In this document: positions 1 to 64,000 of the stretch, one piece after another
How the letters are laid out: every line of letters starts with the position of its first letter
Position numbering within the stretch: position 1 is the first letter of the stretch
Assembly (NCBI GenBank): GCA_029261535.1
Contig: JAJDBF010000079.1
Span: 577 to 64,576, forward strand
DNA from: Nitrospinaceae bacterium
GTDB taxonomy: Bacteria; Nitrospinota; Nitrospinia; Nitrospinales; Nitrospinaceae
Length of the DNA stretch: 64,000 bases
Direction: 5' to 3'
Program-made: the position numbers and the translations under genes
The notes under the pieces: model-generated
Databases searched by the model: none
Seen by the model: only the letters and a program-made list of their open reading frames with translations
Told to the model about the DNA's origin: nothing

Positions 1-1
1 C

Positions 2-409
2 TACGAGACGTTTGGTTTCGAGTTTCCAAAAAGCCGGGGTAAAGAGCGGGTCGATCATCTTTCTGTCGAACTGGCGTTTCTATCCTATTGTTGCTTCCGG
101 GAAGCTTATGGAATCAGCAACGGGCACGATGAAAAGAAGATTGCCATTGTCCGGCAGAGTGAAAAGAAATTCATGCGGAACCATATCGGCCGCTGGACAC
201 CTTTGTTCTGTATTTTCACCGCCCGCAAGGCGGAGCGTGGGCTGTACAAGGACCTTGTCGATGCCTTGGCGGTGTTCGTTCGCAATGAATGCGCCCTGCT
301 CGATATCAAGGCTCTGAAAGTGGAAGAGCCGGAGTACCGGTCTCTGTCCTACAGTATGGAAAATGATTTGATCGCGAACGCTCCTGCCGAGTGCGAACCG
401 GTCAAGTAA
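2..409 (+). CDS. 3' part of a TorD/NarJ-like redox-enzyme maturation chaperone (5' end outside the window)
   Basis: Frame 2 is open from position 2 to the TAA at 407-409. The listed 173..409 ORF is only its Met-initiated tail. The translation contains RVDHLSVELAFLSYCCF, resembling the D-H-[IL]-x-x-E-L-x-F signature of TorD/DmsD/NarJ chaperones. A terminator follows. Confidence 0.4.
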   Translation, partial: YETFGFEFPKSRGKERVDHLSVELAFLSYCCFREAYGISNGHDEKKIAIVRQSEKKFMRNHIGRWTPLFCIFTARKAERGLYKDLVDALAVFVRNECALLDIKALKVEEPEYRSLSYSMENDLIANAPAECEPVK

Positions 410-427
410 TTTCGATATTTCTCATCA

Positions 428-469
428 CCCCCTCCCAATCGTTTCCGGTTGGCGAGGGGTTTTTTTTTG
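428..469 (+). terminator. Rho-independent terminator
   Basis: The CCCCTC arm pairs with GAGGGG (454-459), followed directly by a 10-nt T run (460-469), 20 nt after the stop codon. Confidence 0.7.
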
Positions 470-666
470 GGTGCCGTGTGTGAGGGGATGGGGTGTTTTT
501 CATAAACAGGAACGGATCAATAAAGAATTTCCAACGGAATTAAAAATCCCTGCATTTCAATTAGCATCTTAATATGAGGTGCAGTAATTGCCGTTCACGC
601 CTGAAGGCCGCGAACCGCCTTGGGTAAAGTATTTCGGGTGTTATTCGGCTCCCCAATCATTTTGAG

Positions 667-2379
667 ATGAGAGCCATCGAGAATTCAATGTTTGTATTTG
701 ATCCATTATCTCAGGGGCTGAACCTCCTCGCCCAGAGGGATTTGCAACGTGCCGAGTCCCTTTTCCTCAGGGTGATCAACGATCCCTTTGTTCAGGCTGA
801 GGAACTCCGTCAGGCGCGGTCCTATCTGAATGATATCCGGTCTTGTCAGGCCGGTACCAAAGCCCTGAACTTTGATGAATACGGACAGTTATCCAAAAAA
901 ACGACACCCTCACTGGAGCCAATTTACCAATTGCTGGCGGAGCTTTATTTTTCTGAAGCCGAGTCCTTCCCTGAAATATCGAGTGTGATCGGCGAGGCGG
1001 TCCCCAAGGTGATCAATCGTCTCAAGCAGGTGAAAATCCGGGACATTCTGGCACGCGACACCCTGTTTCAGAAAATTGAGAAAATGGGATTGAAAGCGAT
1101 CAAGGAGCGATTGAAAAATGAATCTCCTGAAAACAAGGGACCGGATGTGTTCCGCTGGAAAACCATATATAGAAAATTCATTGAACAGATCAACCCGATT
1201 TTACTGGAGCGGCACTTGGAATTGCTGGGCTATGTTCTCGACACGGGCGACATCGATATCCTTGACGATCCGAAACTGACGGTCCTCACCGCCAAGTACA
1301 GGTGGATTGTCGAAAGCACCCTTCATTCAAAATGGTATTTGATGCGGAGCTATTTTTTCAAGGCCCGTTCTGAAATCGAGCAACAGTTTTCAAAAAAGGA
1401 AGGGACCCGTAAATTCTGGGAAGAGGTGAAATATAAAAAGATCGCGATTTTTGAAGAGTGCGGGTTTGAGGAAAAGCACATTCAGAAATTTCTCTTCATT
1501 GACAAGCTCAATTTCAAAACGCTCGAAGAAATTTACGAGTTTGCTCAGGAACTGGGACTGACGCTGATCCCGAGGGATGTCAGTCTGGCACTTCGGGGAA
1601 TAAAAAAAGCAAGAGATCACATCAGGGAGCGGGGCGGTCATTTGATGGGCGCACGTCGTGAATTTCAGGGGCAGTTGATCGAGCTTGGGTTTTCCTCAGA
1701 CAATGCCTACCAGGTGGCGCGCCACGCCAAGCGGGCCAATAACCATCAAATCGCCGAGGCTTTTCGTAACTGCCTGCAGGTGGCTCAGGATGAAATTTAC
1801 TGGTACCGCGTCCCGCGTCAGTCACAAAAACTTAAAATGGATGTCGAGGAACAATGCTGTAAACATTTGAGCACGGTTCGGATTCACCTGTTTGACCGTG
1901 GGCGTTTGAATAAACTTCTGCTCCAGATTGGGAAGAATCTGATCCGTCGCTACCTGATTCAGCACTATGGAGAATCGGTGGTCGGGTTGCACTGTTTTTT
2001 CAGACTGGCAACAGTTCATCAGTATTACAAGTTGAAGTTTTTTCACTATCACACGGCCGAGGTGCCGAGTGTGTCCGAGTTGATTAAAGTCAGTCGAAAA
2101 GATTTTGTGCCGCTAGCCAGGGAAGGGTACAACAGTTTCCTTAAGAAAAGGCGGCTGGTGGTGCCGAAGGATCTTTACGAAAAAGTAGAAGCCTACCAGT
2201 CGGTCACCGAATGGGAAGATCCGTACACGACGACCGAAGAAAAATTTCTGCTCCGGTTCTGGTTCCTGATGGATCACGGAGTTTCTATCACGCAAGGGTT
2301 GTTGAACAAGGATGTGCTGGCACCAGGGGTCGACTTGTGGGGGTATCTCAAGCGGCAGGAAGAAGAATGTGAAAGCTGA
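667..2379 (+). CDS. Hypothetical protein, 570 aa, no recognisable family
   Basis: Long uninterrupted ORF with a protein-like, helix-rich, K/E/L-rich composition. The overlapping antisense ORFs are short and low quality. I could identify no catalytic or binding motif. Confidence 0.6.
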   Translation: MRAIENSMFVFDPLSQGLNLLAQRDLQRAESLFLRVINDPFVQAEELRQARSYLNDIRSCQAGTKALNFDEYGQLSKKTTPSLEPIYQLLAELYFSEAESFPEISSVIGEAVPKVINRLKQVKIRDILARDTLFQKIEKMGLKAIKERLKNESPENKGPDVFRWKTIYRKFIEQINPILLERHLELLGYVLDTGDIDILDDPKLTVLTAKYRWIVESTLHSKWYLMRSYFFKARSEIEQQFSKKEGTRKFWEEVKYKKIAIFEECGFEEKHIQKFLFIDKLNFKTLEEIYEFAQELGLTLIPRDVSLALRGIKKARDHIRERGGHLMGARREFQGQLIELGFSSDNAYQVARHAKRANNHQIAEAFRNCLQVAQDEIYWYRVPRQSQKLKMDVEEQCCKHLSTVRIHLFDRGRLNKLLLQIGKNLIRRYLIQHYGESVVGLHCFFRLATVHQYYKLKFFHYHTAEVPSVSELIKVSRKDFVPLAREGYNSFLKKRRLVVPKDLYEKVEAYQSVTEWEDPYTTTEEKFLLRFWFLMDHGVSITQGLLNKDVLAPGVDLWGYLKRQEEECES

Positions 2380-2392
2380 GGCGCGGGAATTT

Positions 2393-4120
2393 TCAGGAGG
2401 CTGGAGAGGATAATTTGTTCAGCCGATTCTGCATATCGCGCAGAGGCATCAGGTCGCCTTTTTTGGAGGCGGCGGCGATGCCTTTTCGATACACTTCTTC
2501 AGCATCATCATTTCGCTCAAGTTTTTCCAGGGTTTTTCCAAGGGCGAGGTAGGCCGCAGAATAGTCTTTAAAATTCTCGACCACCGTTTCCAGAGGCACC
2601 AACGCTTCGTCGTATTTTCCTCTTTCAAAAAAGATTGTGCCCAGTCCGAAGTTTGCCACCTGATCAATCGGGTCAATCTCCAACACCTGCTGGAACATAC
2701 CGACTTGTCGTTCGCGTTCGGCTTCCTGTTCTTTAGTCTGGGCTTCACGCGCCCGCTCTTTTTGTTTTTCCTCAATTATTTTTTCAAATTGCAGAGCCGT
2801 GGCTTCGCCTTTTTCCGCCTCGGCATCTTCGATGCGCCCCTGTTCCATGTAATAAACCGAGAGGTTGGAATGAGCCATGATTTCACTGGGATCGATTTCC
2901 ACCAGCCGTTTCATCAAGGCAATCGCTTCATCCAGTTTCTTTTGCTTGGAAAGTAATACACCGAGGGCTTCATAACCGAGGGCAAACTTTGGAGCAAGCG
3001 CAATTGCTTCGCGGAGCAAGGCAATGGGCGGGTCCAGATTATCATCCTTTTTATACAATTCCATGGCCTGCCCATGCAACTCTTCGGCACGTGCGAGGTT
3101 GGAGACGGGTTGGTAGAACGGCAGGAGAGCGGTAGTGATTTTGTAAGGTTGCCCCTCGACAGTAACGTCAAGAGTCTGGTCCGGGCTACGAAAATCTTTC
3201 TGGATGTAAGCGAGGGCAATGTTACGCTCCAGGCTGGGAGAATAAACGCTGCTTTTGACAACGCCGAGGCGTTTACTGCCGAGTTTCATTTCGGCATTGT
3301 GTTGCAGAGGCAATGCGCCTTCTTCCTGGACAATCCCCATCAATGCGAAGGAGGGAGCTCCGTAAGTTTTAAGACGGGCAATGACCTCCTGCCCGGTGTA
3401 GCATCCTTTGTGGTAACTGACGGCGGTGTGCTCAAGCCCGGTTTCCGGCAGGAGCATTTTTTCATCCATATCCAGGCCAAAAATGGGTAGCCCCGCTTCG
3501 ATTCGGAGAGTATCCATTGCCTCGTGTTCAACCGGCCCCAACCCCACGGCCTTTCCGATGTCCTCAATCGCTTCAAATACCTGAGCTCGAACAGATTCAT
3601 CAAATGCCAAAACGAACCCGGTCTCTCCTGTCAGACTTTTTTCCAGAGCCCACACCTTGTGGCCCCGGATGTTTAATTCGCGGTTCTCGCAGGTTTTAAA
3701 ATCGAGCAGAACCTGCCCTGTCAGGTCATTCAATAGTGCCAGGCTCTTGGGGCCTTGAAGACCGAGCAGGCAGTATCCGGAAATTTCTTTAGTGAAGGTG
3801 AAGGCTTCGCGGAAGTGGAACTCCTGTAGACTGGCGATCACCTGATCGGCTTGCATTCTTTCCATCAGGATAAATGCAGATTCATCGCCAGTTTTATACA
3901 AGGTGAACGTGCCACGAAGATTGCCTTTGCGGGTGACGATCGCGTTGGCGCATCCTTCCCTGGTTTTTAGTGCGAGGCAATCGTTGGTGGTCTGGGTTTG
4001 CAGGTAGGAGAAAGCGTCTTTTCCTTCGATCGTCCCGACCTGCCAGGTTTCCATCCAGAAATAGCCGCAAGTTTCGCGGACGCGCCGGTATTCAGTATCC
4101 AGAGTGAGGTCTTGAGTCAT
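2393..4120 (-). CDS. ygfZ: YgfZ/GcvT-family folate-binding protein fused to C-terminal TPR repeats
   Basis: The N-terminal ~330 aa resemble the aminomethyltransferase fold and contain the YgfZ signature KGCYTGQE. The C-terminal ~240 aa have TPR-like repeats (e.g. GYEALGVLLSKQKKLDEAIALMKRLVEIDP, NFGLGTIFFERGKYDEALVPLETVV). Confidence 0.75.
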   Translation of the reverse strand: MTQDLTLDTEYRRVRETCGYFWMETWQVGTIEGKDAFSYLQTQTTNDCLALKTREGCANAIVTRKGNLRGTFTLYKTGDESAFILMERMQADQVIASLQEFHFREAFTFTKEISGYCLLGLQGPKSLALLNDLTGQVLLDFKTCENRELNIRGHKVWALEKSLTGETGFVLAFDESVRAQVFEAIEDIGKAVGLGPVEHEAMDTLRIEAGLPIFGLDMDEKMLLPETGLEHTAVSYHKGCYTGQEVIARLKTYGAPSFALMGIVQEEGALPLQHNAEMKLGSKRLGVVKSSVYSPSLERNIALAYIQKDFRSPDQTLDVTVEGQPYKITTALLPFYQPVSNLARAEELHGQAMELYKKDDNLDPPIALLREAIALAPKFALGYEALGVLLSKQKKLDEAIALMKRLVEIDPSEIMAHSNLSVYYMEQGRIEDAEAEKGEATALQFEKIIEEKQKERAREAQTKEQEAERERQVGMFQQVLEIDPIDQVANFGLGTIFFERGKYDEALVPLETVVENFKDYSAAYLALGKTLEKLERNDDAEEVYRKGIAAASKKGDLMPLRDMQNRLNKLSSPAS

Positions 4121-4145
4121 AGGATGTTATTGGCAGATCTGTCGT

Positions 4146-4186
4146 GGAAAGAAAAACAGCGCATCGGCTGAACCGGATGCGCTGTT
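4146..4186 (-). terminator. Intrinsic terminator or attenuator between erpA and the ygfZ-like gene
   Basis: Perfect 11-bp stem AACAGCGCATC (4155-4165) / GATGCGCTGTT (4176-4186) with a 10-nt loop. On the minus strand it is followed by TTTTCTTTCC. Confidence 0.65.
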
Positions 4187-4211
4187 GATGATTTTGTAGA
4201 GTAGTGCTGGA

Positions 4212-4568
4212 TCAAGTGAGCGAAAAGGATTCTCCGCAACCGCAGGTGGACTTTGCATTTGGATTGACGAAGACGAAACCCTTGCCCTGCAGTCCAGCTT
4301 GATAATCGAGTTGCATGCCTTTGAGATAAATCAGGCTTTTGGCATCCATAAATATTTGGAACCCATCGGAGTCGACGACGGTATCGCCTTTCTCCTGCGG
4401 GGTGAAATCAAGATCATAGGACAAGCCAGAGCAACCTCCGCCCTTGACACCAAGACGTAGCCCGATCCCCGGTTTTTCCTCAGCGGCTACCAGCTTTTTG
4501 ACTTCTTCCGCGGCGAGCGGGGTGATGGAAACAAATTGGGTTGTGGTGGTCATGTTTTTGATCTCCAA
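4212..4568 (-). CDS. erpA: A-type Fe-S cluster carrier (HesB/IscA/ErpA family)
   Basis: GGGCSG motif and a C-terminal NPNAKSTCGCGESFS, almost identical to the ErpA C-terminus as I remember it. The start may be the internal Met (MTTTTQ). Confidence 0.8.
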   Translation of the reverse strand: MEIKNMTTTTQFVSITPLAAEEVKKLVAAEEKPGIGLRLGVKGGGCSGLSYDLDFTPQEKGDTVVDSDGFQIFMDAKSLIYLKGMQLDYQAGLQGKGFVFVNPNAKSTCGCGESFSLT

Positions 4569-4970
4569 TGATAACTTTTTACTTATTTCTTTAGAGCGTT
4601 CTTTATATTAGATTAATAAAATCACGTTTGGATTTAAGCAAGGGCCGGAAAAATTAATCCTGGCCTCACGCGATTTTTGTTAAGCCCTTACCGCATCCGG
4701 TCCGTTTTGGCCTGAGACCATTTATATGCAAGTATTGGAAATTATACTGGAAATATAGGGACGACGCAATCCGGAATGTTCTAAGGTAGTCTTAGGGAGT
4801 ATCTTTTAACTATTTGAAAAGTAAGAGAATTTTTGTTATGTTGCTGGGCTTCGGCAGATGTTGTGTTGCGTCCTTTCCTGAAATATAATAAATCCTGATT
4901 GGATTTTCTGAATCAAATAAAGACAACCGAATGAATGCGTTTGCGCAAAAAATAAGGAAAGAAATTACCC

Positions 4971-5204
4971 ATGATCAGTATTCCCGATTTAATCAAGCTC
5001 ATCACTGAAAAAATTTCCGATGCCGAGGTCAATGTCATGGACAAAACCGGAATGTCGGATCATTTCATTATCCATGTGACATCGAAGGTCTTTAGCGAAG
5101 TTGGCATCATGGATCGTCATAGAATGGTTATGGATTGCCTGAGTGCGGCCATGGCAGACGGACGCGTCCACGCCGCTGAAATAAAAACCGATGTTCCCGG
5201 CTGA
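4971..5204 (+). CDS. BolA/IbaG family protein
   Basis: 77 aa. The pattern DHFIIHVTSKVF...RHRMV...L....GRVHAAEIKT matches the BolA-fold consensus (H-F-x-v-x-v-v-S, HR, HA-x-x-I). It lies next to a monothiol glutaredoxin, the known BolA partner. Confidence 0.75.
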   Translation: MISIPDLIKLITEKISDAEVNVMDKTGMSDHFIIHVTSKVFSEVGIMDRHRMVMDCLSAAMADGRVHAAEIKTDVPG

Positions 5205-5270
5205 ATTCCGGTCGGTGTCTTAATGTAACCCTGAATTGAAAATAATGTCATCCAGAGTGAGGAATCTTAA

Positions 5271-5609
5271 ATGTCAGCTTTCGAAGAAGAAATTAAAGAC
5301 GAAATTTCCAAGAATAAAATTCTGATTTACGGTAAGGGAACCAAAGCCGCTCCGCAATGCGGGTTCACCGTGGAAACCATCCAGTTTTTTCAGAAGTACG
5401 GTTACCCTTTTGAGGTGGTCAATATGTTGCCGCATAATGAGAAACGAGAAGCACTCAACAAGATGACCAACTGGCCGACCCTGCCCAAGGTGTTCATCGA
5501 CGGTAAGTTTTACGGCGACACTGATATTCTTGACGATATGGAAGCCAAGGGTGAAGTCGAGCCGCTTCTCAAAGCCGCGTTCGATGGGAAAGCACCTAGC
5601 GAAGGCTAA
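5271..5609 (+). CDS. grxD: Monothiol glutaredoxin (Grx4 type)
   Basis: CGFT active-site motif within KGTKAAPQCGFT, followed by WPTLPKVFIDGKFYGDTDIL, typical of Grx4/GrxD. Confidence 0.85.
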   Translation: MSAFEEEIKDEISKNKILIYGKGTKAAPQCGFTVETIQFFQKYGYPFEVVNMLPHNEKREALNKMTNWPTLPKVFIDGKFYGDTDILDDMEAKGEVEPLLKAAFDGKAPSEG

Positions 5610-5827
5610 GTGCTCAGAAAGCCAGCGGCAGGATATCGAATTCACAGGGTGATTGTTCGGCAGAAAATCCCTGATGATATGCCGCTATTCAATACATACA
5701 ACTCACATTAAAGCACCTCTAGCTAAAATCTTCAGGTCACAGCGGGCACTGAGCCATCAGGTTCGCTGTGGCCATTGAAGTTTGATTGGATGACAGGGGC
5801 GGGCTAAACCTTATACTTGAGGACATC

Positions 5828-6355
5828 ATGGGGCAAAAACTGGAAGCCGGGGATCGTGCGCCAAATTTCGATCTTCCCGGAGTGTATGGCTACAAGGCGG
5901 GGGCAACGAGCCCTTCTCATGAAGAGGGTGTGCGCTTCAAGCTCAAAGACTATGAAGGCAAGAAGTGGGTGATCCTCGCGTTTTACGATCAGGATTCCAG
6001 CCCGAATGACACGCGCATGCTGGTGTCTTACAATGGGTACAACCGCAAGTTTACAACCAAGGAAATTGTTTTGCTGGGCATCAGTCAGAATGGGGTGAAC
6101 TCGCACCGCCAGTTTATTGAAGTCTATCAGCTTGGGTTCAGCCTGGTTGCGGATGAAAGAAAAGAAGTGACCGAACTGTACGGCGTGATCCGGGAAGAAA
6201 AAAATGATCTCGACGAACTCGAAAAACGGGTCCACCGTACCACCATGGTCATCGACAAGACTGGCATGATCCGAAAAATCTGGCAGGACATTGAAGATTT
6301 AAGAGAACATCCCCTCGAAGTCTGGGAATACATCGCCAAAGAAAAAGGGGTGTGA
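5828..6355 (+). CDS. Peroxiredoxin-fold (Bcp/AhpC-TSA-like) protein lacking any cysteine
   Basis: It aligns by eye to Bcp (AGDRAPNFDLP..., WVILAFY..., LLGIS, HRTTMVID). The catalytic T-P-G-C-T is replaced by S-P-N-D-T and the whole protein has no Cys. I moved the start to the ATG at 5828, which is preceded by GAGGA. Confidence 0.65.
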   Translation: MGQKLEAGDRAPNFDLPGVYGYKAGATSPSHEEGVRFKLKDYEGKKWVILAFYDQDSSPNDTRMLVSYNGYNRKFTTKEIVLLGISQNGVNSHRQFIEVYQLGFSLVADERKEVTELYGVIREEKNDLDELEKRVHRTTMVIDKTGMIRKIWQDIEDLREHPLEVWEYIAKEKGV

Positions 6356-6380
6356 CCGGGCTGTCCAAAATGGCACTTCT

Positions 6381-6986
6381 TTAAAACCCATTCTCGAACA
6401 CCACTTCACTCAAAGGCAGTTGGCCCGGTTTGGGCCAGGAGTCTTTCGTCTTTTTGCCGATAGCGAGCATCGCGCCCATCACATGATCGTCAGGCAGGTT
6501 GATGAGCTTGGCGACCGCCTCGATATCGTAGCCAATCATCGGGCAGGAATCGTAGCCCATTGCTTTTGCCGCGAGCATCAGGGTTTGCATGGCCATGCCG
6601 ATGGACCTCTGCGCTTCATCGCGTTGCAACCAGTCGCGACCCTCGTGAAACGGTGCCATCCATCCTACGAGTAACTCGGCCACTTCCTTTGGCGCATTGA
6701 CCCAGTAACGTTCCGGATTTTTTGTCCAGGCTTTGGTGTCGGCAGTCATGATGATGAGCAGGGACGCATCGGTCATCTGCGCCTGATCGTTGCCAAACTC
6801 TTTGCGGATTTTGGCTCTTCGTTCTGAATCCCGTACCACGACAAATCGCCAGTGTTGAATGTTGAATCTGGTCGGTGCCTGGATAGCCGCTTTGAGCAAT
6901 TTGGTTTCTTCATCCTGTGTTAATTTATGTTCAGGGTCGAAGTGCTTGATGGATCTGCGCTGGTAAATGGCATCAAAAGTTTCCAT
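6381..6986 (-). CDS. Nitroreductase-family flavoprotein
   Basis: N-terminus AIYQRRSIKHFD and the later APTRFNIQHWRFVVV, plus the ~200-aa length, are typical of the NADH/FMN nitroreductase family. Confidence 0.75.
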   Translation of the reverse strand: METFDAIYQRRSIKHFDPEHKLTQDEETKLLKAAIQAPTRFNIQHWRFVVVRDSERRAKIRKEFGNDQAQMTDASLLIIMTADTKAWTKNPERYWVNAPKEVAELLVGWMAPFHEGRDWLQRDEAQRSIGMAMQTLMLAAKAMGYDSCPMIGYDIEAVAKLINLPDDHVMGAMLAIGKKTKDSWPKPGQLPLSEVVFENGF

Positions 6987-7018
6987 GTCATATCTCCGGA
7001 AAATATTTAATCTGGAAG

Positions 7019-7741
7019 TTATTGTGAATCAAAATTTTTGCAGATGGTGTCTCTGATTTGAGGAAGCAAGTCGCTTTCTTTTTGCCCTTTGGCGGTTTCA
7101 ATCTCGATGGGCGGCGACAGGATGATCCTGACTTTCCCCGGACGCACCGAAGTGCTTCCCTTCGGAATAATTGGCCCGGTCCCGATAAGGGTGACCGGCA
7201 CGATGGGCACACCGGCACGCATTGCGAGCAGGGTTCCGCCTTTTTTAAATTCACCGATCCTGCCATCTTTCGAGCGGGTGCCTTCCGGAAAAATGACGAT
7301 GGAGGCACCGGACTTTAGTTTGTCAACGGAGGCCATGAAGGCCTTGTAAGCGTTTTTGCGATCATCGCGTTGCACCGGGATGTACCCGGAGGCGTGCATG
7401 GACCAGCCGACAAAGGGTATCCGGAACAGGCTCGCCTTGGCGACCCAGCGCAACTGCACAGGCAGGAACCCCGCCAGCGCAAAGATATCGAAGAAGCTTT
7501 GATGGTTGGCGAGAAAAACCTGCGCCCGGTTTGCGCGCGCGTGCTCCAATCCTTCGACTTCTACTTGTATCCCGTTCCACAAACACAGCAGGCGAGCCCA
7601 CAGGGCCGAGACTTTATGGGAAGTGAAACCTGATGGATCAAACAGGCGAACAATCACCGCAGTGGTTCCAAGAACCAGCGACAACACGGTGATGACAACC
7701 CAGAATCGAATGGTATGATACGCTGAAATCAAGGGGCTCAA
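7019..7741 (-). CDS. plsC: 1-acyl-sn-glycerol-3-phosphate acyltransferase
   Basis: Acyltransferase motifs NHQSFFD (H-x4-D) and FPEGTRS, with an N-terminal TM helix. Confidence 0.8.
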   Translation of the reverse strand: MSPLISAYHTIRFWVVITVLSLVLGTTAVIVRLFDPSGFTSHKVSALWARLLCLWNGIQVEVEGLEHARANRAQVFLANHQSFFDIFALAGFLPVQLRWVAKASLFRIPFVGWSMHASGYIPVQRDDRKNAYKAFMASVDKLKSGASIVIFPEGTRSKDGRIGEFKKGGTLLAMRAGVPIVPVTLIGTGPIIPKGSTSVRPGKVRIILSPPIEIETAKGQKESDLLPQIRDTICKNFDSQ

Positions 7742-7744
7742 GAG

Positions 7745-8605
7745 ATGATGATTGTTGTGAAATCAGGATTAAACAGATTGAAACGATCGCTTGAAATTCG
7801 ATGGAAGCCGTTGTGGCAATGGCTCTCTCTTGCAGGTGGTCTTGCAACGTCCCTGATTTTTTTTTCTGCCCAGGCTTTGGCGTGGGGGCCGCAAGGGCAC
7901 CGCATCGTTGCTGAAATTGCCGAGCAACGGCTCAAGCCCGAAGTCCGGCAGACCATCCGTGATAAGTTTAGCATAAAGCATCTGGTCGATGTGGCGAACT
8001 GGGCCGATCAAATCAAACGCAAAAGGAGTGAAACGCGGCCCTGGCATTACACCAATATTTCAGCGGGAGAGTTTTTGTATAATCGCCAGCGGGATTGCCC
8101 GACAGGGGATTGCGTCACAGAAAAAATTAAGGAGTTTGCAGGGAAACTCAAGAGCCCAAAAGTGATTGGGCGGAGCCGCGTTGAAGCTCTGATGTTTCTG
8201 ATTCATTTTGTTGGTGACATTCATCAGCCTTTGCATCTGGGAAACGCTGGAGACCGCGGCGGCAATACGATAAAAATAATTGTCCGAGGAGAAAGAACAA
8301 ACCTGCATGCGGTGTGGGACCATGGTCTTATCCAATTTGACGGACAATCTCTGGTAAAATACGCGACGAAATTGTCCGGTCAGATAACTGATGAAAAAGT
8401 GCACGCTTGGATAACATCGGATGTGATCGGCTGGGCAAATGAGTCGCGTCAACTGGCAATGCAGAAGGGTTACCCGTTGGAATTGAACAAGCGTGGAGAA
8501 CTGTCTGCAAACTATCTGGCTGTGGGTGAACGAATCGTGATGCTTCAATTACAAAAAGCAGGTGTTCGTCTGGCGCATTTGCTCAATCAAACGATAAAGT
8601 CTTAG
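7745..8605 (+). CDS. Secreted S1/P1-type zinc nuclease
   Basis: The predicted signal-peptide cleavage at AQALA|WGPQGH would expose Trp as mature residue 1, as in P1 nuclease. Further family motifs are NWADQIK, WHYTNI, HFVGDIHQPLH, GDRGGN and NLHAVWD. The start is uncertain: ATG 7745, or TTG 7778 preceded by AGGA. Confidence 0.75.
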   Translation: MMIVVKSGLNRLKRSLEIRWKPLWQWLSLAGGLATSLIFFSAQALAWGPQGHRIVAEIAEQRLKPEVRQTIRDKFSIKHLVDVANWADQIKRKRSETRPWHYTNISAGEFLYNRQRDCPTGDCVTEKIKEFAGKLKSPKVIGRSRVEALMFLIHFVGDIHQPLHLGNAGDRGGNTIKIIVRGERTNLHAVWDHGLIQFDGQSLVKYATKLSGQITDEKVHAWITSDVIGWANESRQLAMQKGYPLELNKRGELSANYLAVGERIVMLQLQKAGVRLAHLLNQTIKS

Positions 8606-8618
8606 ACAGGAGAGAGCT

Positions 8619-9338
8619 GTGGCGGATACAGAGCGGTTGTATTTTAAACAATTGTTAACCGGCGTGGATGTTGCGCAGGCGGACCCAAGTGCCAAAAGTA
8701 TGGCAAACTTTATTTACCTGATTGGTGATCGTGACACGCGCGAGTGCATGGTGGTCGACCCGGCGTGGGATATTGATGGCGTGCTGAAAATTCTGGGAGA
8801 AGATGACATGACGCTTACCGGTGCGTTGGTGACGCATTATCATCCCGATCATGTCGGAGGACACATCTTTGGGATGGACATCGTGGGTCTGCCTCGGTTG
8901 ATGGAGAAAAACCCGGTACCGGTTTATGTGAACAAGCACGAGGCGGAAGGGGTGAAGCAGGTGACGGGTCTTTCCGATTCCGATTTGAAATCCCTCGACA
9001 GTGAAGATAAATTGAAGGTGGGCGAAATTGAAATCAGTTGCCTGCACACTCCCGGTCACACGCCGGGTTCCCAGTGTTTTCGCGTTGAGGATGGTTTGAT
9101 CGCTGGTGATACTTTGTTTCTGCAAGGCTGTGGGCGCGTCGACTTGCCAGGAGGGGACAGCGAGGAGTTGTATCACACACTGACCAAACGATTGACCAAG
9201 ATACAAAATGAAGTGGTGCTGTACCCCGGCCACAATTATGGTGGCAAAGCATCGGCACCACTCGGAACCGTACGCGCCACCAATCATTATCTCAACATTA
9301 ATAGCCTTGAAGATTGGTTTCAACTCATGGGGTCCTAG
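8619..9338 (+). CDS. MBL-fold metallo-hydrolase (glyoxalase II-like)
   Basis: THYHPDHVGG (H-x-H-x-D-H) and the later HTPGHTPGS and GDTLF motifs. GTG start preceded by AGGAGAG. Confidence 0.8.
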   Translation: MADTERLYFKQLLTGVDVAQADPSAKSMANFIYLIGDRDTRECMVVDPAWDIDGVLKILGEDDMTLTGALVTHYHPDHVGGHIFGMDIVGLPRLMEKNPVPVYVNKHEAEGVKQVTGLSDSDLKSLDSEDKLKVGEIEISCLHTPGHTPGSQCFRVEDGLIAGDTLFLQGCGRVDLPGGDSEELYHTLTKRLTKIQNEVVLYPGHNYGGKASAPLGTVRATNHYLNINSLEDWFQLMGS

Positions 9339-9480
9339 GCGGACCTTGCGGTCAGCTAGCGTAAAAACTTTTTAAAGCACTGCGATGTCATTCTGAGAAG
9401 CCCCTTCGACAGGCTCAGGACAGGCTCCGGCGACGAAGAATCTCGCCTTGGATTTTGATTTAATAGTTATGCAAAGGTTT
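9339..9480. repeat. Mosaic REP-like intergenic repeat, locus 1
   Basis: It shares ATGTCATTCTGA (9385-9396), GAAGAATCTCGCCTTGGA (9435-9452) and AGTTATGCAAAG (9465-9476) with 44833-44903. GGACCTTGCGGTCAGCTA (9341-9358) is the reverse complement, with 1 mismatch, of 45091-45108. Confidence 0.8.
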
Positions 9481-9567
9481 CCTTGAATAAAAGAGGAGCC
9501 AAGGGATAACCCGAAAATAAAAACCGATCTTGTCTGAACCACCAACCTTCAATATGGAAGCTAAGGT

Positions 9568-10377
9568 ATGTCCGATTCTGTTTCTTACTCTGGTCAGCTT
9601 CGCAAAATGGAGCATGAGTTTGCCGAGCCGATTCAGTATTTCCTGAGTCTCGATGAAAATCGTCAGGAAGTGTCTTCGCAAATCGGGAAGATGCTGACGC
9701 TGGAGTTCGGTGGCGTCATCACTTGTGTCGAGTGCGGCCGGAAAATAAAGAAGACTTACGATCAGGGGTATTGCTTCCCCTGTAGCCGTGACTTGCCTGA
9801 AAATGACATGTGCGCGGTGCGGCCCGAGCGTTGCCAACATGAGACCGGGAATGAGGCGTCAAAAGAGTTCTGGCGCAACTATTGTAATGTTGATCACTTC
9901 GTCTATCTTTCGCTGACTTCGGGGGTCAAAGTGGGCGTGACCCGGCACTGGAACATTCCGTCGCGCTGGATCGATCAGGGAGCGGTCTCAGGGCTTATCA
10001 TCGCGAGAACTCCGGAGCGAAAACTTGCAGGGCAGATGGAAATTGCGCTGGCCGAACACATGGCAGACAAAACCAACTGGCGCAAAATGCTTAAAGGGGA
10101 GATCGATGTCATCGATTTGCTTGAGTGGCGGGATAAAGTTTCCGCATGGGTTCCTGAAAACTTAAAACAGTACCTGGTGCAAGGGGAGTCGATTCAGAAA
10201 CTGAGCTATCCGGTTGAGGCAACGCCGGAAAAAATATCGAGCCACAATCTGGATAAGGAGCCGGTGTTTACCGACCGGTTGACTGGTATCAAAGGGCAAT
10301 ACCTGATTCTGGAGAAGAAGGTGATCAATCTACGCAAGTATGGTGGGTACCATCTTAAGTTTGAATTTGCAGATTGA
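9568..10377 (+). CDS. Conserved hypothetical protein with an N-terminal Cys4 zinc-ribbon (possibly DUF2797-type)
   Basis: 269 aa. CVEC...CFPC pairs sit 16 residues apart near the N-terminus. The DUF2797 assignment is from memory of the family architecture only. Confidence 0.45.
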   Translation: MSDSVSYSGQLRKMEHEFAEPIQYFLSLDENRQEVSSQIGKMLTLEFGGVITCVECGRKIKKTYDQGYCFPCSRDLPENDMCAVRPERCQHETGNEASKEFWRNYCNVDHFVYLSLTSGVKVGVTRHWNIPSRWIDQGAVSGLIIARTPERKLAGQMEIALAEHMADKTNWRKMLKGEIDVIDLLEWRDKVSAWVPENLKQYLVQGESIQKLSYPVEATPEKISSHNLDKEPVFTDRLTGIKGQYLILEKKVINLRKYGGYHLKFEFAD

Positions 10378-10457
10378 GGAAAGTAAAAAAAGCCCCGGAC
10401 ATGTCGCCCGGAGCTTTTTGAAAAACACTTTGAAAATTTTGCGCTATTGAAGCCGGG

Positions 10458-11345
10458 TTATGCGGCCTTCTTGACGATCACGCCGGAGAAAAATTTATTT
10501 TCTCGATCTTCATCGCGCTGGAGTTTGGCAACCTTGATATTTTTTGCAAGGCCCAGGGTTTTTAGTACCCAGATAGCCGCCCAGGTGAGGTCAATTTCCC
10601 AGGGCCGGAGGCCATGTCGGGCAGAGCTTGGAAAGGCGTGGTGATTGTTGTGCCAGCCTTCGCCCCAGGCGATGAGGCCCACCCACCAGCAGTTAGTGGA
10701 AAGGTCGTCTTTCAATTTGACGTTGCGGTATCCCCACAAATGCGCGGCACTGTTGACGAACCAGGTGGAATGGTAGCCGATAACCATCCGGACAAAAATT
10801 CCCCAGATGACGAAGGACCAGCCACCCATGGCAAACAGAATCAGTGCCAGCACACCTTGCAGTTTCAGGAAATTGTTGTCGAGGAATTTATAGAACCGAT
10901 CGCCTTGCAGATCTTTGGAATGGGCAATGATTTTCTGCGGATCGTCATAATGATTGCGGTAGATCATCCAGCCAAAATGCGACCAGTAAAATCCGTACAG
11001 CATACTGTGAGGGTCCATCGGTGTATCTGAGCTGGCGTGGTGCATTCGGTGCTGGGCGACCCACTTTGTGGGTCCGTTCTGGCACGCCAGTGTGCCGCAC
11101 AGAGCAAAAAAGTAACCCACGTATTTTGGCAGTTCAAAACTGCGGTGCGTCAGGTAACGGTGGAACCCGAGGCAGATACCCAGCGATGCCGTGACCCAGT
11201 AGAGGAAAAACATCACCGCGACAGCCGACCACGAGAAAAACTGGGGTAAGAAGGCGAGAGCCGCGGCCAGATGCAGGCCGGTGAAAAACGCCACGTTAAT
11301 CTTGGACAGATTTTTTTTCAGATCAGTTTTGGATAGGGCAGACAT
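10458..11345 (-). CDS. Membrane acyl-CoA/acyl-lipid delta-9-type fatty acid desaturase
   Basis: Three histidine boxes, HRYLTH, HRMHH and HNNHH (in GEGWHNNHHAFP), plus N-terminal TM helices. Confidence 0.85.
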   Translation of the reverse strand: MSALSKTDLKKNLSKINVAFFTGLHLAAALAFLPQFFSWSAVAVMFFLYWVTASLGICLGFHRYLTHRSFELPKYVGYFFALCGTLACQNGPTKWVAQHRMHHASSDTPMDPHSMLYGFYWSHFGWMIYRNHYDDPQKIIAHSKDLQGDRFYKFLDNNFLKLQGVLALILFAMGGWSFVIWGIFVRMVIGYHSTWFVNSAAHLWGYRNVKLKDDLSTNCWWVGLIAWGEGWHNNHHAFPSSARHGLRPWEIDLTWAAIWVLKTLGLAKNIKVAKLQRDEDRENKFFSGVIVKKAA

Positions 11346-11522
11346 GACTTGAAAAGCCTTTCGTCAAAAATTTGGGTAAATGCCTAACGCACTCTGTACA
11401 GCATAAGCTTACAGGGAGATGGTTGTGTAAATTGTAAAACTTATGTAACATTTTAAATAATCAATGCCTTGGGCCTGTCCGGAGGCCGGTTTTCATGGGT
11501 GCGAAAATGGTAAAATCAGCTT

Positions 11523-12548
11523 ATGAATAAGATAAAAACTATCTTTCATCCCATAATTATTTTCATTGGGGTGCAGGTCGCCTGGATCATCATGATGGCG
11601 ATCTGGATTTGGTGGTACCTCAAAAACCGCCAGGATTTTAAGGCTTTCGCGGAACGGCTCCAACCGGAGCTGTTTGCCAACGACCTCAACTGGGTGGTCC
11701 TGCTTGAAGGTTGCTTCCTGATGATCCTGATCCTTGGCGGATTTTACGTCATCTTTTTGTTCTGGAACAAGCAGGCCAAGCTCAATCAGTTGCAAAGTAA
11801 TTTTGTTTCCAGCATGACGCATGAATTGAAGTCGCCGCTGGCTTCTATCCAGCTATATCTCGAAACCCTTAAATATCACGATGTGTCACGCGAGGAATCG
11901 CGGGATTTCGTAGAGACCATGCTCAACGATACCGAGCGACTTTCCGGCCTCATTGAAAATATTTTACGATCCAGTCACCCGGACCCGAGGAACATGCAGA
12001 ACGAGTTCCAGCCAGTTGACTTGAAGGCTTTTCTTGAGGACGTGGTGGAGGGTCATCTGCCACAGTTTCGCGAGAACACGATTGAGCTGGTCAAGGACTT
12101 GACCTCCGTGCCGACGATCATGATGGACAAGCGTTCCATGCGCATGGTGTTCAACAATCTGATGAGCAATGCGTTGCGTTACACCCTGTCTACCAGGGAT
12201 GCTTCGGTTACGGTGCGACTCATTGCGGATGACAGGAACTGCCACATATCATTTGAAGATAAAGGTATTGGCCTCAATGAGCGCGAGCGCAAAAGAATTT
12301 TCCGCAAATTTTATCGGGTTTCGATGCCGGAAACCCAGAACATTGTTGGGGCCGGTCTCGGGTTGTACATCTCAAGCGAAATTGTAAAAAGTCATGGCGG
12401 ACGCATCACAGTCGCCAGTGGCGGCAAGGGCAAGGGGTCGACATTCACCATCACCCTGCCATTGAGTGGGGTTCCCGCTCCCTCCTGGTGGGAGCAAATA
12501 AGTGCTCCCTTGAAGATGACTTTTGGTCACGGCTCTGGCGGCAACTAG
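11523..12548 (+). CDS. Sensor histidine kinase with two TM helices and only a short external loop
   Basis: H-box SSMTHELKSPL, N-box NLMSNALRY, and G-boxes DKGIGL and GAGLGLYIS. The N-terminal 90 aa are two hydrophobic helices separated by about 25 aa. Confidence 0.85.
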   Translation: MNKIKTIFHPIIIFIGVQVAWIIMMAIWIWWYLKNRQDFKAFAERLQPELFANDLNWVVLLEGCFLMILILGGFYVIFLFWNKQAKLNQLQSNFVSSMTHELKSPLASIQLYLETLKYHDVSREESRDFVETMLNDTERLSGLIENILRSSHPDPRNMQNEFQPVDLKAFLEDVVEGHLPQFRENTIELVKDLTSVPTIMMDKRSMRMVFNNLMSNALRYTLSTRDASVTVRLIADDRNCHISFEDKGIGLNERERKRIFRKFYRVSMPETQNIVGAGLGLYISSEIVKSHGGRITVASGGKGKGSTFTITLPLSGVPAPSWWEQISAPLKMTFGHGSGGN

Positions 12549-12705
12549 CGCAACCGGGGTCGGGTGCACGATCATTGTGAAACATTTTTCAGGGGAACGT
12601 CTGATTGACTGGGAGATTTTGTTCCGGTTGTCATGATGCTACTCATCGAAGTGCGACAACCGGTTTTCCGCAGATATCGAACAGGAAAATTTTTAAACAG
12701 GTCTT

Positions 12706-13422
12706 ATGGAGTCGACGGAAACTAAGAAAAAGCGCATCCTGGTGGTTGAGGACGAAGCGCATCTGGCCAAGGGGTTGAAGTTCAACCTGACCCGCGAAGG
12801 GTATGATGTGGAGTTGGCGGGCGATGGAGAACTGGCGCTTGAGGGCTACAAAACGGGTGAATTCGACATGATGATCCTCGACCTCATGCTTCCGAGGCTC
12901 GGTGGGCTGGAGGTGGTGCGGACGATTCGGCAGAATGATGTGCGTTTCCCTGTCCTGATGCTGACCGCGCGCTCGGCAGATGAAGATCGCGCTTCCGGCC
13001 TTGAAGCGGGAGCCGATGACTACCTCACCAAACCGTTCCATCTGCCGGAATTGTTATTGCGGGTGAAAGGCATCCTGCGGCGCGGGGATTGGTACAAGGA
13101 GCCGGTGCGCGAGAAGGAAGTGTTTCATTTTGACGACAGGTGGGTGAATTTCGGAACGGGAAGGGCCTTTGGTTCTTCGGGCGAGTTTGTTCTCACTCAC
13201 AAGGAAGCCATGATCATGAACCTCCTCATCTCAAGACGTGGAGAGGCGGTCAGCCGGGAAGAATTGCTGGAGAAAGTCTGGGGGTTTCGGCCCGACACCG
13301 AAACCCGGACCCTCGACAACTTCATATCGCGACTGCGCAAATACTTCGAGAAGAAACCGCAAAACCCAGAATACATTTTGACCGTCCGGGAAAAGGGTTA
13401 TCAATTCCGGGCAGATGCCTGA
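12706..13422 (+). CDS. OmpR/PhoB-family response regulator
   Basis: Receiver domain (ILVVEDE, MMILDLMLP, LTARS) plus a winged-helix output (TRTLDNFISRLRKYF...REKGYQF). Confidence 0.85.
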   Translation: MESTETKKKRILVVEDEAHLAKGLKFNLTREGYDVELAGDGELALEGYKTGEFDMMILDLMLPRLGGLEVVRTIRQNDVRFPVLMLTARSADEDRASGLEAGADDYLTKPFHLPELLLRVKGILRRGDWYKEPVREKEVFHFDDRWVNFGTGRAFGSSGEFVLTHKEAMIMNLLISRRGEAVSREELLEKVWGFRPDTETRTLDNFISRLRKYFEKKPQNPEYILTVREKGYQFRADA

Positions 13423-14083
13423 GCCTGCTATGCCGATCCCTCGCAAGCGATCCCGTAAAAAAAATCCAATCTCAGAAAATGATTTTCTTGAGTTTGAGGA
13501 GAAACCTCGCGCTGACGATCCGTTTGGTGAGGGCTGGGATGGCAGTGACTGGAAGCCGGTGTCGCGACTGGTTTTTGGCATCAGTACATGTTTCTTTTTT
13601 TATATGGTCTATCTTCTCGCCAGCGACAACGCCATAACCGGTCGGTCGTTTGTCATCATGATGTTGCACAATGTGAACCTGGTGTTCCATGAATTTGGCC
13701 ATCCGGCATTTTCATTGTTTGGCGATACGATGGGTATTCTTGGAGGGACTCTGGGGCAATTGGGGATCCCCTTGATCGTGACCGTGGCCTTTTGGAAAAA
13801 GCGAGACAGTCTTGGATTTGCCGTAGGGTGTTTCTGGTTTTTTGAAAACTTTCTCGATGTCGCCGTTTACATGGCTGATGCGATTGACCTCAAACTTCAG
13901 CTCATAGGTAACTTGGGGATGGAAGCGCACGACTGGCGCAATCTTTTTCTCCGGTGGGATTGCATCCTGAGCGCAAAAAAAATTGCTGGTGTTACCAGTG
14001 CCCTGGGTTGGATCGGGATGTTCTGGGCCTGGCTTTGGCTGGGGTGGCGTTGTCTGCTGACGCGCAACGCCCAACTGCAATAA
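13415..14083 (+). CDS. Polytopic membrane protein with an HExxH motif
   Basis: It overlaps the response-regulator stop by 8 nt. It contains NLVFHEFGHPAF followed by several hydrophobic helices. An alternative start is the Met at 13430. Confidence 0.6.
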   Translation: MPEPAMPIPRKRSRKKNPISENDFLEFEEKPRADDPFGEGWDGSDWKPVSRLVFGISTCFFFYMVYLLASDNAITGRSFVIMMLHNVNLVFHEFGHPAFSLFGDTMGILGGTLGQLGIPLIVTVAFWKKRDSLGFAVGCFWFFENFLDVAVYMADAIDLKLQLIGNLGMEAHDWRNLFLRWDCILSAKKIAGVTSALGWIGMFWAWLWLGWRCLLTRNAQLQ

Positions 14084-14119
14084 ACATTTAACAGGGACCT
14101 CTTAAAATTTGAAAAAAAT

Positions 14120-14215
14120 TTGTTTCGGCAACCGGCAGACCTTCTGAAATCAAGGCTTGCTGTTTGTTGGCCGTGCGCCAGCACCTCGCGGTCAGAAACA
14201 AATCTTAGAGGCACC
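14120..14215. repeat. Mosaic REP-like intergenic repeat, locus 2
   Basis: GGCCGTGCGCCAGCACCT (14169-14186) matches 45017-45034 at 17/18 positions. ACCTCGCGGTC (14183-14193) is identical to 44801-44811. Confidence 0.7.
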
Positions 14216-14233
14216 CGGTAAGGAGTCTTCACG

Positions 14234-14446
14234 GTGTACGACGAACAAATGGAAAAACTGATTGTGGCTCTGATGGTGGTCATCGAAAATGAGGGCGGAG
14301 AGGTCAAGGTTAACATGGACGATTTCCGCCGAATGTTTGAAGTCCGGCACCGCAAAGGCATTCAGGTCCGCGAAAGAGGGGACACCGAAATGGTACTGGT
14401 TCTGGGTGACATGCCAGTGAGCCCCGACGATGCTATGTCTAACTGA
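14234..14446 (+). CDS. Small hypothetical protein (70 aa)
   Basis: GTG start 8 nt downstream of AGGAG (14221-14225), with an acidic, protein-like composition. No family recognised. Confidence 0.45.
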   Translation: MYDEQMEKLIVALMVVIENEGGEVKVNMDDFRRMFEVRHRKGIQVRERGDTEMVLVLGDMPVSPDDAMSN

Positions 14447-14491
14447 ATTTCACAGGGCTTCTTGTTTAAGTCCTAAGGAGATAACAAACGC

Positions 14492-15844
14492 ATGATGTCT
14501 GAACTGAGTCCGATGACTCTTGAAAAATTTATGGAAGGTCTCGTCAAGAGGAATCCGAAGGAACCTGAATTTCACCAGGCGGTTCTGGAAGTTGCTGAAG
14601 TGGTGATCCCCTATATCAACCTGCACCCAAAGTACATCCGGTCACGCATTTTGGAGCGCATGACGGAGCCAGACCGGACCCTTATCTTCCGCGTTTGCTG
14701 GGAAGATGATGAACACCACATCCAGGTCAATCGCGGATACCGTGTGCAGTTCAACAATGCGATTGGCCCTTACAAGGGAGGCCTGCGATTTCACCCGTCG
14801 GTCAATCTGAGCATTCTGAAATTTTTAGGGTTTGAGCAGACCTTTAAAAACAGCCTCACTCAACTGCCCATGGGGGCGGCAAAAGGCGGAGCCAATTTTG
14901 ATCCAAAGGGGAAATCTGAATGGGAAATCATGCGATTTTGCCAGTCGTTTATGACGGAGTTGTCCAAGCATATTGGTGAAGACATCGATGTGCCGGCAGG
15001 GGACATCGGAGTCGGTGCCCGCGAGATCAGTTTTATGTTTGGCCAGTACAAGAGGCTCAAGAATGAATTCACCGGAACCTTGACGGGCAAAGGTCTGGAG
15101 TTTGGTGGGAGCCTGATTCGTAAGGAGGCGACCGGTTACGGGTGCGTGTATTTTATGGAAGAGATGCTGAAAAATAATAATGACTCGATAAAGGGCAAGC
15201 GTTGCCTTGTTTCTGGATCTGGCAACGTGGCTCTCTACGCTACAGAGAAGCTGATTGCAGTGGGAGCAAAGGTGGTGACTCTTTCGGATTCGTCCGGTTT
15301 CATTTATGTTCCGGATGGAATCGATCAGGAACAGTTGGAATTTGTTATCGAGCTGAAAGTGTTCAGGCGGGGCCGCCTGGCGAAAGCAGCGGAGCACTTT
15401 AAATGGGAATATCACCCGGATAAAAAACCGTGGGGTGTGCCTGCGGACCTGGCTTTTCCTTGCGCGACACAGAATGAAATTGATGTTGGGCAAGCCGACC
15501 TTATGATTAAAAATGGAATTCGCGCTGTGGCCGAGGGTGCGAATATGCCGACCTTGTCCACGGCGATCAAAAAGTTTCAGAATGCAGGTGTCCTGTTTGC
15601 GCCAGGAAAGGCATCCAATGCCGGGGGCGTTGCCGTCTCTGGCCTGGAAATGACCCAGAACAGTCTGCGCATGGCCTGGGGCAAGGATGACATCGACCTG
15701 ATGCTACGCAGTATCATGGGAGATATTCACCAACAATGTTTGAGGTATGGTGAAGAGGCAGGGAATATTGACTATGTGAAAGGTGCCAATATATCCGGAT
15801 TCAAGAAAGTGGCCGATGCCATGCTGGCCTATGGCGTGGTCTGA
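14492..15844 (+). CDS. gdhA: NADP-specific glutamate dehydrogenase
   Basis: 450 aa. KGGLRFHPSVNLSILKFLGFEQTFKNSLT and PMGAAKGG are diagnostic Glu/Leu/Phe/Val dehydrogenase motifs, and there is a GSGNVA dinucleotide fold. Confidence 0.92.
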   Translation: MMSELSPMTLEKFMEGLVKRNPKEPEFHQAVLEVAEVVIPYINLHPKYIRSRILERMTEPDRTLIFRVCWEDDEHHIQVNRGYRVQFNNAIGPYKGGLRFHPSVNLSILKFLGFEQTFKNSLTQLPMGAAKGGANFDPKGKSEWEIMRFCQSFMTELSKHIGEDIDVPAGDIGVGAREISFMFGQYKRLKNEFTGTLTGKGLEFGGSLIRKEATGYGCVYFMEEMLKNNNDSIKGKRCLVSGSGNVALYATEKLIAVGAKVVTLSDSSGFIYVPDGIDQEQLEFVIELKVFRRGRLAKAAEHFKWEYHPDKKPWGVPADLAFPCATQNEIDVGQADLMIKNGIRAVAEGANMPTLSTAIKKFQNAGVLFAPGKASNAGGVAVSGLEMTQNSLRMAWGKDDIDLMLRSIMGDIHQQCLRYGEEAGNIDYVKGANISGFKKVADAMLAYGVV

Positions 15845-15955
15845 AAATATTGCGCTAAATATTATTTTTCCCTTGAATGTGTATTCGGGTTTAGTGGTAG
15901 TCTCAATATTGATATCTGTAGGTTGATGGTTCCTTTAAATTCAGGGAGATCGTTT

Positions 15956-16414
15956 ATGGAACAATTGGAACAGTTTTTTAAAACGGATGATGGTTGGGAC
16001 AAGACGGCTCTCAGGCTTGCGGTCGGCGGTGTGATGTTTCCGCACGGCGCACAAAAACTTCTGGGATGGTTTGGCGGTTATGGTTTTAACGGCACCATGG
16101 GTTTTTTTACCGATTCCATAGGCATGCCCTGGGTCATGGGCTTCATGGTTATCATGGTGGAGTTTTTTGCCAGTCTGGCTATATTGGCAGGCGCGTTGAC
16201 TCGTCTTTCCGCCTTCGGGGTTATGGTGGTGATGACAGGCGCGGTGACAGTTGCGCACTGGCAGAACGGTTTTTTCATGAACTGGTCCAGCAAAAGTGAA
16301 GGCGAAGGTTTTGAATATCACCTGCTGATGATCGGCATGTGTCTGGCGTTGATCATCGGAGGGGGAGGCAAAGCTTCCATCGACAGGATGGTTTTCCAGC
16401 GTCTGAAAACCTGA
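15956..16414 (+). CDS. DoxX-family membrane protein
   Basis: RLAVGGVMFPHGAQKLLGWFGG followed by 3-4 TM helices. I chose the ATG at 15956, preceded by GGGAG, as the start. Confidence 0.7.
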   Translation: MEQLEQFFKTDDGWDKTALRLAVGGVMFPHGAQKLLGWFGGYGFNGTMGFFTDSIGMPWVMGFMVIMVEFFASLAILAGALTRLSAFGVMVVMTGAVTVAHWQNGFFMNWSSKSEGEGFEYHLLMIGMCLALIIGGGGKASIDRMVFQRLKT

Positions 16415-16449
16415 CCTCTGCAGAAAGAGATATTTAATAAGTGGGAAGT

Positions 16450-16791
16450 TCAGCCACTTTTTTTGCCAGCATACAGAACCACTGTTACCGTTTGTTCTGT
16501 AATCAGGCCCTCGGTCACCACCCCGTCCAGCAGAGGTTTCACGCGTTCGATATTTTTTTTGGTGTCGACCACTTCGACCACCACCGGCAAGTCGGCAGAC
16601 AGTCTGAGGATGGAGGTTGTATGGGCGTGGCTGGTTTTGCCATAGCCATCAATGGCGCGAAGGACTGTGCAACCTGATAAACCTTCCTTGCGAAATAATT
16701 CGATCAGGTATTTGTACAAGGGTTTATCCTGATAGCGCGTTGCTTCCCCGGTGTGAATTCTGAGAACCACGGCTTCGCTATTTAGTTCCAT
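16450..16791 (-). CDS. DUF190 (PII-like) protein co-transcribed with crcB
   Basis: 113 aa. The LRIHTGE...PLY..L......GL.G.TVLR...GYG pattern is typical of DUF190. It lies 15 nt downstream of crcB. Confidence 0.65.
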   Translation of the reverse strand: MELNSEAVVLRIHTGEATRYQDKPLYKYLIELFRKEGLSGCTVLRAIDGYGKTSHAHTTSILRLSADLPVVVEVVDTKKNIERVKPLLDGVVTEGLITEQTVTVVLYAGKKSG

Positions 16792-16806
16792 AAACAGGAT
16801 CCTTTT

Positions 16807-17178
16807 TTATAATTGCAAGGCCAGCACTCGACCGAGATACACTCCCAGTACGGTCAGCACGACCGAGCCAATGACGTTCGCTGAGACCAGCCCCCACTGC
16901 CCCTGATCCATCAGACGAAAGGTTTCGTAGCCGAAGGTGGACATGGTGGTGAAGGAGCCGAGCAGACCGATGCATAGAAACAAGCGGGCTTCTTCCGACA
17001 GGATGCCTTTGTATTCGGAAAGAAACATCAGAGTTCCCAGAAAAAAACTTCCGAGAAAGTTGACGGACAAAGTGCCCAGCGGAAACTGCGTGCCACTGCC
17101 CTGAACCCATCCGCTCACTAGATATCTAAGGATCGCGCCGAGGAATCCTCCCGCGCCGACCCAAAGTAAAACCGACAT
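16807..17178 (-). CDS. crcB: Fluoride ion channel CrcB/Fluc
   Basis: GAGGFLGAILRY, GTLSVNFLGSFFLG and GSFTTMSTF motifs. The ORF-track N-terminal 45 aa are not CrcB-like, so I start at Met46 (ATG 17178), preceded by AAGGAG. Confidence 0.85.
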   Translation of the reverse strand: MSVLLWVGAGGFLGAILRYLVSGWVQGSGTQFPLGTLSVNFLGSFFLGTLMFLSEYKGILSEEARLFLCIGLLGSFTTMSTFGYETFRLMDQGQWGLVSANVIGSVVLTVLGVYLGRVLALQL

Positions 17179-17342
17179 GCTGGCTCCTTCATTGTGCATT
17201 CTGATTGCAACGTGCAAACAAACCTGCTTATACTTTATTAGATTTTGCCGGGGTTCCCAAACAGTTTGTTTGTGTGCCTCTCCAGTCAGGACCTGATATT
17301 GATCCGACGACATTCGTCTGAAGGAGGGATTGTAACTGCCGG

Positions 17343-18134
17343 TCAGTTGATCTTGTAGCCGGCAAAGGTGAAGATGTTGGACGTGGCAAGTTTGGTGCCT
17401 TCTTTTAATTGCTGGCGTATGCGGGTGGGTAGCCAGTAACCTTCGGTTAGGTCGTAGAAAAATTCCAGAATTTCCTCGTATTCCTTCCCATTTATTTCGA
17501 AGCGGGACCGGCTTTCCAGCACCTGCGATTTTCCTCCCCGGTCGGCATATTTTAAATAGCTGGTGACGTTGAAAGGCGAGTGTTGCCTTTTTACCCGAAG
17601 CGTCTGGATGACCCAGCGTTTCGGATCGATCTTGAAATCGTATTGCATGATCGGATGCGGGGTTTGCGTTCGGAACCGGGCTTCTAAAAAACCCTTGCGC
17701 TGTTTTTCTCCAACGAAAGAATAATCTTCTAGGGTTTTACTCAAAGGAACAGGTAAAAACACCTCGGCGTACTGCGACATGAATTTTAAAATTTCCAGTT
17801 CTCTTAATGGGGAAACATCGGTGGTGGATTCATCCAGTTCAAAATCCGGGCTGTCCTGTCCCGCTTTCCAATTGAATTGAACGGTGGGATTGTTGAGCAG
17901 TTTTTTATTTTTCGTGTCAGAAAAAGGATCGAGTTGCGCCCACTGGATGCGGAAGCTCAGACGTTTGATTCCCTCGCGCTGTGGATAGTAATAATGGGAA
18001 TCCAACTTCTGGATTAAAGGAGAAGTCGCCTGGTCTGTTGCGCCGGACGATACATGCGCGAGCGAAAGGAAGGCGACACATCCTGCTGTAACGATACCTG
18101 CGCAAAACCGGGGGAAAGTACCCGTCGTTTTCAA
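17343..18134 (-). CDS. Secreted or lipoprotein hypothetical protein
   Basis: N-terminal hydrophobic signal (AGIVTAGCVAFLSLAHV). It starts 4 nt after the tlpA-like stop. No family motif recognised. Confidence 0.6.
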   Translation of the reverse strand: MKTTGTFPRFCAGIVTAGCVAFLSLAHVSSGATDQATSPLIQKLDSHYYYPQREGIKRLSFRIQWAQLDPFSDTKNKKLLNNPTVQFNWKAGQDSPDFELDESTTDVSPLRELEILKFMSQYAEVFLPVPLSKTLEDYSFVGEKQRKGFLEARFRTQTPHPIMQYDFKIDPKRWVIQTLRVKRQHSPFNVTSYLKYADRGGKSQVLESRSRFEINGKEYEEILEFFYDLTEGYWLPTRIRQQLKEGTKLATSNIFTFAGYKIN

Positions 18135-18138
18135 TGGG

Positions 18139-18717
18139 TCACTCAGCCAAAAGGCCAGCGTTAAATTCGTTGTTGAGGAGAATGCGCATCACCTTTTTGG
18201 AAGTCTCGCTGTCCCATTGACGCGAGCCGGAAATGAAACCTCTCAATTTTCCATTGGCATCGATCAGGTAGGAGGTGGGTAGTCCCATGATGAAATAGCG
18301 GCGTCGCGTTTCCTGATTTGGATCGAGTAAAACCGGGAATGTCAGTTTGTACTGGTCAACGTATTTCTGAACTTTTTCCTGGTCGGAGCGATCAATAGAA
18401 ATGGCGATCACCTGCACGCCTTCTTTTTTCATGGACTCGTGCAAGCGTTGCATGGAAGGCAGTTCCTCTCTGCAGGCATGGCACCAGGTGGCCCAGAAGT
18501 TCAGCAGGATGGGCTTGCCTCGCAGATCTTTCAAGTCGACCGTCTTGCCCGTGAGATCTTTCAGAGAAAACTCCGGGGCAACCTTGATCCTCTGCGGGTA
18601 CACTGCACCCAATTGTGAATAGGCTTCCTTGTGGGCTAATGCATTTCCCAAAAGAAGCGGTGCAGTGGAAAACCCCACAGCCAGAGCAAATACTAAAAGA
18701 GAATTTTTTACCTTCAT
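18139..18717 (-). CDS. TlpA/ResA-family periplasmic thiol:disulfide oxidoreductase
   Basis: Signal anchor plus the thioredoxin motif FWATWCHACREELP. Confidence 0.85.
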   Translation of the reverse strand: MKVKNSLLVFALAVGFSTAPLLLGNALAHKEAYSQLGAVYPQRIKVAPEFSLKDLTGKTVDLKDLRGKPILLNFWATWCHACREELPSMQRLHESMKKEGVQVIAISIDRSDQEKVQKYVDQYKLTFPVLLDPNQETRRRYFIMGLPTSYLIDANGKLRGFISGSRQWDSETSKKVMRILLNNEFNAGLLAE

Positions 18718-18727
18718 AACTTTCTCC

Positions 18728-19042
18728 TTATCGGGCGTTGCGATGTAGATAGTCCCGGATGGTTCGCATATCGTCGTTCGTGTAAGACACTTTTCGTTTG
18801 TCCATGAATTTAACCATCATGCCCAACACATGGTCCCATTGTTCCGGGGTGTGTCTTCCGGGGTGCGGCAATGCATGGCACTGATTGCATTGCGTGACAA
18901 AGGTCTGGTGGACTGCGGTGCCTTCTTCCGGGTAGCTACCCAGAGAAGCGCAACCGACGACCATCACCAACACCAGAATACTTCCCCAAAATGGTTTCTT
19001 CCATGAAACTTTTTTAATGGTGTTCATCATTTTATTGACCAA
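18728..19042 (-). CDS. Small lipoprotein c-type cytochrome (monohaem)
   Basis: Lipobox VVGC, and a single CxxCH (CNQCH) followed by PGRHTPEQWDHVLGMM. This resembles the haem-binding module C-x-x-C-H...R-x-T-P-E-x-W. Confidence 0.65.
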   Translation of the reverse strand: MVNKMMNTIKKVSWKKPFWGSILVLVMVVGCASLGSYPEEGTAVHQTFVTQCNQCHALPHPGRHTPEQWDHVLGMMVKFMDKRKVSYTNDDMRTIRDYLHRNAR

Positions 19043-19051
19043 ATGTTCAGG

Positions 19052-20227
19052 TTAGAAACCGAGTTCTCCGGGAGCCTTGGTGCCTTTGTAGCGGCGGCTT
19101 TTGGAGGTCGGAATTTCGATGTAGTAGCTGAACATCATGCGCCACTCTTCTTTCAACTGCGGACCGTTCACATCCTGATGAATAGGAACAGAGGCCAGCA
19201 ATTCCATCACGTGAAGGGGGAACGGTTGAAACTGAACGCCCGCCGTGAGGTTGACTTTGGTGAATCCATAGTTGTTCGGATCAAACAGAGGGCTTGCAAA
19301 CTGCCCGGTCGGCGCAAAAATACCATTGCCGTTGTTCCGGGTTGCTCCGGGCAGACCGTTGTACTCATCTTCCCAATGACCATTGAGCTGAAGTTGGACC
19401 AACGCACGCTCGTGAAACTGGAACATGCTGTACAGGTCGAATTTGAATTCGTCGCCCTGCTCATAGCCCTGATCATTTTCATGCCAGCGACCAGTGTACA
19501 TGGCGTTTAATCCGTACCAGAATGGTGAGGAAGAACCCTGAAAGGTCACCGCCATGATCGGGTCGAAACTGCCACTGCCCAGTTGCATTTTATAAGGAAG
19601 AATCTGACCGTTTTGTCCCGCTAGCGGACTTCGGGAAAACCGTTTGTTGATGTCTCCGGTGGGGAAGGACAGTCCACCGATCACCGAAAATTGTTTTGTC
19701 GGGACGAGGTTGTCATCGGAATAAAGTCGATATTTACCTAAAACTTTGGTATCGCCTAATCCTTCGGAGTGCATGGTGAAACCCTGCGCCCGGGTTGCAT
19801 TGTTGCCGAGCATGTTGTTGGCCAGCGGTCGGTTGAACACCATGTCCATATCATTCCGTTTGTAACTGGTCATCGCCATCACGGCAAAATCATCGGTGAA
19901 GGAGTACGCCCCTCCCAGCATGGTCATGTACATGCGCATTTCACGCGGGGCGGCACCAAAAGTTCTGCCATTGGGCATGCCGAGGATAGACTCGGTGACA
20001 ATGTCGGTGGTGCCGTTTCGGAGCGGACCCATCTGCATGAACATCTGACTCAGCTTCACGCGAAATTCATGCGTCTCCGGGATACCGCCGCCAAAAATAT
20101 TCAAGGGCATGTTGCCGCCGCAATGGGTACAACACAGGCCGACATAGGCCTGGACCGATGATGTGGGCAGAAGCCAGACAGAAACCATGAATGTTAAAAG
20201 TAAAGTCTTGAGTTTTTTAATGAACAT
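19052..20227 (-). CDS. Outer-membrane beta-barrel protein with a CCxxC motif at the mature N-terminus
   Basis: Signal peptide ending SSVQA. The mature start is YVGLCCTHCGG. Alternating beta-strand-like composition, with a terminal ...ELGF (C-terminal Phe typical of OMPs). Confidence 0.65.
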   Translation of the reverse strand: MFIKKLKTLLLTFMVSVWLLPTSSVQAYVGLCCTHCGGNMPLNIFGGGIPETHEFRVKLSQMFMQMGPLRNGTTDIVTESILGMPNGRTFGAAPREMRMYMTMLGGAYSFTDDFAVMAMTSYKRNDMDMVFNRPLANNMLGNNATRAQGFTMHSEGLGDTKVLGKYRLYSDDNLVPTKQFSVIGGLSFPTGDINKRFSRSPLAGQNGQILPYKMQLGSGSFDPIMAVTFQGSSSPFWYGLNAMYTGRWHENDQGYEQGDEFKFDLYSMFQFHERALVQLQLNGHWEDEYNGLPGATRNNGNGIFAPTGQFASPLFDPNNYGFTKVNLTAGVQFQPFPLHVMELLASVPIHQDVNGPQLKEEWRMMFSYYIEIPTSKSRRYKGTKAPGELGF

Positions 20228-20380
20228 TTCAAATTCTCCGCAAAAATATCAGGAGTTTTTCCAACGAAAGGCGCACCACGTATTATTACTTTTGCGGGGC
20301 CTTGCAGGGATTTCCTGAAAAACAGGGTTCAGTCGTAATTTAAGTTAAGGGGTTGAACTGGGCGGAATTTAAGCTTGTAA

Positions 20381-20782
20381 TTACGGAGGGGGAGTTGTTG
20401 TTTCAAAAATTAAAATTCCGGGACTTTGATTTTGGAGGGGGAGGGGGGTGGCCCGGTGATCGTTGTATGGTTTAAGCAAAACTGAAAGGGTGACAGGGGA
20501 AACTGTTTTCTGAATGTTAACACCGGGAATACCCGCCGGTGAATTGCCGCACGCAGAAGTCAGCGATAGAGAAGCTTCCATGTCCTTTTTGGTATGGGGG
20601 CAAAAAGTGAGCAGGTGATTGCTGTGCTTGTTCAAAAGACAATGCAGGGAAACTTTTTTCGTTTGGTCATCAAACGGACTTTTCCCATGCGAATGAGGGT
20701 GTGCCAGCCCCTGGCTGGAAAACGCACTCATCCCAAGAAAAAGAAACCCGGTAAGAATGAAAACAAAACGAATCGCTGACAT
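20381..20782 (-). CDS. Secreted His/Cys-rich small protein (putative metal binding)
   Basis: Signal peptide, then HPHSHGKSPF...LHCLLNKHSNHLLTFCPHTKKD, and a Pro-rich tail. Confidence 0.5.
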   Translation of the reverse strand: MSAIRFVFILTGFLFLGMSAFSSQGLAHPHSHGKSPFDDQTKKVSLHCLLNKHSNHLLTFCPHTKKDMEASLSLTSACGNSPAGIPGVNIQKTVSPVTLSVLLKPYNDHRATPLPLQNQSPGILIFETTTPPP

Positions 20783-20879
20783 GGTTCACTTGTAAAAATA
20801 TTATTCGTGGATGTTACAATGAAATAAGTGTTTATGTCAAAATAAGAGGGCCGCGTTCAGCCTTACACAATGCAGGAGG

Positions 20880-21431
20880 TCATGGGGTTTGGGAAATGCC
20901 GCAACGCTTGCGGATCAAATCGCGGGCCCATTTGTGGAAAAAATTTTCCGGTCCTGCAACGGGTTCTACATAAATGAAGCGCATGCCCGCATCCACCGCT
21001 CCCCCATCGGTTATGAAGTTGTCACCGATCATGCAAACCTGTGCCGGGTTATCAAATTCAAGAAAGCGGGACATGGCTGTAAGAAAACCTGCCGGGTCGG
21101 GTTTTGCCGGAACATCAGTCACCACCGGGATGCCAGAAAACTGGTGGAATCGGTTCTCCTCCGCATTGGTAAAAATCGCAACACGCAGTCCGGCTTCTTT
21201 CATCTTATTAACATGGGCCACAACCGACGCGCTGTATTCTGTTGCCCGGTGCGGACCGAGAGTACCATCGGCATCGACAAGAACGCCGACAATGCCATCG
21301 GCTTTCAGGCGATCAATAGGCACATCTTCAAACCGGGAAACGGCGAGGTAGGTGGTCATCAATTGCGGTTGAAACAGCAGGGAGAAAAAACGATTTACCT
21401 TGACCCATTTCAACCCGGAGCGGTCCGACAT
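20880..21431 (-). CDS. HAD-superfamily phosphatase, YqeG-like (subfamily IIIA)
   Basis: DxDxT motif in VLVDADGTL, then FTNA, KPDP and GDNFITD motifs. About 180 aa. Confidence 0.7.
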   Translation of the reverse strand: MSDRSGLKWVKVNRFFSLLFQPQLMTTYLAVSRFEDVPIDRLKADGIVGVLVDADGTLGPHRATEYSASVVAHVNKMKEAGLRVAIFTNAEENRFHQFSGIPVVTDVPAKPDPAGFLTAMSRFLEFDNPAQVCMIGDNFITDGGAVDAGMRFIYVEPVAGPENFFHKWARDLIRKRCGISQTP

Positions 21432-21574
21432 GGTTTTCTGGTTTCCTCGATAATTTCTTTCAGATTGTGATAAACACCGTTCAACTTTACTTGGATATCT
21501 GTTGTCACCCTATAAACTTGAAGTGATTTTTGCAACCTGCATCAGGAATCAGGGCAAGAGGCGAACAATACGAA

Positions 21575-22432
21575 TCAGGGATTCTGCCAGTGAGGCAGGT
21601 CGCACAACGCTTCGCTTAATTTCCACAATCGTTCCTGATCTTCCACCCGGTAAGATGATTTCGCGCTTTTAACCGCTCGTTTCTTGACGAAATACCGCCC
21701 CGTTAATTCTTCAATGTCGGCAGACTCTGTCAGGTGAATCTGCGTTTGTGCTCCTCGCTCGGCGTTGATATAAAAAAAAGGTCGCACGATGGCTTTGCTC
21801 ACTTTGTAAAGTAACGACCCTTCTCTACCAAACCTGGTGTCGACCACTCCTGGATGAAGACAGTTGACCGTGACCCGGGTTCCTTGCAATCGACGGGCGA
21901 GGGCATAGGTGAACATGACGTTGGCCAGTTTCGACTGGTAGTAAGCTTGCAGGGAACGATAATTTTTTTTCATGAAAAGATCGTCGAAGTCAATCGATCC
22001 CCAAGCGTGAACCATGGATGAAACGTTGATGATTCGCGCCGGGGCGGACTCTTTCAATCGGTCGATCAATAACCGGGTCAGGAGAAAATACGCCAGGTGG
22101 TTGGTGGCGAAGGTGGTCTCGTAACCGTCAACGGTATCGAACCGGTCCCCGAGTAACACGCCCGCGTTGTTCAAGAGGACATCAAGACGCGGATGGTTCC
22201 GCAAAATTTTTTCCGCCAGACTGCGCACGTCACTCATCGCGCTTAAATCAGCGGAATAGGCATGCAGGTTCGAGTTGCCCGTTTTGGCAGAAATCTGGTC
22301 TCGTGTTGCGTCGGCTTTTTTTTTTGTTCTGCAAACGAGCAGGACTTCGGCACCCTTATCGGCAAGGGTTTCCGCGCTGACCCGGCCCAGTCCGGAATTG
22401 GCACCGGTAATGAGGATGGTTTTGTTTCGCAT
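21575..22432 (-). CDS. Short-chain dehydrogenase/reductase
   Basis: ITGANSGLG cofactor motif and the YxxxK element YYQSK. The start is moved to Met13 (22432) because the upstream extension would run through the osmC terminator. Confidence 0.8.
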   Translation of the reverse strand: MRNKTILITGANSGLGRVSAETLADKGAEVLLVCRTKKKADATRDQISAKTGNSNLHAYSADLSAMSDVRSLAEKILRNHPRLDVLLNNAGVLLGDRFDTVDGYETTFATNHLAYFLLTRLLIDRLKESAPARIINVSSMVHAWGSIDFDDLFMKKNYRSLQAYYQSKLANVMFTYALARRLQGTRVTVNCLHPGVVDTRFGREGSLLYKVSKAIVRPFFYINAERGAQTQIHLTESADIEELTGRYFVKKRAVKSAKSSYRVEDQERLWKLSEALCDLPHWQNP

Positions 22433-22453
22433 AAAAATTTGCGGGAGGGGGAC

Positions 22454-22487
22454 AAAAAAAACCCGCACCTTTTGGGAAAGGTACGGG
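22454..22487 (-). terminator. Rho-independent terminator after osmC
   Basis: On the minus strand, CCCGUACC / GGUGCGGG forms an 8-bp stem (one G-U pair) followed by an 8-nt U run (plus-strand A run at 22454-22461). Confidence 0.7.
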
Positions 22488-22504
22488 CTAAAGTAAAGCC
22501 AGAC

Positions 22505-22930
22505 TTATTTCAACTTGGCGTTGAGACTGATTTCGGGGCCAGCCAACGCTTTGGAAACCGGGCATCCGTTTTTAGCCGCTTCCGCCAATTCTTGAAACTT
22601 GGCATCGTCAATACCTGGAATTTCCGCTTCCATATCCAGTTCGATTTTGGTGATAGCAAAACCATCGCCCACTTTTTCGAGATGTGCTGTCGCAGTGGTC
22701 GCGCAGCTTTTAGGGTCGAACCCGTTTTTCTCGAGCGTGGCCGAAAACGCCATGGAATAGCAACCCGCGTGGGCCGCCGCGATCAACTCTTCCGGGTTGG
22801 TTCCATCGCCACTTTCAAAACGGGACACGAAAGAGAATGGACCTTCGTAGACACCCGATCCAATTTTCATTGTTCCTTTACCGTCTTTGAGTTTGCCTTC
22901 CCATCTTGCAGATGAACTTCTTGCAGGCAT
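22505..22930 (-). CDS. osmC: OsmC-family peroxiredoxin
   Basis: 141 aa. The two conserved Cys contexts are AAAHAGCYSMA and AKNGCPVSKAL. Confidence 0.85.
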   Translation of the reverse strand: MPARSSSARWEGKLKDGKGTMKIGSGVYEGPFSFVSRFESGDGTNPEELIAAAHAGCYSMAFSATLEKNGFDPKSCATTATAHLEKVGDGFAITKIELDMEAEIPGIDDAKFQELAEAAKNGCPVSKALAGPEISLNAKLK

Positions 22931-23319
22931 CCGAAACTCCTCTATTTTAAATGTTGTTTTAAAGTAACCTCAAATGATCAACTTTTTCCGGGCAGAAAAT
23001 TAGCTTTTCACAGATTCTCACTCTTTCCTGAATAAAAGAATGCTACCCAACATCGATATCCGAGGTGCCTTAATGAAGGATGTAATTCGCGTAAACCGGA
23101 GGGTATCAACGGTCACGCGAGAACTTGGGAATAATACAGAATTGAGCAATATTATCTGGCTTGGGAATGATTGTCAAGCAGGGGGAAACCCTTTTAAAAT
23201 GAGGGTTTCTGCGCGGGATGACGTGGGCAGAGAAGCCTGTTTGATACGATTGCGGTGAAGACAGGTTTATGGAAAAAACCGGGCAACGAAAGGAGCAATA
23301 ATTTTGTTTGCAATCGGTG

Positions 23320-23883
23320 CTATGAAATTTTAGTCAGGGTATTTTTGTCGATATGATGAAACAGATCGGGTTTGCTCTTGATCTGGATTTGAGTGTCCTC
23401 TTCATAACTGAAACTGTTTTCAGAGTGGATAGTTACTTTCAATAGATAGTTTACCGTTTTGAATTCACGGTCGAGAAATATATTGGAGCAAATGCCATAA
23501 GTGTCCGAGCCGACCTTTGCCGAAAGTTCAAACGAATCGGCATTCTCATCGACGGTTCCCCCAGCCAGCACGTTCACGCCTCTTGGCACGATGAAGCAAC
23601 GCATGACCTGTCGTTCGGTCGCGTCCCAGAGCCAGTAACCAAGCTCTTCATGGAAAGGACTTTCTGCGCCCAGTGGCCAGGCAGTGGTTGAATAGCGAAG
23701 ACCATAGAGTTCCTGTTCGTGATTGTTCACCGGTCCAAAAGGATCGAACGTGATGCGTTCCCTGAATTTATTTTGCTCAACTCCACGGTCTTTGGCGGGC
23801 GCGGAGTCCTCGCCTTTATCCCCTTCCCAGATTCCAGCGAGTCTGGCGAGCGGCCCCAACTTTGCAATCAGTTTCTCATCCAT
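23320..23883 (-). CDS. Nitrobindin/THAP4-like beta-barrel (DUF1794-type) protein
   Basis: LARLAGIWEGDKGED...ERITFDPFG...LRYSTTAW...FHEELGYWLWD fits the L-x-G-x-W-x-G-x-G ... H-x-E-x-G-Y-W pattern I recall for this family. Confidence 0.5.
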   Translation of the reverse strand: MDEKLIAKLGPLARLAGIWEGDKGEDSAPAKDRGVEQNKFRERITFDPFGPVNNHEQELYGLRYSTTAWPLGAESPFHEELGYWLWDATERQVMRCFIVPRGVNVLAGGTVDENADSFELSAKVGSDTYGICSNIFLDREFKTVNYLLKVTIHSENSFSYEEDTQIQIKSKPDLFHHIDKNTLTKIS

Positions 23884-23993
23884 GCTTTCACCTCTTTGAT
23901 TGGGAAATAACCTATGAGGCTATTTTAAATCAAGCGGCACTAATTGTCCCGTGAATGTATGCGTCTTAATGAGGGAAGGGAGTTTGGCGTTGT

Positions 23994-24046
23994 TTAAAAA
24001 ACGGCCGGACACCCTGAAATCATCAGGATGCCCGGCACTTTAAAAT
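23994..24046 (-). terminator. Rho-independent terminator after the TonB-dependent receptor
   Basis: On the minus strand, CCGGGCAUCCUGA / UCAGGGUGUCCGG (11 of 13 positions paired) is followed by CCGUUUUUU. Confidence 0.6.
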
Positions 24047-24051
24047 TCACG

Positions 24052-25899
24052 CTAATTAAAATGGAAATTCATGCCGACAAAACCAGACCTTGTTTGAGTG
24101 CCAAAGGGGACCGCCACTTCATAATCTTCGTCCCAGATGTTTTCAATGCGCAAAGTGAACTCCAGATTTTTCGCGGGACGCAGGGCCAGTGCAATTCTGC
24201 CAACACTGTTCCCCATAACCCTGTTTCGTGCAGGAAAGCTACTGAAAGCCGACCCGCGTGTGTGCACACCGAACAGTGCATCAAAGTTTTCCAATGGCGA
24301 CCAATGCAGATTGACCGTGTAAATGTTTTCCGGTCGCCTCGGCAACTGACTGCCAGTGTTAATGTCTTTAGTGTCGAGATAAGTGTGCGTCACACTGACG
24401 CGAAAATTATCGTGCAGTTGAAAACTGCCGGAAGTTTCAAATCCTTTGGCGGTAGCCCGGTCCACTTGAAAAGCGCCAAATATCCCATTTAAAAATTGAG
24501 CGACGATGAGGTTGTTGTAATCGATATCAAAGTAGGTGGTGTCGATCACGATGCGTCCGTCTAAAAACTCCTGGCGCAAGCCCACTTCCCAACTATCGGT
24601 ATCCTCGGGGACCAGGTTTGGGTTGCCAAAAAATGGGAAGAAGAGTTGATTGAAAGTTGGTGCGCGAAATGCGGTGGCGTAGGCTCCGCGAATTTTTGTG
24701 CCGTACTTGTTGAGCTTGTATGCACCCTCGAACTTGTAGGTCAGGGCATCGTTGTAAATGGAATTGATCGTTTGTCGAAAACCACCCGACAGAAACAAAC
24801 GGTCGTCATAATTGAAGTTGAGTTGGGTGTAGTAGCCTTGCGCATGGTTCTCGCCTTTTAGGCCATTTGAAAAGTTCTGACCGTTGGTGGTCTGGTGCTC
24901 GAATCCTGCCACAACCGAAAACATTTTATTGATCTGAAAGTTATTCTGAAAGTCTGCCGTATAAGACCGGCTGACAATCACGGAAGGAAATGCGCTTCGG
25001 GTGTTGATTTCATTTTGACCGTAATTCAGGTTGAGACGGGCGTGCCACCAGTCAGTGAGTTGTTTCTCTACTGGAACCGCGAGGTACCATTGATCCGTTT
25101 GACTGCTGGCGGTGCTGTCCGTCACAAAGAAGGCGTTGTCAAAATCGTTGGCGGATTGCGTGTAGCGACCGATGAAATCGATGCGTCCGTCATCCAGAAA
25201 GTTTTTACCTATGCGGGTAGACACCGTGGTGTTTTCATAGTCGTCATTTTCGAGGGCACCGCGATTTTTATTGACCGAAGAAAAACCCTCGGTATCGGTT
25301 CGGGATGCGGTGATCGAGTAATCGAGAATATCGAGATCACCCGCACTGCCCACTGTGACTTTGGTTGTTCCAAAGGTGCCACCTTCTACGCCGACAAAAT
25401 GTTCCGGCTTTTTTCCTGCGCCACTTTTGGTGACAATATTGATCACCCCGCCGACGGCATCCGATCCCCAAAGTGTGCTTTGTGCGCCGCGTAGAATTTC
25501 GATGCGCTCAATATTGTCAAGATTGAGTTCAGCGAAATTGAAGGCGCCCAGTGTCGTGGAGTTTACCTGAACTCCATCGATCATGACCAGGGTGGCATCG
25601 GAATTGGCACCGCGCATAAAAATGCTTGAGGTCGAACCGAAGGACCCTGCCTGTACGCCGGAGATTCCGACCTGTTCCGTGAGAAGTTCCAATACCTGAA
25701 AGTGATTTTTCTCACGAATCTCTTCCTGGGTGATGATCGTCATCGCGGTGGCTTCGCTGTTTTTGGCATTGGTTCGCGTTGCCAACACTTCAATTTCAGG
25801 CAAGGTGCCCTGACTTTCTGCGGCGGAAGCAGGGATCGCCTGATAGGTATCCGTGCAAAGTAAAGCAAGTATCAGGATGAAAAATTTGAAACGTGTCAT
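24052..25899 (-). CDS. btuB: TonB-dependent receptor, BtuB-like (cobalamin/corrinoid uptake)
   Basis: Signal peptide and a plug region (IEVLATR...SSIFMRGANSDATLVMIDGVQVN) very similar to the BtuB plug, plus a long beta-barrel. It is preceded by a cobalamin riboswitch. Confidence 0.8.
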   Translation of the reverse strand: MTRFKFFILILALLCTDTYQAIPASAAESQGTLPEIEVLATRTNAKNSEATAMTIITQEEIREKNHFQVLELLTEQVGISGVQAGSFGSTSSIFMRGANSDATLVMIDGVQVNSTTLGAFNFAELNLDNIERIEILRGAQSTLWGSDAVGGVINIVTKSGAGKKPEHFVGVEGGTFGTTKVTVGSAGDLDILDYSITASRTDTEGFSSVNKNRGALENDDYENTTVSTRIGKNFLDDGRIDFIGRYTQSANDFDNAFFVTDSTASSQTDQWYLAVPVEKQLTDWWHARLNLNYGQNEINTRSAFPSVIVSRSYTADFQNNFQINKMFSVVAGFEHQTTNGQNFSNGLKGENHAQGYYTQLNFNYDDRLFLSGGFRQTINSIYNDALTYKFEGAYKLNKYGTKIRGAYATAFRAPTFNQLFFPFFGNPNLVPEDTDSWEVGLRQEFLDGRIVIDTTYFDIDYNNLIVAQFLNGIFGAFQVDRATAKGFETSGSFQLHDNFRVSVTHTYLDTKDINTGSQLPRRPENIYTVNLHWSPLENFDALFGVHTRGSAFSSFPARNRVMGNSVGRIALALRPAKNLEFTLRIENIWDEDYEVAVPFGTQTRSGFVGMNFHFN

Positions 25900-25927
25900 G
25901 ATGAATCCTTTCCTCGAAGGAGAAGAT

Positions 25928-26070
25928 TCCGGGCAGGTTTCCTGACTTGGGGCGACCTACTGACCATGCCTTCCCATTTCAAATATCGAAACAGTGGCGT
26001 AACAGGTGTTCGTTCCCCTCACAGTTGCGGGACAGTGCCGGACTTTCACCGGACTTCGCTTGACCGGAAT
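25928..26070 (-). promoter_or_regulatory. Cobalamin riboswitch (proximal copy) in the btuB leader
   Basis: The minus strand reads GGUGAAAGUCCGGCACUGUCCCGCAACUGU (26021-26059 region), GCCACUGU (25991-25998), GGGAAGG (25969-25975) and the B12 box AGUCAGGAAACCUGCC (25931-25948). It ends about 30 nt before the btuB ATG. Confidence 0.85.
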
Positions 26071-26293
26071 GGTTTGATAAAAAACTGCTGGCGCAGGGCC
26101 AACAAAAAAACTGCTGGTTATTAAGCGTACCTCTTGGAAAAAAATAAACAGTAATCCATGCCATGCTCGGGAAAATCCATTGGAAGCACAGGCAGGGATG
26201 ATGGTTCTTTAATGGAGGCGGTGCTTTGGTCTGATGGGATGGTGTCTAACGGTCCTTCCACCGGAGGAGCTCCTGTCCAGCGAGAAGAAGGGC

Positions 26294-26321
26294 AAAATAA
26301 ACCACTCTTGGGGAGAGTGAG
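26294..26321 (-). terminator. Candidate intrinsic terminator (expression platform of the distal riboswitch)
   Basis: On the minus strand, a CACUCU / AGAGUG stem with a 5-nt loop is followed by GUUUAUUUU. The stem is short, so this is tentative. Confidence 0.35.
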
Positions 26322-26369
26322 TGCGTGACCCTTCACCTCTTGTTATCGAAGAGAATCGTGAAGCATAGT

Positions 26370-26610
26370 TTGGCGAGGCTTTCTGGCTTCCGGTTCGTCC
26401 CAAATCTGCGCCTTCCCGTTAAGAGCTTCTCTGAAAACTGTTTTTGGCCGCGAGCTGGCCCCAAGTTAGGGACTGCGAGTTGCCGGAACAGTCAATATTG
26501 AATTATCAGAGGTCTTGTTAAAACAGTGGCCTGTGCAGAGTTGGTCCCCGGTTACAGCGGCGGACCCACGACGGAATTGCACCGTCTTTCCTCACTTCCA
26601 AACAGCGAGC
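26370..26610 (-). promoter_or_regulatory. Cobalamin riboswitch (distal copy)
   Basis: The minus strand reads GGAAAGACGGUGCAAUUCCGUCGUGGGUCCGCCGCUGUAAC (26551-26595), GCCACUGU (26523-26530), GGGAAGG (26411-26417) and a B12-box-like GAAGCCAGAAAGCCUCGCC (26372-26390). A longer peripheral insert lies between the core and the box. Confidence 0.7.
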
Positions 26611-26626
26611 ATCAAAATTTCCATCA

Positions 26627-26655
26627 ATCCTAGGACCAAAATTTTGGAAAGTCAA
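26627..26655 (-). promoter_or_regulatory. Candidate sigma70-type promoter for the riboswitch leader
   Basis: On the minus strand, TTGACT, a 17-nt spacer, then TAGGAT. The spacer contains the perfect palindrome CCAAAATTTTGG (26636-26647). Confidence 0.25.
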
Positions 26656-26803
26656 ACGTTCAATAATAAATACACGAAAACAGGTGGGCAAAGCCGGGAG
26701 CCGTCCGGGGAATCCTGCTATATTGGAGGTGGAAGTCCGGCGGTAACTCGATGGTATCCAAGCGAGTCGAGCTTAAAGACCTGTAGGGCAAGAGACGCGT
26801 TTG

Positions 26804-27592
26804 CTACTTTGAAAACACTCGTTTGAAAAAAGCCAGCATGGCTTTCCAGGAACGTTCGTCCGCCTGTTTGTTGTAAGCCAAAGCGGCAAGGCCAAATTTT
26901 TTCTGGAATTCATCGGCCTGCGGGTTGGTGTAGCTGTGTTTTACTCCGGCCATGCTGACGTAAGTGAAATCAGCACCTGCTGTTGCCATGTCTTTTGAAA
27001 AAGAGCCGACCGCTTCCGGTTTAAGGAAGCCATCGTTGCCGCCATTTAGAACGAGAATCGCAGACTTGACGGCACCTTTTTTAACAGATGGCTCCAGGGG
27101 CAGGGCACTGTGAAAACCGACAACACCGATGAGGTCTGCGCCACCGCGTGCCATTCTGAGAGAGACCGCCCCGCCAAAACAAAATCCAATGGAGCCGATG
27201 CGTTCCGGGTCAACCGTCGTATGATTTTGCAGAATTTTTTTGGCCGCGTTGAATTTGGCTTGCGATCCTTCCCAGTCCTTAAACGCGGCGGTCATGAATT
27301 CACCTGCTTTTTTGGGATGATCGGCCAGTTTTCCCTCGCCATACATATCGAGCGCGAGAGCGGTGTACCCTGATTCCGCAAGTTTTATTGCGCGGTTGCG
27401 AGCGTGCTGGTTATGCCCCCACCACTCATGAACGACCAGAACCCCCGGACGCTTTCCATTGGCAGTGTTATAAGCCAGAAAGCCGGTGAGCCTGGTGCCG
27501 CCGACAGTGTATTGGATTTCCTCTGATTTAACCTCTGCCTGCGCAGGGGTGACAAGGGCGAACAGCAACAAAACAGCAAGCAAGTGTTTCAT
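26804..27592 (-). CDS. Secreted dienelactone hydrolase-family protein
   Basis: Signal peptide (LFALVTPAQA). PGVLVVHEWWG and GFCFGG (nucleophile elbow with Cys) are typical of DLH. Confidence 0.8.
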   Translation of the reverse strand: MKHLLAVLLLFALVTPAQAEVKSEEIQYTVGGTRLTGFLAYNTANGKRPGVLVVHEWWGHNQHARNRAIKLAESGYTALALDMYGEGKLADHPKKAGEFMTAAFKDWEGSQAKFNAAKKILQNHTTVDPERIGSIGFCFGGAVSLRMARGGADLIGVVGFHSALPLEPSVKKGAVKSAILVLNGGNDGFLKPEAVGSFSKDMATAGADFTYVSMAGVKHSYTNPQADEFQKKFGLAALAYNKQADERSWKAMLAFFKRVFSK

Positions 27593-27995
27593 GGGTGGAT
27601 CCTCAAAGGGGTTAGATGGAGATGGTTTATTGGCAGTTTTCGATTGAAAATATACGACATACCCTGATAAATATAGTCCCTTTCCTGCCCAAAAGAGGGC
27701 ACGGCAAAGGATTTCAGAGGCTTGAAAAAGGTCATTATAACATTCCAGGGGCCTGTGCCAAGTTGAGGAGAAAAACCAGAACGGGCAGTTCTCAAGTTTT
27801 TTGACTAAAAAAATGCTGATATTTTGAGAAATGGGGAATAAAACTCAAAGGAGAATGAAAAATAGCTTTTATTGAGATGTCCAATATGGTAACCTCAGTT
27901 AAATAAGATGGGTTGGCACAGGTCACGTGCGCTTTTCATCTGGATGTGCGCATCGCTTAAAGAAGAATGAAAAAGCAAAAGTATTTTGTTTTCAG

Positions 27996-28022
27996 CCATC
28001 CTTCAGCGGATGGTTTTTTTTT
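27996..28022 (+). terminator. Orphan terminator-like hairpin upstream of cspA
   Basis: CCATCC (27996-28001) / GGATGG (28008-28013) stem followed by a 9-nt T run. No annotated plus-strand gene ends here. Confidence 0.45.
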
Positions 28023-28133
28023 GGCTTGAACACCTTCATGAATTTGTGGCACAGCCGGTCTTTTTTTTTAAACTGGGAGACTTCCTTCAAAATCACTTGA
28101 GAAGTTGTCCCACAATTTTTATGGAGCATCAAA

Positions 28134-28334
28134 ATGCCAGTAGGAAAAGTTAAATGGTTTAACGAAAGCAAAGGGTACGGTTTTATTGAGTCTGAAGAAG
28201 GCGAAGATCTGTTTGTTCATTTCTCTGAAATTCAGGTTGACGGGTTCAAAACCCTGAGCGAAGGTCAGACCGTGGAGTTCGAAAAATCCATGGGGCAAAA
28301 AGGACCACAAGCATCCAAAGTGGTACCTCGTTAA
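28134..28334 (+). CDS. cspA: Cold-shock protein (CspA family)
   Basis: [15 protein letters not shown] (RNP1) and DLFVHFS (RNP2). 66 aa. Confidence 0.95.
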
Positions 28335-28354
28335 ACGATCAAATTGATCTCATT

Positions 28355-28391
28355 GCCGGCAGAGCTTCGGCTCTGTCGGCTTACTTTTTTT
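28355..28391 (+). terminator. Rho-independent terminator after cspA
   Basis: GCCGGCAGAGC / GCTCTGTCGGC stem with a TTCG loop, then TTACTTTTTTTT. Confidence 0.85.
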
Positions 28392-28555
28392 AAGGGCACA
28401 TCCAGGAACTACCTGCGGCTATCAGCACCCCTTACACTCTGAGTGTTTTCGTTGCTCTGTTTGTTTCTTTAAAGGGCGCGCTTGTCGCTGTTGCAGAAAT
28501 AATGAATGTTTAGAGACCCCCTTAAGGTTCCCGAATCTTTTCCGGAAGAGGCACT

Positions 28556-28729
28556 ATGCATGAAGTAAGAGTTTATGATAAGACAGGAAATCTGAAAAAG
28601 GTGATCTCGGTCAAGGCCTTGAATAAAAGATCCAAAATGCAGATCGAAAATCCATCGTTGTATCGAAAAAATCGAAAGACAACGAAAGCGACTCCCAAAG
28701 ACACCGCGTCTGTTCCTGCGGTGGATTGA
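28556..28729 (+). CDS. Small protein (57 aa), paralog of the 48601..48810 product; absent from the ORF track
   Basis: My translation: MHEVRVYDKTGNLKKVISVKALNKRSKMQIENPSLYRKNRKTTKATPKDTASVPAVD. GAAGAGG lies 5 nt upstream of the ATG. The first 25 residues align with MFYEVRVLGKTGDIKKVISSKKLSKK of the second copy. Confidence 0.6.
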   Translation: MHEVRVYDKTGNLKKVISVKALNKRSKMQIENPSLYRKNRKTTKATPKDTASVPAVD

Positions 28730-29123
28730 GGCCCACTTTTTGTCCCCTTTTAAAAGTGGGGTGCGGAAGCCGGATTATAATATCCCTCCCGCATTTCGTT
28801 GGCAGTTCCCTCCTCTAATTTTCGCGGAAAAAATTACGGGATGTATTCTCAGGGCGTGCCCGCATTTTTATACGGGCTCCTGAAAATTCCGTAGCTTAAG
28901 AAAAACACTTTAAGCTCACACATTAAATTTGGTTTTGAGGTTTCGAGTCCAGGCATTTCGTATGTCTGAGATTGCGATGTTTTGAGTGGACCTCTCTTAC
29001 CTGAATTACTCCTGCGTATGACAACGGCGGGGGCTTGCTTTATTGAGCCACCACCAGAGTCGCGGATAATTTTGATAAGTGTTCTATTGATAAACAATAT
29101 CGAAACAGGTTGCTGAGAAATTT

Positions 29124-29170
29124 GGCCCCCTGTTGCGGTCACCCTGAGTGAGTCGTAGGGTGCAAGAGGC
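29124..29170. repeat. REP-like hairpin module related to the 9.4-kb and 44.8-kb repeats, locus 4
   Basis: TTGCGGTCACCCTGAGTGAGTCGTAGGGTGC (29133-29163). It has the TTGCGGTCA core seen at 9346-9354 and the same GTCA-YYCT-GAG...AGRR hairpin architecture as GTCATTCTGAG...GAAGAATC. Confidence 0.5.
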
Positions 29171-29302
29171 CTAAAACCAGGAGTCATGCCTCGACATTAA
29201 TTGTCATGAGCTGATATGAAAAAGCTCGGCATGGCATTCTTGGAAGTTTTCATAGTGGAAACTTTTTTCAGTAATTTGAAGTATTAAACACAAAGGAAAA
29301 AA

Positions 29303-30643
29303 ATGACGAATTTAGCAACAGCCCCTGCCTTAGAGGGGTTTGCCTCCCTGAACCTGATAACGCCTATTTGCAAAGCGGTTCAGGAGGAACAATATGTTAA
29401 TCCTACGCCCATCCAGTTGAAAGCCATTCCATATTTATTGCGTGGGCGCGATATGCTGGCGTGCGCCCAGACAGGAACAGGGAAAACGGCGGCCTTTGCT
29501 CTGCCTATTTTGCAGAGACTTTCTAAATCAGAAAGAGGGCCACGGTCCAAAGGCATCCGCGCTTTGGTTCTGACTCCGACGCGTGAACTGGCGGTGCAGA
29601 TCAGTGAAAATTTTGAAATATACGGACGTCACCTCAGGTTGCGGCATTTGGTCGTGTATGGCGGGGTTAGTCTTGGCAACCAGGTTCGCTTGATAAAAAG
29701 AGGAGTGGATATTCTGGTGGCAACTCCGGGGCGTTTACTCGACTTGATTCGACAGGGGCACCTTAGACTCAACGAAGTGGAGCTGTTTGTTCTCGACGAG
29801 GCTGATCGCATGATGGATATGGGATTTCTTCCCGATGTGAGAACCATCGAAGCAAAACTTCACCCTGAGCGGCAGTCCATGTTGTTTTCTGCCACACTCC
29901 CGGCGGAGATTGAAAAACTTTCAAAGCAGTTTTTAAAGGATCCGGTAAAAGTGGTGGTAGATCCTCCATCAAGCACGGTGGAAAAAATTGATCAGCGTCT
30001 ACTGTATGTGGATCGCGAGAATAAAAGTGCCCTGCTTGAAACCGTTTTGCAGGATGAAAGCATCGAGCGCGCGCTGGTGTTCACGCGGACCAAGCATGGA
30101 GCCAACAAGATTGCCAAGAACCTCAGCAAAAGTCGAATTCGCGCTGAAGCGTTTCATGGTAATAAATCACAAGCCGCGCGCACCTTGGCTCTGGAAAAGT
30201 TTCGTTCCGGAAAAGCGAGGGTTCTGGTAGCAACCGATGTAGCATCACGCGGGTTGGATGTCGATGGCATCACGCATGTGATCAATTATGAACTGCCTAA
30301 TGAGGCCGCGAATTATGTGCACCGCATCGGTAGAACCGCGCGGGCAGGGGCCACGGGTGTCGCGATTTCATTCTGTGACGCAGGTGAACGTTTTTTCCTC
30401 CGGAATATCCAAAGGGAAATTCAAAAAGATCTGGACGTCATTGGAGGCCACCCCTTTCCAGCAAAAATTGCTCCGGTGAAATCAGGAAAAAAACGGGGTG
30501 GTGGAGCTGAGAAGAAAAACGGAGCTCCTCAGCGGGCAAAAAGGAATAATAAACCCGCTAAAAGCACTGGCTGGAAGCCGGGCAAATATTCAGCGAAAAA
30601 GAAACCCGGTTTCAAGGGTCGCCCGTCAAAAAGCAGGGATTAA
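29303..30643 (+). CDS. rhlE: DEAD-box ATP-dependent RNA helicase (RhlE-like) with a basic C-terminal tail
   Basis: Q motif, AQTGTGKTAAF, PTRELA, DEAD, SAT and HRIGRTARAG motifs. The tail is K/R/G-rich. Confidence 0.9.
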   Translation: MTNLATAPALEGFASLNLITPICKAVQEEQYVNPTPIQLKAIPYLLRGRDMLACAQTGTGKTAAFALPILQRLSKSERGPRSKGIRALVLTPTRELAVQISENFEIYGRHLRLRHLVVYGGVSLGNQVRLIKRGVDILVATPGRLLDLIRQGHLRLNEVELFVLDEADRMMDMGFLPDVRTIEAKLHPERQSMLFSATLPAEIEKLSKQFLKDPVKVVVDPPSSTVEKIDQRLLYVDRENKSALLETVLQDESIERALVFTRTKHGANKIAKNLSKSRIRAEAFHGNKSQAARTLALEKFRSGKARVLVATDVASRGLDVDGITHVINYELPNEAANYVHRIGRTARAGATGVAISFCDAGERFFLRNIQREIQKDLDVIGGHPFPAKIAPVKSGKKRGGGAEKKNGAPQRAKRNNKPAKSTGWKPGKYSAKKKPGFKGRPSKSRD

Positions 30644-30673
30644 CAACCTTGTAAAATTATTTCGATAATACCT

Positions 30674-30708
30674 GGCTCCACCACCTTGCGGTGGGGCCAA
30701 ATATTTTT
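30674..30708 (+). terminator. Rho-independent terminator after rhlE
   Basis: GGCTCCACC / GGTGGGGCC stem (one G-U pair) followed by AAATATTTTT. Confidence 0.55.
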
Positions 30709-30750
30709 ACCCCGCAACGGTTTTTTGTTAGGGTTCGAAATTTCTCTACT

Positions 30751-30791
30751 CAGCTCCACATCCTCTTGACGGGGGGTGTGGGGCTGTTTTT
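30751..30791 (+). terminator. Second plus-strand terminator-like hairpin
   Basis: CAGCTCCACA (30751-30760) / TGTGGGGCTG (30777-30786) 10-bp stem with one G-U pair, followed by TTTTT. Confidence 0.45.
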
Positions 30792-30838
30792 ATGTGACCC
30801 ACAATATAGTTTTGGGTCCATTCATGGCACAGGCTATT

Positions 30839-33064
30839 TTATTTTGAAGTCATCGAATAGACTCCATCCCAATCGGAGGGAGGCGGGTGTTTCAGAAAAT
30901 CGCGACAGCGCAGGAGATAAGTATTGGAAGGCCCATCGCTTTCATCAATGGTCAACACATTTTCAAAACAATCGATTCCCTTTTTCCATTCTCTGGTTTT
31001 GTAACACCCAATCCCTTCGTTGAACAAGGGTAGTATCGTTTTCATAGAGTCGGATAGTTTATTCTTTTTCCCCAGCAATTCGTAAATGATCACAGGCTCC
31101 GCCTTGCCCATCACACGAATCCGGTCGAGCTCTCTGACTTCGACCGCATCCTTGACAACCTCATAAGTGAATTGACTGATCATGGTGTGCGTGCCGTATT
31201 GTTTGTTCACTCCTTCCAGTCTCGCCGCAAGGTTAACTGAATCGCCCATCATGGTGTAGTCCATGCGCGATTTCGACCCCATGTTGCCGACCACCATCGG
31301 TCCTGTATTGAGTCCGATGCGCATGGTCAATTCGTGCCGTCCCTGCTCTTTCCAAACAGCACGCATTTCCGCCAGACGTTCCTGCATGTCGAGGGAGGCC
31401 AGGCAGGCCCGCCGTGCATGGTCTTCAAATGGAATGGGTGCACCAAAGAAAGCGATGATGGCATCGCCTTCAAACTTGTCCACCGTTCCCTCGTAACCCA
31501 TGATGATGTCGGTCATTTCCGTCAGGTACTCGTTGAGCAAGGAAGTGAGTTGTTCTGGTGTCAATGCTTCGGAGATGGTAGAGAAGCCTGCAACATCGGA
31601 AAAGAAAGCGGTGAGCACTTTGCGTTCGCCGCCGAGCTTCAACAGTTTTGGATTCTTCACGACCTGATCGACCACCGTGGGTGCAAGGTATTGGCTGAAC
31701 GCTCCCTTGATAAACCTCTTTTCCTTTTCTTCGAATACGAATCGGTGCAGAGTGATTCCGGTATAAACAAATAACTGGGTGAACACGGGATAGACGGAAT
31801 TCAGCCACAACCCCTTTTCAACGAACAAGTAGTAATCTGTCAGCAAGTAACTGGAAATCCCGGCCCCCAATAGAAAAAATGTAGCCAGTGCCCGAAAATA
31901 CAGGCCGATCAATCCCAACATAAAACCGGAAATAAGAATGACGCAGATGTCGACCAATTGAATCCAGGGGGGTCGTGATAAAAAATCCTGCTGAATAATA
32001 TTTTCGATGAGATTGGCGTGAACTTCCACGCCTGGATAGAGCGATTCGTAAGGCGTGGTTCTTAAATCGAACGCCGATGCCGCCGTGGCACCGAGCAGAA
32101 CAATTTTTCCTTGAAGACTGTTGGCTGGAACCTTGTCGTTCAATACATCTGTTGCTGAAATATGTTGGAAGGTGTTTTTGGGACCGTAATAATTGACCAG
32201 CAATTCACCCACTCCGGTCGTCGGGATTTCAGTTTCTCCAAGCTTGACCCGATCAATACCGAAGGGGGCAATCGCAATACTGAGAGGTAATCGTGTGGCT
32301 TGCTGAAGGACCTGCAGGCCGAAAGGAGGAAACTGGTAATCGCCATGGTTGACCACTGCCGGTACTCTGCGTACCACCCCGTCGATTTCCGGTGAGTAGG
32401 TAACAAACCCCGCGCTGTTGGCACCGTCCATCAATTTAGGGATCGACATGCCCACCCCAAATATTGGATGGATGGTGACAGGATTTTCCTGGTCGAATCT
32501 TTGAACCACCGAATATTGGGAAAACTCCAACTGATCGAGGTGATTCTGGTTCAACTCTTCCACTGTTCGGTCCGCCTGGGAACGATCCTGATACACATAG
32601 TAACTGAGGACGGAGCGGTCCGACTGTAGAAGGGACTCCGCAAAGCGGCTGTCCGAATCGCTGACCTGCTCCAGCCAGGAGACCAGTTCCTGCTGAGTCA
32701 TTTTTGAGGTGTCGATGTTTTTAAAAGCGTCGCGTAGAAAATCAAAGGGAACGTAAGGATCTTTTTCGGGGAAGAAAATATCGATGCCGACCACGGCGGC
32801 ATTGTGTTCCACCAGCTTGTCGAGTAACTGCGCCAGTTTACTGCGAGGCCAGGGCCAGCGGCCCTGCTCCCTCAGACTCAACTCGTCGATGGCAACGATC
32901 ACCACCTGGTTGGAAATAGTTCGCAGACCGCGGGAGGCGACTTTCAGATCGTAGGCTTTAAGTTCCAGGAGATGGAAAAGTCGGGAGTCTTCTGTATAAA
33001 TAAAAAGGGACAGGAGGGAGAGAGCAATGGAAATTGTCAGGGAATTAACCCAAGCCTTTTTCAT
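30839..33064 (-). CDS. CHASE2-sensor class III adenylate/guanylate cyclase
   Basis: N-terminal TM helix plus a periplasmic region with the CHASE2 hallmark GRWPWPR. A cluster of TM helices follows, then the cyclase core (FFSDVAGFSTISE, FEGDAIIAFFGAP, RIGLNTGPMVVGNMGS, YTMMGDSVNLAARLEG) and a helical C-terminal tail. Confidence 0.85.
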   Translation of the reverse strand: MKKAWVNSLTISIALSLLSLFIYTEDSRLFHLLELKAYDLKVASRGLRTISNQVVIVAIDELSLREQGRWPWPRSKLAQLLDKLVEHNAAVVGIDIFFPEKDPYVPFDFLRDAFKNIDTSKMTQQELVSWLEQVSDSDSRFAESLLQSDRSVLSYYVYQDRSQADRTVEELNQNHLDQLEFSQYSVVQRFDQENPVTIHPIFGVGMSIPKLMDGANSAGFVTYSPEIDGVVRRVPAVVNHGDYQFPPFGLQVLQQATRLPLSIAIAPFGIDRVKLGETEIPTTGVGELLVNYYGPKNTFQHISATDVLNDKVPANSLQGKIVLLGATAASAFDLRTTPYESLYPGVEVHANLIENIIQQDFLSRPPWIQLVDICVILISGFMLGLIGLYFRALATFFLLGAGISSYLLTDYYLFVEKGLWLNSVYPVFTQLFVYTGITLHRFVFEEKEKRFIKGAFSQYLAPTVVDQVVKNPKLLKLGGERKVLTAFFSDVAGFSTISEALTPEQLTSLLNEYLTEMTDIIMGYEGTVDKFEGDAIIAFFGAPIPFEDHARRACLASLDMQERLAEMRAVWKEQGRHELTMRIGLNTGPMVVGNMGSKSRMDYTMMGDSVNLAARLEGVNKQYGTHTMISQFTYEVVKDAVEVRELDRIRVMGKAEPVIIYELLGKKNKLSDSMKTILPLFNEGIGCYKTREWKKGIDCFENVLTIDESDGPSNTYLLRCRDFLKHPPPSDWDGVYSMTSK

Positions 33065-33143
33065 AGCGGAATTTTATCAGTACCCGCTTTAAAGGTAAAG
33101 GCAAGGCAAGGCTTGGCAAATTGCCCTGGGGTCCGCACCGGAA

Positions 33144-36100
33144 TCAGGAACAACCCGCCGCCGCGTTTTTCAGGAAGCGGGTGAGGAACGTGCTCTGCGT
33201 GCCGGAGTTGAAGCCAGTAATAGGAAAGGTCTCGACCAGGTTGACATTACCTGCGGCGATGAAATTTCCAGCCGCGTTGATCTGCGCCGCCTTTACATTG
33301 ATGTTGCCTGCAGATGCAACCGTAACACCTGATGGCATGTTGAACTGACCAATCGTGTTGTTTTCGAAATCCGCAATCGCAGTGAAGTCAAACTGTGTCG
33401 TCGCAACATTGGTCAGGATGTTGATGTCGGTGATGGCATTCAATTGAAGGCCTTTGAACGCGGATGCTCCTCCAAGGAAAGTGATATTTTTGCCCGTGTT
33501 CATGATCACATTGCGGTTGATATTGGCTACGTTGAGCGGGGTGATATTATTCGCAAAAATATTCCCCGCATTAAACCCGCCGATAGTCAGGTCACGGGCA
33601 AAGATATTGGAAAGCTCCACTTTCGATATCTGCATGCCGCAACCGCCGAGGCAGGAGGCATTACCCACACCAATGGAACCGCCATCCGAAACGTTGATGG
33701 AAATATCGCCGGTGCCTGCGTTGAGGGTGAAGGTTGGCGCGTTGACGTAATCGTTGGCTGAAATTGAAATATTGTTATTGCTGGAGGCGACCGTGACACC
33801 CGCACCAAAATTGACATTGCCCGCGCCGTTGCCGTCGACATCCGCTTTCAGGTTAATGCCACCGGCGGTTGCCGTGAGGCTATTCTGAAAATTGATGTTG
33901 CCGTTGGCATTGGCATCAATACTCCTTACGGTCGAATCCTGATTCACAAAGTTTATGTTCTGCGACGTATTGAGTATGAACTGGTTGACCGAATTATTAC
34001 TGACGTTGTCTACATTGATATTGCCCTGGGAGAAAAAGGACAACTTGTTGGCGGTGATGGTATCTAGTTCCGCATCGGCTAGACTCATGCCAGCCCCGGC
34101 GGTACCCAAATTAAGGTTCTGATTGTCCGAAACCGCAACGAAAACGTTGCCGGTCCCCGCATTGAGACTTCCCGGCAAGCTGATGTCATCTGCATTGATC
34201 AAAACATTGTTATTATTTGACGTGACATTGCCAGCAATCGTCAACGTACCGGAACCCGGAGCGGCGGTGTCTGCATTCATTGTGAGAACGCCGTTGGCGC
34301 TCATGTTGCTATTGATATTTATATTACTTTGAGCACGCAGGGTAACAGCTCCGTTGGCGACGATCCCGGTACCGACTCCTTGGCCATTCAGGTTAAAGAA
34401 ATCTGCCGAATCGAGAATGACCCCGGGCGCAATCGTCAGGATGCCATTGTTGTCGGCATCGCTATCGGCATTGATCTCCAGGGCACCCGTCGTGGCCGTT
34501 ACGTTGCCCGCGATATTGATGCCATCATTGATGAACAAACCCGCAGATCTAAATACGGCCCCACCGGCACCCACGTTTAGCTGATTGGCTGAATTGAAGT
34601 TGACATTGTTAATGTTGGCGGTTTGTGCCGCCGTAATGTTATTGATCGAAATCGTGTTGGTCCCGGTGTCACCCACCTGCAATGTTCCTGCCGAAATACG
34701 TGACAACTCGCCGCCGTCGATTGTCAGATCGCCTGCACCCGTACCGACCCCGGTTGTGCGGTTATTGGATGCTCTAACGGTGAAAGTGTTTGTGCCTGTG
34801 TTCACATTGCCGTTGAGCGCGACATCTGCGGCTGTGACAAAAATGAAGAAATTTCCGGCACTGGAATCGACTGTCTTGCCTGCGCCCACCATGAAGGTGC
34901 CGGTACCGTTGTTGTCCAAATCCGAGTTGAAGCCCGAATTGCCACCTATACTGGTATTGGACTGCAAGTCTATAGAGTTGTTTGCAGAGAGGTTTAAACT
35001 GCCAGCCGCATCGATCATGGCACTGCCTGCATTCAGCCGCAATACGGAGTTGGAAGTGAGTGTTGTTCCGGCGGCGATATCAAGGTCTCCGATGGAATCG
35101 TTGTTGAAATCAGCGTTCAGTGTGAGGTCCTGCACGGTGGAGGACACGTTTTCCTGAACATTTATCCGATCGTTGGCAGTGGCTGTCAGGAACCTGAAAG
35201 TGGAAGCGTTATTCTGGAACACAATATCCCGCCCGGCGTTGATGAACAGGAAGTTCGCGATATTGTTGAAGCTCGCCGCCGTCACGCCGTCAATGAACAC
35301 GTCGCGGTTGGTTTTAGAGCTGGGTCCAAGCTCCAGGGATCCTGCTGTGATTCTGAGTATTTCAGCGTTGTCCAACTGAAGCAGGCTGGGCCCAGGGCTG
35401 CCAACAACACCCAGCTCCATATCAATGTTTCCCTGTGGAATTATACTGGTGGTTGCTGTTCCACTGTTCAGGTTGCCCTGCAGGTCAATATCGTCCGTGG
35501 AAATCGCCAAATTATCATTGGTCGTATTGATTGTGCTTCCCCCGGCAACATTAAAGTTGCTGGAATTCAGAGAAAGGAAGCTACTGAAGGTGCCTGCTGT
35601 CGTGACATTGGAATTTACATTCACATTTCCACTGGTACCAAGTTGCAACCGGGTAAAAGTACTGCCGGTTCCCGCTCCAAAATTAATATCTCCACCACCA
35701 ATAACATTAATATTCACTTCATTGATCTGATCTGTGTTGGCGGCGGCGACATCTTGTATAAAAAAGTTGCCGGGCCCTTGGAAATCAAGAATTCCATTGG
35801 GCACGACAACCCGGTTCAGATCGGCGTTGTCAATAAAAGCGTCACAAACGCTTCCACAATTGCTGGTGCCGAGTCCAAAACTTGTGCTGGAGGCACTTTG
35901 AATGAGGGACAACGTATCAGTGTCATCGAAGTTAAAGGTCCCATTGAAATCGAAATCGAAGGCGGTGATGACCGAGTTTGCGGTCGAGCCCAGTCCTTTA
36001 ACAGTAAAAGTGGTAGAAGCTTCAATATCGAACACGCCAAGGGCTCCATCCACAGTGGTTACGTTCAGGGTACCGCTGACAACGGAGCCGTCAGCATCCA

Positions 36101-37739
36101 GCGTAATACCGCCTCCTGAAAGCAGGACCAGGTTCAATATGTCATCCGTACCGGCACTGTCGAAAATCTTGTTGTTGAACTGGATATCACCGATGGCGTT
36201 CAAGGTTAGGGTTTTACCTGTCCCAATGCCGTTGTAGTCGAGGTCGGTGTTGACGGTGATGTTACCGCTCTGGCTATTGGTTCCGCTGGTGGTTGTGGTA
36301 ACCGTAACTGCTGCGCCGATAATGAGAGCCGCACGGATCAGGTTCCAGCCCAGGCTGGCGGCGTCGTTGGTTGTCGCAAAGGGGTTGAGGGCGTTGATGT
36401 TGGTGTTACCGCCACCGGCGACGATCTGGAGATCGTTACCGGTCGGATCGATCAACCAGTGTCCGCCTTGACCGTTGACTGCACTGACATCCGGTATCTG
36501 TCCGATCTCAAAATATTTTCCGCCAGAGATTTCAACGAAGCCACCGTTACCGGATACTGCCCCGCCGCGTGCATAAATATTTCCGAAGGCGCGGTTGGTG
36601 TCGGTAGCCCAGGTGATGATGCGACCGCCATCGCCTTCCGTGATGGCATCGGCGTTGATCTCGGCGTTGTCATCTATATAGAGGATGTCGGTATTGGTTT
36701 CACCTTCAACCGCGGTCGCGCCCTGCTGTTCACCGCCTAAAAGAATTTCGCCACCGCCGGCATCACCGGAAGCATCAATTTTGGCTTCATCAAACAGCCC
36801 GACTTTTTCGCCGAGAACGATAACCTGTCCACCGGTCTCGCCGCTGTTCTTGCCAGAAACATCGAGTGTGCCGGAATTGCTGACGATGCCGCTATCGCCA
36901 CCAAAAAGAAAAATTCGTCCATTTTTTTCAACGACAGATTTGGCTTCAATCACGCCTTCGTTGTTGATCACGTTACGAATGACACTGCCCGCATCTTGCG
37001 CCGATAGGATGACTTGCCCGCCATCGGCCTTGAGGGTTCCGGAATTGTGAACCCGGTCCTTTAGAGTGTTGCCTTCTGTGTCTTCGACATCACCTGATAC
37101 TTTTTCAGTCAGAGCGAAATGGATCAACCCGTTGCCGGTAAAATCAAGGGTCGCCGCTTCCCCTGAGGACAAGGCGATGGAGCCAAGGTTGGCGATGATG
37201 GTTCCTGTATTGGACACCGCAGGCGCGAGCAGGCCGGTGTAGCCTGTTGTTTCAATCCGGCCCTGATTGATCACCGAGGCCAGTGACCTTGTCGGGTCCT
37301 GAAAGAAACGATAATTGCGATCAAGAAAATCCTGGTCGGAAATGCCAAGGGTGGTGGCGACCAGTCCGTGTGCATTGACAACAGCAGATGGGCCGAACAG
37401 GATGCCTGACGGGTTTGTTAAAAATACCTGGCCATTGGCGGTCAGTCGCCCCATGATCCTGCTGGGGTCCTGCCCTGTGACGCGGTTGAGCGAAACGGAC
37501 TGGGCATTCGGCTGATTGAAGGTGACCGATTCCGCACTGCCAATAGAGAAACTTTGCCAGTTGGTGATCATCTGCGAAGTGTTCTGCTGAATCACCATGT
37601 GTCCGGGAGCCGAATTGCCAATGGTGCCGCTACCCGCGACGACCTGACCGTTCCCGGGCAGGGCAAACGTCAGTGCTGGGGAAACTCCAATGGCGTAAAT
37701 GAGGAGCAGGCTGATCCACTTTTTCGTTATGGCTTTCAT
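33144..37739 (-). CDS. TpsA-type exoprotein (filamentous-haemagglutinin N-terminal domain plus long beta-helix)
   Basis: Signal peptide, then a TPS domain: ITNWQSFSIG, FNQPNAQSVSLNRVTG, GQVFLTNPSGILFG. The remaining ~1300 aa are G/N/T/S/A-rich repetitive beta-helix-like sequence. I saw no VENN or toxin-like C-terminus. Confidence 0.9.
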   Translation of the reverse strand: MKAITKKWISLLLIYAIGVSPALTFALPGNGQVVAGSGTIGNSAPGHMVIQQNTSQMITNWQSFSIGSAESVTFNQPNAQSVSLNRVTGQDPSRIMGRLTANGQVFLTNPSGILFGPSAVVNAHGLVATTLGISDQDFLDRNYRFFQDPTRSLASVINQGRIETTGYTGLLAPAVSNTGTIIANLGSIALSSGEAATLDFTGNGLIHFALTEKVSGDVEDTEGNTLKDRVHNSGTLKADGGQVILSAQDAGSVIRNVINNEGVIEAKSVVEKNGRIFLFGGDSGIVSNSGTLDVSGKNSGETGGQVIVLGEKVGLFDEAKIDASGDAGGGEILLGGEQQGATAVEGETNTDILYIDDNAEINADAITEGDGGRIITWATDTNRAFGNIYARGGAVSGNGGFVEISGGKYFEIGQIPDVSAVNGQGGHWLIDPTGNDLQIVAGGGNTNINALNPFATTNDAASLGWNLIRAALIIGAAVTVTTTTSGTNSQSGNITVNTDLDYNGIGTGKTLTLNAIGDIQFNNKIFDSAGTDDILNLVLLSGGGITLDADGSVVSGTLNVTTVDGALGVFDIEASTTFTVKGLGSTANSVITAFDFDFNGTFNFDDTDTLSLIQSASSTSFGLGTSNCGSVCDAFIDNADLNRVVVPNGILDFQGPGNFFIQDVAAANTDQINEVNINVIGGGDINFGAGTGSTFTRLQLGTSGNVNVNSNVTTAGTFSSFLSLNSSNFNVAGGSTINTTNDNLAISTDDIDLQGNLNSGTATTSIIPQGNIDMELGVVGSPGPSLLQLDNAEILRITAGSLELGPSSKTNRDVFIDGVTAASFNNIANFLFINAGRDIVFQNNASTFRFLTATANDRINVQENVSSTVQDLTLNADFNNDSIGDLDIAAGTTLTSNSVLRLNAGSAMIDAAGSLNLSANNSIDLQSNTSIGGNSGFNSDLDNNGTGTFMVGAGKTVDSSAGNFFIFVTAADVALNGNVNTGTNTFTVRASNNRTTGVGTGAGDLTIDGGELSRISAGTLQVGDTGTNTISINNITAAQTANINNVNFNSANQLNVGAGGAVFRSAGLFINDGINIAGNVTATTGALEINADSDADNNGILTIAPGVILDSADFFNLNGQGVGTGIVANGAVTLRAQSNININSNMSANGVLTMNADTAAPGSGTLTIAGNVTSNNNNVLINADDISLPGSLNAGTGNVFVAVSDNQNLNLGTAGAGMSLADAELDTITANKLSFFSQGNINVDNVSNNSVNQFILNTSQNINFVNQDSTVRSIDANANGNINFQNSLTATAGGINLKADVDGNGAGNVNFGAGVTVASSNNNISISANDYVNAPTFTLNAGTGDISINVSDGGSIGVGNASCLGGCGMQISKVELSNIFARDLTIGGFNAGNIFANNITPLNVANINRNVIMNTGKNITFLGGASAFKGLQLNAITDINILTNVATTQFDFTAIADFENNTIGQFNMPSGVTVASAGNINVKAAQINAAGNFIAAGNVNLVETFPITGFNSGTQSTFLTRFLKNAAAGCS

Positions 37740-37762
37740 AGTCTCTTCTCGGTGTTTACCGG

Positions 37763-38608
37763 TCAGTTAATGTTGGTTACTTTGCAGGACTCATCCAGAA
37801 TGTCGTCAAATAAATCGAAAAATTCCCTAAAATCGTCATCGTCTCCAAAATCTCCATCTTGAAGCTCAACCAGAACCTTGCCTTTTCCCTTTTTATCGGT
37901 GAATTTGGACTGGAGCCAGGCCATGGTCACCCGCTGAATCTGGTTGAGTTCAAATTCAGTCAGCGGGGTTGGGTCGGTCGGCGGTTTACCAAGTTCGATG
38001 ATATTTTTCATCATGGCACCGACGAGAACCTCCCCGATTATTTTTGGGTCCCTGTTGCTTGTCACAACGTCTCCAGCCTGATTGGCCACCAAGGTTGAAA
38101 AGTCGGTGACGCTGATAAAACCTTTGGTGCCACGGGCCGCGATGTTGCCGGTGGGTGTGACCATCTTGAATCTGGACTTTGGATTTTTCTGCCCCTTGTT
38201 GACAATGTACATAGACAATCCGTGGGTGACGTTGATAACCCCTTGCCGCAATTTGTCTTCGGGTTTGTACAGATAGGATTCCACTGTCATGGTGGTGTTG
38301 GGGCCGAGGGCCATCAGACTGGAGTCCTCGAACAGGATTTTCATCCGGCTCTTGCGAGCGGTGCGGAACGTATCAGTGGCGTAAATCGCTTGATTCGGTT
38401 TGACCTTGCTCCATGATCCGAAAGAGACCTTGCTGGTTTTGTTTTTATCACCGCTGGCAACAGGGGAAGTACCACCAGATTTAACCTCAGCAGACCCAAT
38501 AATTGATATTACCTTGCCGACCGGTTTTTCCTGAGCCGATACAAGACCTGGTATGACCAGGGTGAATAACAGGGTAGCGATCACGAGTTTGAAGTTGAAT
38601 CGTTTCAT
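37763..38608 (-). CDS. Secreted FecR-domain protein with an acidic C-terminal tail
   Basis: Signal peptide (LVIPGLVSAQE). FecR-like pattern GKVISIIGSAEVKSGG...IYATDTFRTARKSRMKILFEDSSLMALGPNTTMTV...FKMVTPTGNIAARGTKGFISV. The tail is DGDFGDDDDFREFFDLFDDILDE. Its ATG overlaps the tpsB stop. Confidence 0.75.
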   Translation of the reverse strand: MKRFNFKLVIATLLFTLVIPGLVSAQEKPVGKVISIIGSAEVKSGGTSPVASGDKNKTSKVSFGSWSKVKPNQAIYATDTFRTARKSRMKILFEDSSLMALGPNTTMTVESYLYKPEDKLRQGVINVTHGLSMYIVNKGQKNPKSRFKMVTPTGNIAARGTKGFISVTDFSTLVANQAGDVVTSNRDPKIIGEVLVGAMMKNIIELGKPPTDPTPLTEFELNQIQRVTMAWLQSKFTDKKGKGKVLVELQDGDFGDDDDFREFFDLFDDILDESCKVTNIN

Positions 38609-40362
38609 CAGTAAGTAATCAAACCTCCGAGATAAACGGTGCCCGCGCTTCCATCCGAGGGTCGCTGGGTACTGAACACCGGAACGCCATAGGCAACGGA
38701 AAAACTGTAAGCAGGATGATTTTGATCCCGCCGTGGAACATTGATCCGGAGTCCTCCACCCGCACCACTGACCTCACTTTCTCCCGGTCCGTCGCTTGGC
38801 TGGCGGTCTGAAATGGAAGTGCGTCCATGATCGAGAAAAGCAAACAGGGAGAACACCTCCTTTATTGTTGGCTTGGGAGATTTAGTGATCGGCAGGTTAA
38901 TGGGTAGCGGCAATATATATTCAAGCGTCGTGGTGTACCCGGAATCACCTGCAACTTCTGCCAATGGAAATCCGCGCACCGTCCCGATTCCACCCGCGGC
39001 AATTTGATCGGGGGAGAGCAGACGACGATCGGCGATTTGCCCGTTGAAGCGGATCATAAACATGCTGTCGAGAAAGAAGGCCGATTGATAGCGAACAACA
39101 TTGATCGTTGCCACCAGGGAATCTCCCCGACCCATTAACCTTGAGTTCAATGGGTCAGCAGTGTTTTCCTCTGTGTAACCAAACTGGAGCCGTCCATCAA
39201 CGATGGTTTGACCTCGCAGGGAATCGATCCAGTCTCCTCCTGCTATAAAGTGGTAGTTGAACAAAACATCATCACTGCTTGGCGCACCCAGCGTGTAATT
39301 TTTAAAATAGCGGAAATCCATTCCACCCCCGGCGTACAAACGGCCTTTGCGGGAGCGCAAAAAATTGCGTACCAGGTCCATGGTGAAAATGTGCGAACTG
39401 CCGCCCGCATTGAGCAATGCAAGAGAACCGCCCAGTTGGTGCTCAGAAAAAATGTATGACATCTGAAGGGTGGTGCGACCATCATCTGACACGGGCAGGG
39501 AGTAAGCCGGGTTCAGAAAAGTCTGACCATCTTCTGATCGGACAGCGCGAAAGGAAATGAGGTCGCCCAGCTTGAGAGCACTGCTGTAAGTAGTTGCGAT
39601 TCCAAACCGGTTGGCACCGGTGAATGCCGAGCCGTAGTTGTCGCCATCAAAGGAAAAAGTATAGGGGCGAGATTCCTTGACATTAAACACGAGGTCCGAT
39701 GTTCCGGGGTCCTTGCCTTGTTTGAGAATCGACTCCACATGAAACCCTTGAATATCGTTGAAATCCAGCAGGGTCCTTTCCAGGGTTTTTTCCCGAATAA
39801 TTTTTTCCTGTCGGACATTATTCAATCGCTGGGAAATATCTTCCGATTTGATCCTCTTGTTTCCCTGTATTTCAATGCTTCCGATCCGGCCTTCCATTAC
39901 CTGAACCGTCACCACTCCATCCACAATTTCCTGTTGAGGTAGATAGGCGCGGCTTAGAAAATAACCACGCTTGACGTATTCGGCGGTGATTTCCTGAACG
40001 ATCAAATCAAGGACACCTAAAGTAACCTTATTGCCAATTCCTGGCTCGAATATTGGAGCCAACTCGGCAGAGCTGATCAACGTATTGCCGATGATAAGAA
40101 TTTCCCGGATAATAAATGATGGGCCCGAACCGGGATCGACAATGGTACGACTGTCCTGCACTGTGATGCTGGGAATCTGACCTTTTTGGGGCAAGGGTCT
40201 GGTTTGTGATTGTCGCAGGGATTTTTGACTGATACCCGACTCACCGGCAGGGGGAACAATAGCCTGACCGTATCCGATTGACGGCATCAAAAACGCACAA
40301 ATCGATAATAAGATCCAAAACAGGAGCGTCTGGTTTTTAGGAGAAGGAAGCAAAGGCATCAA
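38608..40362 (-). CDS. TpsB (ShlB/FhaC/HecB-family) outer-membrane transporter
   Basis: Signal peptide, POTRA region (IREILIIGNTLISSAEL...YVKRGYFLSRAYLPQQEIVDGVVTVQVMEGRIGSIEIQGNKR) and a C-terminal beta-barrel ending in an aromatic residue (GGLITY). Confidence 0.88.
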   Translation of the reverse strand: MMPLLPSPKNQTLLFWILLSICAFLMPSIGYGQAIVPPAGESGISQKSLRQSQTRPLPQKGQIPSITVQDSRTIVDPGSGPSFIIREILIIGNTLISSAELAPIFEPGIGNKVTLGVLDLIVQEITAEYVKRGYFLSRAYLPQQEIVDGVVTVQVMEGRIGSIEIQGNKRIKSEDISQRLNNVRQEKIIREKTLERTLLDFNDIQGFHVESILKQGKDPGTSDLVFNVKESRPYTFSFDGDNYGSAFTGANRFGIATTYSSALKLGDLISFRAVRSEDGQTFLNPAYSLPVSDDGRTTLQMSYIFSEHQLGGSLALLNAGGSSHIFTMDLVRNFLRSRKGRLYAGGGMDFRYFKNYTLGAPSSDDVLFNYHFIAGGDWIDSLRGQTIVDGRLQFGYTEENTADPLNSRLMGRGDSLVATINVVRYQSAFFLDSMFMIRFNGQIADRRLLSPDQIAAGGIGTVRGFPLAEVAGDSGYTTTLEYILPLPINLPITKSPKPTIKEVFSLFAFLDHGRTSISDRQPSDGPGESEVSGAGGGLRINVPRRDQNHPAYSFSVAYGVPVFSTQRPSDGSAGTVYLGGLITY

Positions 40363-40706
40363 TGATGTATTAAGAGTAATATTTACTTAACTATACAACA
40401 CAATCTAACCCTTTTAAAACCAACAAATAACATCTGATAAAACTCGGAGAATTTCAGCCTGGGAAAGAGCTATTCTGCGTGAAATTGAATAAAAGTACGT
40501 TTCAAATGGATCACTGAGAAAATATCAATGGGTCAACTCTCAATAGGCTATACGGAGTTAAGTTGGCATAAGATATTGATAATTAATGCTGATTGTACTT
40601 ATAAGCTATGTTGAAATACTTGGTAAATCCCGCGTGGGCGAACATCTTGTTGATGGGATGATAAGAAAAATTACTCAATAGTGTCTTATAGATCATGGAA
40701 TATTAA

Positions 40707-40737
40707 ATCCAAAACCTCAAAAAGTTTATTTTTGAGG
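40707..40737 (-). terminator. Rho-independent terminator after the PAP2 gene
   Basis: CCTCAAAAA (40715-40723) / TTTTTGAGG (40729-40737) 9-bp stem. On the minus strand it is followed by UUUUGGAUUU. Confidence 0.6.
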
Positions 40738-40748
40738 CGATCGTGAGG

Positions 40749-41912
40749 TCAAAATTGGTAGTCTAGGGCTATGCCTTGCCGGGTTGAGCTGACCATGGGA
40801 CGCAACATGAGGCGGGCGGCCTTGGGATTGCTGTGCATTTTATGCAAGGCAGAAGCTGTGAAATATCCAACAGCGGCACCGAAAAAAACATCTGACATCC
40901 AGTGGACATTGTCATTGACGCGGGACAACGCGGTCATCGTGGCCAATGTGTACGCCACCGGTGGTACCCATACATGGCGTTTGTATTGTTTTGCAAAAAT
41001 GGTCGCGATTGAAAATGCGGTCGTGGTGTGCCCAGAGGGAAAGGATACACCGCCACCCTGGAAGGGTCCCTTGAAGTTATCTGCGTCAACGCTACCACTT
41101 GGGCGTTCCCTACCAATCAAATTTTTCAATGTCAGTGTGAAGGCATTTGATAATAAAAAACTTTCTGTCGCCAACAGGGCTGTGCTTTGGAGTTCTTCAT
41201 CATCACGCAGAAGTCCGGTTAAATAGAAGAATGACAGGTAAGCGGCGGCGTATTTTCCATCGCCCGCAATTTCGCCAATTTTCAAGAAATCTTTCCGCGC
41301 TTGGCTCGGGCTGTCTATGACTTCCTCGCGGACCGTTTCATCAAGAAAGCCGAGGGCTACCGTGGTCCCACCAATCAGGCCCGCCGTCAGCCAGTCTTTG
41401 GAATCCCAGCGAACAGGAGACGTTACCAGTTGAATACCATCTGTGACAAACCCTTTAAAAAAATCTGTGTTGAGCTCGACATCAGGGTGCGGCACGGTGG
41501 AAGGTTTCCGTGCGGACCGACTCCGTTCAGGATTATTCTGTTTGAGGGGTTTCAGTGTCCTGGATTCAGGTTTTGCGACAAACACTTTTTTTGAACGCGC
41601 TGGCTTTTTTATCTTGAGACGGGAATTGATTTCCGGTTTTCGGTGCCTCACTTTTTTATGAGTGATCCCGGCGCAACCGGTAGTGACCAGCAAAGAAGAA
41701 ATTAACATCAAAACAATTGACCCTTGTTTTCCAGAACAGGGGATGACTTTCTGAAATGGGACTAATTTAACGACTCTCTTCCATGAAGCTCGGGAGGCTT
41801 CAAGTAGGAATCTTTTCCTGCTTCGTGACCACTGGAAACAGGCGGGCGCGGTGCCCGGTTGAAGGAGATACCTGGCGATGATAATTCCTCTGAAAATTTG
41901 CCATAAGCCCAT
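40749..41912 (-). CDS. PAP2-family (acid/lipid) phosphatase, probably a lipoprotein
   Basis: PAP2 motifs KNLIGRERP, PSGHT and SRVNDNVHWMSD. An internal lipobox-like LVTTGC suggests the true start is downstream of the 41912 ATG, so the start is uncertain. Confidence 0.75.
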   Translation of the reverse strand: MGLWQIFRGIIIARYLLQPGTAPACFQWSRSRKRFLLEASRASWKRVVKLVPFQKVIPCSGKQGSIVLMLISSLLVTTGCAGITHKKVRHRKPEINSRLKIKKPARSKKVFVAKPESRTLKPLKQNNPERSRSARKPSTVPHPDVELNTDFFKGFVTDGIQLVTSPVRWDSKDWLTAGLIGGTTVALGFLDETVREEVIDSPSQARKDFLKIGEIAGDGKYAAAYLSFFYLTGLLRDDEELQSTALLATESFLLSNAFTLTLKNLIGRERPSGSVDADNFKGPFQGGGVSFPSGHTTTAFSIATIFAKQYKRHVWVPPVAYTLATMTALSRVNDNVHWMSDVFFGAAVGYFTASALHKMHSNPKAARLMLRPMVSSTRQGIALDYQF

Positions 41913-42240
41913 GGGTCATGGAGGAACGGCAGTTCATGGTTTATGTTAACTGTATGGTGGGAAGTATCTCATTTTTATTTAAATTTTACAATAACTTAGG
42001 GTGATATGACTTTTTTTGGAGGGGATGTATTTCTGGTCGGTGGAAAATGGGCGGGATGCGTTAAATGACAACAGGGCGTTAGCCGTTCTCAAATTCTCCG
42101 GGAGCATATCGATCGGCGAGAGTCGAGATCGAAAAATGATAGCGATCAGCTAAATTTTGAAAGATTGATCTTTCATTAGAGTTTTGTATAGTATTTGAGG
42201 ATACTTAAAGCCTTTCCTATCCGACCTATCTGGAGACCCT

Positions 42241-44766
42241 ATGACCGGGCCACGCCTTTTCAAATCAGCGTTCAACTTTTTTTGCGCACTGTCGGTGATG
42301 TTGCTCTCAGCTTCTTTTCCCGCCCAGGCAGAAACGGCTATTACAAAAACGCCATCCAATATCCGGGCAGTGGTGGGCAACCAAAAAATACATCTTTCCT
42401 GGGATCAGCTTGAGCAGAATGTTTCCAGGTACAGGGTTCATATTGCTGAGGTGGACCCGGGCACAGGCAAAGTTTCTCCCAAAGGATTTTATGAATTCGT
42501 TCCGAAAACTTTACAGGACCTTGGTGGCGAAACTCAGAGCGCGTCCATTGCCATTCATTTTCTTCCGGATGGCATCACACCCCTGGAAAATTCGAAAAGT
42601 TATTCGGTAACTGTTCGTGCGGAATCGGGCGATCAGTGGAATGATCCAAGTGAGGCCGTGGTGGCGATGCCAAACGCTATTTCTGCCAGCCCGCCAGCCC
42701 ATCCTGTTTTATTTATCCATGGCTTTACGGGCAGTTCCGGTGGCACTTTTGGAGACACCACTCAATTTTTGGAGCAGGAACTGGGCTGGACTCCCGGAGG
42801 CAATTTGAAAATTGTCGGAGACAATTTCAACCTGGTTCCGGAAAATTTTAACGCCAATGGAGATTTTTTTACGCTGGATTTTGGCGATGGTTCCGCGACT
42901 TATCCAGATGCGCTGGGATTGATTCATCAGGCACAGGAACTGGAGGTGATTATTGATTTTCTGAAAAATCAGGGGGTGTCGCCTATCGTGTTGATGGGGC
43001 ACAGCAACGGTGGGCTGGTTGCCCGATATTATCTGGCGCATCATGTGCAGGCGACCACCAATGTGAAAAAATCTATCTCCTATGGTACGCCGCACCGGGG
43101 TGCTGACCTGAGTTTTTTTGGGGGTCCGAGTAATCATGGAATCCGCGATACGTTCTACGTCTGTTCTCCGGCGAACCAGGTCGTTTACACAGGAAACAAT
43201 TTATTTGGTGAGACGGTTGATAACCAGTTTCTAACCAATTTGTCGCAGGAAATTCTTCCCTCACTGGACGAAGGTTATGTCTCCATATTGGGCAGTCTCC
43301 GGGAGAGGAGTGCCAATTGCCATAACACCGATCTTGGAGACGGTGTTGTCGCGAGGACCAGTCAGGATTTGCGGCTGGTGGTGAATCCCCCGGAAAAAAT
43401 CAACACGCTGTTGACGGACCATCTTCATTCTGGACAGGGCAATCATATCAGTGCTGTGCTGTGCGGTATGGATCAGCAAAGATGCGCTGTCTTTTCGGCA
43501 CGGCATTCGCTAAGCGGCGGAGACCCGGTCACCCTTCAGGTCACTTCTCCAAATGGTCAGGTTGTGAGGGAAGCTGTGGGCGCGACCCCGGAATTGATTG
43601 AAATTCCCGGTGCAGATTTGATGGAAGTTTCGGATGAAGGTGCCATTGAAATAGACACGGTGATGGTGCCCTTCGCTGACCCCGGTGTGTTTACGGTTTT
43701 GTTGACCGCCGCAAGTGGGTCTGCGCCAACGGATATTTTTTCGCTGGTGGTTGATGTCGGTGGCGTTAAAGTTGTATTGGCTAAGGACATGAAGGTAGAA
43801 GATATTCCGCCAGCCGGTTTCTCGGTGATCGTGCCGCATCCTCTGGGGCATTCGGATTTCGATGGCGATACGCAGTCGGATGCATTAGCCGTTCACTCTA
43901 GCGGTTTGCTTGTCTCGGCGTTGATCGAAAACTCTGTGTTGCAAAACTTTGGGTTTCTCCTGCAAGCCGATCCAGCACAAGGCTGGACGGTCCATGCTAC
44001 CGGGGATTTCAACGGTGATAAAAAAGCCGACCTGCTTCTCTACAACACAACGTCGGGCGACTACCGTACCGTCCTGCTCGATGGCACCACGGTCTTAAGC
44101 GATACCGTGTTGTTCACCATCGATCCTTCCATCGGTGTCGAGCCGCGTGGTGTTGGCGATTTCGATGGCGATGGCGAAGACGAAATCATCATCTACCATC
44201 CGCCCAGCGGATTCACCGCGCTGGTCTATCTTACGGCGGGCGTGTTCTCTTCCTTTGAAGCGATCACAACCATCGACGTTGCGGGCAACTGGACCCTCAC
44301 TGACACCGGTCATTTCAACGGCGATAACAAAACTGATCTGCTCATCACTAACAGCGTCACCGGAGAAACCGCCGTCATCGAAATGGACGGCTCGGTGGCG
44401 ACCGGACCGACTCCGATCTTCACTTTTGATCCTGCCACCGGTTGGGTGGTAAAAGATGTCGGGGATTTCAATGGCGATGGTAAAACGGACGTGCTCATCC
44501 TGCACAGCACCGGTGCGCTCGGTGTGCTGGTCATGGATGGACTGCTGTTCCAAAGTTTTTACATACCTGGAGGGTTACTGCCGCAATGGGAGTTGGTCAA
44601 CGTTGGCAACTATGACAGCAGTAACAAAGCGGACTTCCTGATTTACGACACGGTCACAGGCGACTTGATGACCGCCGTTCAGGACGGTATCAGTATCACT
44701 TCCTACACACCCGTGCTGAACCTTGGCCCCGCCTCAGGCTGGACCTACCACAGCGGCAAACCCTAA
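42241..44766 (+). CDS. Secreted multidomain protein: Ig/FN3-like module, alpha/beta-hydrolase (lipase-like) and FG-GAP/VCBS repeat propeller
   Basis: Signal peptide ending AQA|E. PVLFIHGFTGSSGG and the nucleophile elbow GHSNGG. At least five repeats of the GDFNGDxKxDLLxxN type (GDFNGDKKADLLLYN, GDFDGDGEDEIIIYH, GHFNGDNKTDLLITN, GDFNGDGKTDVLILH, GNYDSSNKADFLIYD). Confidence 0.75.
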   Translation: MTGPRLFKSAFNFFCALSVMLLSASFPAQAETAITKTPSNIRAVVGNQKIHLSWDQLEQNVSRYRVHIAEVDPGTGKVSPKGFYEFVPKTLQDLGGETQSASIAIHFLPDGITPLENSKSYSVTVRAESGDQWNDPSEAVVAMPNAISASPPAHPVLFIHGFTGSSGGTFGDTTQFLEQELGWTPGGNLKIVGDNFNLVPENFNANGDFFTLDFGDGSATYPDALGLIHQAQELEVIIDFLKNQGVSPIVLMGHSNGGLVARYYLAHHVQATTNVKKSISYGTPHRGADLSFFGGPSNHGIRDTFYVCSPANQVVYTGNNLFGETVDNQFLTNLSQEILPSLDEGYVSILGSLRERSANCHNTDLGDGVVARTSQDLRLVVNPPEKINTLLTDHLHSGQGNHISAVLCGMDQQRCAVFSARHSLSGGDPVTLQVTSPNGQVVREAVGATPELIEIPGADLMEVSDEGAIEIDTVMVPFADPGVFTVLLTAASGSAPTDIFSLVVDVGGVKVVLAKDMKVEDIPPAGFSVIVPHPLGHSDFDGDTQSDALAVHSSGLLVSALIENSVLQNFGFLLQADPAQGWTVHATGDFNGDKKADLLLYNTTSGDYRTVLLDGTTVLSDTVLFTIDPSIGVEPRGVGDFDGDGEDEIIIYHPPSGFTALVYLTAGVFSSFEAITTIDVAGNWTLTDTGHFNGDNKTDLLITNSVTGETAVIEMDGSVATGPTPIFTFDPATGWVVKDVGDFNGDGKTDVLILHSTGALGVLVMDGLLFQSFYIPGGLLPQWELVNVGNYDSSNKADFLIYDTVTGDLMTAVQDGISITSYTPVLNLGPASGWTYHSGKP

Positions 44767-44794
44767 CCACCTTCCGGGTGCTCCGCGCACGGCG

Positions 44795-45110
44795 AACGGG
44801 GACCTCGCGGTCGGCAAACAAAACAACCATAGCATGTCATTCTGATCGAAACGCAGTGGAGAGAAGAATCTCGCCTTGGACCTTGGTTTTAGAGTTATGC
44901 AAAGCTCTCCTTTAAAAGGGAGCTGGTGGGATTTAGAAAACGTGAATTAATCAGGCGATGGATTTCTGAAACAGTTTTGACGCAGACAGAGCGTAACAAT
45001 CACCCTGCTCTTTGCTGGCTGTGCGCCAGCACCTTTGCGTCCCTCTTTAAAAAGAGGGAATATCAAAACGCATTGTAGCTTATTTTCAATTAGCCGACCG
45101 CAAGGTCCGC
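44795..45110. repeat. Mosaic REP-like intergenic repeat, locus 3 (composite of the modules seen at loci 1 and 2)
   Basis: It contains ACCTCGCGGTC (44801-44811), the ATGTCATTCTGA...GAAGAATCTCGCCTTGGA...AGTTATGCAAAG module (44833-44903), GGCTGTGCGCCAGCACCT (45017-45034) and TAGCCGACCGCAAGGTCC (45091-45108). Confidence 0.8.
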
Positions 45111-45148
45111 AAGCACAAAATTAAAAGCAAAGGCGAATAAAATCTACC

Positions 45149-45871
45149 ATGTCTCTTTTCACTCCACCGCGAAATTTCAGAGAAGAACTGCTTGACCTCG
45201 ATCAGGCTTCGTTTGAAGAAGTCAAAGACAGTCTCAAGGATGTTCAGACGGTTAACGAATATTTAAGTGGTTATCGGGTGCTTCTGCATCACATCGGAAC
45301 ATTTTTTAAGGCCAAGGCAGATAAGTCTCCTCTCACTATTCTGGATGCGGCAACGGGGTCCGCCGATCAACCCCGGGCCGTACTGAAACTTGCGCGTCAA
45401 AACAACTGGCCGGTCAAGGTTGTTGCGCTGGATATCAATCGTAAAATGTTGCGCTTTGCCAGAGAAGAAACAGCCGACTTTCCAGAGGTCAGTTTTGTCC
45501 AGGGAGATATCCTCAATCTTCCTTTCCGTGATAACAGTTTCGATGTTGTCATCAACAATTTGTCGCTACATCATTTCGAGCGGCATCACGCGGTAACAAT
45601 GATGCAGGAGTTTTCAAGGCTCAGCAGGTTGGGTTTCATCATCAATGATCTGCATCGCAGTCGGGTGGCGCATACTGCTATCTGGATATTGACCCGGCTA
45701 CTCACCAGAAATCGCCTGACCCGATACGATGCGCCGGTGTCTGTTTATAACGCCTTCACGCCGGATGAGTTGAAAGAGATGGTCCGTGAAGCCGGACTTT
45801 CCGATACCTCGGTGCATCGGCATTTCCCTTACCGGCTGGCGTTGGTTCAAAAAAAATCCGCTCTGAAGTAA
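45149..45871 (+). CDS. Class I SAM-dependent methyltransferase
   Basis: Motif I ILDAATGSAD, then VVALDIN, and the post-II region FVQGDILNLPFRDNSFDVVINNLSLHHF. Confidence 0.8.
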   Translation: MSLFTPPRNFREELLDLDQASFEEVKDSLKDVQTVNEYLSGYRVLLHHIGTFFKAKADKSPLTILDAATGSADQPRAVLKLARQNNWPVKVVALDINRKMLRFAREETADFPEVSFVQGDILNLPFRDNSFDVVINNLSLHHFERHHAVTMMQEFSRLSRLGFIINDLHRSRVAHTAIWILTRLLTRNRLTRYDAPVSVYNAFTPDELKEMVREAGLSDTSVHRHFPYRLALVQKKSALK

Positions 45872-45892
45872 TCCCGTGGTTTAATTAACATT

Positions 45893-47206
45893 ATGAAATC
45901 AACTGATGTCATCGTCATTGGCGGTGGGCCTGCGGGTTGCGCCTCTGCAATTCTTCTCGCGGAAAGTGGGAAGCGCGTTGTCCTGTTTGATCGAGCCCGG
46001 TTTCCGCGCGACAAGGTCTGCGGAGAATTTATCAGTCCTGCGGCAGACGACCTGTTGACCGAGTTGAACGTGCTAACTCAAATTGAATCCTGTTCACCCT
46101 TGAGACTGGGGGGAGTTGCGATTTCCGCTTATGGCGGACCGGAAGTGCTTTGTCCTTATCCGGCGCAGGCCGGATGCCGTGAGCCTGTCACGAGTTTGTC
46201 TTTTGAGCGTTTGCAACTCGATCAAATTTTTATTGACCGGGCAAAAGCGGTGGGCGTTGAGGTGATGGAAGAGCATCATGTGTATGACCTGACCCTTGAA
46301 AATGGGCAGGTGACGGGAGTGAAAGTACGCGACCCGGAGAAACATGAATTTGAAATGGAGGCCCCGTTGGTGATCGATGCTGGCGGAAGGAACGCTATTT
46401 CTCTTCGCAAATTCAAGCTCCGGAAAGATGAAAAGGGAAACCACAAGATTGCCCTGGCGGCGCATTGGCAGGAGGCCAGGTTTGCGCAGAAATTTTGCTA
46501 CATGCATATCAGCCGACCCGGATACAGCGGTATGTCACCAACGGCTGGCGGCGGGGCCAATGTAGTGCTGGTTGTCGATCATCGCGTCATAAAGGGAAAA
46601 AACCTGGATGAGGCTTATCGCGATATTTTAATGTCGAATGCACGCAGACGAAAATTTCTTAAAGATGCCCGGCCTCGTGAAAAAGTTAGAGCGATTGACT
46701 CCCTCGCATTTCGTGTGGAACCCCTGCCGGTGGGTGGGTTGATGCTGGTGGGGGATGCGATGGGGTTCATCGATCCGTTTACAGGGGAGGGGATTTACCT
46801 GGCACTAAGATCGGCCCGGCTGGCGGTCGACTCCGCTCTCAAGGCGTTCACACTTGGCGATTTTACCCGTCGGGTTCTCGCAGAGTATGAAGATCGAAGG
46901 CATCGCGAATTTAATAAAAAGTTTATTCTGTGTCGGGCGTTGCAGTTTCTGATTGCCAACCGGTTTCTTTGCAAAAAAACCGTTTCTTTGCTGGAAAGGC
47001 GTCGGGATCTGGCGGATGCCCTGGTCGGGGTGATTGGCGATTACCTGCCTCCCGGCAAAGTGGTGTCGTCTGCCTTTTTAATCAAGCTGGTGATGGGTTT
47101 TTTTGATGCAGAAGGGAAAGGAATGCTAAGCGAAGGGTGCGGACAAAATAGAACGCCGGAGCTCAAGCAAACTCCAGCGTCCACAGATATCCAGGAACTC
47201 GAATAG
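45893..47206 (+). CDS. FAD-dependent oxidoreductase of the geranylgeranyl-reductase family
   Basis: DVIVIGGGPAGCASA dinucleotide fold, RFPRDKVCGEFIS, and the later GDAMGFIDPFTGEGI motif. Confidence 0.75.
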   Translation: MKSTDVIVIGGGPAGCASAILLAESGKRVVLFDRARFPRDKVCGEFISPAADDLLTELNVLTQIESCSPLRLGGVAISAYGGPEVLCPYPAQAGCREPVTSLSFERLQLDQIFIDRAKAVGVEVMEEHHVYDLTLENGQVTGVKVRDPEKHEFEMEAPLVIDAGGRNAISLRKFKLRKDEKGNHKIALAAHWQEARFAQKFCYMHISRPGYSGMSPTAGGGANVVLVVDHRVIKGKNLDEAYRDILMSNARRRKFLKDARPREKVRAIDSLAFRVEPLPVGGLMLVGDAMGFIDPFTGEGIYLALRSARLAVDSALKAFTLGDFTRRVLAEYEDRRHREFNKKFILCRALQFLIANRFLCKKTVSLLERRRDLADALVGVIGDYLPPGKVVSSAFLIKLVMGFFDAEGKGMLSEGCGQNRTPELKQTPASTDIQELE

Positions 47207-47245
47207 CGGTTCCTGGACAGATACGAAGCGTGACACTAACGCAAT

Positions 47246-47268
47246 GCTCTCCTGCCGGAGGGCTTTTT
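47246..47268 (+). terminator. Rho-independent terminator
   Basis: GCTCTCC / GGAGGGC stem (one G-U pair) with a TGCC loop, followed by TTTTT. Confidence 0.55.
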
Positions 47269-47282
47269 CTACAGTAGTGCTC

Positions 47283-47510
47283 TTAATGCAGATTACTTTG
47301 ATACTGGTTTAAGATTTCACCCAGCCGATCTTTAGCCTTCAACTTTTGTTTTTGAATAGTTTTCTTTTCCACTTCCTGTTCGGGTGAGAGGAATTTCATT
47401 TCGTTCAGTTCTTCAACCCGGTGTTTAAGTTTGGTGTGTTCGTCATATAATTCTTTGAACTCATGATTTTCGCCTGAGATTTTTTCCAGTAATCCAGTTT
47501 CAATTTCCAT
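47283..47510 (-). CDS. DUF465/YdcH-like coiled-coil small protein
   Basis: The HEFKELYDEHTKLKHRVEEL...EVEKKTIQKQKLKAKDRL pattern. I start at the second ATG (47510) because AAGGAG lies 6 nt upstream of it. Confidence 0.6.
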   Translation of the reverse strand: MEIETGLLEKISGENHEFKELYDEHTKLKHRVEELNEMKFLSPEQEVEKKTIQKQKLKAKDRLGEILNQYQSNLH

Positions 47511-47577
47511 TCTGTTCTCCTTCATATAAAAAACATTAAATCTGATTCCATGTAAGAGGTTGCGTGATGAAGCGATT

Positions 47578-48264
47578 TCAGTTTCCTTTATAGTTGACCT
47601 CGGCTTCAGGTTTTCTGAGGTATTGCAAGTTCAGGTTGTCCAGATCAAAACCTGATTCCCTCTCGAAATTATTAGAAGCGATTCGCCCTGCCACGCCAGC
47701 GACTGTCGGGGTTGATAGCGGAGTTGAAGGCAGGAAGCGGTCTCCCAGGTGTTCGAAAAAAAAGTCGCGGTACGGATCGACACCCGTGCCGATGAATTCT
47801 GTCGGTTGGTCAATACGTTTCAATACTTCACCGGGATGAAGAACTTCTTCGGAACCCAATAGAAATAGCCCATCCTCGGATTTTTGAAAGAGAGCATAAT
47901 ACACTTCTCCCTTCCTCGCGTCCAGCAAAGAACAGACGCGCCCGGATGAGCCCACCGAAAGGTGAGCCCAGGCCTTGAGAGATGAGATACCCAGCACTGG
48001 TTTTTCCGTGGCAAGAACAAATCCCTTGACCAGACTCAGCCCGACTCTTAACCCAGTGAACGATCCGGGGCCAAGGGTCAAAACATAGCCCGAAATATCT
48101 GCAAATGAAGTTCTCGTGTCGGACAGAACGCTATCCACCATAGACAGAATCGGGTTCGGTTCCGGTGGGTGATGTTGCTGGGATTGCTCTGACAGGATTT
48201 GTTGCTGATCAAGGAGGGCAACGCTCAGGAGCGGCGTGGAACTGTCAATCGACAATAATTTCAT
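47578..48264 (-). CDS. tsaB: tRNA t6A37 biosynthesis protein TsaB (YeaZ)
   Basis: MKLLSIDSSTPLLSVALL at the N-terminus and GPGSFTGLRVGLSLVKG. Confidence 0.85.
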   Translation of the reverse strand: MKLLSIDSSTPLLSVALLDQQQILSEQSQQHHPPEPNPILSMVDSVLSDTRTSFADISGYVLTLGPGSFTGLRVGLSLVKGFVLATEKPVLGISSLKAWAHLSVGSSGRVCSLLDARKGEVYYALFQKSEDGLFLLGSEEVLHPGEVLKRIDQPTEFIGTGVDPYRDFFFEHLGDRFLPSTPLSTPTVAGVAGRIASNNFERESGFDLDNLNLQYLRKPEAEVNYKGN

Positions 48265-48451
48265 GTCGCAGTTCCTGGTTGTTTTGATAAATTCTCAGGG
48301 ACAAGGTCATCACCGCCCTAATTGAGGAGAAGTATTGATTTTACCTAAAATAAAAATAGGGTATTGACGGGAAAATGTCAAACCAGGAGAGTTTTGTAGG
48401 AAATTTCCGGACAGGCCTAACTTACTCATTGAATTTATTGAACTTATTTGC

Positions 48452-48480
48452 TTGACAAATTACCGGTCCGGGATTATTTT
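48452..48480 (+). promoter_or_regulatory. Candidate sigma70-type promoter for the small-protein gene
   Basis: TTGACA (48452-48457), a 17-nt spacer, then TATTTT (48475-48480). This would give a ~115-nt leader. Confidence 0.4.
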
Positions 48481-48600
48481 TACTGTGGGTATTAGGTAAG
48501 AGAACTCTAAGAGTTTGAATTAACTGGTTGTACAAGAAAAGAACCGAATTTTGGTAGAACTTTGATCGCAATCGACCCAAAAAGGGGATGAGGAGGCCAC

Positions 48601-48810
48601 ATGTTCTATGAAGTCAGGGTTTTGGGCAAGACCGGTGATATAAAAAAAGTAATCTCTTCCAAAAAGCTCAGCAAGAAATTTTGGGATCAGCACACCCAGC
48701 CACAGGAGTTTTCTGGCAAGCAAAATTATGAGGAAGCGGAACCTGAGCCAGAGTGGAAGCCGGAGGTTTCTGCCGGTAAGGTGGAATTGCACAATGAGGT
48801 TTATGAGTGA
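48601..48810 (+). CDS. Small protein (69 aa), paralog of the 28556..28729 product
   Basis: GAGGAGG lies 5 nt upstream of the ATG. The N-terminus MFYEVRVLGKTGDIKKVISSKKLSKK matches the other copy. Acidic C-terminal half, with its own terminator. Confidence 0.65.
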   Translation: MFYEVRVLGKTGDIKKVISSKKLSKKFWDQHTQPQEFSGKQNYEEAEPEPEWKPEVSAGKVELHNEVYE

Positions 48811-48829
48811 GTAAAATCAGATCACCGAA

Positions 48830-48862
48830 GCCGTCTCCCTTTAAGGGGGGCGGCTTTTTTTT
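48830..48862 (+). terminator. Rho-independent terminator
   Basis: GCCGTCTCCC / GGGGGGCGGC stem (two G-U pairs) with a TTTAA loop, followed by an 8-nt T run. Confidence 0.8.
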
Positions 48863-49058
48863 ATTTGTTTTTGCCGTGCCCCGTTTTAGTGCTCTATTTA
48901 TTGTAGAATGACAAGCTCATTTATTGAGAATGATTCAAGCTTCTGGATTTTATGCAGAGGCCATAATAATTTTTATCAGGCAATGTTTCCCCCTGGTCTG
49001 CCCACTGCGCAAATTTTTGGCAGACACCAGGTGGGCAAATGATTAGAGGTTTTCTTTT

Positions 49059-50240
49059 ATGTACATCACCACCCCGGAACAACTGGTTGAATTTTGTGAA
49101 AAGCTGGGCCATCCAGAAATGATGGCAATCGATACGGAGTTTGTCCGGGAAAAAACTTACTACCATCGGTTGGGCCTTGTGCAGGTTGGAGCCAATAATC
49201 ACTATGCCGCTATCGACCCTATATCGATTCCCGATTTAAAACCCCTGCTCGACCTGATCGCCGACCCGAGTATCCTTAAAGTGTTTCATGCCGGGAAGCA
49301 GGACCTTGAAATTCTTTACAACCTGTTAGGGACAGCGGTTAGTCCTATCTTTGATACCCAGGTCGCCGCCTCCCTGCTTGGCTGGGGTGGGCAGATTTCG
49401 TTTGCCAAAGTAGTTAAGCGGGTTGTCGGTAAGACCATTCATAAAACAGAAACATATTCGGACTGGTGTCGGCGCCCCTTGAGCAAGAGTCAGATCGATT
49501 ATGCCATTGATGATGTGCGCTACCTGGTGCCGGTCTATGAGCACCTGATTAAAGCACTCACCAAAATGGGTCGTCTGGATTGGTTGGACGAAGAGTTTCT
49601 GCCATTGACGGACCCGAAGAATTTCACGCCTGCAAAACCCGAACGCCAGTTTATGAGGATAAAAAATTTCCGCACTCTCAAACCGCGAAACCTGGCTGTG
49701 TTGTGCGAACTTGCGATGTGGCGGGAGCAGGAAGCCATGCGCCGCGACTGTCTCGCAAAATTTATCGTTCGCGATGAACCTCTTCTTGAAATGGCGAGAA
49801 AGACTCCGAAGGAAGTCAGCGCACTCGAATTGATTCGTGGAATCCACATCAAGGAAATAAAAAACAACGGAAAGAAAATACTGAATGCCATTGAGCGCGG
49901 TTTGAATATGCCTGAAGAAGATATTCCGCAAATTCCGGAATCAAACAGTTATTCCACGCGCCGGGGCGTTGAGGAACTGCTGGTGGCTTACGTTCAGGTC
50001 AGATCGGAGGATTTGAAAATAGAGCCGCACGTTCTCGCAGACAGAAAGCAGATTCACGACTTTGTAAAACGTCATGAACTGAACGAGAGTCTTGAAGGAC
50101 ATTCCCTGATGACCGGCTGGCGCAACGGGTTAATCGGCGGAGAATTACACGACATGCTGATTGGCAAGGCGGGACTTTCGATCAACGATCAGGGGCGGGT
50201 CGTTCTCGTCTATGGCGGCACCGAACCCTCTTCCACCTGA
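49059..50240 (+). CDS. rnd: Ribonuclease D
   Basis: DEDD 3'-5' exonuclease motifs (AIDTEF, FHAGKQDLEIL, YAIDDVRYL) followed by an HRDC-like region. Confidence 0.85.
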   Translation: MYITTPEQLVEFCEKLGHPEMMAIDTEFVREKTYYHRLGLVQVGANNHYAAIDPISIPDLKPLLDLIADPSILKVFHAGKQDLEILYNLLGTAVSPIFDTQVAASLLGWGGQISFAKVVKRVVGKTIHKTETYSDWCRRPLSKSQIDYAIDDVRYLVPVYEHLIKALTKMGRLDWLDEEFLPLTDPKNFTPAKPERQFMRIKNFRTLKPRNLAVLCELAMWREQEAMRRDCLAKFIVRDEPLLEMARKTPKEVSALELIRGIHIKEIKNNGKKILNAIERGLNMPEEDIPQIPESNSYSTRRGVEELLVAYVQVRSEDLKIEPHVLADRKQIHDFVKRHELNESLEGHSLMTGWRNGLIGGELHDMLIGKAGLSINDQGRVVLVYGGTEPSST

Positions 50241-50279
50241 ACCCTGCTGGGTCGCACAGGCAGGTCTCTTCTTTATCTG

Positions 50280-50849
50280 CTACAGCCGCCGGGGAATTTT
50301 CGTGAAATCTGGATGATTCCTCAGAGATTCAAGATCAGGATCTTTTTCCAACCACTCCCTATTGCTATAGCCCTTGCGGATGGCTTCTGCCAACGCTTCG
50401 ATTCCCTTTTCGATATCCCCGGTCAGCGAATAATAACAGGCCAGATTGTAATGTAGCTCGGGCATGTCCGGTGCCTTCTGCTTCAACTGATCCAATATCT
50501 GCATTGCCTGGGGGAAACGCTTCTGTTGCATGAGGGCCGTGCTCATGTTGACATACACTGGCAGAAGTTGGGCCTCGTGATTCAGTGCCATCTCATATTT
50601 ATGGATGGCCTGCTCCCATTGTTCCGATTTTAAAAGCTGATTGCCTTCATTGTAATGAAAGATCGCCATCCGGCGTTGGGCATCGGGCGACTGATGATCG
50701 CCATGCGAGCCTTCCTCATGCTTGTGGTCTCCCTTGACCGCCAATTTCCCTGCGGGATCGATCGGTCCATCCACAAACGCGGCGATCAACGCAGATATTG
50801 CCAGCAGTACAAGGGCCAGGGTTGGTTTTTTTGAAAAATCGGTGCTCAT
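50280..50849 (-). CDS. TPR-repeat protein with an N-terminal membrane anchor
   Basis: Hydrophobic N-terminus (LALVLLAISALIAAF), a His-rich linker, and TPR-like repeats (YNEGNQLLKSEQWEQAIHKYEMAL, HYNLACYYSLTGDIEKGIEALAEAI). Confidence 0.7.
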   Translation of the reverse strand: MSTDFSKKPTLALVLLAISALIAAFVDGPIDPAGKLAVKGDHKHEEGSHGDHQSPDAQRRMAIFHYNEGNQLLKSEQWEQAIHKYEMALNHEAQLLPVYVNMSTALMQQKRFPQAMQILDQLKQKAPDMPELHYNLACYYSLTGDIEKGIEALAEAIRKGYSNREWLEKDPDLESLRNHPDFTKIPRRL

Positions 50850-50878
50850 TATTCAGGGGCCGGGTGAAGGTTTCCTCT

Positions 50879-52294
50879 TTAAAGAATACCGCAATCAGGA
50901 AGCAGGGTCATCAATTCATTGATAGAGCCGATCGATGTGGTTCTCTCGATTGCCGCTCCCTGAGACGAAAGATTCAAGATGGTCACGGACGGGTGGGCTT
51001 CTGCAATTTGCTCGAGGGTTCTTAAATAACTGAACAGGGCAGGGCTGGTGAACAGGTTTTGTCCCTGGCATCCGGTGACCTCAATTTTTTCATAACGCCG
51101 GGCTCGCGTGCTTTGCAATTCTCCTCCAGAGGTTTCACGGGAGATGACCGTCGCCTCATCAATTTCTTTCGGGTCTTTCCGACCGTAGACGCGCCCTCCG
51201 GGAAAGGCGCAATCCTGTCCCACCAGAAGAATCGGATCGCACCCCATCTGTATGAGGCAGTCTAACGCCAGGCAGGAAACCGAGCCGCCTGCCTGGGTCA
51301 TCCCTTTCTCGACTGCCAGGGTTTCATGGTCCCGTGTGGTTCGGTGACCCTCTTTGAACACCACATATTTTTTTCCCTGGTAGTGCTGGATAATTTTGGG
51401 ATGGGCGGTGGGTTGGAATATCAGGCAAGCCTGGCTTGCCAAATGGTTTTCAAAATGGGAAAAACTTTCTTCCTGGGGATCCACTGAAAAAACAAACTGC
51501 GGTTGAATGCCAGCGGACTCCAGAATCGGCAGGGCCGTATCCACACAACTGGCGACACAAAAAGGGGCGAGCGCGGGCAAGAAGTGCAGGAGCCCGTCGA
51601 GGGACGGACCGGCTGAGATCAACAACCCCGGTCTTTTGAGAAAACTGTTTTTTAATTGACGGATGCCCTGACTTTTGACGATGGTGCCTTGATTTATTTT
51701 AGCGTTCTGTTTTTCGAGATCACCAAACAGGGCGGGGACCTTTCGTTCCAGGCGCAGAACTTCGAAGGCCTGTAAGATATTGGGAAATTCCGGTGGCAAG
51801 CATTCGTAAGATGAAGGATGAAATAATACGATGGGAGCCTGACCACTCTCCTGTTCCAGTCGGCCCATGGCATGTGAAATGTGTTCTGCCGCAGACGGCT
51901 CGCTGTCGGCGGTGACCAGTTGAAACCGGGAATCGTGCGCCAGATGAGTCAGGTCCCTCAAGCCGAAAGCCGCTGTGAGTAAATCCGGGTTCAATTCAAT
52001 GGCGATGAGTTCACCCTCCGGCCCGATCTTTTCGAGAAGGGCTTCGATGTGATATCCCAGTCCAAAACCATAGATTCCGATATGACTGCCGGATGAAATT
52101 TTTGATGCAAAAGCTGAGGCTTCTTTCAGCGGATGGTATGCACTGTGAAGAAGAATCTCCTTGTAGCGGCCTGTCGTGATACCGGATCGGCTGGGGAACA
52201 GCTCAATAGAAGAGGATACTGTTTGCGGCAACCTTGAAAGGGTGGGCAAGGCGGTCTTGAACGCTTCAAAATTTTTCAGGAAAAAAGGATTCAT
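50879..52294 (-). CDS. DUF115 / Maf-like (MptE-like) protein
   Basis: The N-terminus NPFFLKNFEAFKTALPTL and the internal LLISAGPSLD resemble motility-accessory-factor/DUF115 proteins. The call is from memory of the family pattern. Confidence 0.45.
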   Translation of the reverse strand: MNPFFLKNFEAFKTALPTLSRLPQTVSSSIELFPSRSGITTGRYKEILLHSAYHPLKEASAFASKISSGSHIGIYGFGLGYHIEALLEKIGPEGELIAIELNPDLLTAAFGLRDLTHLAHDSRFQLVTADSEPSAAEHISHAMGRLEQESGQAPIVLFHPSSYECLPPEFPNILQAFEVLRLERKVPALFGDLEKQNAKINQGTIVKSQGIRQLKNSFLKRPGLLISAGPSLDGLLHFLPALAPFCVASCVDTALPILESAGIQPQFVFSVDPQEESFSHFENHLASQACLIFQPTAHPKIIQHYQGKKYVVFKEGHRTTRDHETLAVEKGMTQAGGSVSCLALDCLIQMGCDPILLVGQDCAFPGGRVYGRKDPKEIDEATVISRETSGGELQSTRARRYEKIEVTGCQGQNLFTSPALFSYLRTLEQIAEAHPSVTILNLSSQGAAIERTTSIGSINELMTLLPDCGIL

Positions 52295-52442
52295 CAGATG
52301 GATTCATTCCGGGCGGGATATCGCCCTATCATACCATCAAGCGGGACAACTTGAAATCGGACTCAATTGCGCTAGAATCCACAGTAATGTAGCAAGTGCA
52401 TTCAAGTTGCTCCCTTTTCCTTTCCATCCCCAGGTCACTGCC

Positions 52443-54314
52443 ATGATTCAGATTTTGCCCGAAACCCTTGCCAATCAGATCGCCGCCGGTGAGGTCGTCG
52501 ACCGTCCTGCTTCGGTGGTCAAAGAGCTGGTGGAAAACGCAGTGGACGCAGGAGCCCGGAAGATCAGGATAGAAATCGAAGGTGCGGGTAAAATTACGAT
52601 GCGCATTTCCGATAATGGTGCTGGCATGGAACCTGCGGACGCGGCTTTGGCTTTCGAGCGACATGCCACCAGCAAGGTAAGGACGGCAGATGATTTGTTC
52701 GGTATCGAAACGCTGGGGTTTCGCGGTGAAGCTTTGCCCAGCATTGCCTCCGTTTCTAGGATTCGTCTCACCACCGCAACGACAGAAGGGGGCGGTGCCG
52801 GAACCGAAGTGGTGATTGAGGGAGGCGGGCACCCTGTCATTCGGGAAATGGCTCACTCACCTGGAACCGTAGTCGAAGTATCCGACCTGTTTTACAATAC
52901 GCCTGCCCGTAAAAAATTTTTGAAGGCTGACTCGGCAGAAACGCGGAGCATCACCCAGGTGATCACCCAGCAGGCCCTGGCCTGGCCCGAAATTGCATTT
53001 CAATTTGTTAACGGCGGACGCAAGGTGATCGATGTGTTGTCAACCGATCAACCCCTGTACCGTATCGCAGAACTGTTCGGTGCCGACATGACCCGTGAAC
53101 TGATCTCGGTCGATCAAAAAGAAGGATCGCTTCACGTTACCGGATTTGTCTCAAGCCCGGTGTTTACCCGGTCCAACCGCAATGCCCAGTACTGCTTCAT
53201 CAATTCCCGTTTTGTAAAAGACAAAGTGATCCTCAGTGCGACCCAACTGGGGTACAGTCATTTGTTGCCGCGTGGACAACATCCGGCGATCTTCCTGTTT
53301 CTTTCGATGGATCCGAAAGAACTGGATGTCAATGTTCACCCGGCGAAAGCAGAAGTCCGGTTTGCGCATCAGCAGGAGGTTCACCTGTTCATCATGCGGG
53401 CCGTGAAAAATGCCCTGCGCGAAAATTTTAAACCCGATCCAATGTCCGCTGACCAGAATAATTTTGCCGCCGGCACGGTAGAGAATGGGCGGCAGGAATA
53501 TGAACAGCCCACCGTTGCGCCGGGAAAATTTCCGTCTTCGCCACCCCAGCCTTCTATAGAGTCCGCAAGCTCTCAGACTGCGGGTGCGGAGTGTCCCTCG
53601 TCTTTGTTTGAAACTGGCAACTGGCAGAAAATTTCTGGCGGTGCTGAAGAAATAAAAAGTGGGGGACAATGGGGGGAGTCACCAACTCCTGTTCACCTGT
53701 TCGATTCCGCTCCGCGACCGGTGTCGGATCTGATTTATGCTGACTTTGAGCCTATCGGTCAGTTGAACAATTCGTTCATTATCATGCAGGGGCCGCGGGG
53801 AATTCTGGTGGTCGATCAGCACATCGCCCATGAAAGGGTATTGTACGAAAGGTTTCGTGCGTCTGCCAGTCGCAAGAGTGTGGAAGTGCAGGGGTTGATG
53901 TTTCCTCTGGCGGTCGAGTTTTCACCAGCCGAGGCGGCGGTGGTAACGGAACATCTTGACTGGCTAAAGGAAATGGGATTGGAAATGGAAGCACTGGGAG
54001 CGCAAGGGTTTATCCTGCGTTCCGTTCCGGCAATTCTAAAAAATCAGGACCACGAGGACGTGCTGAGAAATATTGCGCGGACTCTTGGTGGCGGCCAGGC
54101 GGGCGATCCCTTGCAGACAAAATTCGACGAGGTGCAGATTATGATGGCGTGTCGACAGGCGATCAAGATCAATCATCCATTGAATCTGCCGCAGATTAAA
54201 AAGCTGATTTATGATCTCGAACAAACGGAAATGCCGTTCACTTGCCCCCACGGACGACCGATTGCACTGTTATATGATATGGATATGATTCTAAGGAAAT
54301 TTCATCGGAAGTGA
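52443..54314 (+). CDS. mutL: DNA mismatch repair protein MutL
   Basis: MIQILPETLANQIAAGEVVDRPASVVKELVENAVDAG at the N-terminus, and a C-terminal FTCPHGRP motif. The ORF-track start at 52176 adds 89 non-homologous residues that overlap the divergent gene. Confidence 0.92.
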   Translation: MIQILPETLANQIAAGEVVDRPASVVKELVENAVDAGARKIRIEIEGAGKITMRISDNGAGMEPADAALAFERHATSKVRTADDLFGIETLGFRGEALPSIASVSRIRLTTATTEGGGAGTEVVIEGGGHPVIREMAHSPGTVVEVSDLFYNTPARKKFLKADSAETRSITQVITQQALAWPEIAFQFVNGGRKVIDVLSTDQPLYRIAELFGADMTRELISVDQKEGSLHVTGFVSSPVFTRSNRNAQYCFINSRFVKDKVILSATQLGYSHLLPRGQHPAIFLFLSMDPKELDVNVHPAKAEVRFAHQQEVHLFIMRAVKNALRENFKPDPMSADQNNFAAGTVENGRQEYEQPTVAPGKFPSSPPQPSIESASSQTAGAECPSSLFETGNWQKISGGAEEIKSGGQWGESPTPVHLFDSAPRPVSDLIYADFEPIGQLNNSFIIMQGPRGILVVDQHIAHERVLYERFRASASRKSVEVQGLMFPLAVEFSPAEAAVVTEHLDWLKEMGLEMEALGAQGFILRSVPAILKNQDHEDVLRNIARTLGGGQAGDPLQTKFDEVQIMMACRQAIKINHPLNLPQIKKLIYDLEQTEMPFTCPHGRPIALLYDMDMILRKFHRK

Positions 54315-54358
54315 ATTCGAATCGGGCAGGATCTTTTCAGACGGGCACATCAACTATT

Positions 54359-54913
54359 TTATTTCAAAGTGATTTTCTTGATGGAGTGAGCCATTTTTTT
54401 CAGTCTGCTCGTATTTTTTCGTTTCAGCATTTTGCTGGACACGGGCTTTTGTCCATTTATTGGTTTCTTTAATTTTTTTTGGGTGAGGGTTTCCACATCT
54501 TGCAGGTATTTCTCCCTGACCCTGGGAGACAGTTTTCTGAAATGATTCAAAATCCTCTTTTCACGCGGATTGACCGTGATCAGAAAATCATGACGAAACC
54601 CTTTGAACATCAGCCGACCTTCGTGTAAAGAACCGCCGATCACTCTCAATGTTTTTGGTTTGTCAGGGGGTGTCAGTGTGTCGGGTTGCTCAAGCTCCAC
54701 CTTGTCAAGCCGGGTGATCAGAAGCCGATCCAGGCTGACATTGCCTAGCCTCGAAATTTTTACCAGTATCGCGGCAGGAACGTCGCGCTCCCCCGATTCA
54801 TATCTGACGTATGTTCTGAATCCGATTTCGAGAACCTGGGCAAAAGCTGTTTGGGTGCAATTCAGGTGGTTGCGAATTGCTTTCATGTTGTCGGAGAGGT
54901 AGGTCATCACCAC
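54359..54913 (-). CDS. XRE-family helix-turn-helix protein with a long basic C-terminal region
   Basis: The HTH_3-like segment MKAIRNHLNCTQTAFAQVLEIGFRTYVRYESGERDVP. The C-terminal half is K/R-rich. The start could be the internal Met (MKAIR). Confidence 0.6.
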   Translation of the reverse strand: MVMTYLSDNMKAIRNHLNCTQTAFAQVLEIGFRTYVRYESGERDVPAAILVKISRLGNVSLDRLLITRLDKVELEQPDTLTPPDKPKTLRVIGGSLHEGRLMFKGFRHDFLITVNPREKRILNHFRKLSPRVREKYLQDVETLTQKKLKKPINGQKPVSSKMLKRKNTSRLKKMAHSIKKITLK

Positions 54914-55061
54914 TACTTTCTTTCGTAGGATAAAAAATTTCCGGGGGAAAAGAATCGAGGGATGATATCAAAAATAAACTGGAGGGAGTAAAGTTTTTTG
55001 CCAAGATGCGTTGTTTTTTTGTTATTTAAACGGGGAGGAAGAAAAGTGATAAGAATTACAT

Positions 55062-55826
55062 TTACGCCAGTTCGATTCCGTTTTTACGAAGAAATTTATA
55101 AGCTTCTTCGATCCAGTGACGTTCCTTTTCCAATTTGTAGTCGGGGAGGTCTTTGGAACTTCCGATGAGGCTTTTCATCGTGTCGATGGCTTCCTGTTTT
55201 TTTCCACGTTTGTCCAATAGCCAGGCGTAATGGTAGTAAGCTTTAAAGAAGTGATAGGATTTGATGACCATTTCATAGGCTTCCAAGGCTTTGTCATCCT
55301 CTCCTGACAAGCGATAGCATTCGGCAAGTCCGAAGATGGCGTTGCCATAGTCGTGCTTTTTGTTTTCCTTCACGAGATTTTCAAGAATTTCTGCGGCTTC
55401 GGTATATCTTTGCAGAGCGTAATATGATTTTGCTAGCCCGTATTGAGCATCGATAAGTTCCGGGTCACGCGTACAGGCTTCTTTGAGCGCAGGAATGGCG
55501 AGTTCGTATTTTTTTTCCTCAAAGTAGAGGAGCCCTAATTCCTGATGGTGATACGGTTTATTGAACTTGCCAATCATGTCCTTCAGTTGCAAAGTTTCCT
55601 GAGTATCGATTTCTTTCGTTTGCGGCGGGCTGTTAAAAATACCAAGGTTACCGGAGGGTGTTGCAGGATTGGGGGCCTTGGATTTTACAAAGAAAAAATA
55701 AGCGAGAGCCCCGACCGGAAAGAGAAAAAACATGATTAAAAGCCAGACAAAATGCTCCTTGCGCTTGATCCAGTCCAAGACCATCCAGACTAAAAATAAT
55801 GAACCAAAAACTATAAATAAATTCAT
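55062..55826 (-). CDS. Membrane-anchored TPR protein (PLDc_N-like N-terminus)
   Basis: Two N-terminal TM helices (LFLVWMVLDWIKRKEHFVWLLIMFFLFPVGALAYFF), then TPR repeats. Its ATG overlaps the panD stop by 4 nt. Confidence 0.7.
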   Translation of the reverse strand: MNLFIVFGSLFLVWMVLDWIKRKEHFVWLLIMFFLFPVGALAYFFFVKSKAPNPATPSGNLGIFNSPPQTKEIDTQETLQLKDMIGKFNKPYHHQELGLLYFEEKKYELAIPALKEACTRDPELIDAQYGLAKSYYALQRYTEAAEILENLVKENKKHDYGNAIFGLAECYRLSGEDDKALEAYEMVIKSYHFFKAYYHYAWLLDKRGKKQEAIDTMKSLIGSSKDLPDYKLEKERHWIEEAYKFLRKNGIELA

Positions 55827-56215
55827 GCGGGTAATTTGCTTGAGGTGAAGGCTAATGCGCCCTGCCGCTCGAGAATCTGGTTTGATTCGTCCAGCAGGAG
55901 CACCTTGGGCTTATGCCCATCTTCCTTTTTTGTAGCCATAATACCATAAGCCGCAATGATGATTCGATCTTTAATCTCCACCATTCGGGCGGCCGCACCA
56001 TTGACCGATATCCTGCCACTGCCCCGGTTTCCGGGGATGGCGTACGTCAGGAAGCGATTGCCATTGTTGATATTGTACACGTGAACCTGTTCATAGGACA
56101 GAATCCCCACTTCGTCCATCAAGTCCTCATCAATTTCAATGCTCCCTTCATAGTCAATGCTCCTGTCCGTGACAATGGCACGGTGAAGCTTTCCGACTAG
56201 CATGGTTCTTTGCAT
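55823..56215 (-). CDS. panD: Aspartate 1-decarboxylase
   Basis: MQRTMLVGKLHRAIVTDRSIDYEGSI, including the G-S self-cleavage site. Confidence 0.92.
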   Translation of the reverse strand: MQRTMLVGKLHRAIVTDRSIDYEGSIEIDEDLMDEVGILSYEQVHVYNINNGNRFLTYAIPGNRGSGRISVNGAAARMVEIKDRIIIAAYGIMATKKEDGHKPKVLLLDESNQILERQGALAFTSSKLPA

Positions 56216-57063
56216 GAATTTTTCTCCACAAGATAGTTGTCGATTAATCTGGTATTTCCTATATGAACCGCCATCGCCAGCATGACGGGATTTTCAATTC
56301 GCTGAATTTCACCAAAACGTCTGGGATCGCATACCGAAATATAATCGATCCGTGTTCCAGTGCGAGATGCTATTACCGAGCGCATTTGGTTTTTTACAAT
56401 TTCTGCTGAGGTTTCGCCATTCAGGATAAGTGATTTTCCGGACTCCAGGGCTTGTACGATGGACCGCGCAGATTCCCGCTCTTCCGGACTCAAGTAAGAG
56501 TTCCGCGAACTTAATGCAACGCCATCGGATTCCCTTATCGTCGGCAGACCCACAATTTGGATATCCAGATTCAGGTCCTCTATCATTTTTCGGACCACTT
56601 CCAATTGTTGCCGGTCCTTTTCCCCGAATATCGCGACATCAGGTTGCACGATATGAAACAGTTTCAGCACAATGGTTGTCACCCCACGAAAGAATTCCGG
56701 ACGGCTATGGCCGCAAAGATGCTCGGTGAGGTTTTCTACCTGAACAAAGGTGTTCATATCCGGCGGGACAAGTTCATCTTTCTTGGGGATAAAAACGGCA
56801 TCCACTCCCAAATCGGCAAGCAGTTTTTTATCCCGTTCAAGATCGATCGGATAACGAGCCAAATCTTCGCCGGGTCCGAACTGGATCGGGTTCACAAAAA
56901 TACTGACCACGGTGCGGTCGCACTGCGCCAGTGAGTGGCGCACCAGGTTCAAATGACCCTCGTGCAGAAATCCCATGGTGGGCACCAGCCCCAGCCTCTG
57001 CTCGTTGTTTCGGCTCTGGCGCGACCAGTCTTTCATCTGTTGAATGGTAGAGATTTCCTGCAT
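56197..57063 (-). CDS. panC: Pantoate--beta-alanine ligase
   Basis: LVPTMGFLHEGHLNLV (HIGH-like motif), with typical length and position in the pan operon. Confidence 0.92.
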   Translation of the reverse strand: MQEISTIQQMKDWSRQSRNNEQRLGLVPTMGFLHEGHLNLVRHSLAQCDRTVVSIFVNPIQFGPGEDLARYPIDLERDKKLLADLGVDAVFIPKKDELVPPDMNTFVQVENLTEHLCGHSRPEFFRGVTTIVLKLFHIVQPDVAIFGEKDRQQLEVVRKMIEDLNLDIQIVGLPTIRESDGVALSSRNSYLSPEERESARSIVQALESGKSLILNGETSAEIVKNQMRSVIASRTGTRIDYISVCDPRRFGEIQRIENPVMLAMAVHIGNTRLIDNYLVEKNSCKEPC

Positions 57064-57914
57064 CAGCCGGTTTTCTTTTGAGCAACGGATTTCAAACTAT
57101 TTGATTCGGTTGAATACGTATGTCGGGTCTCGGGAAAAGTTTCGCTCCGGACTTCTTCGACGTAACGTCTCAGTCCTTGTTCCATCTGATGACCAAGATC
57201 GGCAAACGGCTTCACAAATTTTGGAACAAAATCAGGGTTCATACCGAGCATGTCCTGAGTCACCAGAATTTGCCCATCGCACTTTGCACCGGCTCCGATA
57301 CCAATCGTTGGGATGTCCAGCTCAGCCGTGATTTCTTCCGCAAGGTCGGCTGGAATCGCTTCCAGCACCAGAGCGAAGGCACCGGCCTTTTGTAATTTAT
57401 GCGCATCTGCTTTGATGCGCCGGGCATCCAGGTAATTTTTTCCCTGAACCTTGTAGCCACCCAATTGATGGACCGATTGCGGGGTTAATCCGAGATGCCC
57501 CATCACCGGGATTCCTGCCGTTGTGATGGCTTGCACCTGTGCTGAGACTTGGGCACCGCCTTCGAGTTTGACCGCCTTTGCACCCGCTTCTTTTAAAAAG
57601 CGGCCGGCATGGGTCACCGCCTGCTCAACCGAAGCCTGATAGGACATGAACGGCATGTCGCCGATCAACAGGGCCCGTTTGAGAGCTCTCCCGACGGCGC
57701 GTGTGTGGTGTAGCATTTCATCGAGAGTGACTGGCAGAGTGGTGTCGTGCCCCAGTGCCACCATAGCGAGCGAATCACCCACCAGCACGAGATCAATCCC
57801 GGCGTTATCGAGGGCACGCGCGGTTAAAAAATCATAGGCCGTGAGCGCGGTTATCTTGCGCTGAATTTTTTTCCATTCCAACAATTGCGGGAGGGTGACC
57901 GGATTGTCTGGCAT
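57063..57914 (-). CDS. panB: 3-methyl-2-oxobutanoate hydroxymethyltransferase
   Basis: LTAYDFLTARALDNAGIDLVLVGDSLAMVALGH and KLEGG motifs. Its stop overlaps the panC start. Confidence 0.92.
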   Translation of the reverse strand: MPDNPVTLPQLLEWKKIQRKITALTAYDFLTARALDNAGIDLVLVGDSLAMVALGHDTTLPVTLDEMLHHTRAVGRALKRALLIGDMPFMSYQASVEQAVTHAGRFLKEAGAKAVKLEGGAQVSAQVQAITTAGIPVMGHLGLTPQSVHQLGGYKVQGKNYLDARRIKADAHKLQKAGAFALVLEAIPADLAEEITAELDIPTIGIGAGAKCDGQILVTQDMLGMNPDFVPKFVKPFADLGHQMEQGLRRYVEEVRSETFPETRHTYSTESNSLKSVAQKKTG

Positions 57915-58119
57915 GACAGCACCTTATGAAAGGCCTGGATTTCTGATGGACCGGTAGGGAGGGATCACAAAATAAAAAATGCCCTTGCCGGTCATCCCGG
58001 TGGGCACGGAAGTCATATACCATTCTGCGTCAACGCTCTGTTTGGTTCAGTGCCCTGATGGGTCACGTTCCTTTTGGCGTTTTTTGCAATTGCTTCGGTA
58101 ATGCTCCGTCCCGGTCGCG

Positions 58120-58800
58120 TTAAGATCCAAGCGGATTGTAATATTCTCTTCCAATTCTATGTTGATTGATTTTTTTAATCAACTCCTGCAAGTCGATTTT
58201 TTTCTCCACGATGTCAATTTCGTTGGTGTTGACCACCAGCAGGGGCGTTTCCGTGTAGTAAAAAAAGAAATTATTAAAAGCCCGATTGACCTCCTCAAGA
58301 TAGGGGTACTCGATCAGGGATTCATATTCCCGACCCCGCTTTTGAATGCGCTCGTACAGTATGGGAGTGTCGGCCTGAAGGTAGACCACCAGATCCGGCT
58401 GGGGAATCTTTATTTTAATCAGATGATAAATCTGTTCGTACAGGTGAAACTCGTTGCTGTCCAGATTGATTTCGGCAAAAATACGATCCCGTTGAAACAG
58501 ATAGTCGGTGATGATGACCTGATTGAACAGGTCGCGTTGTTCCAGTGCCCGGTATTGATTGAACCGGCTCATTAAAAAAAAAATCTGGGTCTGGAAGGCG
58601 TTCGATTCCCGATCTTCATAAAATTTCGAGATGAACGGATTTTCTTCATCGACTTCAAGCACCAGCCGGGCTTTGAACTCGTCCGCCAGCAGATTGGACA
58701 AGGTGGTCTTGCCGGCACCGATGGGGCCTTCGATCGCAATGAGCTTGGGTTCGATTTCCATGGGATATGTCAGAAGTGAATGGACGTGATTCCGGGCCAA
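58120..58800 (-). CDS. Deoxynucleoside kinase
   Basis: P-loop IAIEGPIGAGKTT, then the ENPF/FQ and DR(S/I) elements of the dNK family. The start is either TTG 58800 (abutting the receiver-gene stop) or ATG 58761. Confidence 0.75.
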   Translation of the reverse strand: MARNHVHSLLTYPMEIEPKLIAIEGPIGAGKTTLSNLLADEFKARLVLEVDEENPFISKFYEDRESNAFQTQIFFLMSRFNQYRALEQRDLFNQVIITDYLFQRDRIFAEINLDSNEFHLYEQIYHLIKIKIPQPDLVVYLQADTPILYERIQKRGREYESLIEYPYLEEVNRAFNNFFFYYTETPLLVVNTNEIDIVEKKIDLQELIKKINQHRIGREYYNPLGS

Positions 58801-59172
58801 TTAAAAACCCAGAACCTCCCGGATCATGAGTTTTAATTCACGCAGGTCGGCTGATTTGACAACATAGGCATCCGAAGACCAGACCCTGAAATCCTGCTTG
58901 TAGCTCCCGTAAGCAGAGCAAAGAATCACCGGCAGGTCCGGGTATTTTTTTTTCACCTGATTCAAAAACTCAAGACCGTCCATTCCGGGCATCTTGATAT
59001 CGAGAGTGACCAAGTCGGGTGGTTCCTTTTCAATTTGTTGCCTGGCCTCTTCCGCATTCTCAGCCAGCAAGACTTTGTAGCCTTCATCTTCAAGTTCTTC
59101 CTTGTAGAGAAGGCGTATATTGGTTTCGTCGTCTACGACCAGAATTTTCTTTTGTGCTGTTTCGGAACCCAT
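58801..59172 (-). CDS. Stand-alone CheY-like response-regulator receiver
   Basis: KILVVDDE, LVTLDIKMPGMDG and a conserved K near the end. 123 aa, with no output domain. Confidence 0.85.
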   Translation of the reverse strand: MGSETAQKKILVVDDETNIRLLYKEELEDEGYKVLLAENAEEARQQIEKEPPDLVTLDIKMPGMDGLEFLNQVKKKYPDLPVILCSAYGSYKQDFRVWSSDAYVVKSADLRELKLMIREVLGF

Positions 59173-59263
59173 AGCGTCTTTTTTGGATCGGAATAAATTT
59201 TAAAAAAACAGGATCAATCTTGGACTGAAATCCGATATTGGAACGGCACTGAAAATCAGACCC

Positions 59264-61183
59264 TTATGTTTTATTCGAAAGCCCGCCGATTTGCAACGGT
59301 AAAACCAACTGGACGGTAACTCCCTGATTGACATTGTTTTTTACGAGAATTTTGCCGCCATGGTTTTCCATGATTCGGCGGCAAATGGAAAGGCCGAGCC
59401 CGGTTCCTGTGTCTTTGGTGGTGAAAAATGGATTGAATATGTTCTGAAATGTTTCCTGATCAATCCCTCCCCCGTTGTCTTTCACCACGATCATCGCTCC
59501 GGATGTTCCTTCTCCAGACTCCTGAATGCTGGTATGGATGTCGAGCACTCCTCCCTGAGGCATGGATTCGATTGCATTGAATACGACGTTGATCAGCACC
59601 TGTTTGATCTGCTCTTCATCGAAGGAGAGGGGGCCGGGGTCTTTTTCAAAATCGAGGTGAACTTTTATAGAGGCCTCCCTCAGTTCCATCTCGAAGCAAT
59701 CGAGCACTTGATGGATCAAGGCCGGGAGATGCCCAAGGCGCAGGCTGGGCTTGTTTCCTTTGGGAAGCAGTAAAATATTTTTTAACAGTTCCTCCAGGCC
59801 CTCGACTTCGGAAACGATGATGTCAGCATATTGACTGAGCGATGCCAGGTCTGGTGGCGGTGCGGAATTTTTCAGACGGGATAATTTCCCCTGAAGTCTT
59901 CTGGCAAAACCGCCAATGGATACCAGAGGGTTTTTGATTTCATGAGCGACCTCTGCAGACAGCTCTCCAAGGGCCGCCAGTTTTTCAGACTGGATTAACT
60001 GCTCCTTGGTGGTCAACAGTTCCCGGTTGGATTCGATGAGTTTGGTGAAGAGGCGTAAATTTTCGATCACCCAACTGGCCTGGGTTGCCAGTCGGATGAA
60101 CAACTGCAAATTGGTGCTTCGTATGGGCGTGTCGGTGAAGCGGTTATCGATCAGAATGACACCAAACGGGATGTCGTGTGCTATCAAGGGTAAGACGACA
60201 AACGCTTTCACTCCTGTAAATCTTTTCAACTCTTCCGGAACATTAGATAGCTCGTCCGCAGTGTCCACGATTTGTGGAGTCTCCAGAAACAAAGCATCCG
60301 CCAGAACATTGTTCCCTTGGAGATAAGGGAACTCAATGTCCTGGATGGCGCGGTGAAACGCACTCTTTCTGAGCCCCGCAAAAGTTTTTTTCTCATGCGG
60401 ATGGGGAAACTCTTCCTGCTGTTCCGGGGTCACCCAGTCTGTCCACAGGGCCTGGGCTTCCTGGTCCGTGTCCGGGCCAACACCTATCGTTCCCTTCAGA
60501 CGAGTTTGATGATCGTCCAACATGAACAGGGCCGCACGGTGACAGCCTTTGCCTTCTCCCAGAATAATCCCGATCAAAAGGAGCCACAGCCTTTTTTCCA
60601 ATGTGGGTTCGGCTTGAACCGCCTGACTGATTTCGTACAGGAAGGTTTGCTGTCTCAGCATCAACTGGCTTTTTTCAAACTCCAGAGCATTGCGGATGCA
60701 CCCGACAATTTGCTCACAAATAGTTTTGAGCAAAGTCACTTCCATGGGATCAAAAAACCGGTTTTGGATCGAATGAACATTAATGACCCCAAGGCAATCA
60801 TCCTGATAAACCATGGGGACGGACAACATCGACTGGAAACGCTCTTCCTCAATTTCAGGAAAATAAATGAAGCGAGGGTCTTGCATGGCTTCGCTCAGGG
60901 CCTGCGGCAGTTTGTGCTGAGCCACCCAACCGGTGATACCCTTGCCCCAGGGGAGATCAATTTTTGAGGCACTGTCAGCGGGGAAACCACTTGATGCCTT
61001 CAGTATTAATCGCGGTGTGGCGGGGCTTCCTTCGACCAGGTAGAGGGCGCAGGCATCGATATTGAGTTTGTTCTTGATGATGTCTATGGTGCGGATCAGA
61101 ATGGTGTCGACTTCCATCGTCGAATTGGAAATGCGTCCGACTTCACTCAGAATTTCCAGACCGATTTTTGTTGGAATTTCCAT
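59264..61183 (-). CDS. Cytoplasmic GAF-domain sensor histidine kinase
   Basis: Two GAF-like regions, H-box EVAHEIKNPL, N-box NVVFNAIES, and G-boxes DNGGGI and GTGLGLSI. I start at ATG 61183 (GGAG upstream) to avoid overlapping glgA. Confidence 0.85.
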   Translation of the reverse strand: MEIPTKIGLEILSEVGRISNSTMEVDTILIRTIDIIKNKLNIDACALYLVEGSPATPRLILKASSGFPADSASKIDLPWGKGITGWVAQHKLPQALSEAMQDPRFIYFPEIEEERFQSMLSVPMVYQDDCLGVINVHSIQNRFFDPMEVTLLKTICEQIVGCIRNALEFEKSQLMLRQQTFLYEISQAVQAEPTLEKRLWLLLIGIILGEGKGCHRAALFMLDDHQTRLKGTIGVGPDTDQEAQALWTDWVTPEQQEEFPHPHEKKTFAGLRKSAFHRAIQDIEFPYLQGNNVLADALFLETPQIVDTADELSNVPEELKRFTGVKAFVVLPLIAHDIPFGVILIDNRFTDTPIRSTNLQLFIRLATQASWVIENLRLFTKLIESNRELLTTKEQLIQSEKLAALGELSAEVAHEIKNPLVSIGGFARRLQGKLSRLKNSAPPPDLASLSQYADIIVSEVEGLEELLKNILLLPKGNKPSLRLGHLPALIHQVLDCFEMELREASIKVHLDFEKDPGPLSFDEEQIKQVLINVVFNAIESMPQGGVLDIHTSIQESGEGTSGAMIVVKDNGGGIDQETFQNIFNPFFTTKDTGTGLGLSICRRIMENHGGKILVKNNVNQGVTVQLVLPLQIGGLSNKT

Positions 61184-61200
61184 TGCAGAGAACTCCAGTC

Positions 61201-62652
61201 TCAGCGGGCCAAGGTCAGTCGATACACTCGTTCGTATTCCTGGGCCGAGCGGTCCCACCCGAAATCCGCCGTCAGGCAATTTTGCACCAGTGTCTGCCAT
61301 TGCCCGGCATCACGGTAAACAGTGAGAGCGTCGGTAACACGCTTACTGAAAAATTCTAAGCTATAGGGAGAGAATTTAAAACCCAGCCCTTCGCCGGTTT
61401 TATAATTGTATTGCACGACGGTATCTTCAAGGCCGCCGACAGCACTGGTTATAGGCACTGTGCCGTATTTCATGGCCTGCATCTGGGTGAGTCCGCAGGG
61501 TTCGTAAACAGAAGGCATCAGGATAAAATCTGATCCAGCCAATATGCGATGCGCCAATGGTTCATCAAACCCAATGAAAACGCCCAACTGTTTGCTTTTG
61601 CGGGTGCGGAAAAATTCCTCAAAGCGGGCATCTCCCGATCCAAGGATGACCAACTGAGCGTCCTTGAGCAAAAACTGCTCCACCGCCGCCATAACCAGGT
61701 CGATTCCTTTTTGAGTTGTCATGCGGGTCACCATGCACATCAGAGGTTGATCCCTTTGTGATTTTAAATTGAAATGATCCAGCAGGGCACGTTTACAGGC
61801 GGTTTTACCTTGCGGCTTGGCGGCTGAAAACTTTTCTTTTATCCAGGGGTCCCTTTGCGGGTCCCATTCCGAATAATCGATTCCGTTGGTGATGCCGAAC
61901 AGGTCGGTCTTTCTTGAATTGAGGATACCGTCCATTCTGAAGGCGTGCTCAGGCTGGAGAATTTCCTGGCTGTAGGTTTTGCTGACGGTGGTCAGGATAT
62001 CTGAATAGACCAATCCGCTTTTTAAAAAATTAAAATCGCCAAAGGATTCGACTCCTGCCGGGTTGAACAGGGAAAAGGGCAGGTTGGCCAGCGGCATGTT
62101 GTTGCGGTCGAATTCTCCCTGGTAGCCCAGGTTGTGCAGGGAAAATATGGTCCGCGTTTTTCTGAAAAAAGAATCGTAAGCGTACAAGGTTTTCAGGTAG
62201 ACCGGAGTCAGACCGGTTTGCCAGTCGTTGCAATTGATAATGTCAGGTTTGAATTGTGTGACCTTGCACGCTTCGATGATGGCCCGGGTGAAAAATATAA
62301 ACCGTTCGGCGTTGTCGGGGTAGGCTTTGCCGGGCGGACCATACAGGTGCTCCCGGTCAAAATATTTTTCCTGAGCGACAAATATCACCGGAACGCCGGG
62401 GATCAATTCGCCCTCGTACAAGATGCCTTCTATCTTTTTTGGGCCTACCGGTATGGAGATCGTTTGCGGCAGAGGCCTGAGGTCATATTGAGAAATGTTG
62501 ACGCAACGGTAGAGCGGCAGGATCACCAGTACATTATGCCCGAGGTGGTGTAAGGCTTTGGGGAGGGCACCGCAAACGTCCGCCAGTCCCCCTGTTTTGG
62601 CAAAGGGGTGAACCTCGGAGGCGGCAATTAAAATATTGAGTGGCGAACCCAT
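61201..62652 (-). CDS. glgA: Glycogen synthase
   Basis: ILIAASEVHPFAKTGGLADVCGALPKAL at the N-terminus and a GT5-type C-terminal half (PSVYEPCGLTQM). Confidence 0.92.
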   Translation of the reverse strand: MGSPLNILIAASEVHPFAKTGGLADVCGALPKALHHLGHNVLVILPLYRCVNISQYDLRPLPQTISIPVGPKKIEGILYEGELIPGVPVIFVAQEKYFDREHLYGPPGKAYPDNAERFIFFTRAIIEACKVTQFKPDIINCNDWQTGLTPVYLKTLYAYDSFFRKTRTIFSLHNLGYQGEFDRNNMPLANLPFSLFNPAGVESFGDFNFLKSGLVYSDILTTVSKTYSQEILQPEHAFRMDGILNSRKTDLFGITNGIDYSEWDPQRDPWIKEKFSAAKPQGKTACKRALLDHFNLKSQRDQPLMCMVTRMTTQKGIDLVMAAVEQFLLKDAQLVILGSGDARFEEFFRTRKSKQLGVFIGFDEPLAHRILAGSDFILMPSVYEPCGLTQMQAMKYGTVPITSAVGGLEDTVVQYNYKTGEGLGFKFSPYSLEFFSKRVTDALTVYRDAGQWQTLVQNCLTADFGWDRSAQEYERVYRLTLAR

Positions 62653-62653
62653 G

Positions 62654-63655
62654 TCAGGGTTGTATCCGAACCGATCTTAAAATATCTGCTGAAACTTCCG
62701 GAGGGGTGGGATTGATATAAAATCCGGTTCCTTGCTCGAAACCCGCCATCTTGGTCAGCTTGGGCATCACTTCAATGTGCCAGTGGTAGATCGAATCGTA
62801 GTCGCCGTTCAATGGTGATGTGTGGAATACCAGATTGTAAGGCGGGATCTTCAAGGCCACACGGATTCTGAGCAGAACTTCTTTTAACAAGGTTGCCGCT
62901 TGCGCGTAGTGGTCGGGCGTATCATTTTCGAAACGCGCCAGATGGTATTTCGGCAGAATCCAGGTTTCAAAAGGAAACCTTGGCGCGTACGGGCATAGAG
63001 CAATAAAATCCTGGTTTTCCATGACCACCCGCGATCCGTTGCCTCTCTCTTGCGCAATCATGTCGCAAAAAATACAACGCTCCTTATATTCCCAGTGACG
63101 GCGCGCACCCTGAATTTCCTCAATCACCATTTCCGGTATGATGGGAAGAGCGATCAGTTGGCTGTGCGTGTGCTCCAGTGTGGCACCTGCCGCCTCACCA
63201 TGATTTTTGAAAATAAGAATGTAGCGGAAGCGGGAATCTTTTTTCAAATCCAGAATGCGTTGCTGAAATGCCCACAGGGTTTCTGCAATGGTGCCCTCTG
63301 AAGTTTCTTCAAGCGACAATTGATGATCCGGGTGCTCAATGATGACCTCGTGTGCACCGAAGCCTCCCATCTTGTCGAACATCCCCTCACCAATCCGGTC
63401 GCGATCGCCCTCTATGGTAAGCGCAGGATACTTGTTCGGGATGACCCGGAGCGTCCAGCCCCTGTCATTGAGCCCGATGTTCTCAGGCAACGCTAAAATT
63501 CCCTCGGGGGTTTTGGATTCGTTACCGGGACAAAACGGGCAGAAACCCACCTGCTGTTTTTGGGTCGGACTCGGGAAATCCCCCGGGCGATGCGCTCTTT
63601 CTTCAGAAATGATGACCCAGCGGTCAACAATCGGGTCTTTGCGAAGTTCAGGCAT
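62654..63655 (-). CDS. galT: GalT-family hexose-1-phosphate nucleotidyltransferase/phosphorylase
   Basis: RKDPIVDRWVIIS, the zinc motif CPFCPGNE, and the HIT-like active site HTHSQ. I chose Met12 (63655) as the start. Confidence 0.8.
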   Translation of the reverse strand: MPELRKDPIVDRWVIISEERAHRPGDFPSPTQKQQVGFCPFCPGNESKTPEGILALPENIGLNDRGWTLRVIPNKYPALTIEGDRDRIGEGMFDKMGGFGAHEVIIEHPDHQLSLEETSEGTIAETLWAFQQRILDLKKDSRFRYILIFKNHGEAAGATLEHTHSQLIALPIIPEMVIEEIQGARRHWEYKERCIFCDMIAQERGNGSRVVMENQDFIALCPYAPRFPFETWILPKYHLARFENDTPDHYAQAATLLKEVLLRIRVALKIPPYNLVFHTSPLNGDYDSIYHWHIEVMPKLTKMAGFEQGTGFYINPTPPEVSADILRSVRIQP

Positions 63656-63866
63656 GGATGCAGACTTTAAGAAGGAACCTCTTGCCAAGGTTCCTTACAA
63701 TGTAAAAGAGTTGATGGAAAGAAGCGGTGTCATACTAAAGAATGCAGGGGGCAATGTCAATTTGACAGATGGCCTCAGGTGGCCTGTAAATGTCGAAAAA
63801 TGGAGCGGTCTAATGTATAATCTTTACAATCAATTAACACGATAGTTTCCTACAAGAGTGACCTTT

Positions 63867-64000
63867 ATGGATGTGCTGAAGGGAAAACGAATAGCCCTTG
63901 GAGTCTCGGGCGGGATCGCCGCTTACAAGGCGGCGGAGCTTCTGCGGCTTATGCAAAGGTCCGGTGCCGAGGTGTCGGTCATTATGACTGCGGGCGCAAA
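63867..64000 (+). CDS. coaBC: 5' end of bifunctional phosphopantothenoylcysteine decarboxylase/synthetase (continues beyond the window)
   Basis: [41 protein letters not shown] is the typical flavoprotein N-terminus of Dfp/CoaBC. Confidence 0.8.

Follow-up and report, generated by a model that had tools for sequence, protein, structure and literature searches.

In E. coli, the btuB leader riboswitch exerts translational control by sequestration of the RBS. Doublets of AdoCbl riboswitches arranged in tandem were reportedly first described by Sudarsan et al. in 2006. A catalogue by Sherlock et al. 2022 (PMC9481103) contains 26 tandem AdoCbl/AdoCbl doublets, classed as 'pseudo-cooperative', together with a 'bi-mechanism' class that combines one transcriptional and one translational switch, for example SAM-II/SAM-V. 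Pairs separated by more than 300 nt were excluded from that catalogue as likely to hide an ORF, and the terms 'duplication', 'deletion', 'gene loss' and 'pseudogene' are absent both from PMC9481103 and from a 2025 survey of tandem riboswitches.

The locus presented here, from a Nitrospinaceae genome, is an AdoCbl doublet of this known kind, transcriptional then translational, and it adds no new RNA mechanism. As in the catalogued doublets, one gene is preceded by two complete same-ligand riboswitches that each possess a separate expression platform, and as in the bi-mechanism class the first switch carries a predicted terminator and the second a predicted RBS-occluding hairpin, which is the division of labor that an earlier note on this DNA had proposed. 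The 271 nt separating the two aptamers fall within the 300-nt limit of PMC9481103; they hold no intact gene, but they do contain a 46-codon gene remnant with a Shine-Dalgarno (SD) sequence and a GTG. The locus differs from the catalogued AdoCbl doublets in being a demonstrable deletion product, with a spacer that is a pseudogene remnant retaining its SD and start codon, and in that its tandem state is not shared by the sister species. The points of interest are therefore a documented origin by deletion and an aptamer that bears a repeat. The same note had described same-class tandems as uncommon, a fair statement, but one to be read alongside the 26 doublets already on record (PMC9481103).

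The window is the 64,000-nt stretch of contig JAJDBF010000079.1 that was analyzed, and all coordinates refer to it; features lie on the minus strand unless stated otherwise. Its source is a draft assembly (3.45 Mb, 84 contigs, ~95% complete) of the same genus as Ca. Nitronauta litoralis, and the closest relative is Ca. Nitronauta litoralis EB (G002). G002 is the only same-genus comparator with the locus; in a second same-genus genome (G001) the whole locus is absent at the DNA level.

A covariance-model scan of positions 24000-28500, with the Rfam RF00174 gathering score of 31.5 bits as the cut-off for a cobalamin riboswitch call, returned two independent matches on the minus strand (86.3 and 62.9 bits). 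The B12 box and the GCCACUG core align with high posterior probability in both, and all motifs quoted for the two cores in the earlier note are present. The proximal aptamer, of the btuB type, spans 25915-26083 (86.3 bits, E 4.8e-21). The distal aptamer, of the leader type and P2-less, spans approximately 26355-26612 and is supported both by its scores (62.9 / 59.7 bits) and by covarying helices. Its raw match covers 26355-26655 in the regional scan (62.9 bits, E 2.5e-14) and 26355-26617 when RF00174 is run against the whole genome (59.7 bits). The latter scan (3.45 Mb, 84 contigs) found only three RF00174 riboswitches, the third of which lies on another contig.

Inspection of an RNAalifold consensus built from seven orthologues places distal P1 at GUUUGG (26603-26598) pairing with CCAAAC (~26371-26366). 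This helix covaries, with GUUUGG/CCAAAC in the window, GUCUGG/CCAGAC in G002 and GUUCAGA/UCUGAAC in genus g2. A P5-like helix changes in a compensatory manner as well (CUCUGC/GCAGA in the window versus UUUCGC/GUGAAA in G002), double changes occur in 6 of the 35 consensus pairs, and the distal architecture is foldable. The extension of the Rfam match to 26655, which demands a '26-nt insertion' in P2, was rejected because P1 covaries at 26603; the 5'-most 40-50 nt of the match are promoter and stand outside the aptamer. For minimum free energy (MFE) folds computed over whole leaders the z-scores were unremarkable (-0.2 to +0.55), and these folds were left out as evidence.

The two aptamers are ~75% identical over alignable columns, and the distal one is nearer (83%) to the third switch of the genome, which leads btuF. 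The proximal and distal aptamers are old paralogues that diverged anciently. Both are P2-less and both have GCCACUG and a P6 extension, features that we take to mark the AdoCbl-type class. Since the class features are the same, nothing in the two sequences points to different ligand classes, and the suggestion that the copies recognize different corrinoid forms finds no support.

The gene downstream of the pair is btuB (24052-25899), which encodes a 615-aa TonB-dependent B12 receptor (Pfam Plug and TonB_dep_Rec_b-barrel) 85% identical to its G002 orthologue. No other BtuB-like gene is present in the genome, the remaining receptors being at most 28% identical to it. Just ahead of its start codon, an anti-SD/SD hairpin at 25903-25929 (-13.5 kcal/mol) has the SD GAGGAAAGGA (25906-25915) in its paired state, 7 nt before the btuB ATG at 25899. 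The UCCUUCG...GAAAGGA motif of this hairpin is conserved in seven genomes, and a terminator scan found no U-tract terminator between the proximal aptamer and the ATG. The proximal switch thus resembles the E. coli btuB leader in lying directly before btuB, in lacking an intrinsic terminator and in placing the SD in a hairpin. It differs in that the switch of this lineage follows the stop codon of another gene within an operon, without a mapped promoter of its own.

The distal unit begins with a sigma-70-like promoter, TTGACT-17 nt-TAGGAT, at 26655-26627. Promoter scans here are crude consensus matches; in this case TTGAC and the -10 TA..(n)T are also invariant in all seven aligned genomes. Downstream of the aptamer, a hairpin at 26330-26365 (GCUUCAC...CUCUU..AAGAG..GUGAAGG; conserved in A3) precedes the terminator, and its motif recurs 3' of the third riboswitch of the genome. 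The intrinsic terminator itself (26292-26320; terminator scan and fold) consists of a 7-bp stem at 26302-26320 followed by UUUAUUUU, and a hairpin with a U-tract occupies the same place in seven of seven aligned genomes. What had been noticed as a terminator-like hairpin at 26294-26321 is therefore real. Its fold is modest in the window (-8.6 kcal/mol); the orthologous terminator reaches -9.2 kcal/mol with U8 in G002 and has a stronger 8-bp stem in genus g2. As a proposed antiterminator, AGAGGUGA could alternatively pair with UCACUCU of the 5' arm of the terminator.

Two changes specific to the window touch functional positions of the distal unit, namely the -35 element (TTGACA to TTGACT) and the U-tract of the terminator (U to A at 26298).

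Comparison of the window with G002 provides a scale against which conservation of the switches can be read. Identity at 4-fold degenerate sites of btuB is 41%, near saturation, and btuB overall is 77.5% identical, as against 87-88% for the distal aptamer, 89% for the distal expression platform and 93% for the proximal switch. When changes in the distal switch were polarized with five outgroups, lineage-specific changes at outgroup-conserved positions numbered 4 in the window and 10 in G002. By this comparison the distal switch of the window, although it has no cargo, shows no decay. That is to say, either the loss of its cargo was recent or the switch is still useful, and the undecayed state is equally compatible with a recent neutral deletion and with selective retention.

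The distal aptamer carries a MITE-like repeat of ~93 nt in the terminal loop of P6 (~26420-26523, edges uncertain by ~10 nt), and these extra nucleotides account for its low RF00174 score. The insert is present in G002 and absent from five outgroup orthologues. It belongs to a repeat family with ~49 BLAST matches in the genome (22 nearly full-length), members of which also occur in other families of the order; the Rfam scan of 24000-28500 assigned the insert to no family. The consensus of ~100 nt has imperfect inverted ends (GGGnACCTCTAA / TTAGAGGTnCCC) and an internal GCAGACC...GGTCTGC hairpin; many copies are bordered by TTAA-like bases, and the riboswitch copy by TTAAC. In its size of ~100 nt, its imperfect inverted ends, its internal hairpin and its ~49 copies, the element is like the MITE/REP-type repeats known from non-coding RNA. 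It differs in that this copy sits within the loop of a riboswitch aptamer and has been kept there since before the two species split. Identity of the insert between the window and G002 is 67%, between the neutral and the aptamer levels. In G002 the riboswitch that bears it continues to lead two intact genes, which indicates tolerance of the insert. Taken together, the identity values argue that the aptamer stayed under purifying selection while carrying the repeat.

The spacing of the aptamers is where the two species part. In G002 they are 2,250 nt apart, compared with 271 nt in the window, a net loss of ~1,980 nt. The G002 locus reads, in order, dienelactone hydrolase (DLH), a methyltransferase on the opposite strand, distal riboswitch, aminotransferase, cbiB, proximal riboswitch, btuB and a THAP4-like gene. 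The two cargo genes encode a 389-aa class I/II aminotransferase of the cobD/cobC type with a GTG start (Pfam Aminotran_1_2) and a 315-aa CbiB (CobD_Cbib). The DLH family gene is also the upstream neighbor in the window (26804-27592; Pfam DLH) and forms the syntenic left border. Promoter, distal aptamer with its insert, terminator, SD, proximal aptamer and btuB are orthologous between the window and Ca. Nitronauta litoralis EB, and what is missing from the window is the cargo that relatives (the sister species, g4 and g2) keep between the switches. The alignment runs unbroken through the promoter, distal aptamer, terminator, SD, GTG and codons 1-34 of the aminotransferase gene. After codon 34 (VE..L.TI ... 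FPEHG in both), it jumps to the 3' end of cbiB and then to the proximal aptamer.

The G002 alignments define a 46-codon remnant ORF in the window (26121-26261), with an SD AGGAG at 26270-26274, a GTG at 26261 and the first 34 aminotransferase codons. In it the start of the aminotransferase (ending ..FPEHG) runs, out of frame, into the final bases of cbiB. The junction lies at ~26155-26165 and coincides with CA(T/C)GG microhomology (CATGG), and the remnant bears further small changes beyond one clean breakpoint. We conclude from these alignments that a deletion of ~2.0 kb took out the cobD/cobC-type aminotransferase gene and cbiB, making the two switches neighbors. Consistent with this, CbiB is not detectable anywhere in this ~95%-complete genome, and the best match to the aminotransferase elsewhere in the genome is only 25% identical. 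Another contig of the genome retains a btuF-btuD-btuC-cobQ-cobS-cobU/bluB ... cobT cluster headed by a riboswitch.

The content of the spacer had previously been given as only a 71-aa GTG-initiated ORF (26336-26121) and the hairpin. The frame of that ORF was correctly read, and it proves to be an upstream extension of the 46-codon remnant that starts at GTG 26261. The word 'only' does not hold: a second pair of hairpins, at 26085-26117, had passed unnoted. No Pfam match was obtained for the small ORFs at 26121-26336, 26209-26403 and 25979-26164 or for a plus-strand ORF at 26515-26826, and the last three were treated as spurious. The pair comes close to the two separate single riboswitches that, by the earlier note, a gene between them would imply, except that this gene is now dead.

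Gene gain by insertion in G002 was considered in place of deletion in the window and rejected, as cbiB precedes the btuB riboswitch in other genera and the beginning of the first gene survives in the window. A second concern is that the 2-kb segment exists in the organism and was dropped from the draft assembly. The assembly does consist of 84 contigs, and a separate Logan contig from run SRR15505516 breaks inside the proximal aptamer, hinting at a branch in the assembly graph. However, that contig, the product of a second assembler, matches the junction base for base, and its independence makes an assembler artefact unlikely. The junction is also outside any repeat, the small changes in the remnant exceed what one clean breakpoint would leave, and CbiB is absent from the whole genome and not just from this contig. 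We therefore regard a dropped segment as extremely improbable. An exact search of metagenome contigs for the junction gave no match, and the BtuB relatives in the metagenome scan were at most 48% identical, useless for dating the deletion.

RF00174 pairs on the same strand were scanned in 102 genomes of the order. The usual layout is a leader riboswitch, B12 genes, an internal riboswitch and btuB, with one to six B12 genes between the two switches across the order and two to four in the other genera of the family. Two RF00174 matches per locus were found in six relatives, and a DNA search of relatives gave a spacing of ~4.5 kb in a sister genus. The cargo varies: btuF-btuD-btuC-cobQ in genus g2; cobS, cobU/bluB, the aminotransferase and cbiB in g4; cobS, cobU/bluB and then a CbiB fragment with a stop in g3; cobO alone in genome G095; and a 194-aa membrane protein in G031. 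Genera g4 and g8 likewise have cbiB immediately before the btuB riboswitch, and g3 has a pseudogene fragment there, which identifies the gene-bearing state as ancestral. The tandem state of the window is not conserved among its relatives, and even the sister species has two genes between the switches. The earlier observation of two complete switches is right; its interpretation as a tandem is only partly so, the arrangement being neither conserved nor purpose-built.

The order-wide scan returned further same-strand pairs that lie close together. In G046, 462 nt separate the aptamers and contain a 59-aa stub aligning to the N-terminus of CobS (E 3e-8). In G024, a strong terminator lies in the 477 nt between the aptamers, together with a remnant, interrupted by a stop, of the gene for the 194-aa membrane protein (27/39 identical to the intact G031 gene, E 4e-18), and the upstream aptamer still scores 111.7 bits. 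In G070 and G071 the two switches are both of the btuB type and are separated by 74-87 nt, which include an 11-codon ORF. The collapsed pairs of other genera arose independently, and their pseudogenes indicate that collapse by cargo loss is repeated in this order. It is seen at least three times with differing cargo: cobD-cbiB in the window, the CobS stub in G046 and the membrane-protein remnant in G024. The route would run through a leader riboswitch and an operon-internal riboswitch that bracket dispensable genes, whose decay or deletion yields a doublet; the doublet would then persist because transcription of the downstream gene is now gated by the upstream switch and its promoter. As a general proposition, that same-class doublets can arise via cargo loss instead of duplication and then persist with the upstream switch as a gate, and that a P6 loop tolerates a ~93-nt insertion in the long term, strikes us as quite possible, if somewhat short of an even chance.

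Recurrence of tandem doublets before btuB in this order might instead be taken as the mark of a selected, purpose-built sensor, in which the aptamers differ in corrinoid form or affinity and give a digital or two-input response. The age of the paralogy (~75% identity over alignable columns) and the differing expression platforms would fit such a sensor. Its aptamers, however, share the same class features (GCCACUG, P6 extension, P2-less), its spacer is a gene scar with no conserved linker, and members of a single genus already differ in the tandem state. We consider this explanation very improbable.

Our preferred reading, that a deletion joined two genuine riboswitches, that the ancestral cargo of the distal one was lost and that btuB is now under serial control, is in our judgement probable, with appreciable room for doubt. 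Its last part depends on whether one transcript or two serve the locus. In relatives, the proximal aptamer starts 3 nt (g2), 30 nt (G002) or 60 nt (g4) past the preceding stop codon, so that no space between the genes remains for a promoter. The one strong promoter-like site that G003 has on that strand lies ahead of the distal switch. G002 has a 10/12 promoter match (ATGACA, 16 nt, CATAAT) inside the 3' end of cbiB, in the segment deleted from the window, and in the window a crude consensus scan found no promoter-like site between 26494 and btuB. The lack of such a site between the distal aptamer and btuB favors read-through from the distal promoter and hence serial control. On balance, the sequence leans toward the two switches acting in series on btuB within one transcript.

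The contending view is that the distal switch is an orphan relic that gates only the dead 46-codon ORF, with transcripts ending at the distal terminator or at the hairpins of 26085-26117, and with btuB under the proximal switch alone, served by an unrecognized promoter and without cooperation between the two. The ancestral state of two separate units accords with it, and the promoter-like match inside cbiB of G002 means that an internal promoter may once have existed; that candidate, however, lies in the deleted segment, and no promoter-like site is left between the switches. The hairpins in question are two small, weakly terminator-like structures with U-runs (pattern scan; fold -12.9 kcal/mol, z -3.1). 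They are extra sequence relative to G002, located on or beside the deletion scar and directly before the proximal aptamer, where they could stop read-through and so imply an unrecognized promoter for the proximal unit. Against this, the hairpin preceding the U-run has only 4 bp, or 8 bp if two G-U pairs are admitted. A recent deletion would explain why an orphaned distal switch is still intact, but upstream switches are likewise intact (110-112 bits) beside decayed cargo in two other genera. We find the relic view doubtful, though it deserves more weight than a formality.

Under serial control, the preferred reading, the history and working of the locus may be pictured as follows. In the ancestor, the aminotransferase gene and cbiB would have been the cargo of the distal leader riboswitch, upstream of an operon-internal btuB riboswitch. 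In the present locus, the conserved promoter (26655-26627) would initiate transcription. Binding of B12 to the distal aptamer would let the 26302-26320 terminator form, and the transcript would end there. Without B12, the polymerase would continue past the 46-codon remnant and the weak hairpins to reach the proximal aptamer, which, when it binds B12, would hide the SD sequence of btuB, no terminator being present at that point. The sole outer-membrane receptor for B12 would thereby stand under two OFF switches in series, transcriptional and then translational, and the pair may respond to ligand with a steeper dose response, as the earlier note had envisaged for tandem copies.

The locus is a dated natural example of tandem riboswitch formation, with the 'before' state kept in the sister species, and it illustrates that a cobalamin aptamer whose peripheral loop bears a large foreign hairpin can yet stay, by the identity values above, under purifying selection. 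The main nitrite oxidizers of the ocean are the Nitrospinae, which have been reported as B12 auxotrophs dependent on btuB and btuCDF (PMC8026999). Given this reported auxotrophy and the dependence on BtuB, how tightly the single receptor is gated bears on vitamin traffic in nitrifying communities.

Loss of the genes lying between two cobalamin riboswitches was seen at several stages in other genomes of the order. In G046, a riboswitch, a 59-aa CobS stub, a second riboswitch and btuB follow one another (L088, contig C321, 392-1222), where the stub is 47% identical to the N-terminus of the genome's CobS; this locus is an independent collapse through cargo loss. Inspection of G024 reveals a riboswitch, a strong terminator, a pseudogene, a second riboswitch and btuB (L143, contig C1, 4431-5271). 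The pseudogene carries a stop at codon 17 and derives from a gene for a 194-aa membrane protein, which is intact and flanked by two riboswitches in G031 (L089, 1518-2102). No Pfam family was found for this protein, which may be an uncharacterised one related to B12. In G004, what separates cobU/bluB from the btuB riboswitch is a fragment of CbiB that contains an in-frame stop (L144, contig C1, 3206623-3206844), an intermediate stage in the same decay. CbiB itself is patchily distributed in the family, being present in 12 of 21 genomes.

Two further genomes present pairs of btuB-type riboswitches spaced by only 74-87 nt, namely G070 (L086, contig C37, 3951-4370, minus strand) and G071 (L087, contig C71, 2332-2768). 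Every riboswitch of these pairs carries the ACCUUCG..GAAAGGAC platform, and the first is followed by an 11-codon ORF (MTHKAVTASKR). Such pairs result from tandem duplication or, alternatively, from the full collapse of a gene.

For the intact arrangement of Ca. Nitronauta litoralis EB, a promoter-like site (ATGACA, 16 nt, CATAAT; 10/12) lies within the 3' end of cbiB (L021, 4991-5018), ~90 nt upstream of the btuB riboswitch. The corresponding position belongs to the segment lost from the window, very near the 3' edge of that segment.

The repeat at window 26420-26523 is one of ~49 copies of a ~100 nt dispersed family in the window's genome, found on contigs C2, C3, C11, C61, C68, C70-C72 and others, and also in other families of the order. 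Its ends are imperfectly inverted (GGGnACCTCTAA / TTAGAGGTnCCC), its interior holds a GCAGACC..GGTCTGC hairpin and its flanks are TTAA-like; it matched no Rfam family.

The Logan assembly of SRR15505516 breaks within the proximal aptamer at about window 26013-26038, where contigs L145 and L092 overlap by 26 nt (GCACUGUCCCGCAACUGUGAGGGGAA), and the break may reflect a conserved core common to another strain in the sample. Separately, window 27971-28383 (plus strand), upstream of a cold-shock protein gene, resembles the cspA thermoregulator 5' UTR family (RF01766) but scores below threshold (64 bits vs a gathering score of 78); such a match is unexpected outside enterobacteria.

A third riboswitch of the window's genome (98.8 bits) and its B12 cluster occupy contig C78, 36183-45917. 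This riboswitch heads btuF-btuD-btuC-cobQ-cobS together with a gene fusing cobU to a nitroreductase (BluB-like), and cobT is located farther along. In the absence of cbiB and the aminotransferase, the CobQ product would seem to lack an onward route.

What the first reader, a model, noticed from the sequence alone, without database searches (positions are those of the whole stretch)
28556..28729. Unannotated 57-aa gene, one of two paralogous small proteins placed next to RNA-metabolism genes
The ORF at 28556-28729 is too short for the supplied track. It encodes MHEVRVYDKTGNLKKVISVKALNKR... . The 69-aa ORF at 48601-48810 begins MFYEVRVLGKTGDIKKVISSKKLSKK... . About 15 of the first 25 positions are identical, while the C-terminal halves diverge (basic versus acidic). 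Both have good Shine-Dalgarno sequences (GAAGAGG, GAGGAGG), long leaders and their own downstream hairpins. Copy 1 sits between cspA and a DEAD-box helicase. Copy 2 sits immediately upstream of RNase D. Conservation at the protein rather than the DNA level argues for real coding genes. The context suggests a role in cold adaptation or RNA processing, perhaps as a small RNA- or ribosome-binding factor.
Basis: seen in the sequence. Interest (0 to 1): 0.6.

Follow-up and report, generated by a model that had tools for sequence, protein, structure and literature searches.

The report
Nitrospinales small-protein family beside cspA
The two short ORFs are real genes from a previously undescribed small-protein family found only in marine nitrite-oxidising Nitrospinales; one subgroup is almost always paired with the cold-shock gene cspA and another sits upstream of RNase D, but what the proteins do is untested.

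Summary
Both ORFs exist as described, and both are protein-coding genes under purifying selection. dN/dS is 0.12 (group A) and 0.15 (group B) in frame, against 0.8-1.6 in the shifted frames. They are 2 of at least 7 paralogs in this genome, not a pair.

- **Distribution:** the family was found in 101 of 102 Nitrospinales genomes, at 1-13 copies each. It was absent from 18 of 18 genomes of sister orders. It has 414 clusters at 50% identity in metagenomes.
- **Known relatives:** Pfam, NCBIfam, PHROGs, PDB sequences, PDB folds and viral folds gave no significant match.
- **Shape:** all members share a basic N-terminal module of about 30 aa that starts at Met1. AlphaFold2 predicts a beta-hairpin plus helix (pLDDT about 90). 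The tails differ: basic, acidic, motif-tipped or zinc-ribbon.
- **Group A (the finding):** a cspA gene lies next to it in 33 of 38 loci, while the outer flanks vary. Two paralogous cspA-A modules can occur in one genome.
- **Group B:** it sits in a conserved DUF465-tsaB / B-rnd block in 25 of 29 loci.
- **Other subgroups:** they show no link to RNA-metabolism genes.

The best guess is a small nucleic-acid-binding, probably RNA-binding, protein co-expressed with CspA. That function is inferred, not shown.

The parts
27971..28383 (+). cspA transcript region: long 5' leader plus CDS, matching the Rfam cspA thermoregulator model below its gathering score
   Evidence: RF01766, 64 bits (gathering score 78), E 2.3e-15, full model length
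28134..28334 (+). cspA (66 aa cold-shock domain protein), the conserved partner gene of group A
   Evidence: PF00313 E 8.2e-28. A CspA homologue is adjacent to the group A gene in 33/38 loci.
28355..28390 (+). cspA 3' hairpin (GCCGGCAGAGC-TTCG-GCTCTGTCGGC) plus U-tract, lying between cspA and the small gene
   Evidence: -22.7 kcal/mol, z -5.5. The hairpin is conserved in orthologous loci with compensatory changes: 87.7% of cells paired, against 25-45% when the partners are slid. The U-tract is present in only about 10 of 25 tandem loci.
28391..28555 (+). Leader of copy A, including the Shine-Dalgarno site GAAGAGG at 28545-28551; no consensus promoter was found in it
   Evidence: Sequence. The promoter scan finds no + strand site between 28390 and 28556.
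28556..28729 (+). Group A small-protein gene (57 aa, pI 10.3): basic beta-hairpin-helix module (residues 1-31) plus a basic disordered tail
   Evidence: dN/dS 0.12; AF2 pLDDT about 90 for residues 1-30
28732..28760 (+). Weak hairpin after copy A, with no U-tract; probably not an efficient terminator
   Evidence: -14.4 kcal/mol, z -0.35
29303..30643 (+). DEAD-box (RhlE-like) RNA helicase downstream of copy A; this neighbour is conserved in one subclade only
   Evidence: PF00270/PF00271. It lies downstream of group A in 5/38 loci.
47283..48264 (-). DUF465-like gene and tsaB, divergent from copy B; part of the conserved block
   Evidence: Pfam. The block is conserved in 24 of 29 group B loci.
48452..48480 (+). 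Promoter-like site TTGACA-17-TATTTT, about 120 nt upstream of copy B
   Evidence: 10/12 match; a consensus match only
48601..48810 (+). Group B small-protein gene (69 aa, pI 5.7): the same basic N-terminal module plus an acidic tail; Shine-Dalgarno site GAGGAGG at 48590-48596
   Evidence: dN/dS 0.15
48827..48866 (+). Strong intrinsic terminator after copy B
   Evidence: 14-bp stem plus T-run; -25.2 kcal/mol, z -5.0. It is not conserved in all genomes.
49059..50240 (+). rnd (RNase D), the conserved downstream neighbour of group B
   Evidence: PF01612, PF00570, PF21293; downstream of group B in 25/29 loci

Best explanation
Shown: ORFs 28556-28729 and 48601-48810 are translated genes. They belong to a previously undescribed small-protein family seen so far only in Nitrospinales. 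Each member is 50-85 aa. It begins at Met1 with a basic module of about 30 residues, consensus M-[FIL]-[YFH]-[EP]-V-[RK]-[VI]-x(3,4)-G-x-[LIVM]-K-K-V-[IV]-S-x(3)-L-[SN]-x(3)-W. AlphaFold2 predicts this as a beta-hairpin packed on a helix. A subgroup-specific tail follows.

Shown: group A, which includes the finding, forms a conserved two-gene module with cspA. Group B sits upstream of rnd.

Inferred: the basic module binds a polyanion, most likely RNA. The group A protein is made together with CspA, either by read-through of the cspA 3' hairpin or from a shared divergent control region. It acts alongside CspA on structured RNA or on the ribosome, for example during temperature downshift. The variable tails give paralogs different partners or targets.
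For: Coding status:
- Group A has dN/dS 0.12 in frame against 1.0 and 1.6 in the shifted frames. Major-allele frequencies at codon positions 1, 2 and 3 are 0.85, 0.90 and 0.59.
- Group B has dN/dS 0.15 against 0.78 and 1.07.
- ATG plus SD is conserved in 37/38 orthologues.

Family and distribution:
- There are 7 paralogs in the genome.
- 103 and 414 database clusters match.
- The family is in 101/102 genomes of the order and 0/18 genomes of sister orders.
- Group A is in 73/101 genomes and 20/22 genera.
- Every named homologue is from Nitrospinota.

Fold:
- AF2 predicts strands 4-7 and 13-17 and a helix at 19-31, with pLDDT about 90.
- The C-type member gives the same module plus two further helical segments.
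- The N-terminal module carries a net charge of +4 to +7 in all 7 paralogs.
- Some members carry a C-terminal zinc ribbon.

Link to cspA:
- cspA is adjacent in 33/38 loci.
- The outer flanks fall into 15 downstream and 23 upstream clusters.
- The adjacency occurs in tandem and in divergent orientation. Both module types occur within one genome (L017+L020, L026+L031).
- The adjacent CspA and A proteins co-cluster in trees: 2 label changes against about 9 when shuffled, 0/500.
- The tandem spacer is only 80-110 nt. Its covarying hairpin lacks a U-tract in about 15 of 25 loci, which favours co-transcription.
- A cold-shock-type DEAD-box helicase follows in this genome and in 5 other loci.
Against:
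- In this window a strong terminator (z -5.5) separates cspA from copy A, and the spacer is 221 nt.
- Five of the seven paralogs, and the C-type orthologues elsewhere, have neighbours unrelated to RNA metabolism. The family as a whole shows no RNA theme.
- The B-rnd adjacency is embedded in a block conserved on both sides, so it may reflect inertia rather than function.
- A 30-residue beta-hairpin-helix is too small to assign a ligand from its shape. Foldseek found nothing with E below 0.8.
- Basic charge is equally compatible with DNA binding.
Confidence: 0.4

Rival explanations
1. The proteins are small DNA-binding transcription regulators. The N-terminal beta-hairpin-helix dimerises and reads DNA, as ribbon-helix-helix or AbrB-type domains do. 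Each paralog controls its neighbour: A controls cspA and B controls rnd.
For: - The module is basic, starts exactly at Met1 and consists of a beta-hairpin followed by a helix.
- Group A is kept next to cspA in divergent orientation in 8 loci, a classic regulator-target layout.
- Each gene is a stand-alone unit with its own promoter-like site and terminator.
- Some members carry zinc ribbons.
Against: - The PF04014 six-frame scan of the genome hits none of the 7 paralogs.
- hhalign probability against local AbrB/MazE proteins is below 1%.
- Pfam and NCBIfam show no RHH, HTH or AbrB match.
- No fold match was found.
- The tandem cspA-A arrangement, with a spacer of about 100 nt, looks like an operon rather than a regulator-target pair.
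Confidence: 0.2
2. The proteins are protein-binding adaptors or modulators. The shared N-terminal module docks onto one common cellular machine, such as the ribosome, RNA polymerase or a protease. The conserved C-terminal tips (…FEINYY, …SFSFIN, …MFSED, …NEVYE) act as short linear motifs that recruit or block different partners, much as the SSB C-terminal tip does.
For: - Tails are disordered, yet their extreme C-termini are conserved within orthogroups.
- AF2 gives low pLDDT for the tails.
- Many paralogs share one module but differ in their tails.
Against: - No partner was identified.
- Group A has a plain basic tail without a conserved tip.
- The uniformly basic N-terminal module suggests a polyanion rather than a protein surface.
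Confidence: 0.2
3. The family is a set of RiPP precursor peptides. The conserved N-terminal part is the leader, and the variable C-terminal part is a core modified by a radical-SAM or other enzyme.
For: - The layout of a conserved N-terminus, a variable C-terminus and many copies per genome resembles precursor families.
- A B12-binding radical-SAM gene lies downstream of group A in 7/38 loci.
- Some tails end in Tyr-Tyr.
Against: - The radical-SAM neighbour is present in only 7/38 loci, and an earlier follow-up judged it a chance neighbour (e1-2449862).
- The paralogs are dispersed, with no shared maturation, protease or export genes nearby.
- The tails are long, hydrophilic and poor in Cys/Ser/Thr.
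- The 'leader' is predicted to be a folded module with pLDDT about 90.
Confidence: 0.04
4. The ORFs are not functional genes. Their similarity would reflect a non-coding repeat, or chance ORFs in long leaders of the downstream genes.
For: Both ORFs lie in long intergenic regions upstream of larger genes. Copy A has no detectable promoter of its own.
Against: - dN/dS is 0.12-0.15 in frame only.
- 10 of the 15 shared residues are encoded by different codons, and the flanking DNA is unrelated.
- The open frame, ATG and SD are kept in about 100 genomes.
Confidence: 0.01

Closest known systems
Small proteins co-encoded with cold-shock genes in E. coli: YobF (yobF-cspC operon) and GnsA/GnsB (beside cspG and cspI); recalled from general knowledge, not tested by sequence here beyond the Pfam scan
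   Same: These are proteins of about 50-60 aa whose genes sit directly beside a csp gene. In the yobF-cspC case the two genes share an operon. Their functions are poorly defined and stress-linked.
   Different: There is no sequence relationship: Pfam found nothing, including the GnsAB family. The Nitrospinales family is multi-copy and restricted to one order. It has a distinct predicted beta-hairpin-helix module, and its pairing with cspA is conserved across about 20 genera.
AbrB/MazE/SpoVT 'swapped-hairpin' domain (PF04014)
   Same: The order of elements is the same: beta-strand, Gly turn, beta-strand, helix, starting at the N-terminus. The proteins are small and basic, and would probably need to dimerise.
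   Different: The PF04014 six-frame scan of the genome finds the genuine AbrB-type gene (C44) but none of the 7 paralogs. hhalign probability is below 1%. The family lacks the second beta-hairpin of the AbrB fold.
The beta2-beta3-alpha2 element of CBS (Bateman) domains
   Same: These are the best Foldseek hits for the group A model: 27-33 aligned columns, about 27% identity, rmsd 1-3 Å. The pattern V-x-V-x-D-x-x-G-x-L-x-x-[IV]-I-[ST] is similar.
   Different: The hits have E of 0.8 or more and cover only a sub-element of a larger domain. The Pfam CBS model does not match any of 45 members. This is a resemblance of supersecondary structure, not evidence of homology.
Small basic RNA chaperones and matchmakers (the CspA family itself, Hfq, ProQ/FinO)
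   Same: They are small, abundant-type proteins with basic surfaces and disordered tails, and some occur as multi-paralog families. The group A genes share a locus with cspA, and Nitrospinales lack Hfq (0/21 genomes).
   Different: There is no CSD, Sm or FinO fold or sequence signal. RNA binding has not been tested.

Membership tests
AbrB/MazE/SpoVT (PF04014) | A match to the family HMM or profile, with a swapped-hairpin fold of two beta-hairpins around one helix | tested here: not met
   hmmscan of 45 members found no hit at E<=1. The six-frame PF04014 scan of G000 hits only C44:893-1015 and none of the 7 paralogs. hhalign probability is 0.2-0.5%. AF2 shows a single hairpin.
Cold-shock domain (CSD, PF00313) | A five-stranded OB barrel with RNP1/RNP2 motifs | tested here: not met
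   Pfam detects the CSD in the neighbouring cspA (E 8e-28) but not in the small proteins. tblastn with CspA finds only 2 loci in the genome, neither of them a family member.
CsrA (PF02599) / Hfq (PF17209) | A match to the family HMM | tested here: not met
   No Pfam match in 45 members. The Hfq model finds nothing in 21 Nitrospinales genomes. CsrA hits are at separate loci, and G000, which holds 7 family paralogs, has no CsrA hit.
GnsA/GnsB (Pfam GnsAB) and other known csp-adjacent small proteins | Sequence match to the family model | tested here: not met
   No Pfam or NCBIfam family reaches even E<=0.01 on the hairpin-helix module.
CBS domain (PF00571) | A complete beta-alpha-beta-beta-alpha unit, usually in pairs, with an HMM match | tested here: not met
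   Only the beta-beta-alpha sub-element aligns, with Foldseek E of 0.8 or more. There is no Pfam hit.
RiPP precursor peptide families | A precursor gene clustered with its maturation enzyme(s) and usually with a protease or exporter | tested here: not met
   The neighbours of the 7 paralogs and of 38+29+25 orthologous loci include no shared maturation genes. A B12 radical-SAM gene is present in 7/38 group A loci only.
Phage or mobile-element small proteins (PHROGs, IMG/VR, INPHARED) | Homologues in viral genomes | tested here: not met
   In PHROGs only the zinc-ribbon tails of 2-3 members weakly match HNH/NinG. tblastn against 50,697 phage records found no match. None of 147 pattern hits in IMG/VR was confirmed.
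New Nitrospinales small-protein family (defined here) | Met1-anchored basic motif [FIL]-[YFH]-x-V-[RK]-[VI]…G-x-[LIVM]-K-K-V-[IV]-S…L, length 50-85 aa, own SD | tested here: met
   Both window ORFs score 83.6 and 111.0 bits (E 5e-23 and 1e-31) against the family HMM and align over the whole module.

The most novel reading that the evidence does not exclude
The family is a new class of RNA-binding mini-chaperone or CspA co-factor specific to Nitrospinales, which lack Hfq. The Met1-anchored basic hairpin-helix would bind RNA or the ribosome. The diversified tails (basic, acidic, motif-tipped, zinc-ribbon) would direct paralogs to different RNA-processing partners: CspA and RhlE for group A, RNase D for group B. 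That would make it a lineage-specific post-transcriptional regulatory layer in the ocean's main nitrite oxidisers.
Probability: 0.15. Interest if true: 0.75.

Novelty: new variant of a known kind. Interest (0 to 1): 0.5.

Why it matters
Nitrospinales carry out most nitrite oxidation in the ocean, yet they are barely tractable genetically. A protein family that is nearly universal in the order, absent outside it, expanded to as many as 13 copies, and pinned to the cold-shock gene cspA probably reflects lineage-specific physiology. It is currently invisible in annotation: the genes are either labelled 'hypothetical protein' or not called at all.

The family gives a concrete, cheap target for biochemistry, since the proteins are 57-70 aa and should express in E. 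coli. It also deserves a family definition at the DUF level. If the cspA link reflects joint action on RNA, this would be a new accessory to a very well-studied stress system.

Tried and rejected
- **Non-coding repeat or chance ORF:** rejected by codon-level tests.
- **Known families:** Pfam, NCBIfam, PHROGs, PDB sequence profiles and Foldseek against PDB and BFVD gave no significant hit.
- **AbrB/MazE idea (from memory):** tested with a PF04014 genome scan and hhalign, and rejected.
- **Phage or mobile origin:** no hits in INPHARED phages or IMG/VR. Only paralog G (zinc-ribbon) sits beside an integrase.
- **RiPP precursor:** no shared maturation genes.
- **General RNA-metabolism context for the whole family:** rejected. 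Only groups A and B show it.
- **Rfam on both leaders:** only the cspA thermoregulator match covering cspA itself, plus sub-threshold hits that overlap the copy B terminator.
- **Failed or unproductive steps:** Two literature searches for Nitrospina small proteins, cold shock and proteome gave nothing relevant.

Full report
**1. Observation**

BLASTP aligns them at 40% identity over 48 residues, pairwise E 4e-10.

Over the first 25 aligned residues, 15 are identical. Ten of those 15 use different codons. Third-position identity is 9/25, and the 120 nt upstream are 27% identical, which is random. The resemblance is therefore at the protein level and is not a DNA repeat.

Both ORFs have a purine-rich Shine-Dalgarno site 4 nt before the ATG. 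Pfam confirms the neighbours: a cold-shock-domain protein (28134-28334), a DEAD-box helicase (29303-30643), TsaB and a DUF465-like protein (minus strand, 47283-48264), and RNase D (49059-50240).

The terminator after copy 2 is strong (z -5.0). The hairpin after copy 1 is no better than shuffled sequence (z -0.35) and has no U-tract.

**2. More than two copies**

tblastn and an HMM search of the six-frame ORFs of the whole assembly found seven members. The assembly has 84 contigs, 3.45 Mb and 50% G+C. The window is C79:577-64576. The five members outside the window lie on contigs C68, C78, C18, C72 and C12.

All seven begin at Met1 with the same motif, M-[FIL]-[YFH]-[EP]-V-[RK]-[VI]…G-x-[LIVM]-K-K-V-[IV]-S…L-S…W. 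The five that were checked outside the window have a GGAGG-type SD. The C12 copy ends in a CxxC…CxxC zinc ribbon.

**3. Real genes**

Orthologues of the finding (group A) from 37 other genomes all keep an ATG start and an open frame of 52-67 codons.

| Group | dN/dS in frame | dN/dS in shifted frames |
|---|---|---|
| A | 0.12 | 1.0 and 1.6 |
| B | 0.15 | 0.78 and 1.07 |

For group A, the first 25 codons give 0.08. Major-allele frequencies at codon positions 1, 2 and 3 are 0.85, 0.90 and 0.59.

**4. Distribution**

- A profile of the seven paralogs finds 103 clusters in the 5.8-billion-protein collection and 414 clusters at 50% identity in the 1.84-billion representative set.
- Every hit that carries an organism name is from Nitrospina, Nitrospinaceae, Ca. 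Nitronauta or Ca. Nitrohelix, always labelled 'hypothetical protein'.
- A pattern scan of 185,579 species genomes returned 38 confirmed loci, all Nitrospinota.
- A six-frame profile search found the family in 101 of 102 genomes of the window's order, at 1-13 copies each. It found none in 18 genomes of the other orders of the class.
- Group A alone is in 73/101 genomes, 43/51 high-quality genomes and 20/22 genera, with up to 5 copies.
- No relatives were found in phage records or IMG/VR contigs.

**5. No known relatives**

Nothing significant came from any of these searches:
- Pfam, on single sequences and on 45 members;
- NCBIfam;
- PHROGs;
- a profile search of PDB sequences.

The only weak PHROGs and Pfam hits (HNH, NinG, treble-clef) come from a few members and are attributed to their zinc-ribbon tails.

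**6. Predicted structure**

With a 103-sequence alignment, AlphaFold2 gives the group A protein strands at 4-7 and 13-17 and a helix at 19-31. pLDDT is about 90 over residues 1-30, and the tail is disordered. A C-type paralog gives the same module, a longer helix (20-40) and a second helix (50-59).

Foldseek against PDB and BFVD returns nothing with E below 0.8. The top hits for the group A model are the beta-beta-alpha sub-element of CBS domains.

I recalled that AbrB/MazE domains have the same order of elements, and I tested that idea. The PF04014 model scanned over the genome finds one genuine AbrB-type gene but none of the seven paralogs. hhalign against local AbrB/MazE proteins gives probability below 1%. 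Membership is rejected.

The N-terminal 30 residues carry a net charge of +4 to +7 in all seven paralogs. The tails range from basic (A, +3) to acidic (B, -7).

**7. Context of group A**

A CspA homologue is adjacent to the group A gene in 33 of 38 loci. In 25 loci it lies on the same strand, 80-110 nt upstream. In 8 loci it is divergent, about 550 nt away.

Beyond this pair the flanks are not conserved. The next gene downstream falls into 15 clusters and the next gene upstream into 23. The DEAD-box helicase seen in the window is downstream in only 5 loci.

Both arrangements can occur in one genome (PCTK01: L017 and L020; JAJDAV01: L026 and L031). The CspA proteins of the divergent modules form their own clade (99/99). 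The A proteins cluster in the same way: 2 label changes against about 9 in shuffles, 0/500. The cspA-A pair has therefore persisted as a unit through duplication and rearrangement. The genome has only two cspA genes, so chance adjacency is negligible.

In the tandem spacer a hairpin (CCGGCAGAG-loop-CTCTGCCGG) is maintained by compensatory changes. It has 87.7% of cells paired against 25-45% when the partners are slid, and 20 double-change cells against 7.7±2.6 in shuffles. It carries a U-tract in only about 10 of the 25 tandem loci. In most genomes the two genes are thus probably co-transcribed.

In this window the hairpin does have a U-tract and the spacer is 221 nt. No consensus promoter was found in it. 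The cspA region matches the Rfam cspA thermoregulator model below threshold (64 bits, gathering score 78, E 2e-15).

**8. Context of group B**

In 24 of 29 loci, spread over three families of the order, the arrangement is DUF465(-) tsaB(-) / B(+) rnd(+). rnd follows B in 25.

The block is conserved on both sides, so this is weaker evidence of a functional link than the cspA pairing. A terminator between B and rnd is present in some genomes and not evident in others.

**9. Context of the other paralogs**

Their neighbours are a DyP-like peroxidase and an arylamine N-acetyltransferase, an ankyrin protein and a TonB receptor, an HD-GYP response regulator, a DnaC-like ATPase and a CycH-Ig protein, and an integrase with DUF7694. 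C-type orthologues in 25 other loci again have varied neighbours. The family as a whole has no RNA-metabolism theme.

**10. Interpretation**

Shown: this is a real, strongly constrained, order-restricted, multi-copy small-protein family with a basic hairpin-helix module anchored at Met1. Group A forms a conserved module with cspA, and group B has a conserved position before rnd.

Inferred: the module binds a polyanion, most plausibly RNA, and group A works with CspA. I put this at about 0.4.

Rivals are a DNA-binding mini-regulator (0.2), a protein-binding adaptor with motif-tipped tails (0.2), a RiPP precursor (0.04) and a non-gene (0.01).

Hfq is absent from 21/21 Nitrospinales genomes, with positive controls. 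CsrA is present in 19/21. This leaves room for, but does not show, a lineage-specific RNA chaperone.

**11. Limits**

No multimer modelling was available. The literature searches found nothing on this family.

Earlier notes of this scan agree with my results on two points. They describe the promoter-leader-terminator layout of copy B. They also judge that a B12 radical-SAM gene beside a 60-aa Lys-rich ORF in a related genome is a chance neighbour; whether that ORF belongs to this family was not checked. My count of 7/38 loci fits that judgement.

Noticed in passing
G000 contig C12:37013-37246 (+), outside the window: A seventh paralog carries a C-terminal CPDCG…CPPC zinc ribbon. It lies between a DUF7694 gene and a phage-type integrase, so it is probably on a mobile island. 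Longer zinc-ribbon members also exist in metagenomes (P0216, P0231, P0234, P0239).
   Followed up: partly
L039:4001-4018 (OZ242182.1, Nitrospinales chromosome): This group A orthologue has a GTG start and an in-frame TAG at codon 6; the rest of the frame is intact and conserved. It could be a recent pseudogene, an assembly error or read-through. It is the only such case among the 38 loci. G071 and G062 also show one TAG inside a match.
   Followed up: partly
window 28355-28390 and the orthologous cspA 3' ends (A7): The cspA 3' hairpin keeps nearly the same stem sequence (CCGGCAGAG/CTCTGCCGG) across many genera and shows compensatory changes. It lacks a U-tract in more than half of the tandem loci. 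It may act as a processing or stability element, or as an attenuator, rather than a plain terminator.
   Followed up: partly
whole genomes of the order: Hfq (PF17209) is undetectable in 21/21 Nitrospinales genomes. CsrA is present in 19/21 but was not found in this assembly, which is 95% complete.
   Followed up: partly
window 27971-28133: The terminator-like hairpin at 27994-28015, upstream of cspA, lies inside the stretch that matches the Rfam cspA thermoregulator model (RF01766, 64 bits, below the gathering score). It is probably part of the cspA 5' leader rather than an orphan terminator.
   Followed up: partly
P0249-P0252 (72-aa C-type members, JGI/IMG records): IMG names these proteins 'Holliday junction resolvasome RuvABC endonuclease subunit'. 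Nothing in Pfam or NCBIfam supports that name, so it looks like an annotation error that could propagate.
   Followed up: no
P0126, P0144, P0183 (79-82 aa metagenome proteins): The profile matches these proteins twice. P0126 reads MNYVVRILDRNGKLGRERV-MFNEVRILDNNGNLKKVI…, which looks like a partial tandem duplication of the N-terminal hairpin.
   Followed up: no
P0205 (685 aa, metagenome): This long repeat protein matches the family profile in 7 stretches (…NVSAVLSKKEFQKLEWQ.F…). Whether this is convergent low-level similarity or a distant repeat-embedded relative was not resolved.
   Followed up: no
G000 contig C18:53474-53692 (-) and loci L084, L095, L101: The E-type paralog lies directly upstream of an HD-GYP response regulator, and a similar regulator appears next to relatives in three other genomes. 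This is a possible second conserved pairing in the family.
   Followed up: partly

Follow-up and report, generated by a model that had tools for sequence, protein, structure and literature searches.

A conserved Nitrospinota cassette of a two-partner secretion pair, a secreted FecR-fold protein and a CHASE2 cyclase

The window, that is, the whole stretch of 64,000 nucleotides of DNA from a marine Nitrospinaceae bacterium analysed here, contains four minus-strand genes arranged head to tail, encoding the two-partner secretion transporter TpsB, a secreted FecR-domain protein, the exoprotein TpsA and a CHASE2 class III cyclase. An earlier sequence-only reading had described this arrangement, and the four ORFs and their junctions lie where it placed them: the stop codon of tpsB overlaps the ATG of the FecR-like gene (TGATG at 38606-38610), 23 nt separate the FecR-like gene from tpsA, and 79 nt separate tpsA from the cyclase gene. 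TpsB, the FecR-like protein and TpsA each carry a single N-terminal hydrophobic segment that fits a signal peptide. The cassette is flanked in the window by unrelated housekeeping genes.

38608..40362, minus strand: tpsB, two-partner secretion outer-membrane transporter, 584 aa (Pfam)
37763..38608, minus strand: secreted FecR-fold protein, 281 aa (Pfam FecR PF04773, E 1.1e-10)
37784..37834, minus strand: C-terminal tail motif of the FecR-like protein, DFREFFDLFDDILDES-C (44 homologues, 86-sequence alignment)
33144..37739, minus strand: tpsA, secreted exoprotein, 1531 aa (Pfam, TIGR01901)
36864..37610, minus strand: TPS secretion domain of TpsA, residues 44-292 (Pfam envelope)
33147..33194, minus strand: C-terminal tail of TpsA, STFLTRFLKNAAAG-C-S (complete TpsA ORFs, n=23)
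30839..33064, minus strand: CHASE2 class IIIb cyclase, predicted adenylate cyclase, 741 aa (Pfam, structure match)
31925..33007, minus strand: extracytoplasmic CHASE2 domain, residues 20-380 (Pfam envelope)
31082..31615, minus strand: cyclase catalytic domain, residues 484-661 (alignment to CyaB 3r5g and Cya2)

TpsB consists of two POTRA domains and a ShlB-type barrel (POTRA_2, E 3.8e-20; POTRA, 3.7e-08; ShlB, 5.6e-21), and its mature form is free of Cys in 26 of 32 cases. TpsA carries the TPS domain (PF05860, E 8.8e-37; TIGR01901, E 1.3e-24), whose NPSG motif lies near residue 109. A long G/N/T/A-rich stretch follows, and the C-terminal end is formed by a conserved module of about 110 aa; the length of TpsA ranges between loci from 530 to more than 3260 aa. 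The absence of a VENN-type toxin end and of an immunity-sized ORF, both noted in the sequence-only reading, is borne out: TpsA has neither a VENN motif nor a Pfam domain beyond TPS, the gaps of the cassette are too small for an immunity gene, and the window TpsA shows neither a recognised toxin-end domain nor an immunity-sized ORF beside it.

In the FecR-like protein, a signal peptide precedes a β-rich core (about residues 30-215), which an acidic linker joins to the C-terminal tail. Its AlphaFold2 model (pLDDT 83.7, pTM 0.78) finds its closest structures among the periplasmic domains of anti-sigma regulators, with the C-terminal cell-surface signalling domain of PupR as the top match (6ovk_R, E 6e-07). 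In PupR, this periplasmic domain binds an outer-membrane transducer. The window protein has no anti-sigma domain detectable with Pfam and no membrane helix beyond its N-terminal hydrophobic segment. The tail is modelled as docked on the core (pLDDT about 85) and becomes disordered after its Cys. The only NCBIfam match is a weak one to the Leptospira surface adhesin Lsa33.

The cyclase comprises an N-terminal membrane helix, the periplasmic CHASE2 domain (E 3.4e-63), which includes the GRWPWPR motif already recognised there (residues 67-73), membrane helices, the catalytic domain (Guanylate_cyc, E 9.3e-24) and TPR-like C-terminal helices. The nearest solved structure is that of Pseudomonas aeruginosa CyaB (3r5g, E 2.3e-42), onto which the catalytic domain of the AlphaFold2 model (pLDDT 83.8) superposes with a TM score of 0.89. 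In a residue-by-residue alignment to CyaB 3r5g and Cya2, the catalytic residues are complete: the metal-binding Asp residues lie in FFSDVAGF and EGDA, the Asn/Arg pair in VNLAARLE, and the adenine-binding Lys and Thr in DKFEGD and DYTMMG. Since the Lys/Thr pair points to ATP as the substrate, the prediction is for an adenylate and not a guanylate cyclase. The domains agree with the class III cyclase and cyclic-nucleotide output proposed earlier, and the choice between cAMP and cGMP, which had been left open, falls on cAMP in this prediction.

At the ends of two of these proteins, single cysteines are conserved. Cys275 (codon 37786-37784) is the sole Cys of the mature FecR-like protein. All 44 complete homologues have a Cys among their final 8 residues, in 40 of them with no other Cys in the mature protein, and this Cys is nearly invariant in the 86-sequence alignment; the Cys tail is absent from 30 more distant FecR-domain relatives. 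The terminal Cys of TpsA (codon 33152-33150) has a counterpart in 20 of the 23 complete TpsA ORFs; of the other three, two are split genes in which the 3′ ORF terminates in GC. An odd number of Cys is found in 18 of the 23. The periplasmic CHASE2 region (residues 25-375) is Cys-free in 17 of 18 homologues, the lone exception being the window protein, with Cys374 at the membrane-helix boundary; besides the ends of TpsA and of the FecR-like protein, no further conserved extracytoplasmic Cys was found in the module. On the sequences compared, a conserved and otherwise unpaired end Cys on both proteins is new here. The pair suggests a disulfide tether between TpsA and the FecR-like protein; alternatively, each terminal Cys could form a homodimer.

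The same order of TpsB, FecR-like protein, TpsA and CHASE2 cyclase, amid differing surrounding genes, recurs in three other loci (L001, L002 and L003), in agreement with the conservation expected by the sequence-only reading, and across Nitrospinota it is kept in no fewer than three flanking contexts, the proteins being about 45-55% identical. Neighbourhood counts were drawn from 43 non-redundant Nitrospinota loci, all of one phylum and related by descent, so that they do not represent independent events: the FecR-like gene is preceded by a TpsB orthologue in at least 29 of 37 loci, a TPS gene lies directly 3′ of it in 34 of 38, and in 15 of the 20 loci that could be judged, a cyclase comes after a complete TpsA. 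The four genes had been taken as one unit. A conserved cassette does exist, but the cyclase is not constant, its attachment being restricted to one subclade, and the invariant core is the trio of TpsB, FecR-like protein and TpsA. TPS and FecR-like genes occur without a CHASE2 gene in at least four paralogous loci (L030, L031, L037 and L040), and FecR-like and cyclase genes without an intact TpsA in two (L020 and L011); because either pair persists in this way, the FecR-like gene is the hub of the cassette, and its product could plausibly connect the two secretion partners with CHASE2.

The tpsA-cyclase gaps are short, on the same strand and conserved, and in the window the gap contains a promoter-like element.

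33071..33099, minus strand: promoter-like element in the 79-nt tpsA-cyclase gap, TTTACC-17-TGA-TAAAAT (consensus scan)

The end of its -10 and the cyclase ATG are 6 nt apart, so near that a leaderless cyclase mRNA is possible. The sequence TGnTAAAAT stands at this 6-nt distance from the ATG in the window as well as in L001, L002, L004-L008 and L010, with similar elements in L011, L024 and L034. This conserved extended -10-like element suggests that the cyclase may additionally have a transcript of its own, and the earlier supposition that independent promoters are lacking between the genes is weakened for this gap.

Gene neighbourhoods of the kind that the sequence-only reading proposed to survey show CHASE2 sensors adjoining FecR-domain genes in many lineages, among them Ensifer, Paracoccus, Methylocystis, Sinorhizobium meliloti pSymB, Nitrospirota and one further lineage. 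The same adjacency is documented in the Burkholderia ‘BiofilmReg’ operon, with a response regulator, a LysM-FecR protein, a CHASE2 histidine kinase and DUF4136 (PMC5192318), and in a Campylobacterota cluster of a CHASE2 cyclase, a phosphodiesterase, a FecR protein and a TPR protein (PMC9239204). Both resemble the window in placing a secreted FecR-domain protein beside a CHASE2 sensor, but lack a TPS pair, and the Burkholderia system has a histidine kinase as output and a LysM-bearing FecR protein.

The earlier statement that no characterised example is known is half right, as a relative has been studied: in S. meliloti, perception and signalling by the CHASE2 cyclases CyaK and CyaD1/CyaD2 depend genetically on the outer-membrane protein NsrA (PMC7529298, PMC13001267). 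Replicon pSymB encodes a 1219-aa protein in which a FecR domain at the N-terminus and TPR repeats are followed by some 600 aa of C-terminal sequence; its gene overlaps the beginning of a CHASE2 cyclase gene, and the two products are probably NsrA and CyaK. As in the arrangement envisaged for the window, an outer-membrane component is genetically needed to relay an external (protein) signal to inner-membrane CHASE2 adenylate cyclases. In the NsrA system, however, FecR, TPR and barrel form one polypeptide without TpsA or TpsB, whereas in the window the FecR-like protein is soluble and separately encoded, the TPS pair is a true one and the terminal Cys is present; the C-terminal region of the 1219-aa protein has no detectable similarity to the window TpsB. 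The FecR-CHASE2 partnership is therefore already known, and new here is the outer-membrane arm in the form of a two-partner secretion pair.

Variants of the arrangement occur elsewhere. Another TpsB of this family, with 43% identity, adjoins a CHASE2 sensor with another output, PP2C, which fits a shared input module. In L048 (Nitrospirota), TPR, FecR, β-helix protein and CHASE2 cyclase genes follow the same gene order, and in L053, a FecR domain of a distant relative is fused to a TbpB-like barrel beside a Slam (type XI) translocator; both use another translocator family, lack the terminal Cys tail and are known here from their genes alone.

The reading preferred here, to which roughly even chances are given, is that the cassette couples a three-partner type Vb secretion system to a receptor that makes cAMP and reports cell-surface events. 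TpsB would export the β-helical TpsA filament to the cell surface, while the last TpsA residues would stay periplasmic, with their terminal Cys disulfide-bonded to the C-terminal Cys of the FecR-like protein. As a folded domain cannot pass the TpsB pore, the FecR-like domain would act as a stopper holding the filament on the cell, and would also engage, from the periplasmic side, the ectodomain of the inner-membrane CHASE2 cyclase. When the filament is bound, pulled, cleaved or lost, the FecR-like domain would be moved or become more or less available, altering the CHASE2 conformation and cAMP synthesis. Three observations count against this: several paralogous loci have no cyclase, so that the FecR-like protein may primarily serve secretion or anchoring; the promoter-like element just before the cyclase ATG suggests independent transcription; and in L054, TpsB is linked to CHASE2 with no FecR-like or TpsA gene in between.

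Several known systems share parts of this scheme, and the anchored exoproteins HMW1 and HxuA, described below, are a precedent for its periplasmic TpsA end. In FecA-FecR-FecI and PupB-PupR, a periplasmic FecR-fold domain likewise joins an outer-membrane protein to inner-membrane signalling; unlike these, the window protein has neither a cytoplasmic anti-sigma domain nor a membrane helix, the cassette includes neither an ECF sigma factor nor a TonB-dependent transducer, and the predicted output is cAMP instead of sigma factor release. In CdiA secretion arrest, part of TpsA is kept periplasmic and coupled to cell-surface events, as is reportedly the case for the FhaB prodomain of Bordetella; both differ from the window cassette in having no separate FecR-fold partner and no cyclic-nucleotide output.

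An unlikely alternative is that the FecR-like protein is a secretion accessory only, a periplasmic stopper, anchor or chaperone for TpsA, and that the cyclase senses something unrelated and shares only regulation. In its favour, the trio is invariant, the Cys pair is retained in cyclase-free loci (L025, L031, L037 and L040), and the cyclase has its own conserved promoter-like element. Disulfide-dependent anchoring of TpsA in the pore also has a precedent in HMW1 and HxuA of Haemophilus influenzae, whose C-termini, according to a review (PMC5422565, citing Buscher 2006), probably remain periplasmic, with a Cys-dependent globular element, an anchor containing a disulfide, blocking the TpsB pore exit. 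There, the disulfide lies within the TpsA tail, which has two Cys, whereas the window TpsA has one and its partner would be on the FecR-fold protein, in an intermolecular bond. An accessory role alone does not account for FecR genes recurring beside CHASE2 in many unrelated lineages without TPS genes, for FecR-like and cyclase genes persisting where TpsA is lost, or for the conserved short tpsA-cyclase gaps.

It is improbable that the FecR-like protein is instead exported with TpsA and displayed on the surface as a disulfide-linked binding domain, with CHASE2 sensing something else, such as envelope load. Known Slam substrates reach the surface, and the FecR-TbpB-like fusions beside Slam, together with a 655-aa Paracoccus protein weakly matching TbpB_B_D, hint that FecR domains can be surface-exposed; the Lsa33 match points the same way. 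However, the TpsB pore would have to let through two chains branched at a disulfide, periplasmic domains are the nearest structural matches, and the widespread FecR-CHASE2 adjacency would be left unexplained. For NsrA, moreover, surface exposure is described for the barrel loops alone (PMC7529298); this puts the N-terminal remainder, which in the probable NsrA carries the FecR domain, in the periplasm.

A reversed, inside-out direction, with cAMP from the cyclase controlling TPS expression or secretion and the regulator placed next to its target, appears quite improbable. The TPS toxin ExlBA of P. aeruginosa is reportedly controlled by cAMP and c-di-GMP, the cyclase may have its own promoter, and two genes for cNMP-binding ATPase-type proteins lie just upstream of the L003 cassette. 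Yet CHASE2 is an extracytoplasmic sensor and the FecR fold a periplasmic transducer, both pointing to external input, and no cAMP-receptor regulator is conserved in the cassette in the window or in the L001-L003 neighbourhoods. Fortuitous adjacency of four functionally unlinked genes, which could appeal to the unrelated housekeeping flanks, is scarcely credible given the order kept at such protein divergence in several genomic contexts.

Further promoter-like and terminator-like elements lie at the two ends of the cassette.

40390..40418, minus strand: promoter-like site before tpsB, TTTAAA-17-TATAGT (consensus scan)
30751..30786, plus strand: strong hairpin, 16 pairs and a T-run (terminator scan)

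The site before tpsB, a consensus match only, sits in a 386-nt gap after a PAP2 gene, which is followed by a terminator-like hairpin (40738-40714). The hairpin at the other end stands between the convergent cyclase and DEAD-box helicase genes and likely ends both transcription units.

The cassette consists of four genes on the minus strand, whose positions in the sequence-only reading proved exact:

40362-38608, minus strand: tpsB, 584 aa (POTRA_2, E 3.8e-20; POTRA, E 3.7e-08; ShlB, E 5.6e-21)
38608-37763, minus strand: FecR-like gene, 281 aa (FecR, PF04773, E 1.1e-10)
37739-33144, minus strand: tpsA, 1531 aa (N-terminal TPS domain, PF05860, E 8.8e-37; TIGR01901, E 1.3e-24)
33064-30839, minus strand: CHASE2 cyclase gene, 741 aa (CHASE2, PF05226, E 3.4e-63, and a class III cyclase domain)

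The TGATG overlap between the tpsB stop and the FecR-like ATG is present as described, and the gaps that follow measure 23 and 79 nt. Upstream of the cassette, a 386-nt gap separates a PAP2 gene from tpsB, with a terminator-like hairpin 3' of the PAP2 gene and a promoter-like site about 30 nt ahead of tpsB. At the downstream end, a strong hairpin is positioned between the cyclase gene and a convergent DEAD-box helicase gene. Neither of the two internal gaps gave a terminator-like site in a terminator scan. In the 79-nt gap, a promoter-like site is located at 33071-33099 (minus strand); 6 nt separate the end of its extended -10 element (TGA-TAAAAT) from the cyclase ATG, a spacing that fits a leaderless cyclase mRNA. 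The element is kept in the window's clade (homologous loci L001, L002, L004-L008 and L010), similar elements precede the cyclase in L011, L024 and L034, and it is missing in five more distant loci. The element suggests an internal promoter for the cyclase in the window's clade. In the sequence-only reading, independent promoters between the genes were named as a refutation; we instead take the element as a sign that the sensor can be produced apart from the filament. Because the arrangement itself is conserved, a separate cyclase promoter is no argument against a functional link. An Rfam search of 30000-41500 returned no RNA family, and tandem DNA repeats were not found in tpsA.

TpsB contains two POTRA domains and a ShlB-type barrel, the features of a type Vb transporter, and TpsA contains the TPS domain, an NPSG motif and one N-terminal hydrophobic segment, those of a type Vb exoprotein. 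A single N-terminal hydrophobic segment is likewise found in TpsB and in the FecR-like protein. Beyond the TPS domain, Pfam recognises no domain in TpsA. The absence of a VENN-type toxin end and of an immunity gene was correctly noted: VENN, VDNN and ELYN motifs are all absent from TpsA, and only the 79-nt gap separates tpsA from the next gene. A contact-dependent CDI (CdiBAI) toxin system, for which motif, toxin and immunity gene are all missing, is thus ruled out.

The AlphaFold2 model of the FecR-like protein is confident (pLDDT 83.7, pTM 0.78). In Foldseek, its best match is 6ovk_R (E 6e-07), from the anti-sigma regulator PupR, of which it represents the C-terminal cell-surface signalling domain in the periplasm; 4m0h, an anti-sigma factor of Bacteroidetes, also matches (E 9e-07). 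A sequence search of solved structures returned nothing meaningful. A cleavable-type signal peptide runs straight into the FecR domain, and the chain has no other hydrophobic segment. True FecR regulators, in contrast, possess an anti-sigma domain and a membrane helix, and FecR-type cell-surface signalling employs an ECF sigma factor and a TonB-dependent transducer; the protein lacks the former pair and the locus the latter, its neighbours being the PAP2 phosphatase and DEAD-box helicase genes. The TonB-dependent receptor at 24052-25899 comprises a Plug and a barrel only, with no signalling domain. A FecIRA-type sigma-factor switch is ruled out by the missing anti-sigma domain and sigma factor.

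The FecR-like protein ends in a characteristic tail. A Cys is located within the last eight residues in all 44 complete FecR-like proteins, preceded by an aromatic motif and an acidic linker whose length varies, and in 40 of the 44 it is the sole Cys of the mature protein. In the model, the aromatic motif is docked on the core (pLDDT ~85) and the residues following the Cys are disordered, so that the Cys would be accessible. The partner exoprotein has a matching end: 20 of 23 complete TpsA ORFs terminate in Cys, 19 with Cys as the very last residue, and the window TpsA terminates in -GCS. Of the three exceptions, two are split genes, with -GC at the end of the downstream ORF. The Cys count is odd in 18 of the 23 TpsA proteins. 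Mature TpsB is Cys-free in 26 of 32 cases, and so is the CHASE2 ectodomain in 17 of 18, the sole exception lying at a membrane-helix boundary. The terminal Cys pair persists despite a different gene order in L025 and L041. A FecR-like profile searched across 1.84 billion representative proteins delimits a tight family of 43 representatives (E <=1e-30), below which, after a steep fall in score, come thousands of distant secreted FecR-domain proteins; none of 30 such distant members inspected has the Cys tail. Since the two unpaired Cys are carried by proteins encoded side by side and would meet in an oxidising periplasm, an intermolecular disulfide between TpsA and the FecR-like protein would be the simplest account of the pair, a reading that we put forward tentatively. 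C-terminal sorting signals (PEP-CTERM, GlyGly-CTERM, MYXO-CTERM and similar) are rejected for both tails: neither has a hydrophobic C-terminal helix, and NCBIfam gives no match to the sorting-signal families.

The cyclase has the usual CHASE2 topology, with the CHASE2 domain between membrane helices (hydrophobic segments: 4-24, and from residue 365 on). Among solved structures, the catalytic domain most resembles the P. aeruginosa adenylate cyclase CyaB (3r5g; E 2.3e-42, TM 0.89), and on alignment to CyaB the catalytic set is complete: the two Asp residues that bind metal are present, as are Asn and Arg of the transition state. It shares with the class IIIb adenylate cyclase CyaB a Lys (in DKFEGD) and a Thr (in DYTMMG), which are replaced by Glu and Gly in the guanylate cyclase Cya2. 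From the catalytic residues and the Lys/Thr pair, the product is therefore predicted to be cAMP rather than cGMP. A structure search with the whole cyclase is dominated by catalytic-domain matches, and the best 120 matches of a CHASE2-ectodomain homology search are all Nitrospinota-like.

A mechanism that combines these components has, in our estimate, an even chance of being correct. TpsB would export TpsA except for its last residues, which would stay periplasmic; the same has been proposed for HMW1 and HxuA, which a disulfide-containing C-terminal anchor locks in the pore (PMC5422565). The anchor of HMW1/HxuA is closed by an intramolecular disulfide between two Cys, whereas the window TpsA has one terminal Cys and the matching Cys resides on the FecR-like protein. 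The stopper would thus be a separate FecR-fold domain, disulfide-joined to TpsA through the two terminal Cys; this domain would double as the partner of CHASE2, and filament events would be passed on to the adenylate cyclase. Taken by itself, the disulfide falls a little short of an even prospect, and the role of the FecR-like protein as CHASE2 partner is rated somewhat more likely. A covalent trans-envelope tether, in which the filament runs through the TpsB pore, is disulfide-bonded by its final residue to a FecR-fold CHASE2 ligand in the periplasm, and has its tension, binding or loss read as cAMP, is doubtful. If such a tether exists, a type V secretion system would serve as a mechanosensory or contact-sensory antenna, and CHASE2 would have gained its long-sought input in the form of a protein partner.

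The evidence is comparative throughout and comes from loci related by descent, from one phylum; the named FecR-like homologues are all from Nitrospinota. The order TpsB, FecR-like, TpsA, CHASE2 cyclase is identical on three long contigs; a suf gene cluster is its neighbour on two of them but not on the third, and the flanks of the window are different again. A scan of one genome per species added 40 loci, essentially all from Nitrospinota genomes, several of which have two or three copies of the FecR-like locus. With profiles built from the window and the first three loci and run on six-frame ORFs, a TPS-domain gene was found directly 3' of the FecR-like gene in 34 of the 38 loci with enough downstream sequence, TpsB upstream of it in at least 29 of 37, and the cyclase after a complete TpsA in 15 of 20. 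TpsA length varies from ~530 to >3260 aa, with both ends conserved. The gene-order counts therefore define TpsB, FecR-like and TpsA as the invariant unit; as judged from these loci, the cyclase is an addition to the trio in a subclade that includes the window. Conservation of the four-gene arrangement in relatives is accordingly borne out in part: the order recurs in differing contexts, but the cyclase is absent at some loci.

These absences favour the reading that the FecR-like protein is a pure secretion accessory and the neighbouring cyclase unrelated. L030, L031, L037 and L040 have space for the cyclase, yet no CHASE2 gene, the next genes encoding a penicillin-binding protein, a SPOR protein or MgtE, and the terminal Cys pair is retained at loci without cyclase. 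On the other side, the cyclase follows immediately 3' of the FecR-like gene in L020, and both genes are kept in L011, where only a fragment of TpsA is found. From this gene content, the FecR-like gene is the element common to the TPS and the cyclase pairings, and the pure-accessory reading is considered unlikely.

Several loci show further differences from the window. In L001 (14758-15126), L002 (15591-15956) and 12 other loci, that is, in 14 of the 18 cyclase-bearing loci, a gene of ~122 aa is positioned ~15 nt 3' of the cyclase, with a further copy in the decayed L014; in the window it is absent and the convergent helicase gene occupies its place. The product has four LGE.LV..G.I....L..AL..Q-like repeats, which we take to resemble the nucleotide-binding MshEN / T2SSE_N repeats, and only a weak DUF4388 match; a role as a fifth component of the cassette, in the cytoplasm, is possible. 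Directly upstream of the cassette in one Nitrospinota genome (L003:4540-7074) are two tandem genes, each for a protein with cNMP-binding and HATPase_c domains; these proteins are possible cAMP receptors. Four paralogous loci (L026, L033, L036, L042) have giant TpsA genes of >3000 aa; in them a 104-112-aa ORF of faint TpsB similarity separates the FecR-like gene from tpsA, and a full TpsB is missing upstream. About 9 kb away, L026 and L042 have a second, inverted FecR-like/TPS pair and L033 a FecR-like gene only. Two copies are apparently decayed, assembly errors being an alternative: L014:2-1717 holds the FecR-like gene, a 122-aa TPS fragment and the small downstream gene without cyclase, and L011:1117-5128 holds the FecR-like gene and the cyclase, with TpsB and TpsA as fragments only.

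The proposed partnership of a FecR-fold protein with CHASE2 has parallels elsewhere. A LysM-FecR protein is encoded beside a CHASE2 histidine kinase in Burkholderia (PMC5192318), and a Campylobacterota cluster comprises a CHASE2 cyclase, a phosphodiesterase, a FecR protein and a TPR protein (PMC9239204). A third published case is S. meliloti, where the cAMP-dependent regulator Clr targets smc02177, a FecR-domain gene (PMC5498481). The wider survey drew on plasmid records and on a profile built for distant FecR proteins. In plasmid records of Ensifer, Paracoccus and Methylocystis, a FecR-domain gene adjoins each CHASE2 cyclase examined. On S. meliloti pSymB, the start of a CHASE2 cyclase gene is overlapped by the gene for a 1219-aa protein that comprises FecR, TPR repeats and ~600 C-terminal residues; this protein is probably NsrA, because its size and layout match the published description, which assigns the barrel to residues 600-1200. 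NsrA is reported to be needed for signal perception by CyaK and CyaD1/D2 (PMC7529298, PMC13001267, PMC10463352). Like NsrA, the window FecR-like protein is encoded near a CHASE2 cyclase, with only tpsA between. In NsrA, however, FecR is fused to TPR and a large outer-membrane barrel, whereas the window protein has 281 aa and neither element, and the NsrA-like C-terminal region has no detectable sequence relation to the separate TpsB.

Outside Proteobacteria, the Nitrospirota locus L048 (6684-12822) encodes a TPR protein with weak Slam-like and barrel matches, a FecR protein, a 647-aa beta-helix protein (NosD/Beta_helix, Cys-rich, with a lipoprotein-like N-terminus) and a CHASE2 cyclase, an order that parallels the window's but with a different beta-helical protein. 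Another locus combines a CHASE2 cyclase, TPR, FecR and a Big_5 protein. In L053 (6623-10568), a Slam gene (TPR_Slam and SlipAM) is directly 5' of the gene for an 855-aa FecR and TbpB-like-barrel protein, and a beta-signal-like tail, ...VNV.IVF(P), terminates many of the distant FecR-domain proteins. Together, these features suggest that attachment to outer-membrane devices is general in the FecR-domain superfamily. Surface display of the FecR-like protein, for which the Slam pairing might speak and against which the match to a periplasmic PupR domain speaks, is quite improbable. The single 6.3-kb contig of L054 (454-5666) encodes a TpsB of the window's family (43% identity) and, after it, first a sigma-54 activator and then a CHASE2-SpoIIE (PP2C) protein; an RsbW-like kinase gene is located opposite, and neither a FecR-like gene nor tpsA intervenes. 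The predicted output differs here while the outer-membrane link persists. In L056 (9712-23446, Nostoc sp. UHCC 0926 plasmid pn1), which has no FecR gene and no terminal-Cys motif, a cyanobacterial AAA_35-CHASE2 protein gene adjoins DUF928 and CHAT-TPR genes ~6.6 kb from a 1384-aa TPS-domain gene, and may represent a second, unrelated TPS-CHASE2 neighbourhood.

An inside-out reading, in which cAMP controls the TPS genes, has slightly poorer prospects still than surface display. Chance adjacency is exceedingly improbable for an order that recurs in differing contexts.

The FecR-CHASE2 partnership is thus general and partly characterised. An outer-membrane protein with a FecR domain that feeds a CHASE2 cyclase is already known from S. 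meliloti, so the earlier remark that an experimentally characterised example was not known holds only for TPS-CHASE2 linkage. In the literature searched, which excludes most subscription-journal papers, neither TPS genes linked to CHASE2 nor a FecR-domain protein as a member of a TPS locus or third partner is described. CHASE2 domains head cyclases, kinases and phosphatases in many phyla. Their input is still described as unknown (PMC5192318). Together, the cassette and the FecR-CHASE2 pairs elsewhere suggest that CHASE2 reads a periplasmic FecR-fold protein, itself tied to an outer-membrane device. If the proposed TPS-FecR-CHASE2 mechanism is true, type V secretion would have a third partner in the true sense, and the HMW1-type anchor would exist in an intermolecular form as well. 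In the ecology of the Nitrospinota, which are major marine nitrite oxidisers, it would point to the sensing of surfaces or particles as a way to feed cAMP signalling.

Around the cassette, at a distance of ~5 kb, the gene for the TonB-dependent receptor adjoins that of a THAP4-like haem-binding beta-barrel protein (23320-25899, minus strand); no link between this pair and the cassette was found. On the other side, a gene at 42241-44766 (plus strand), divergent from the PAP2 gene that precedes the cassette, encodes an 841-aa protein composed of fibronectin type III, a PGAP1-like alpha/beta hydrolase and FG-GAP repeats.
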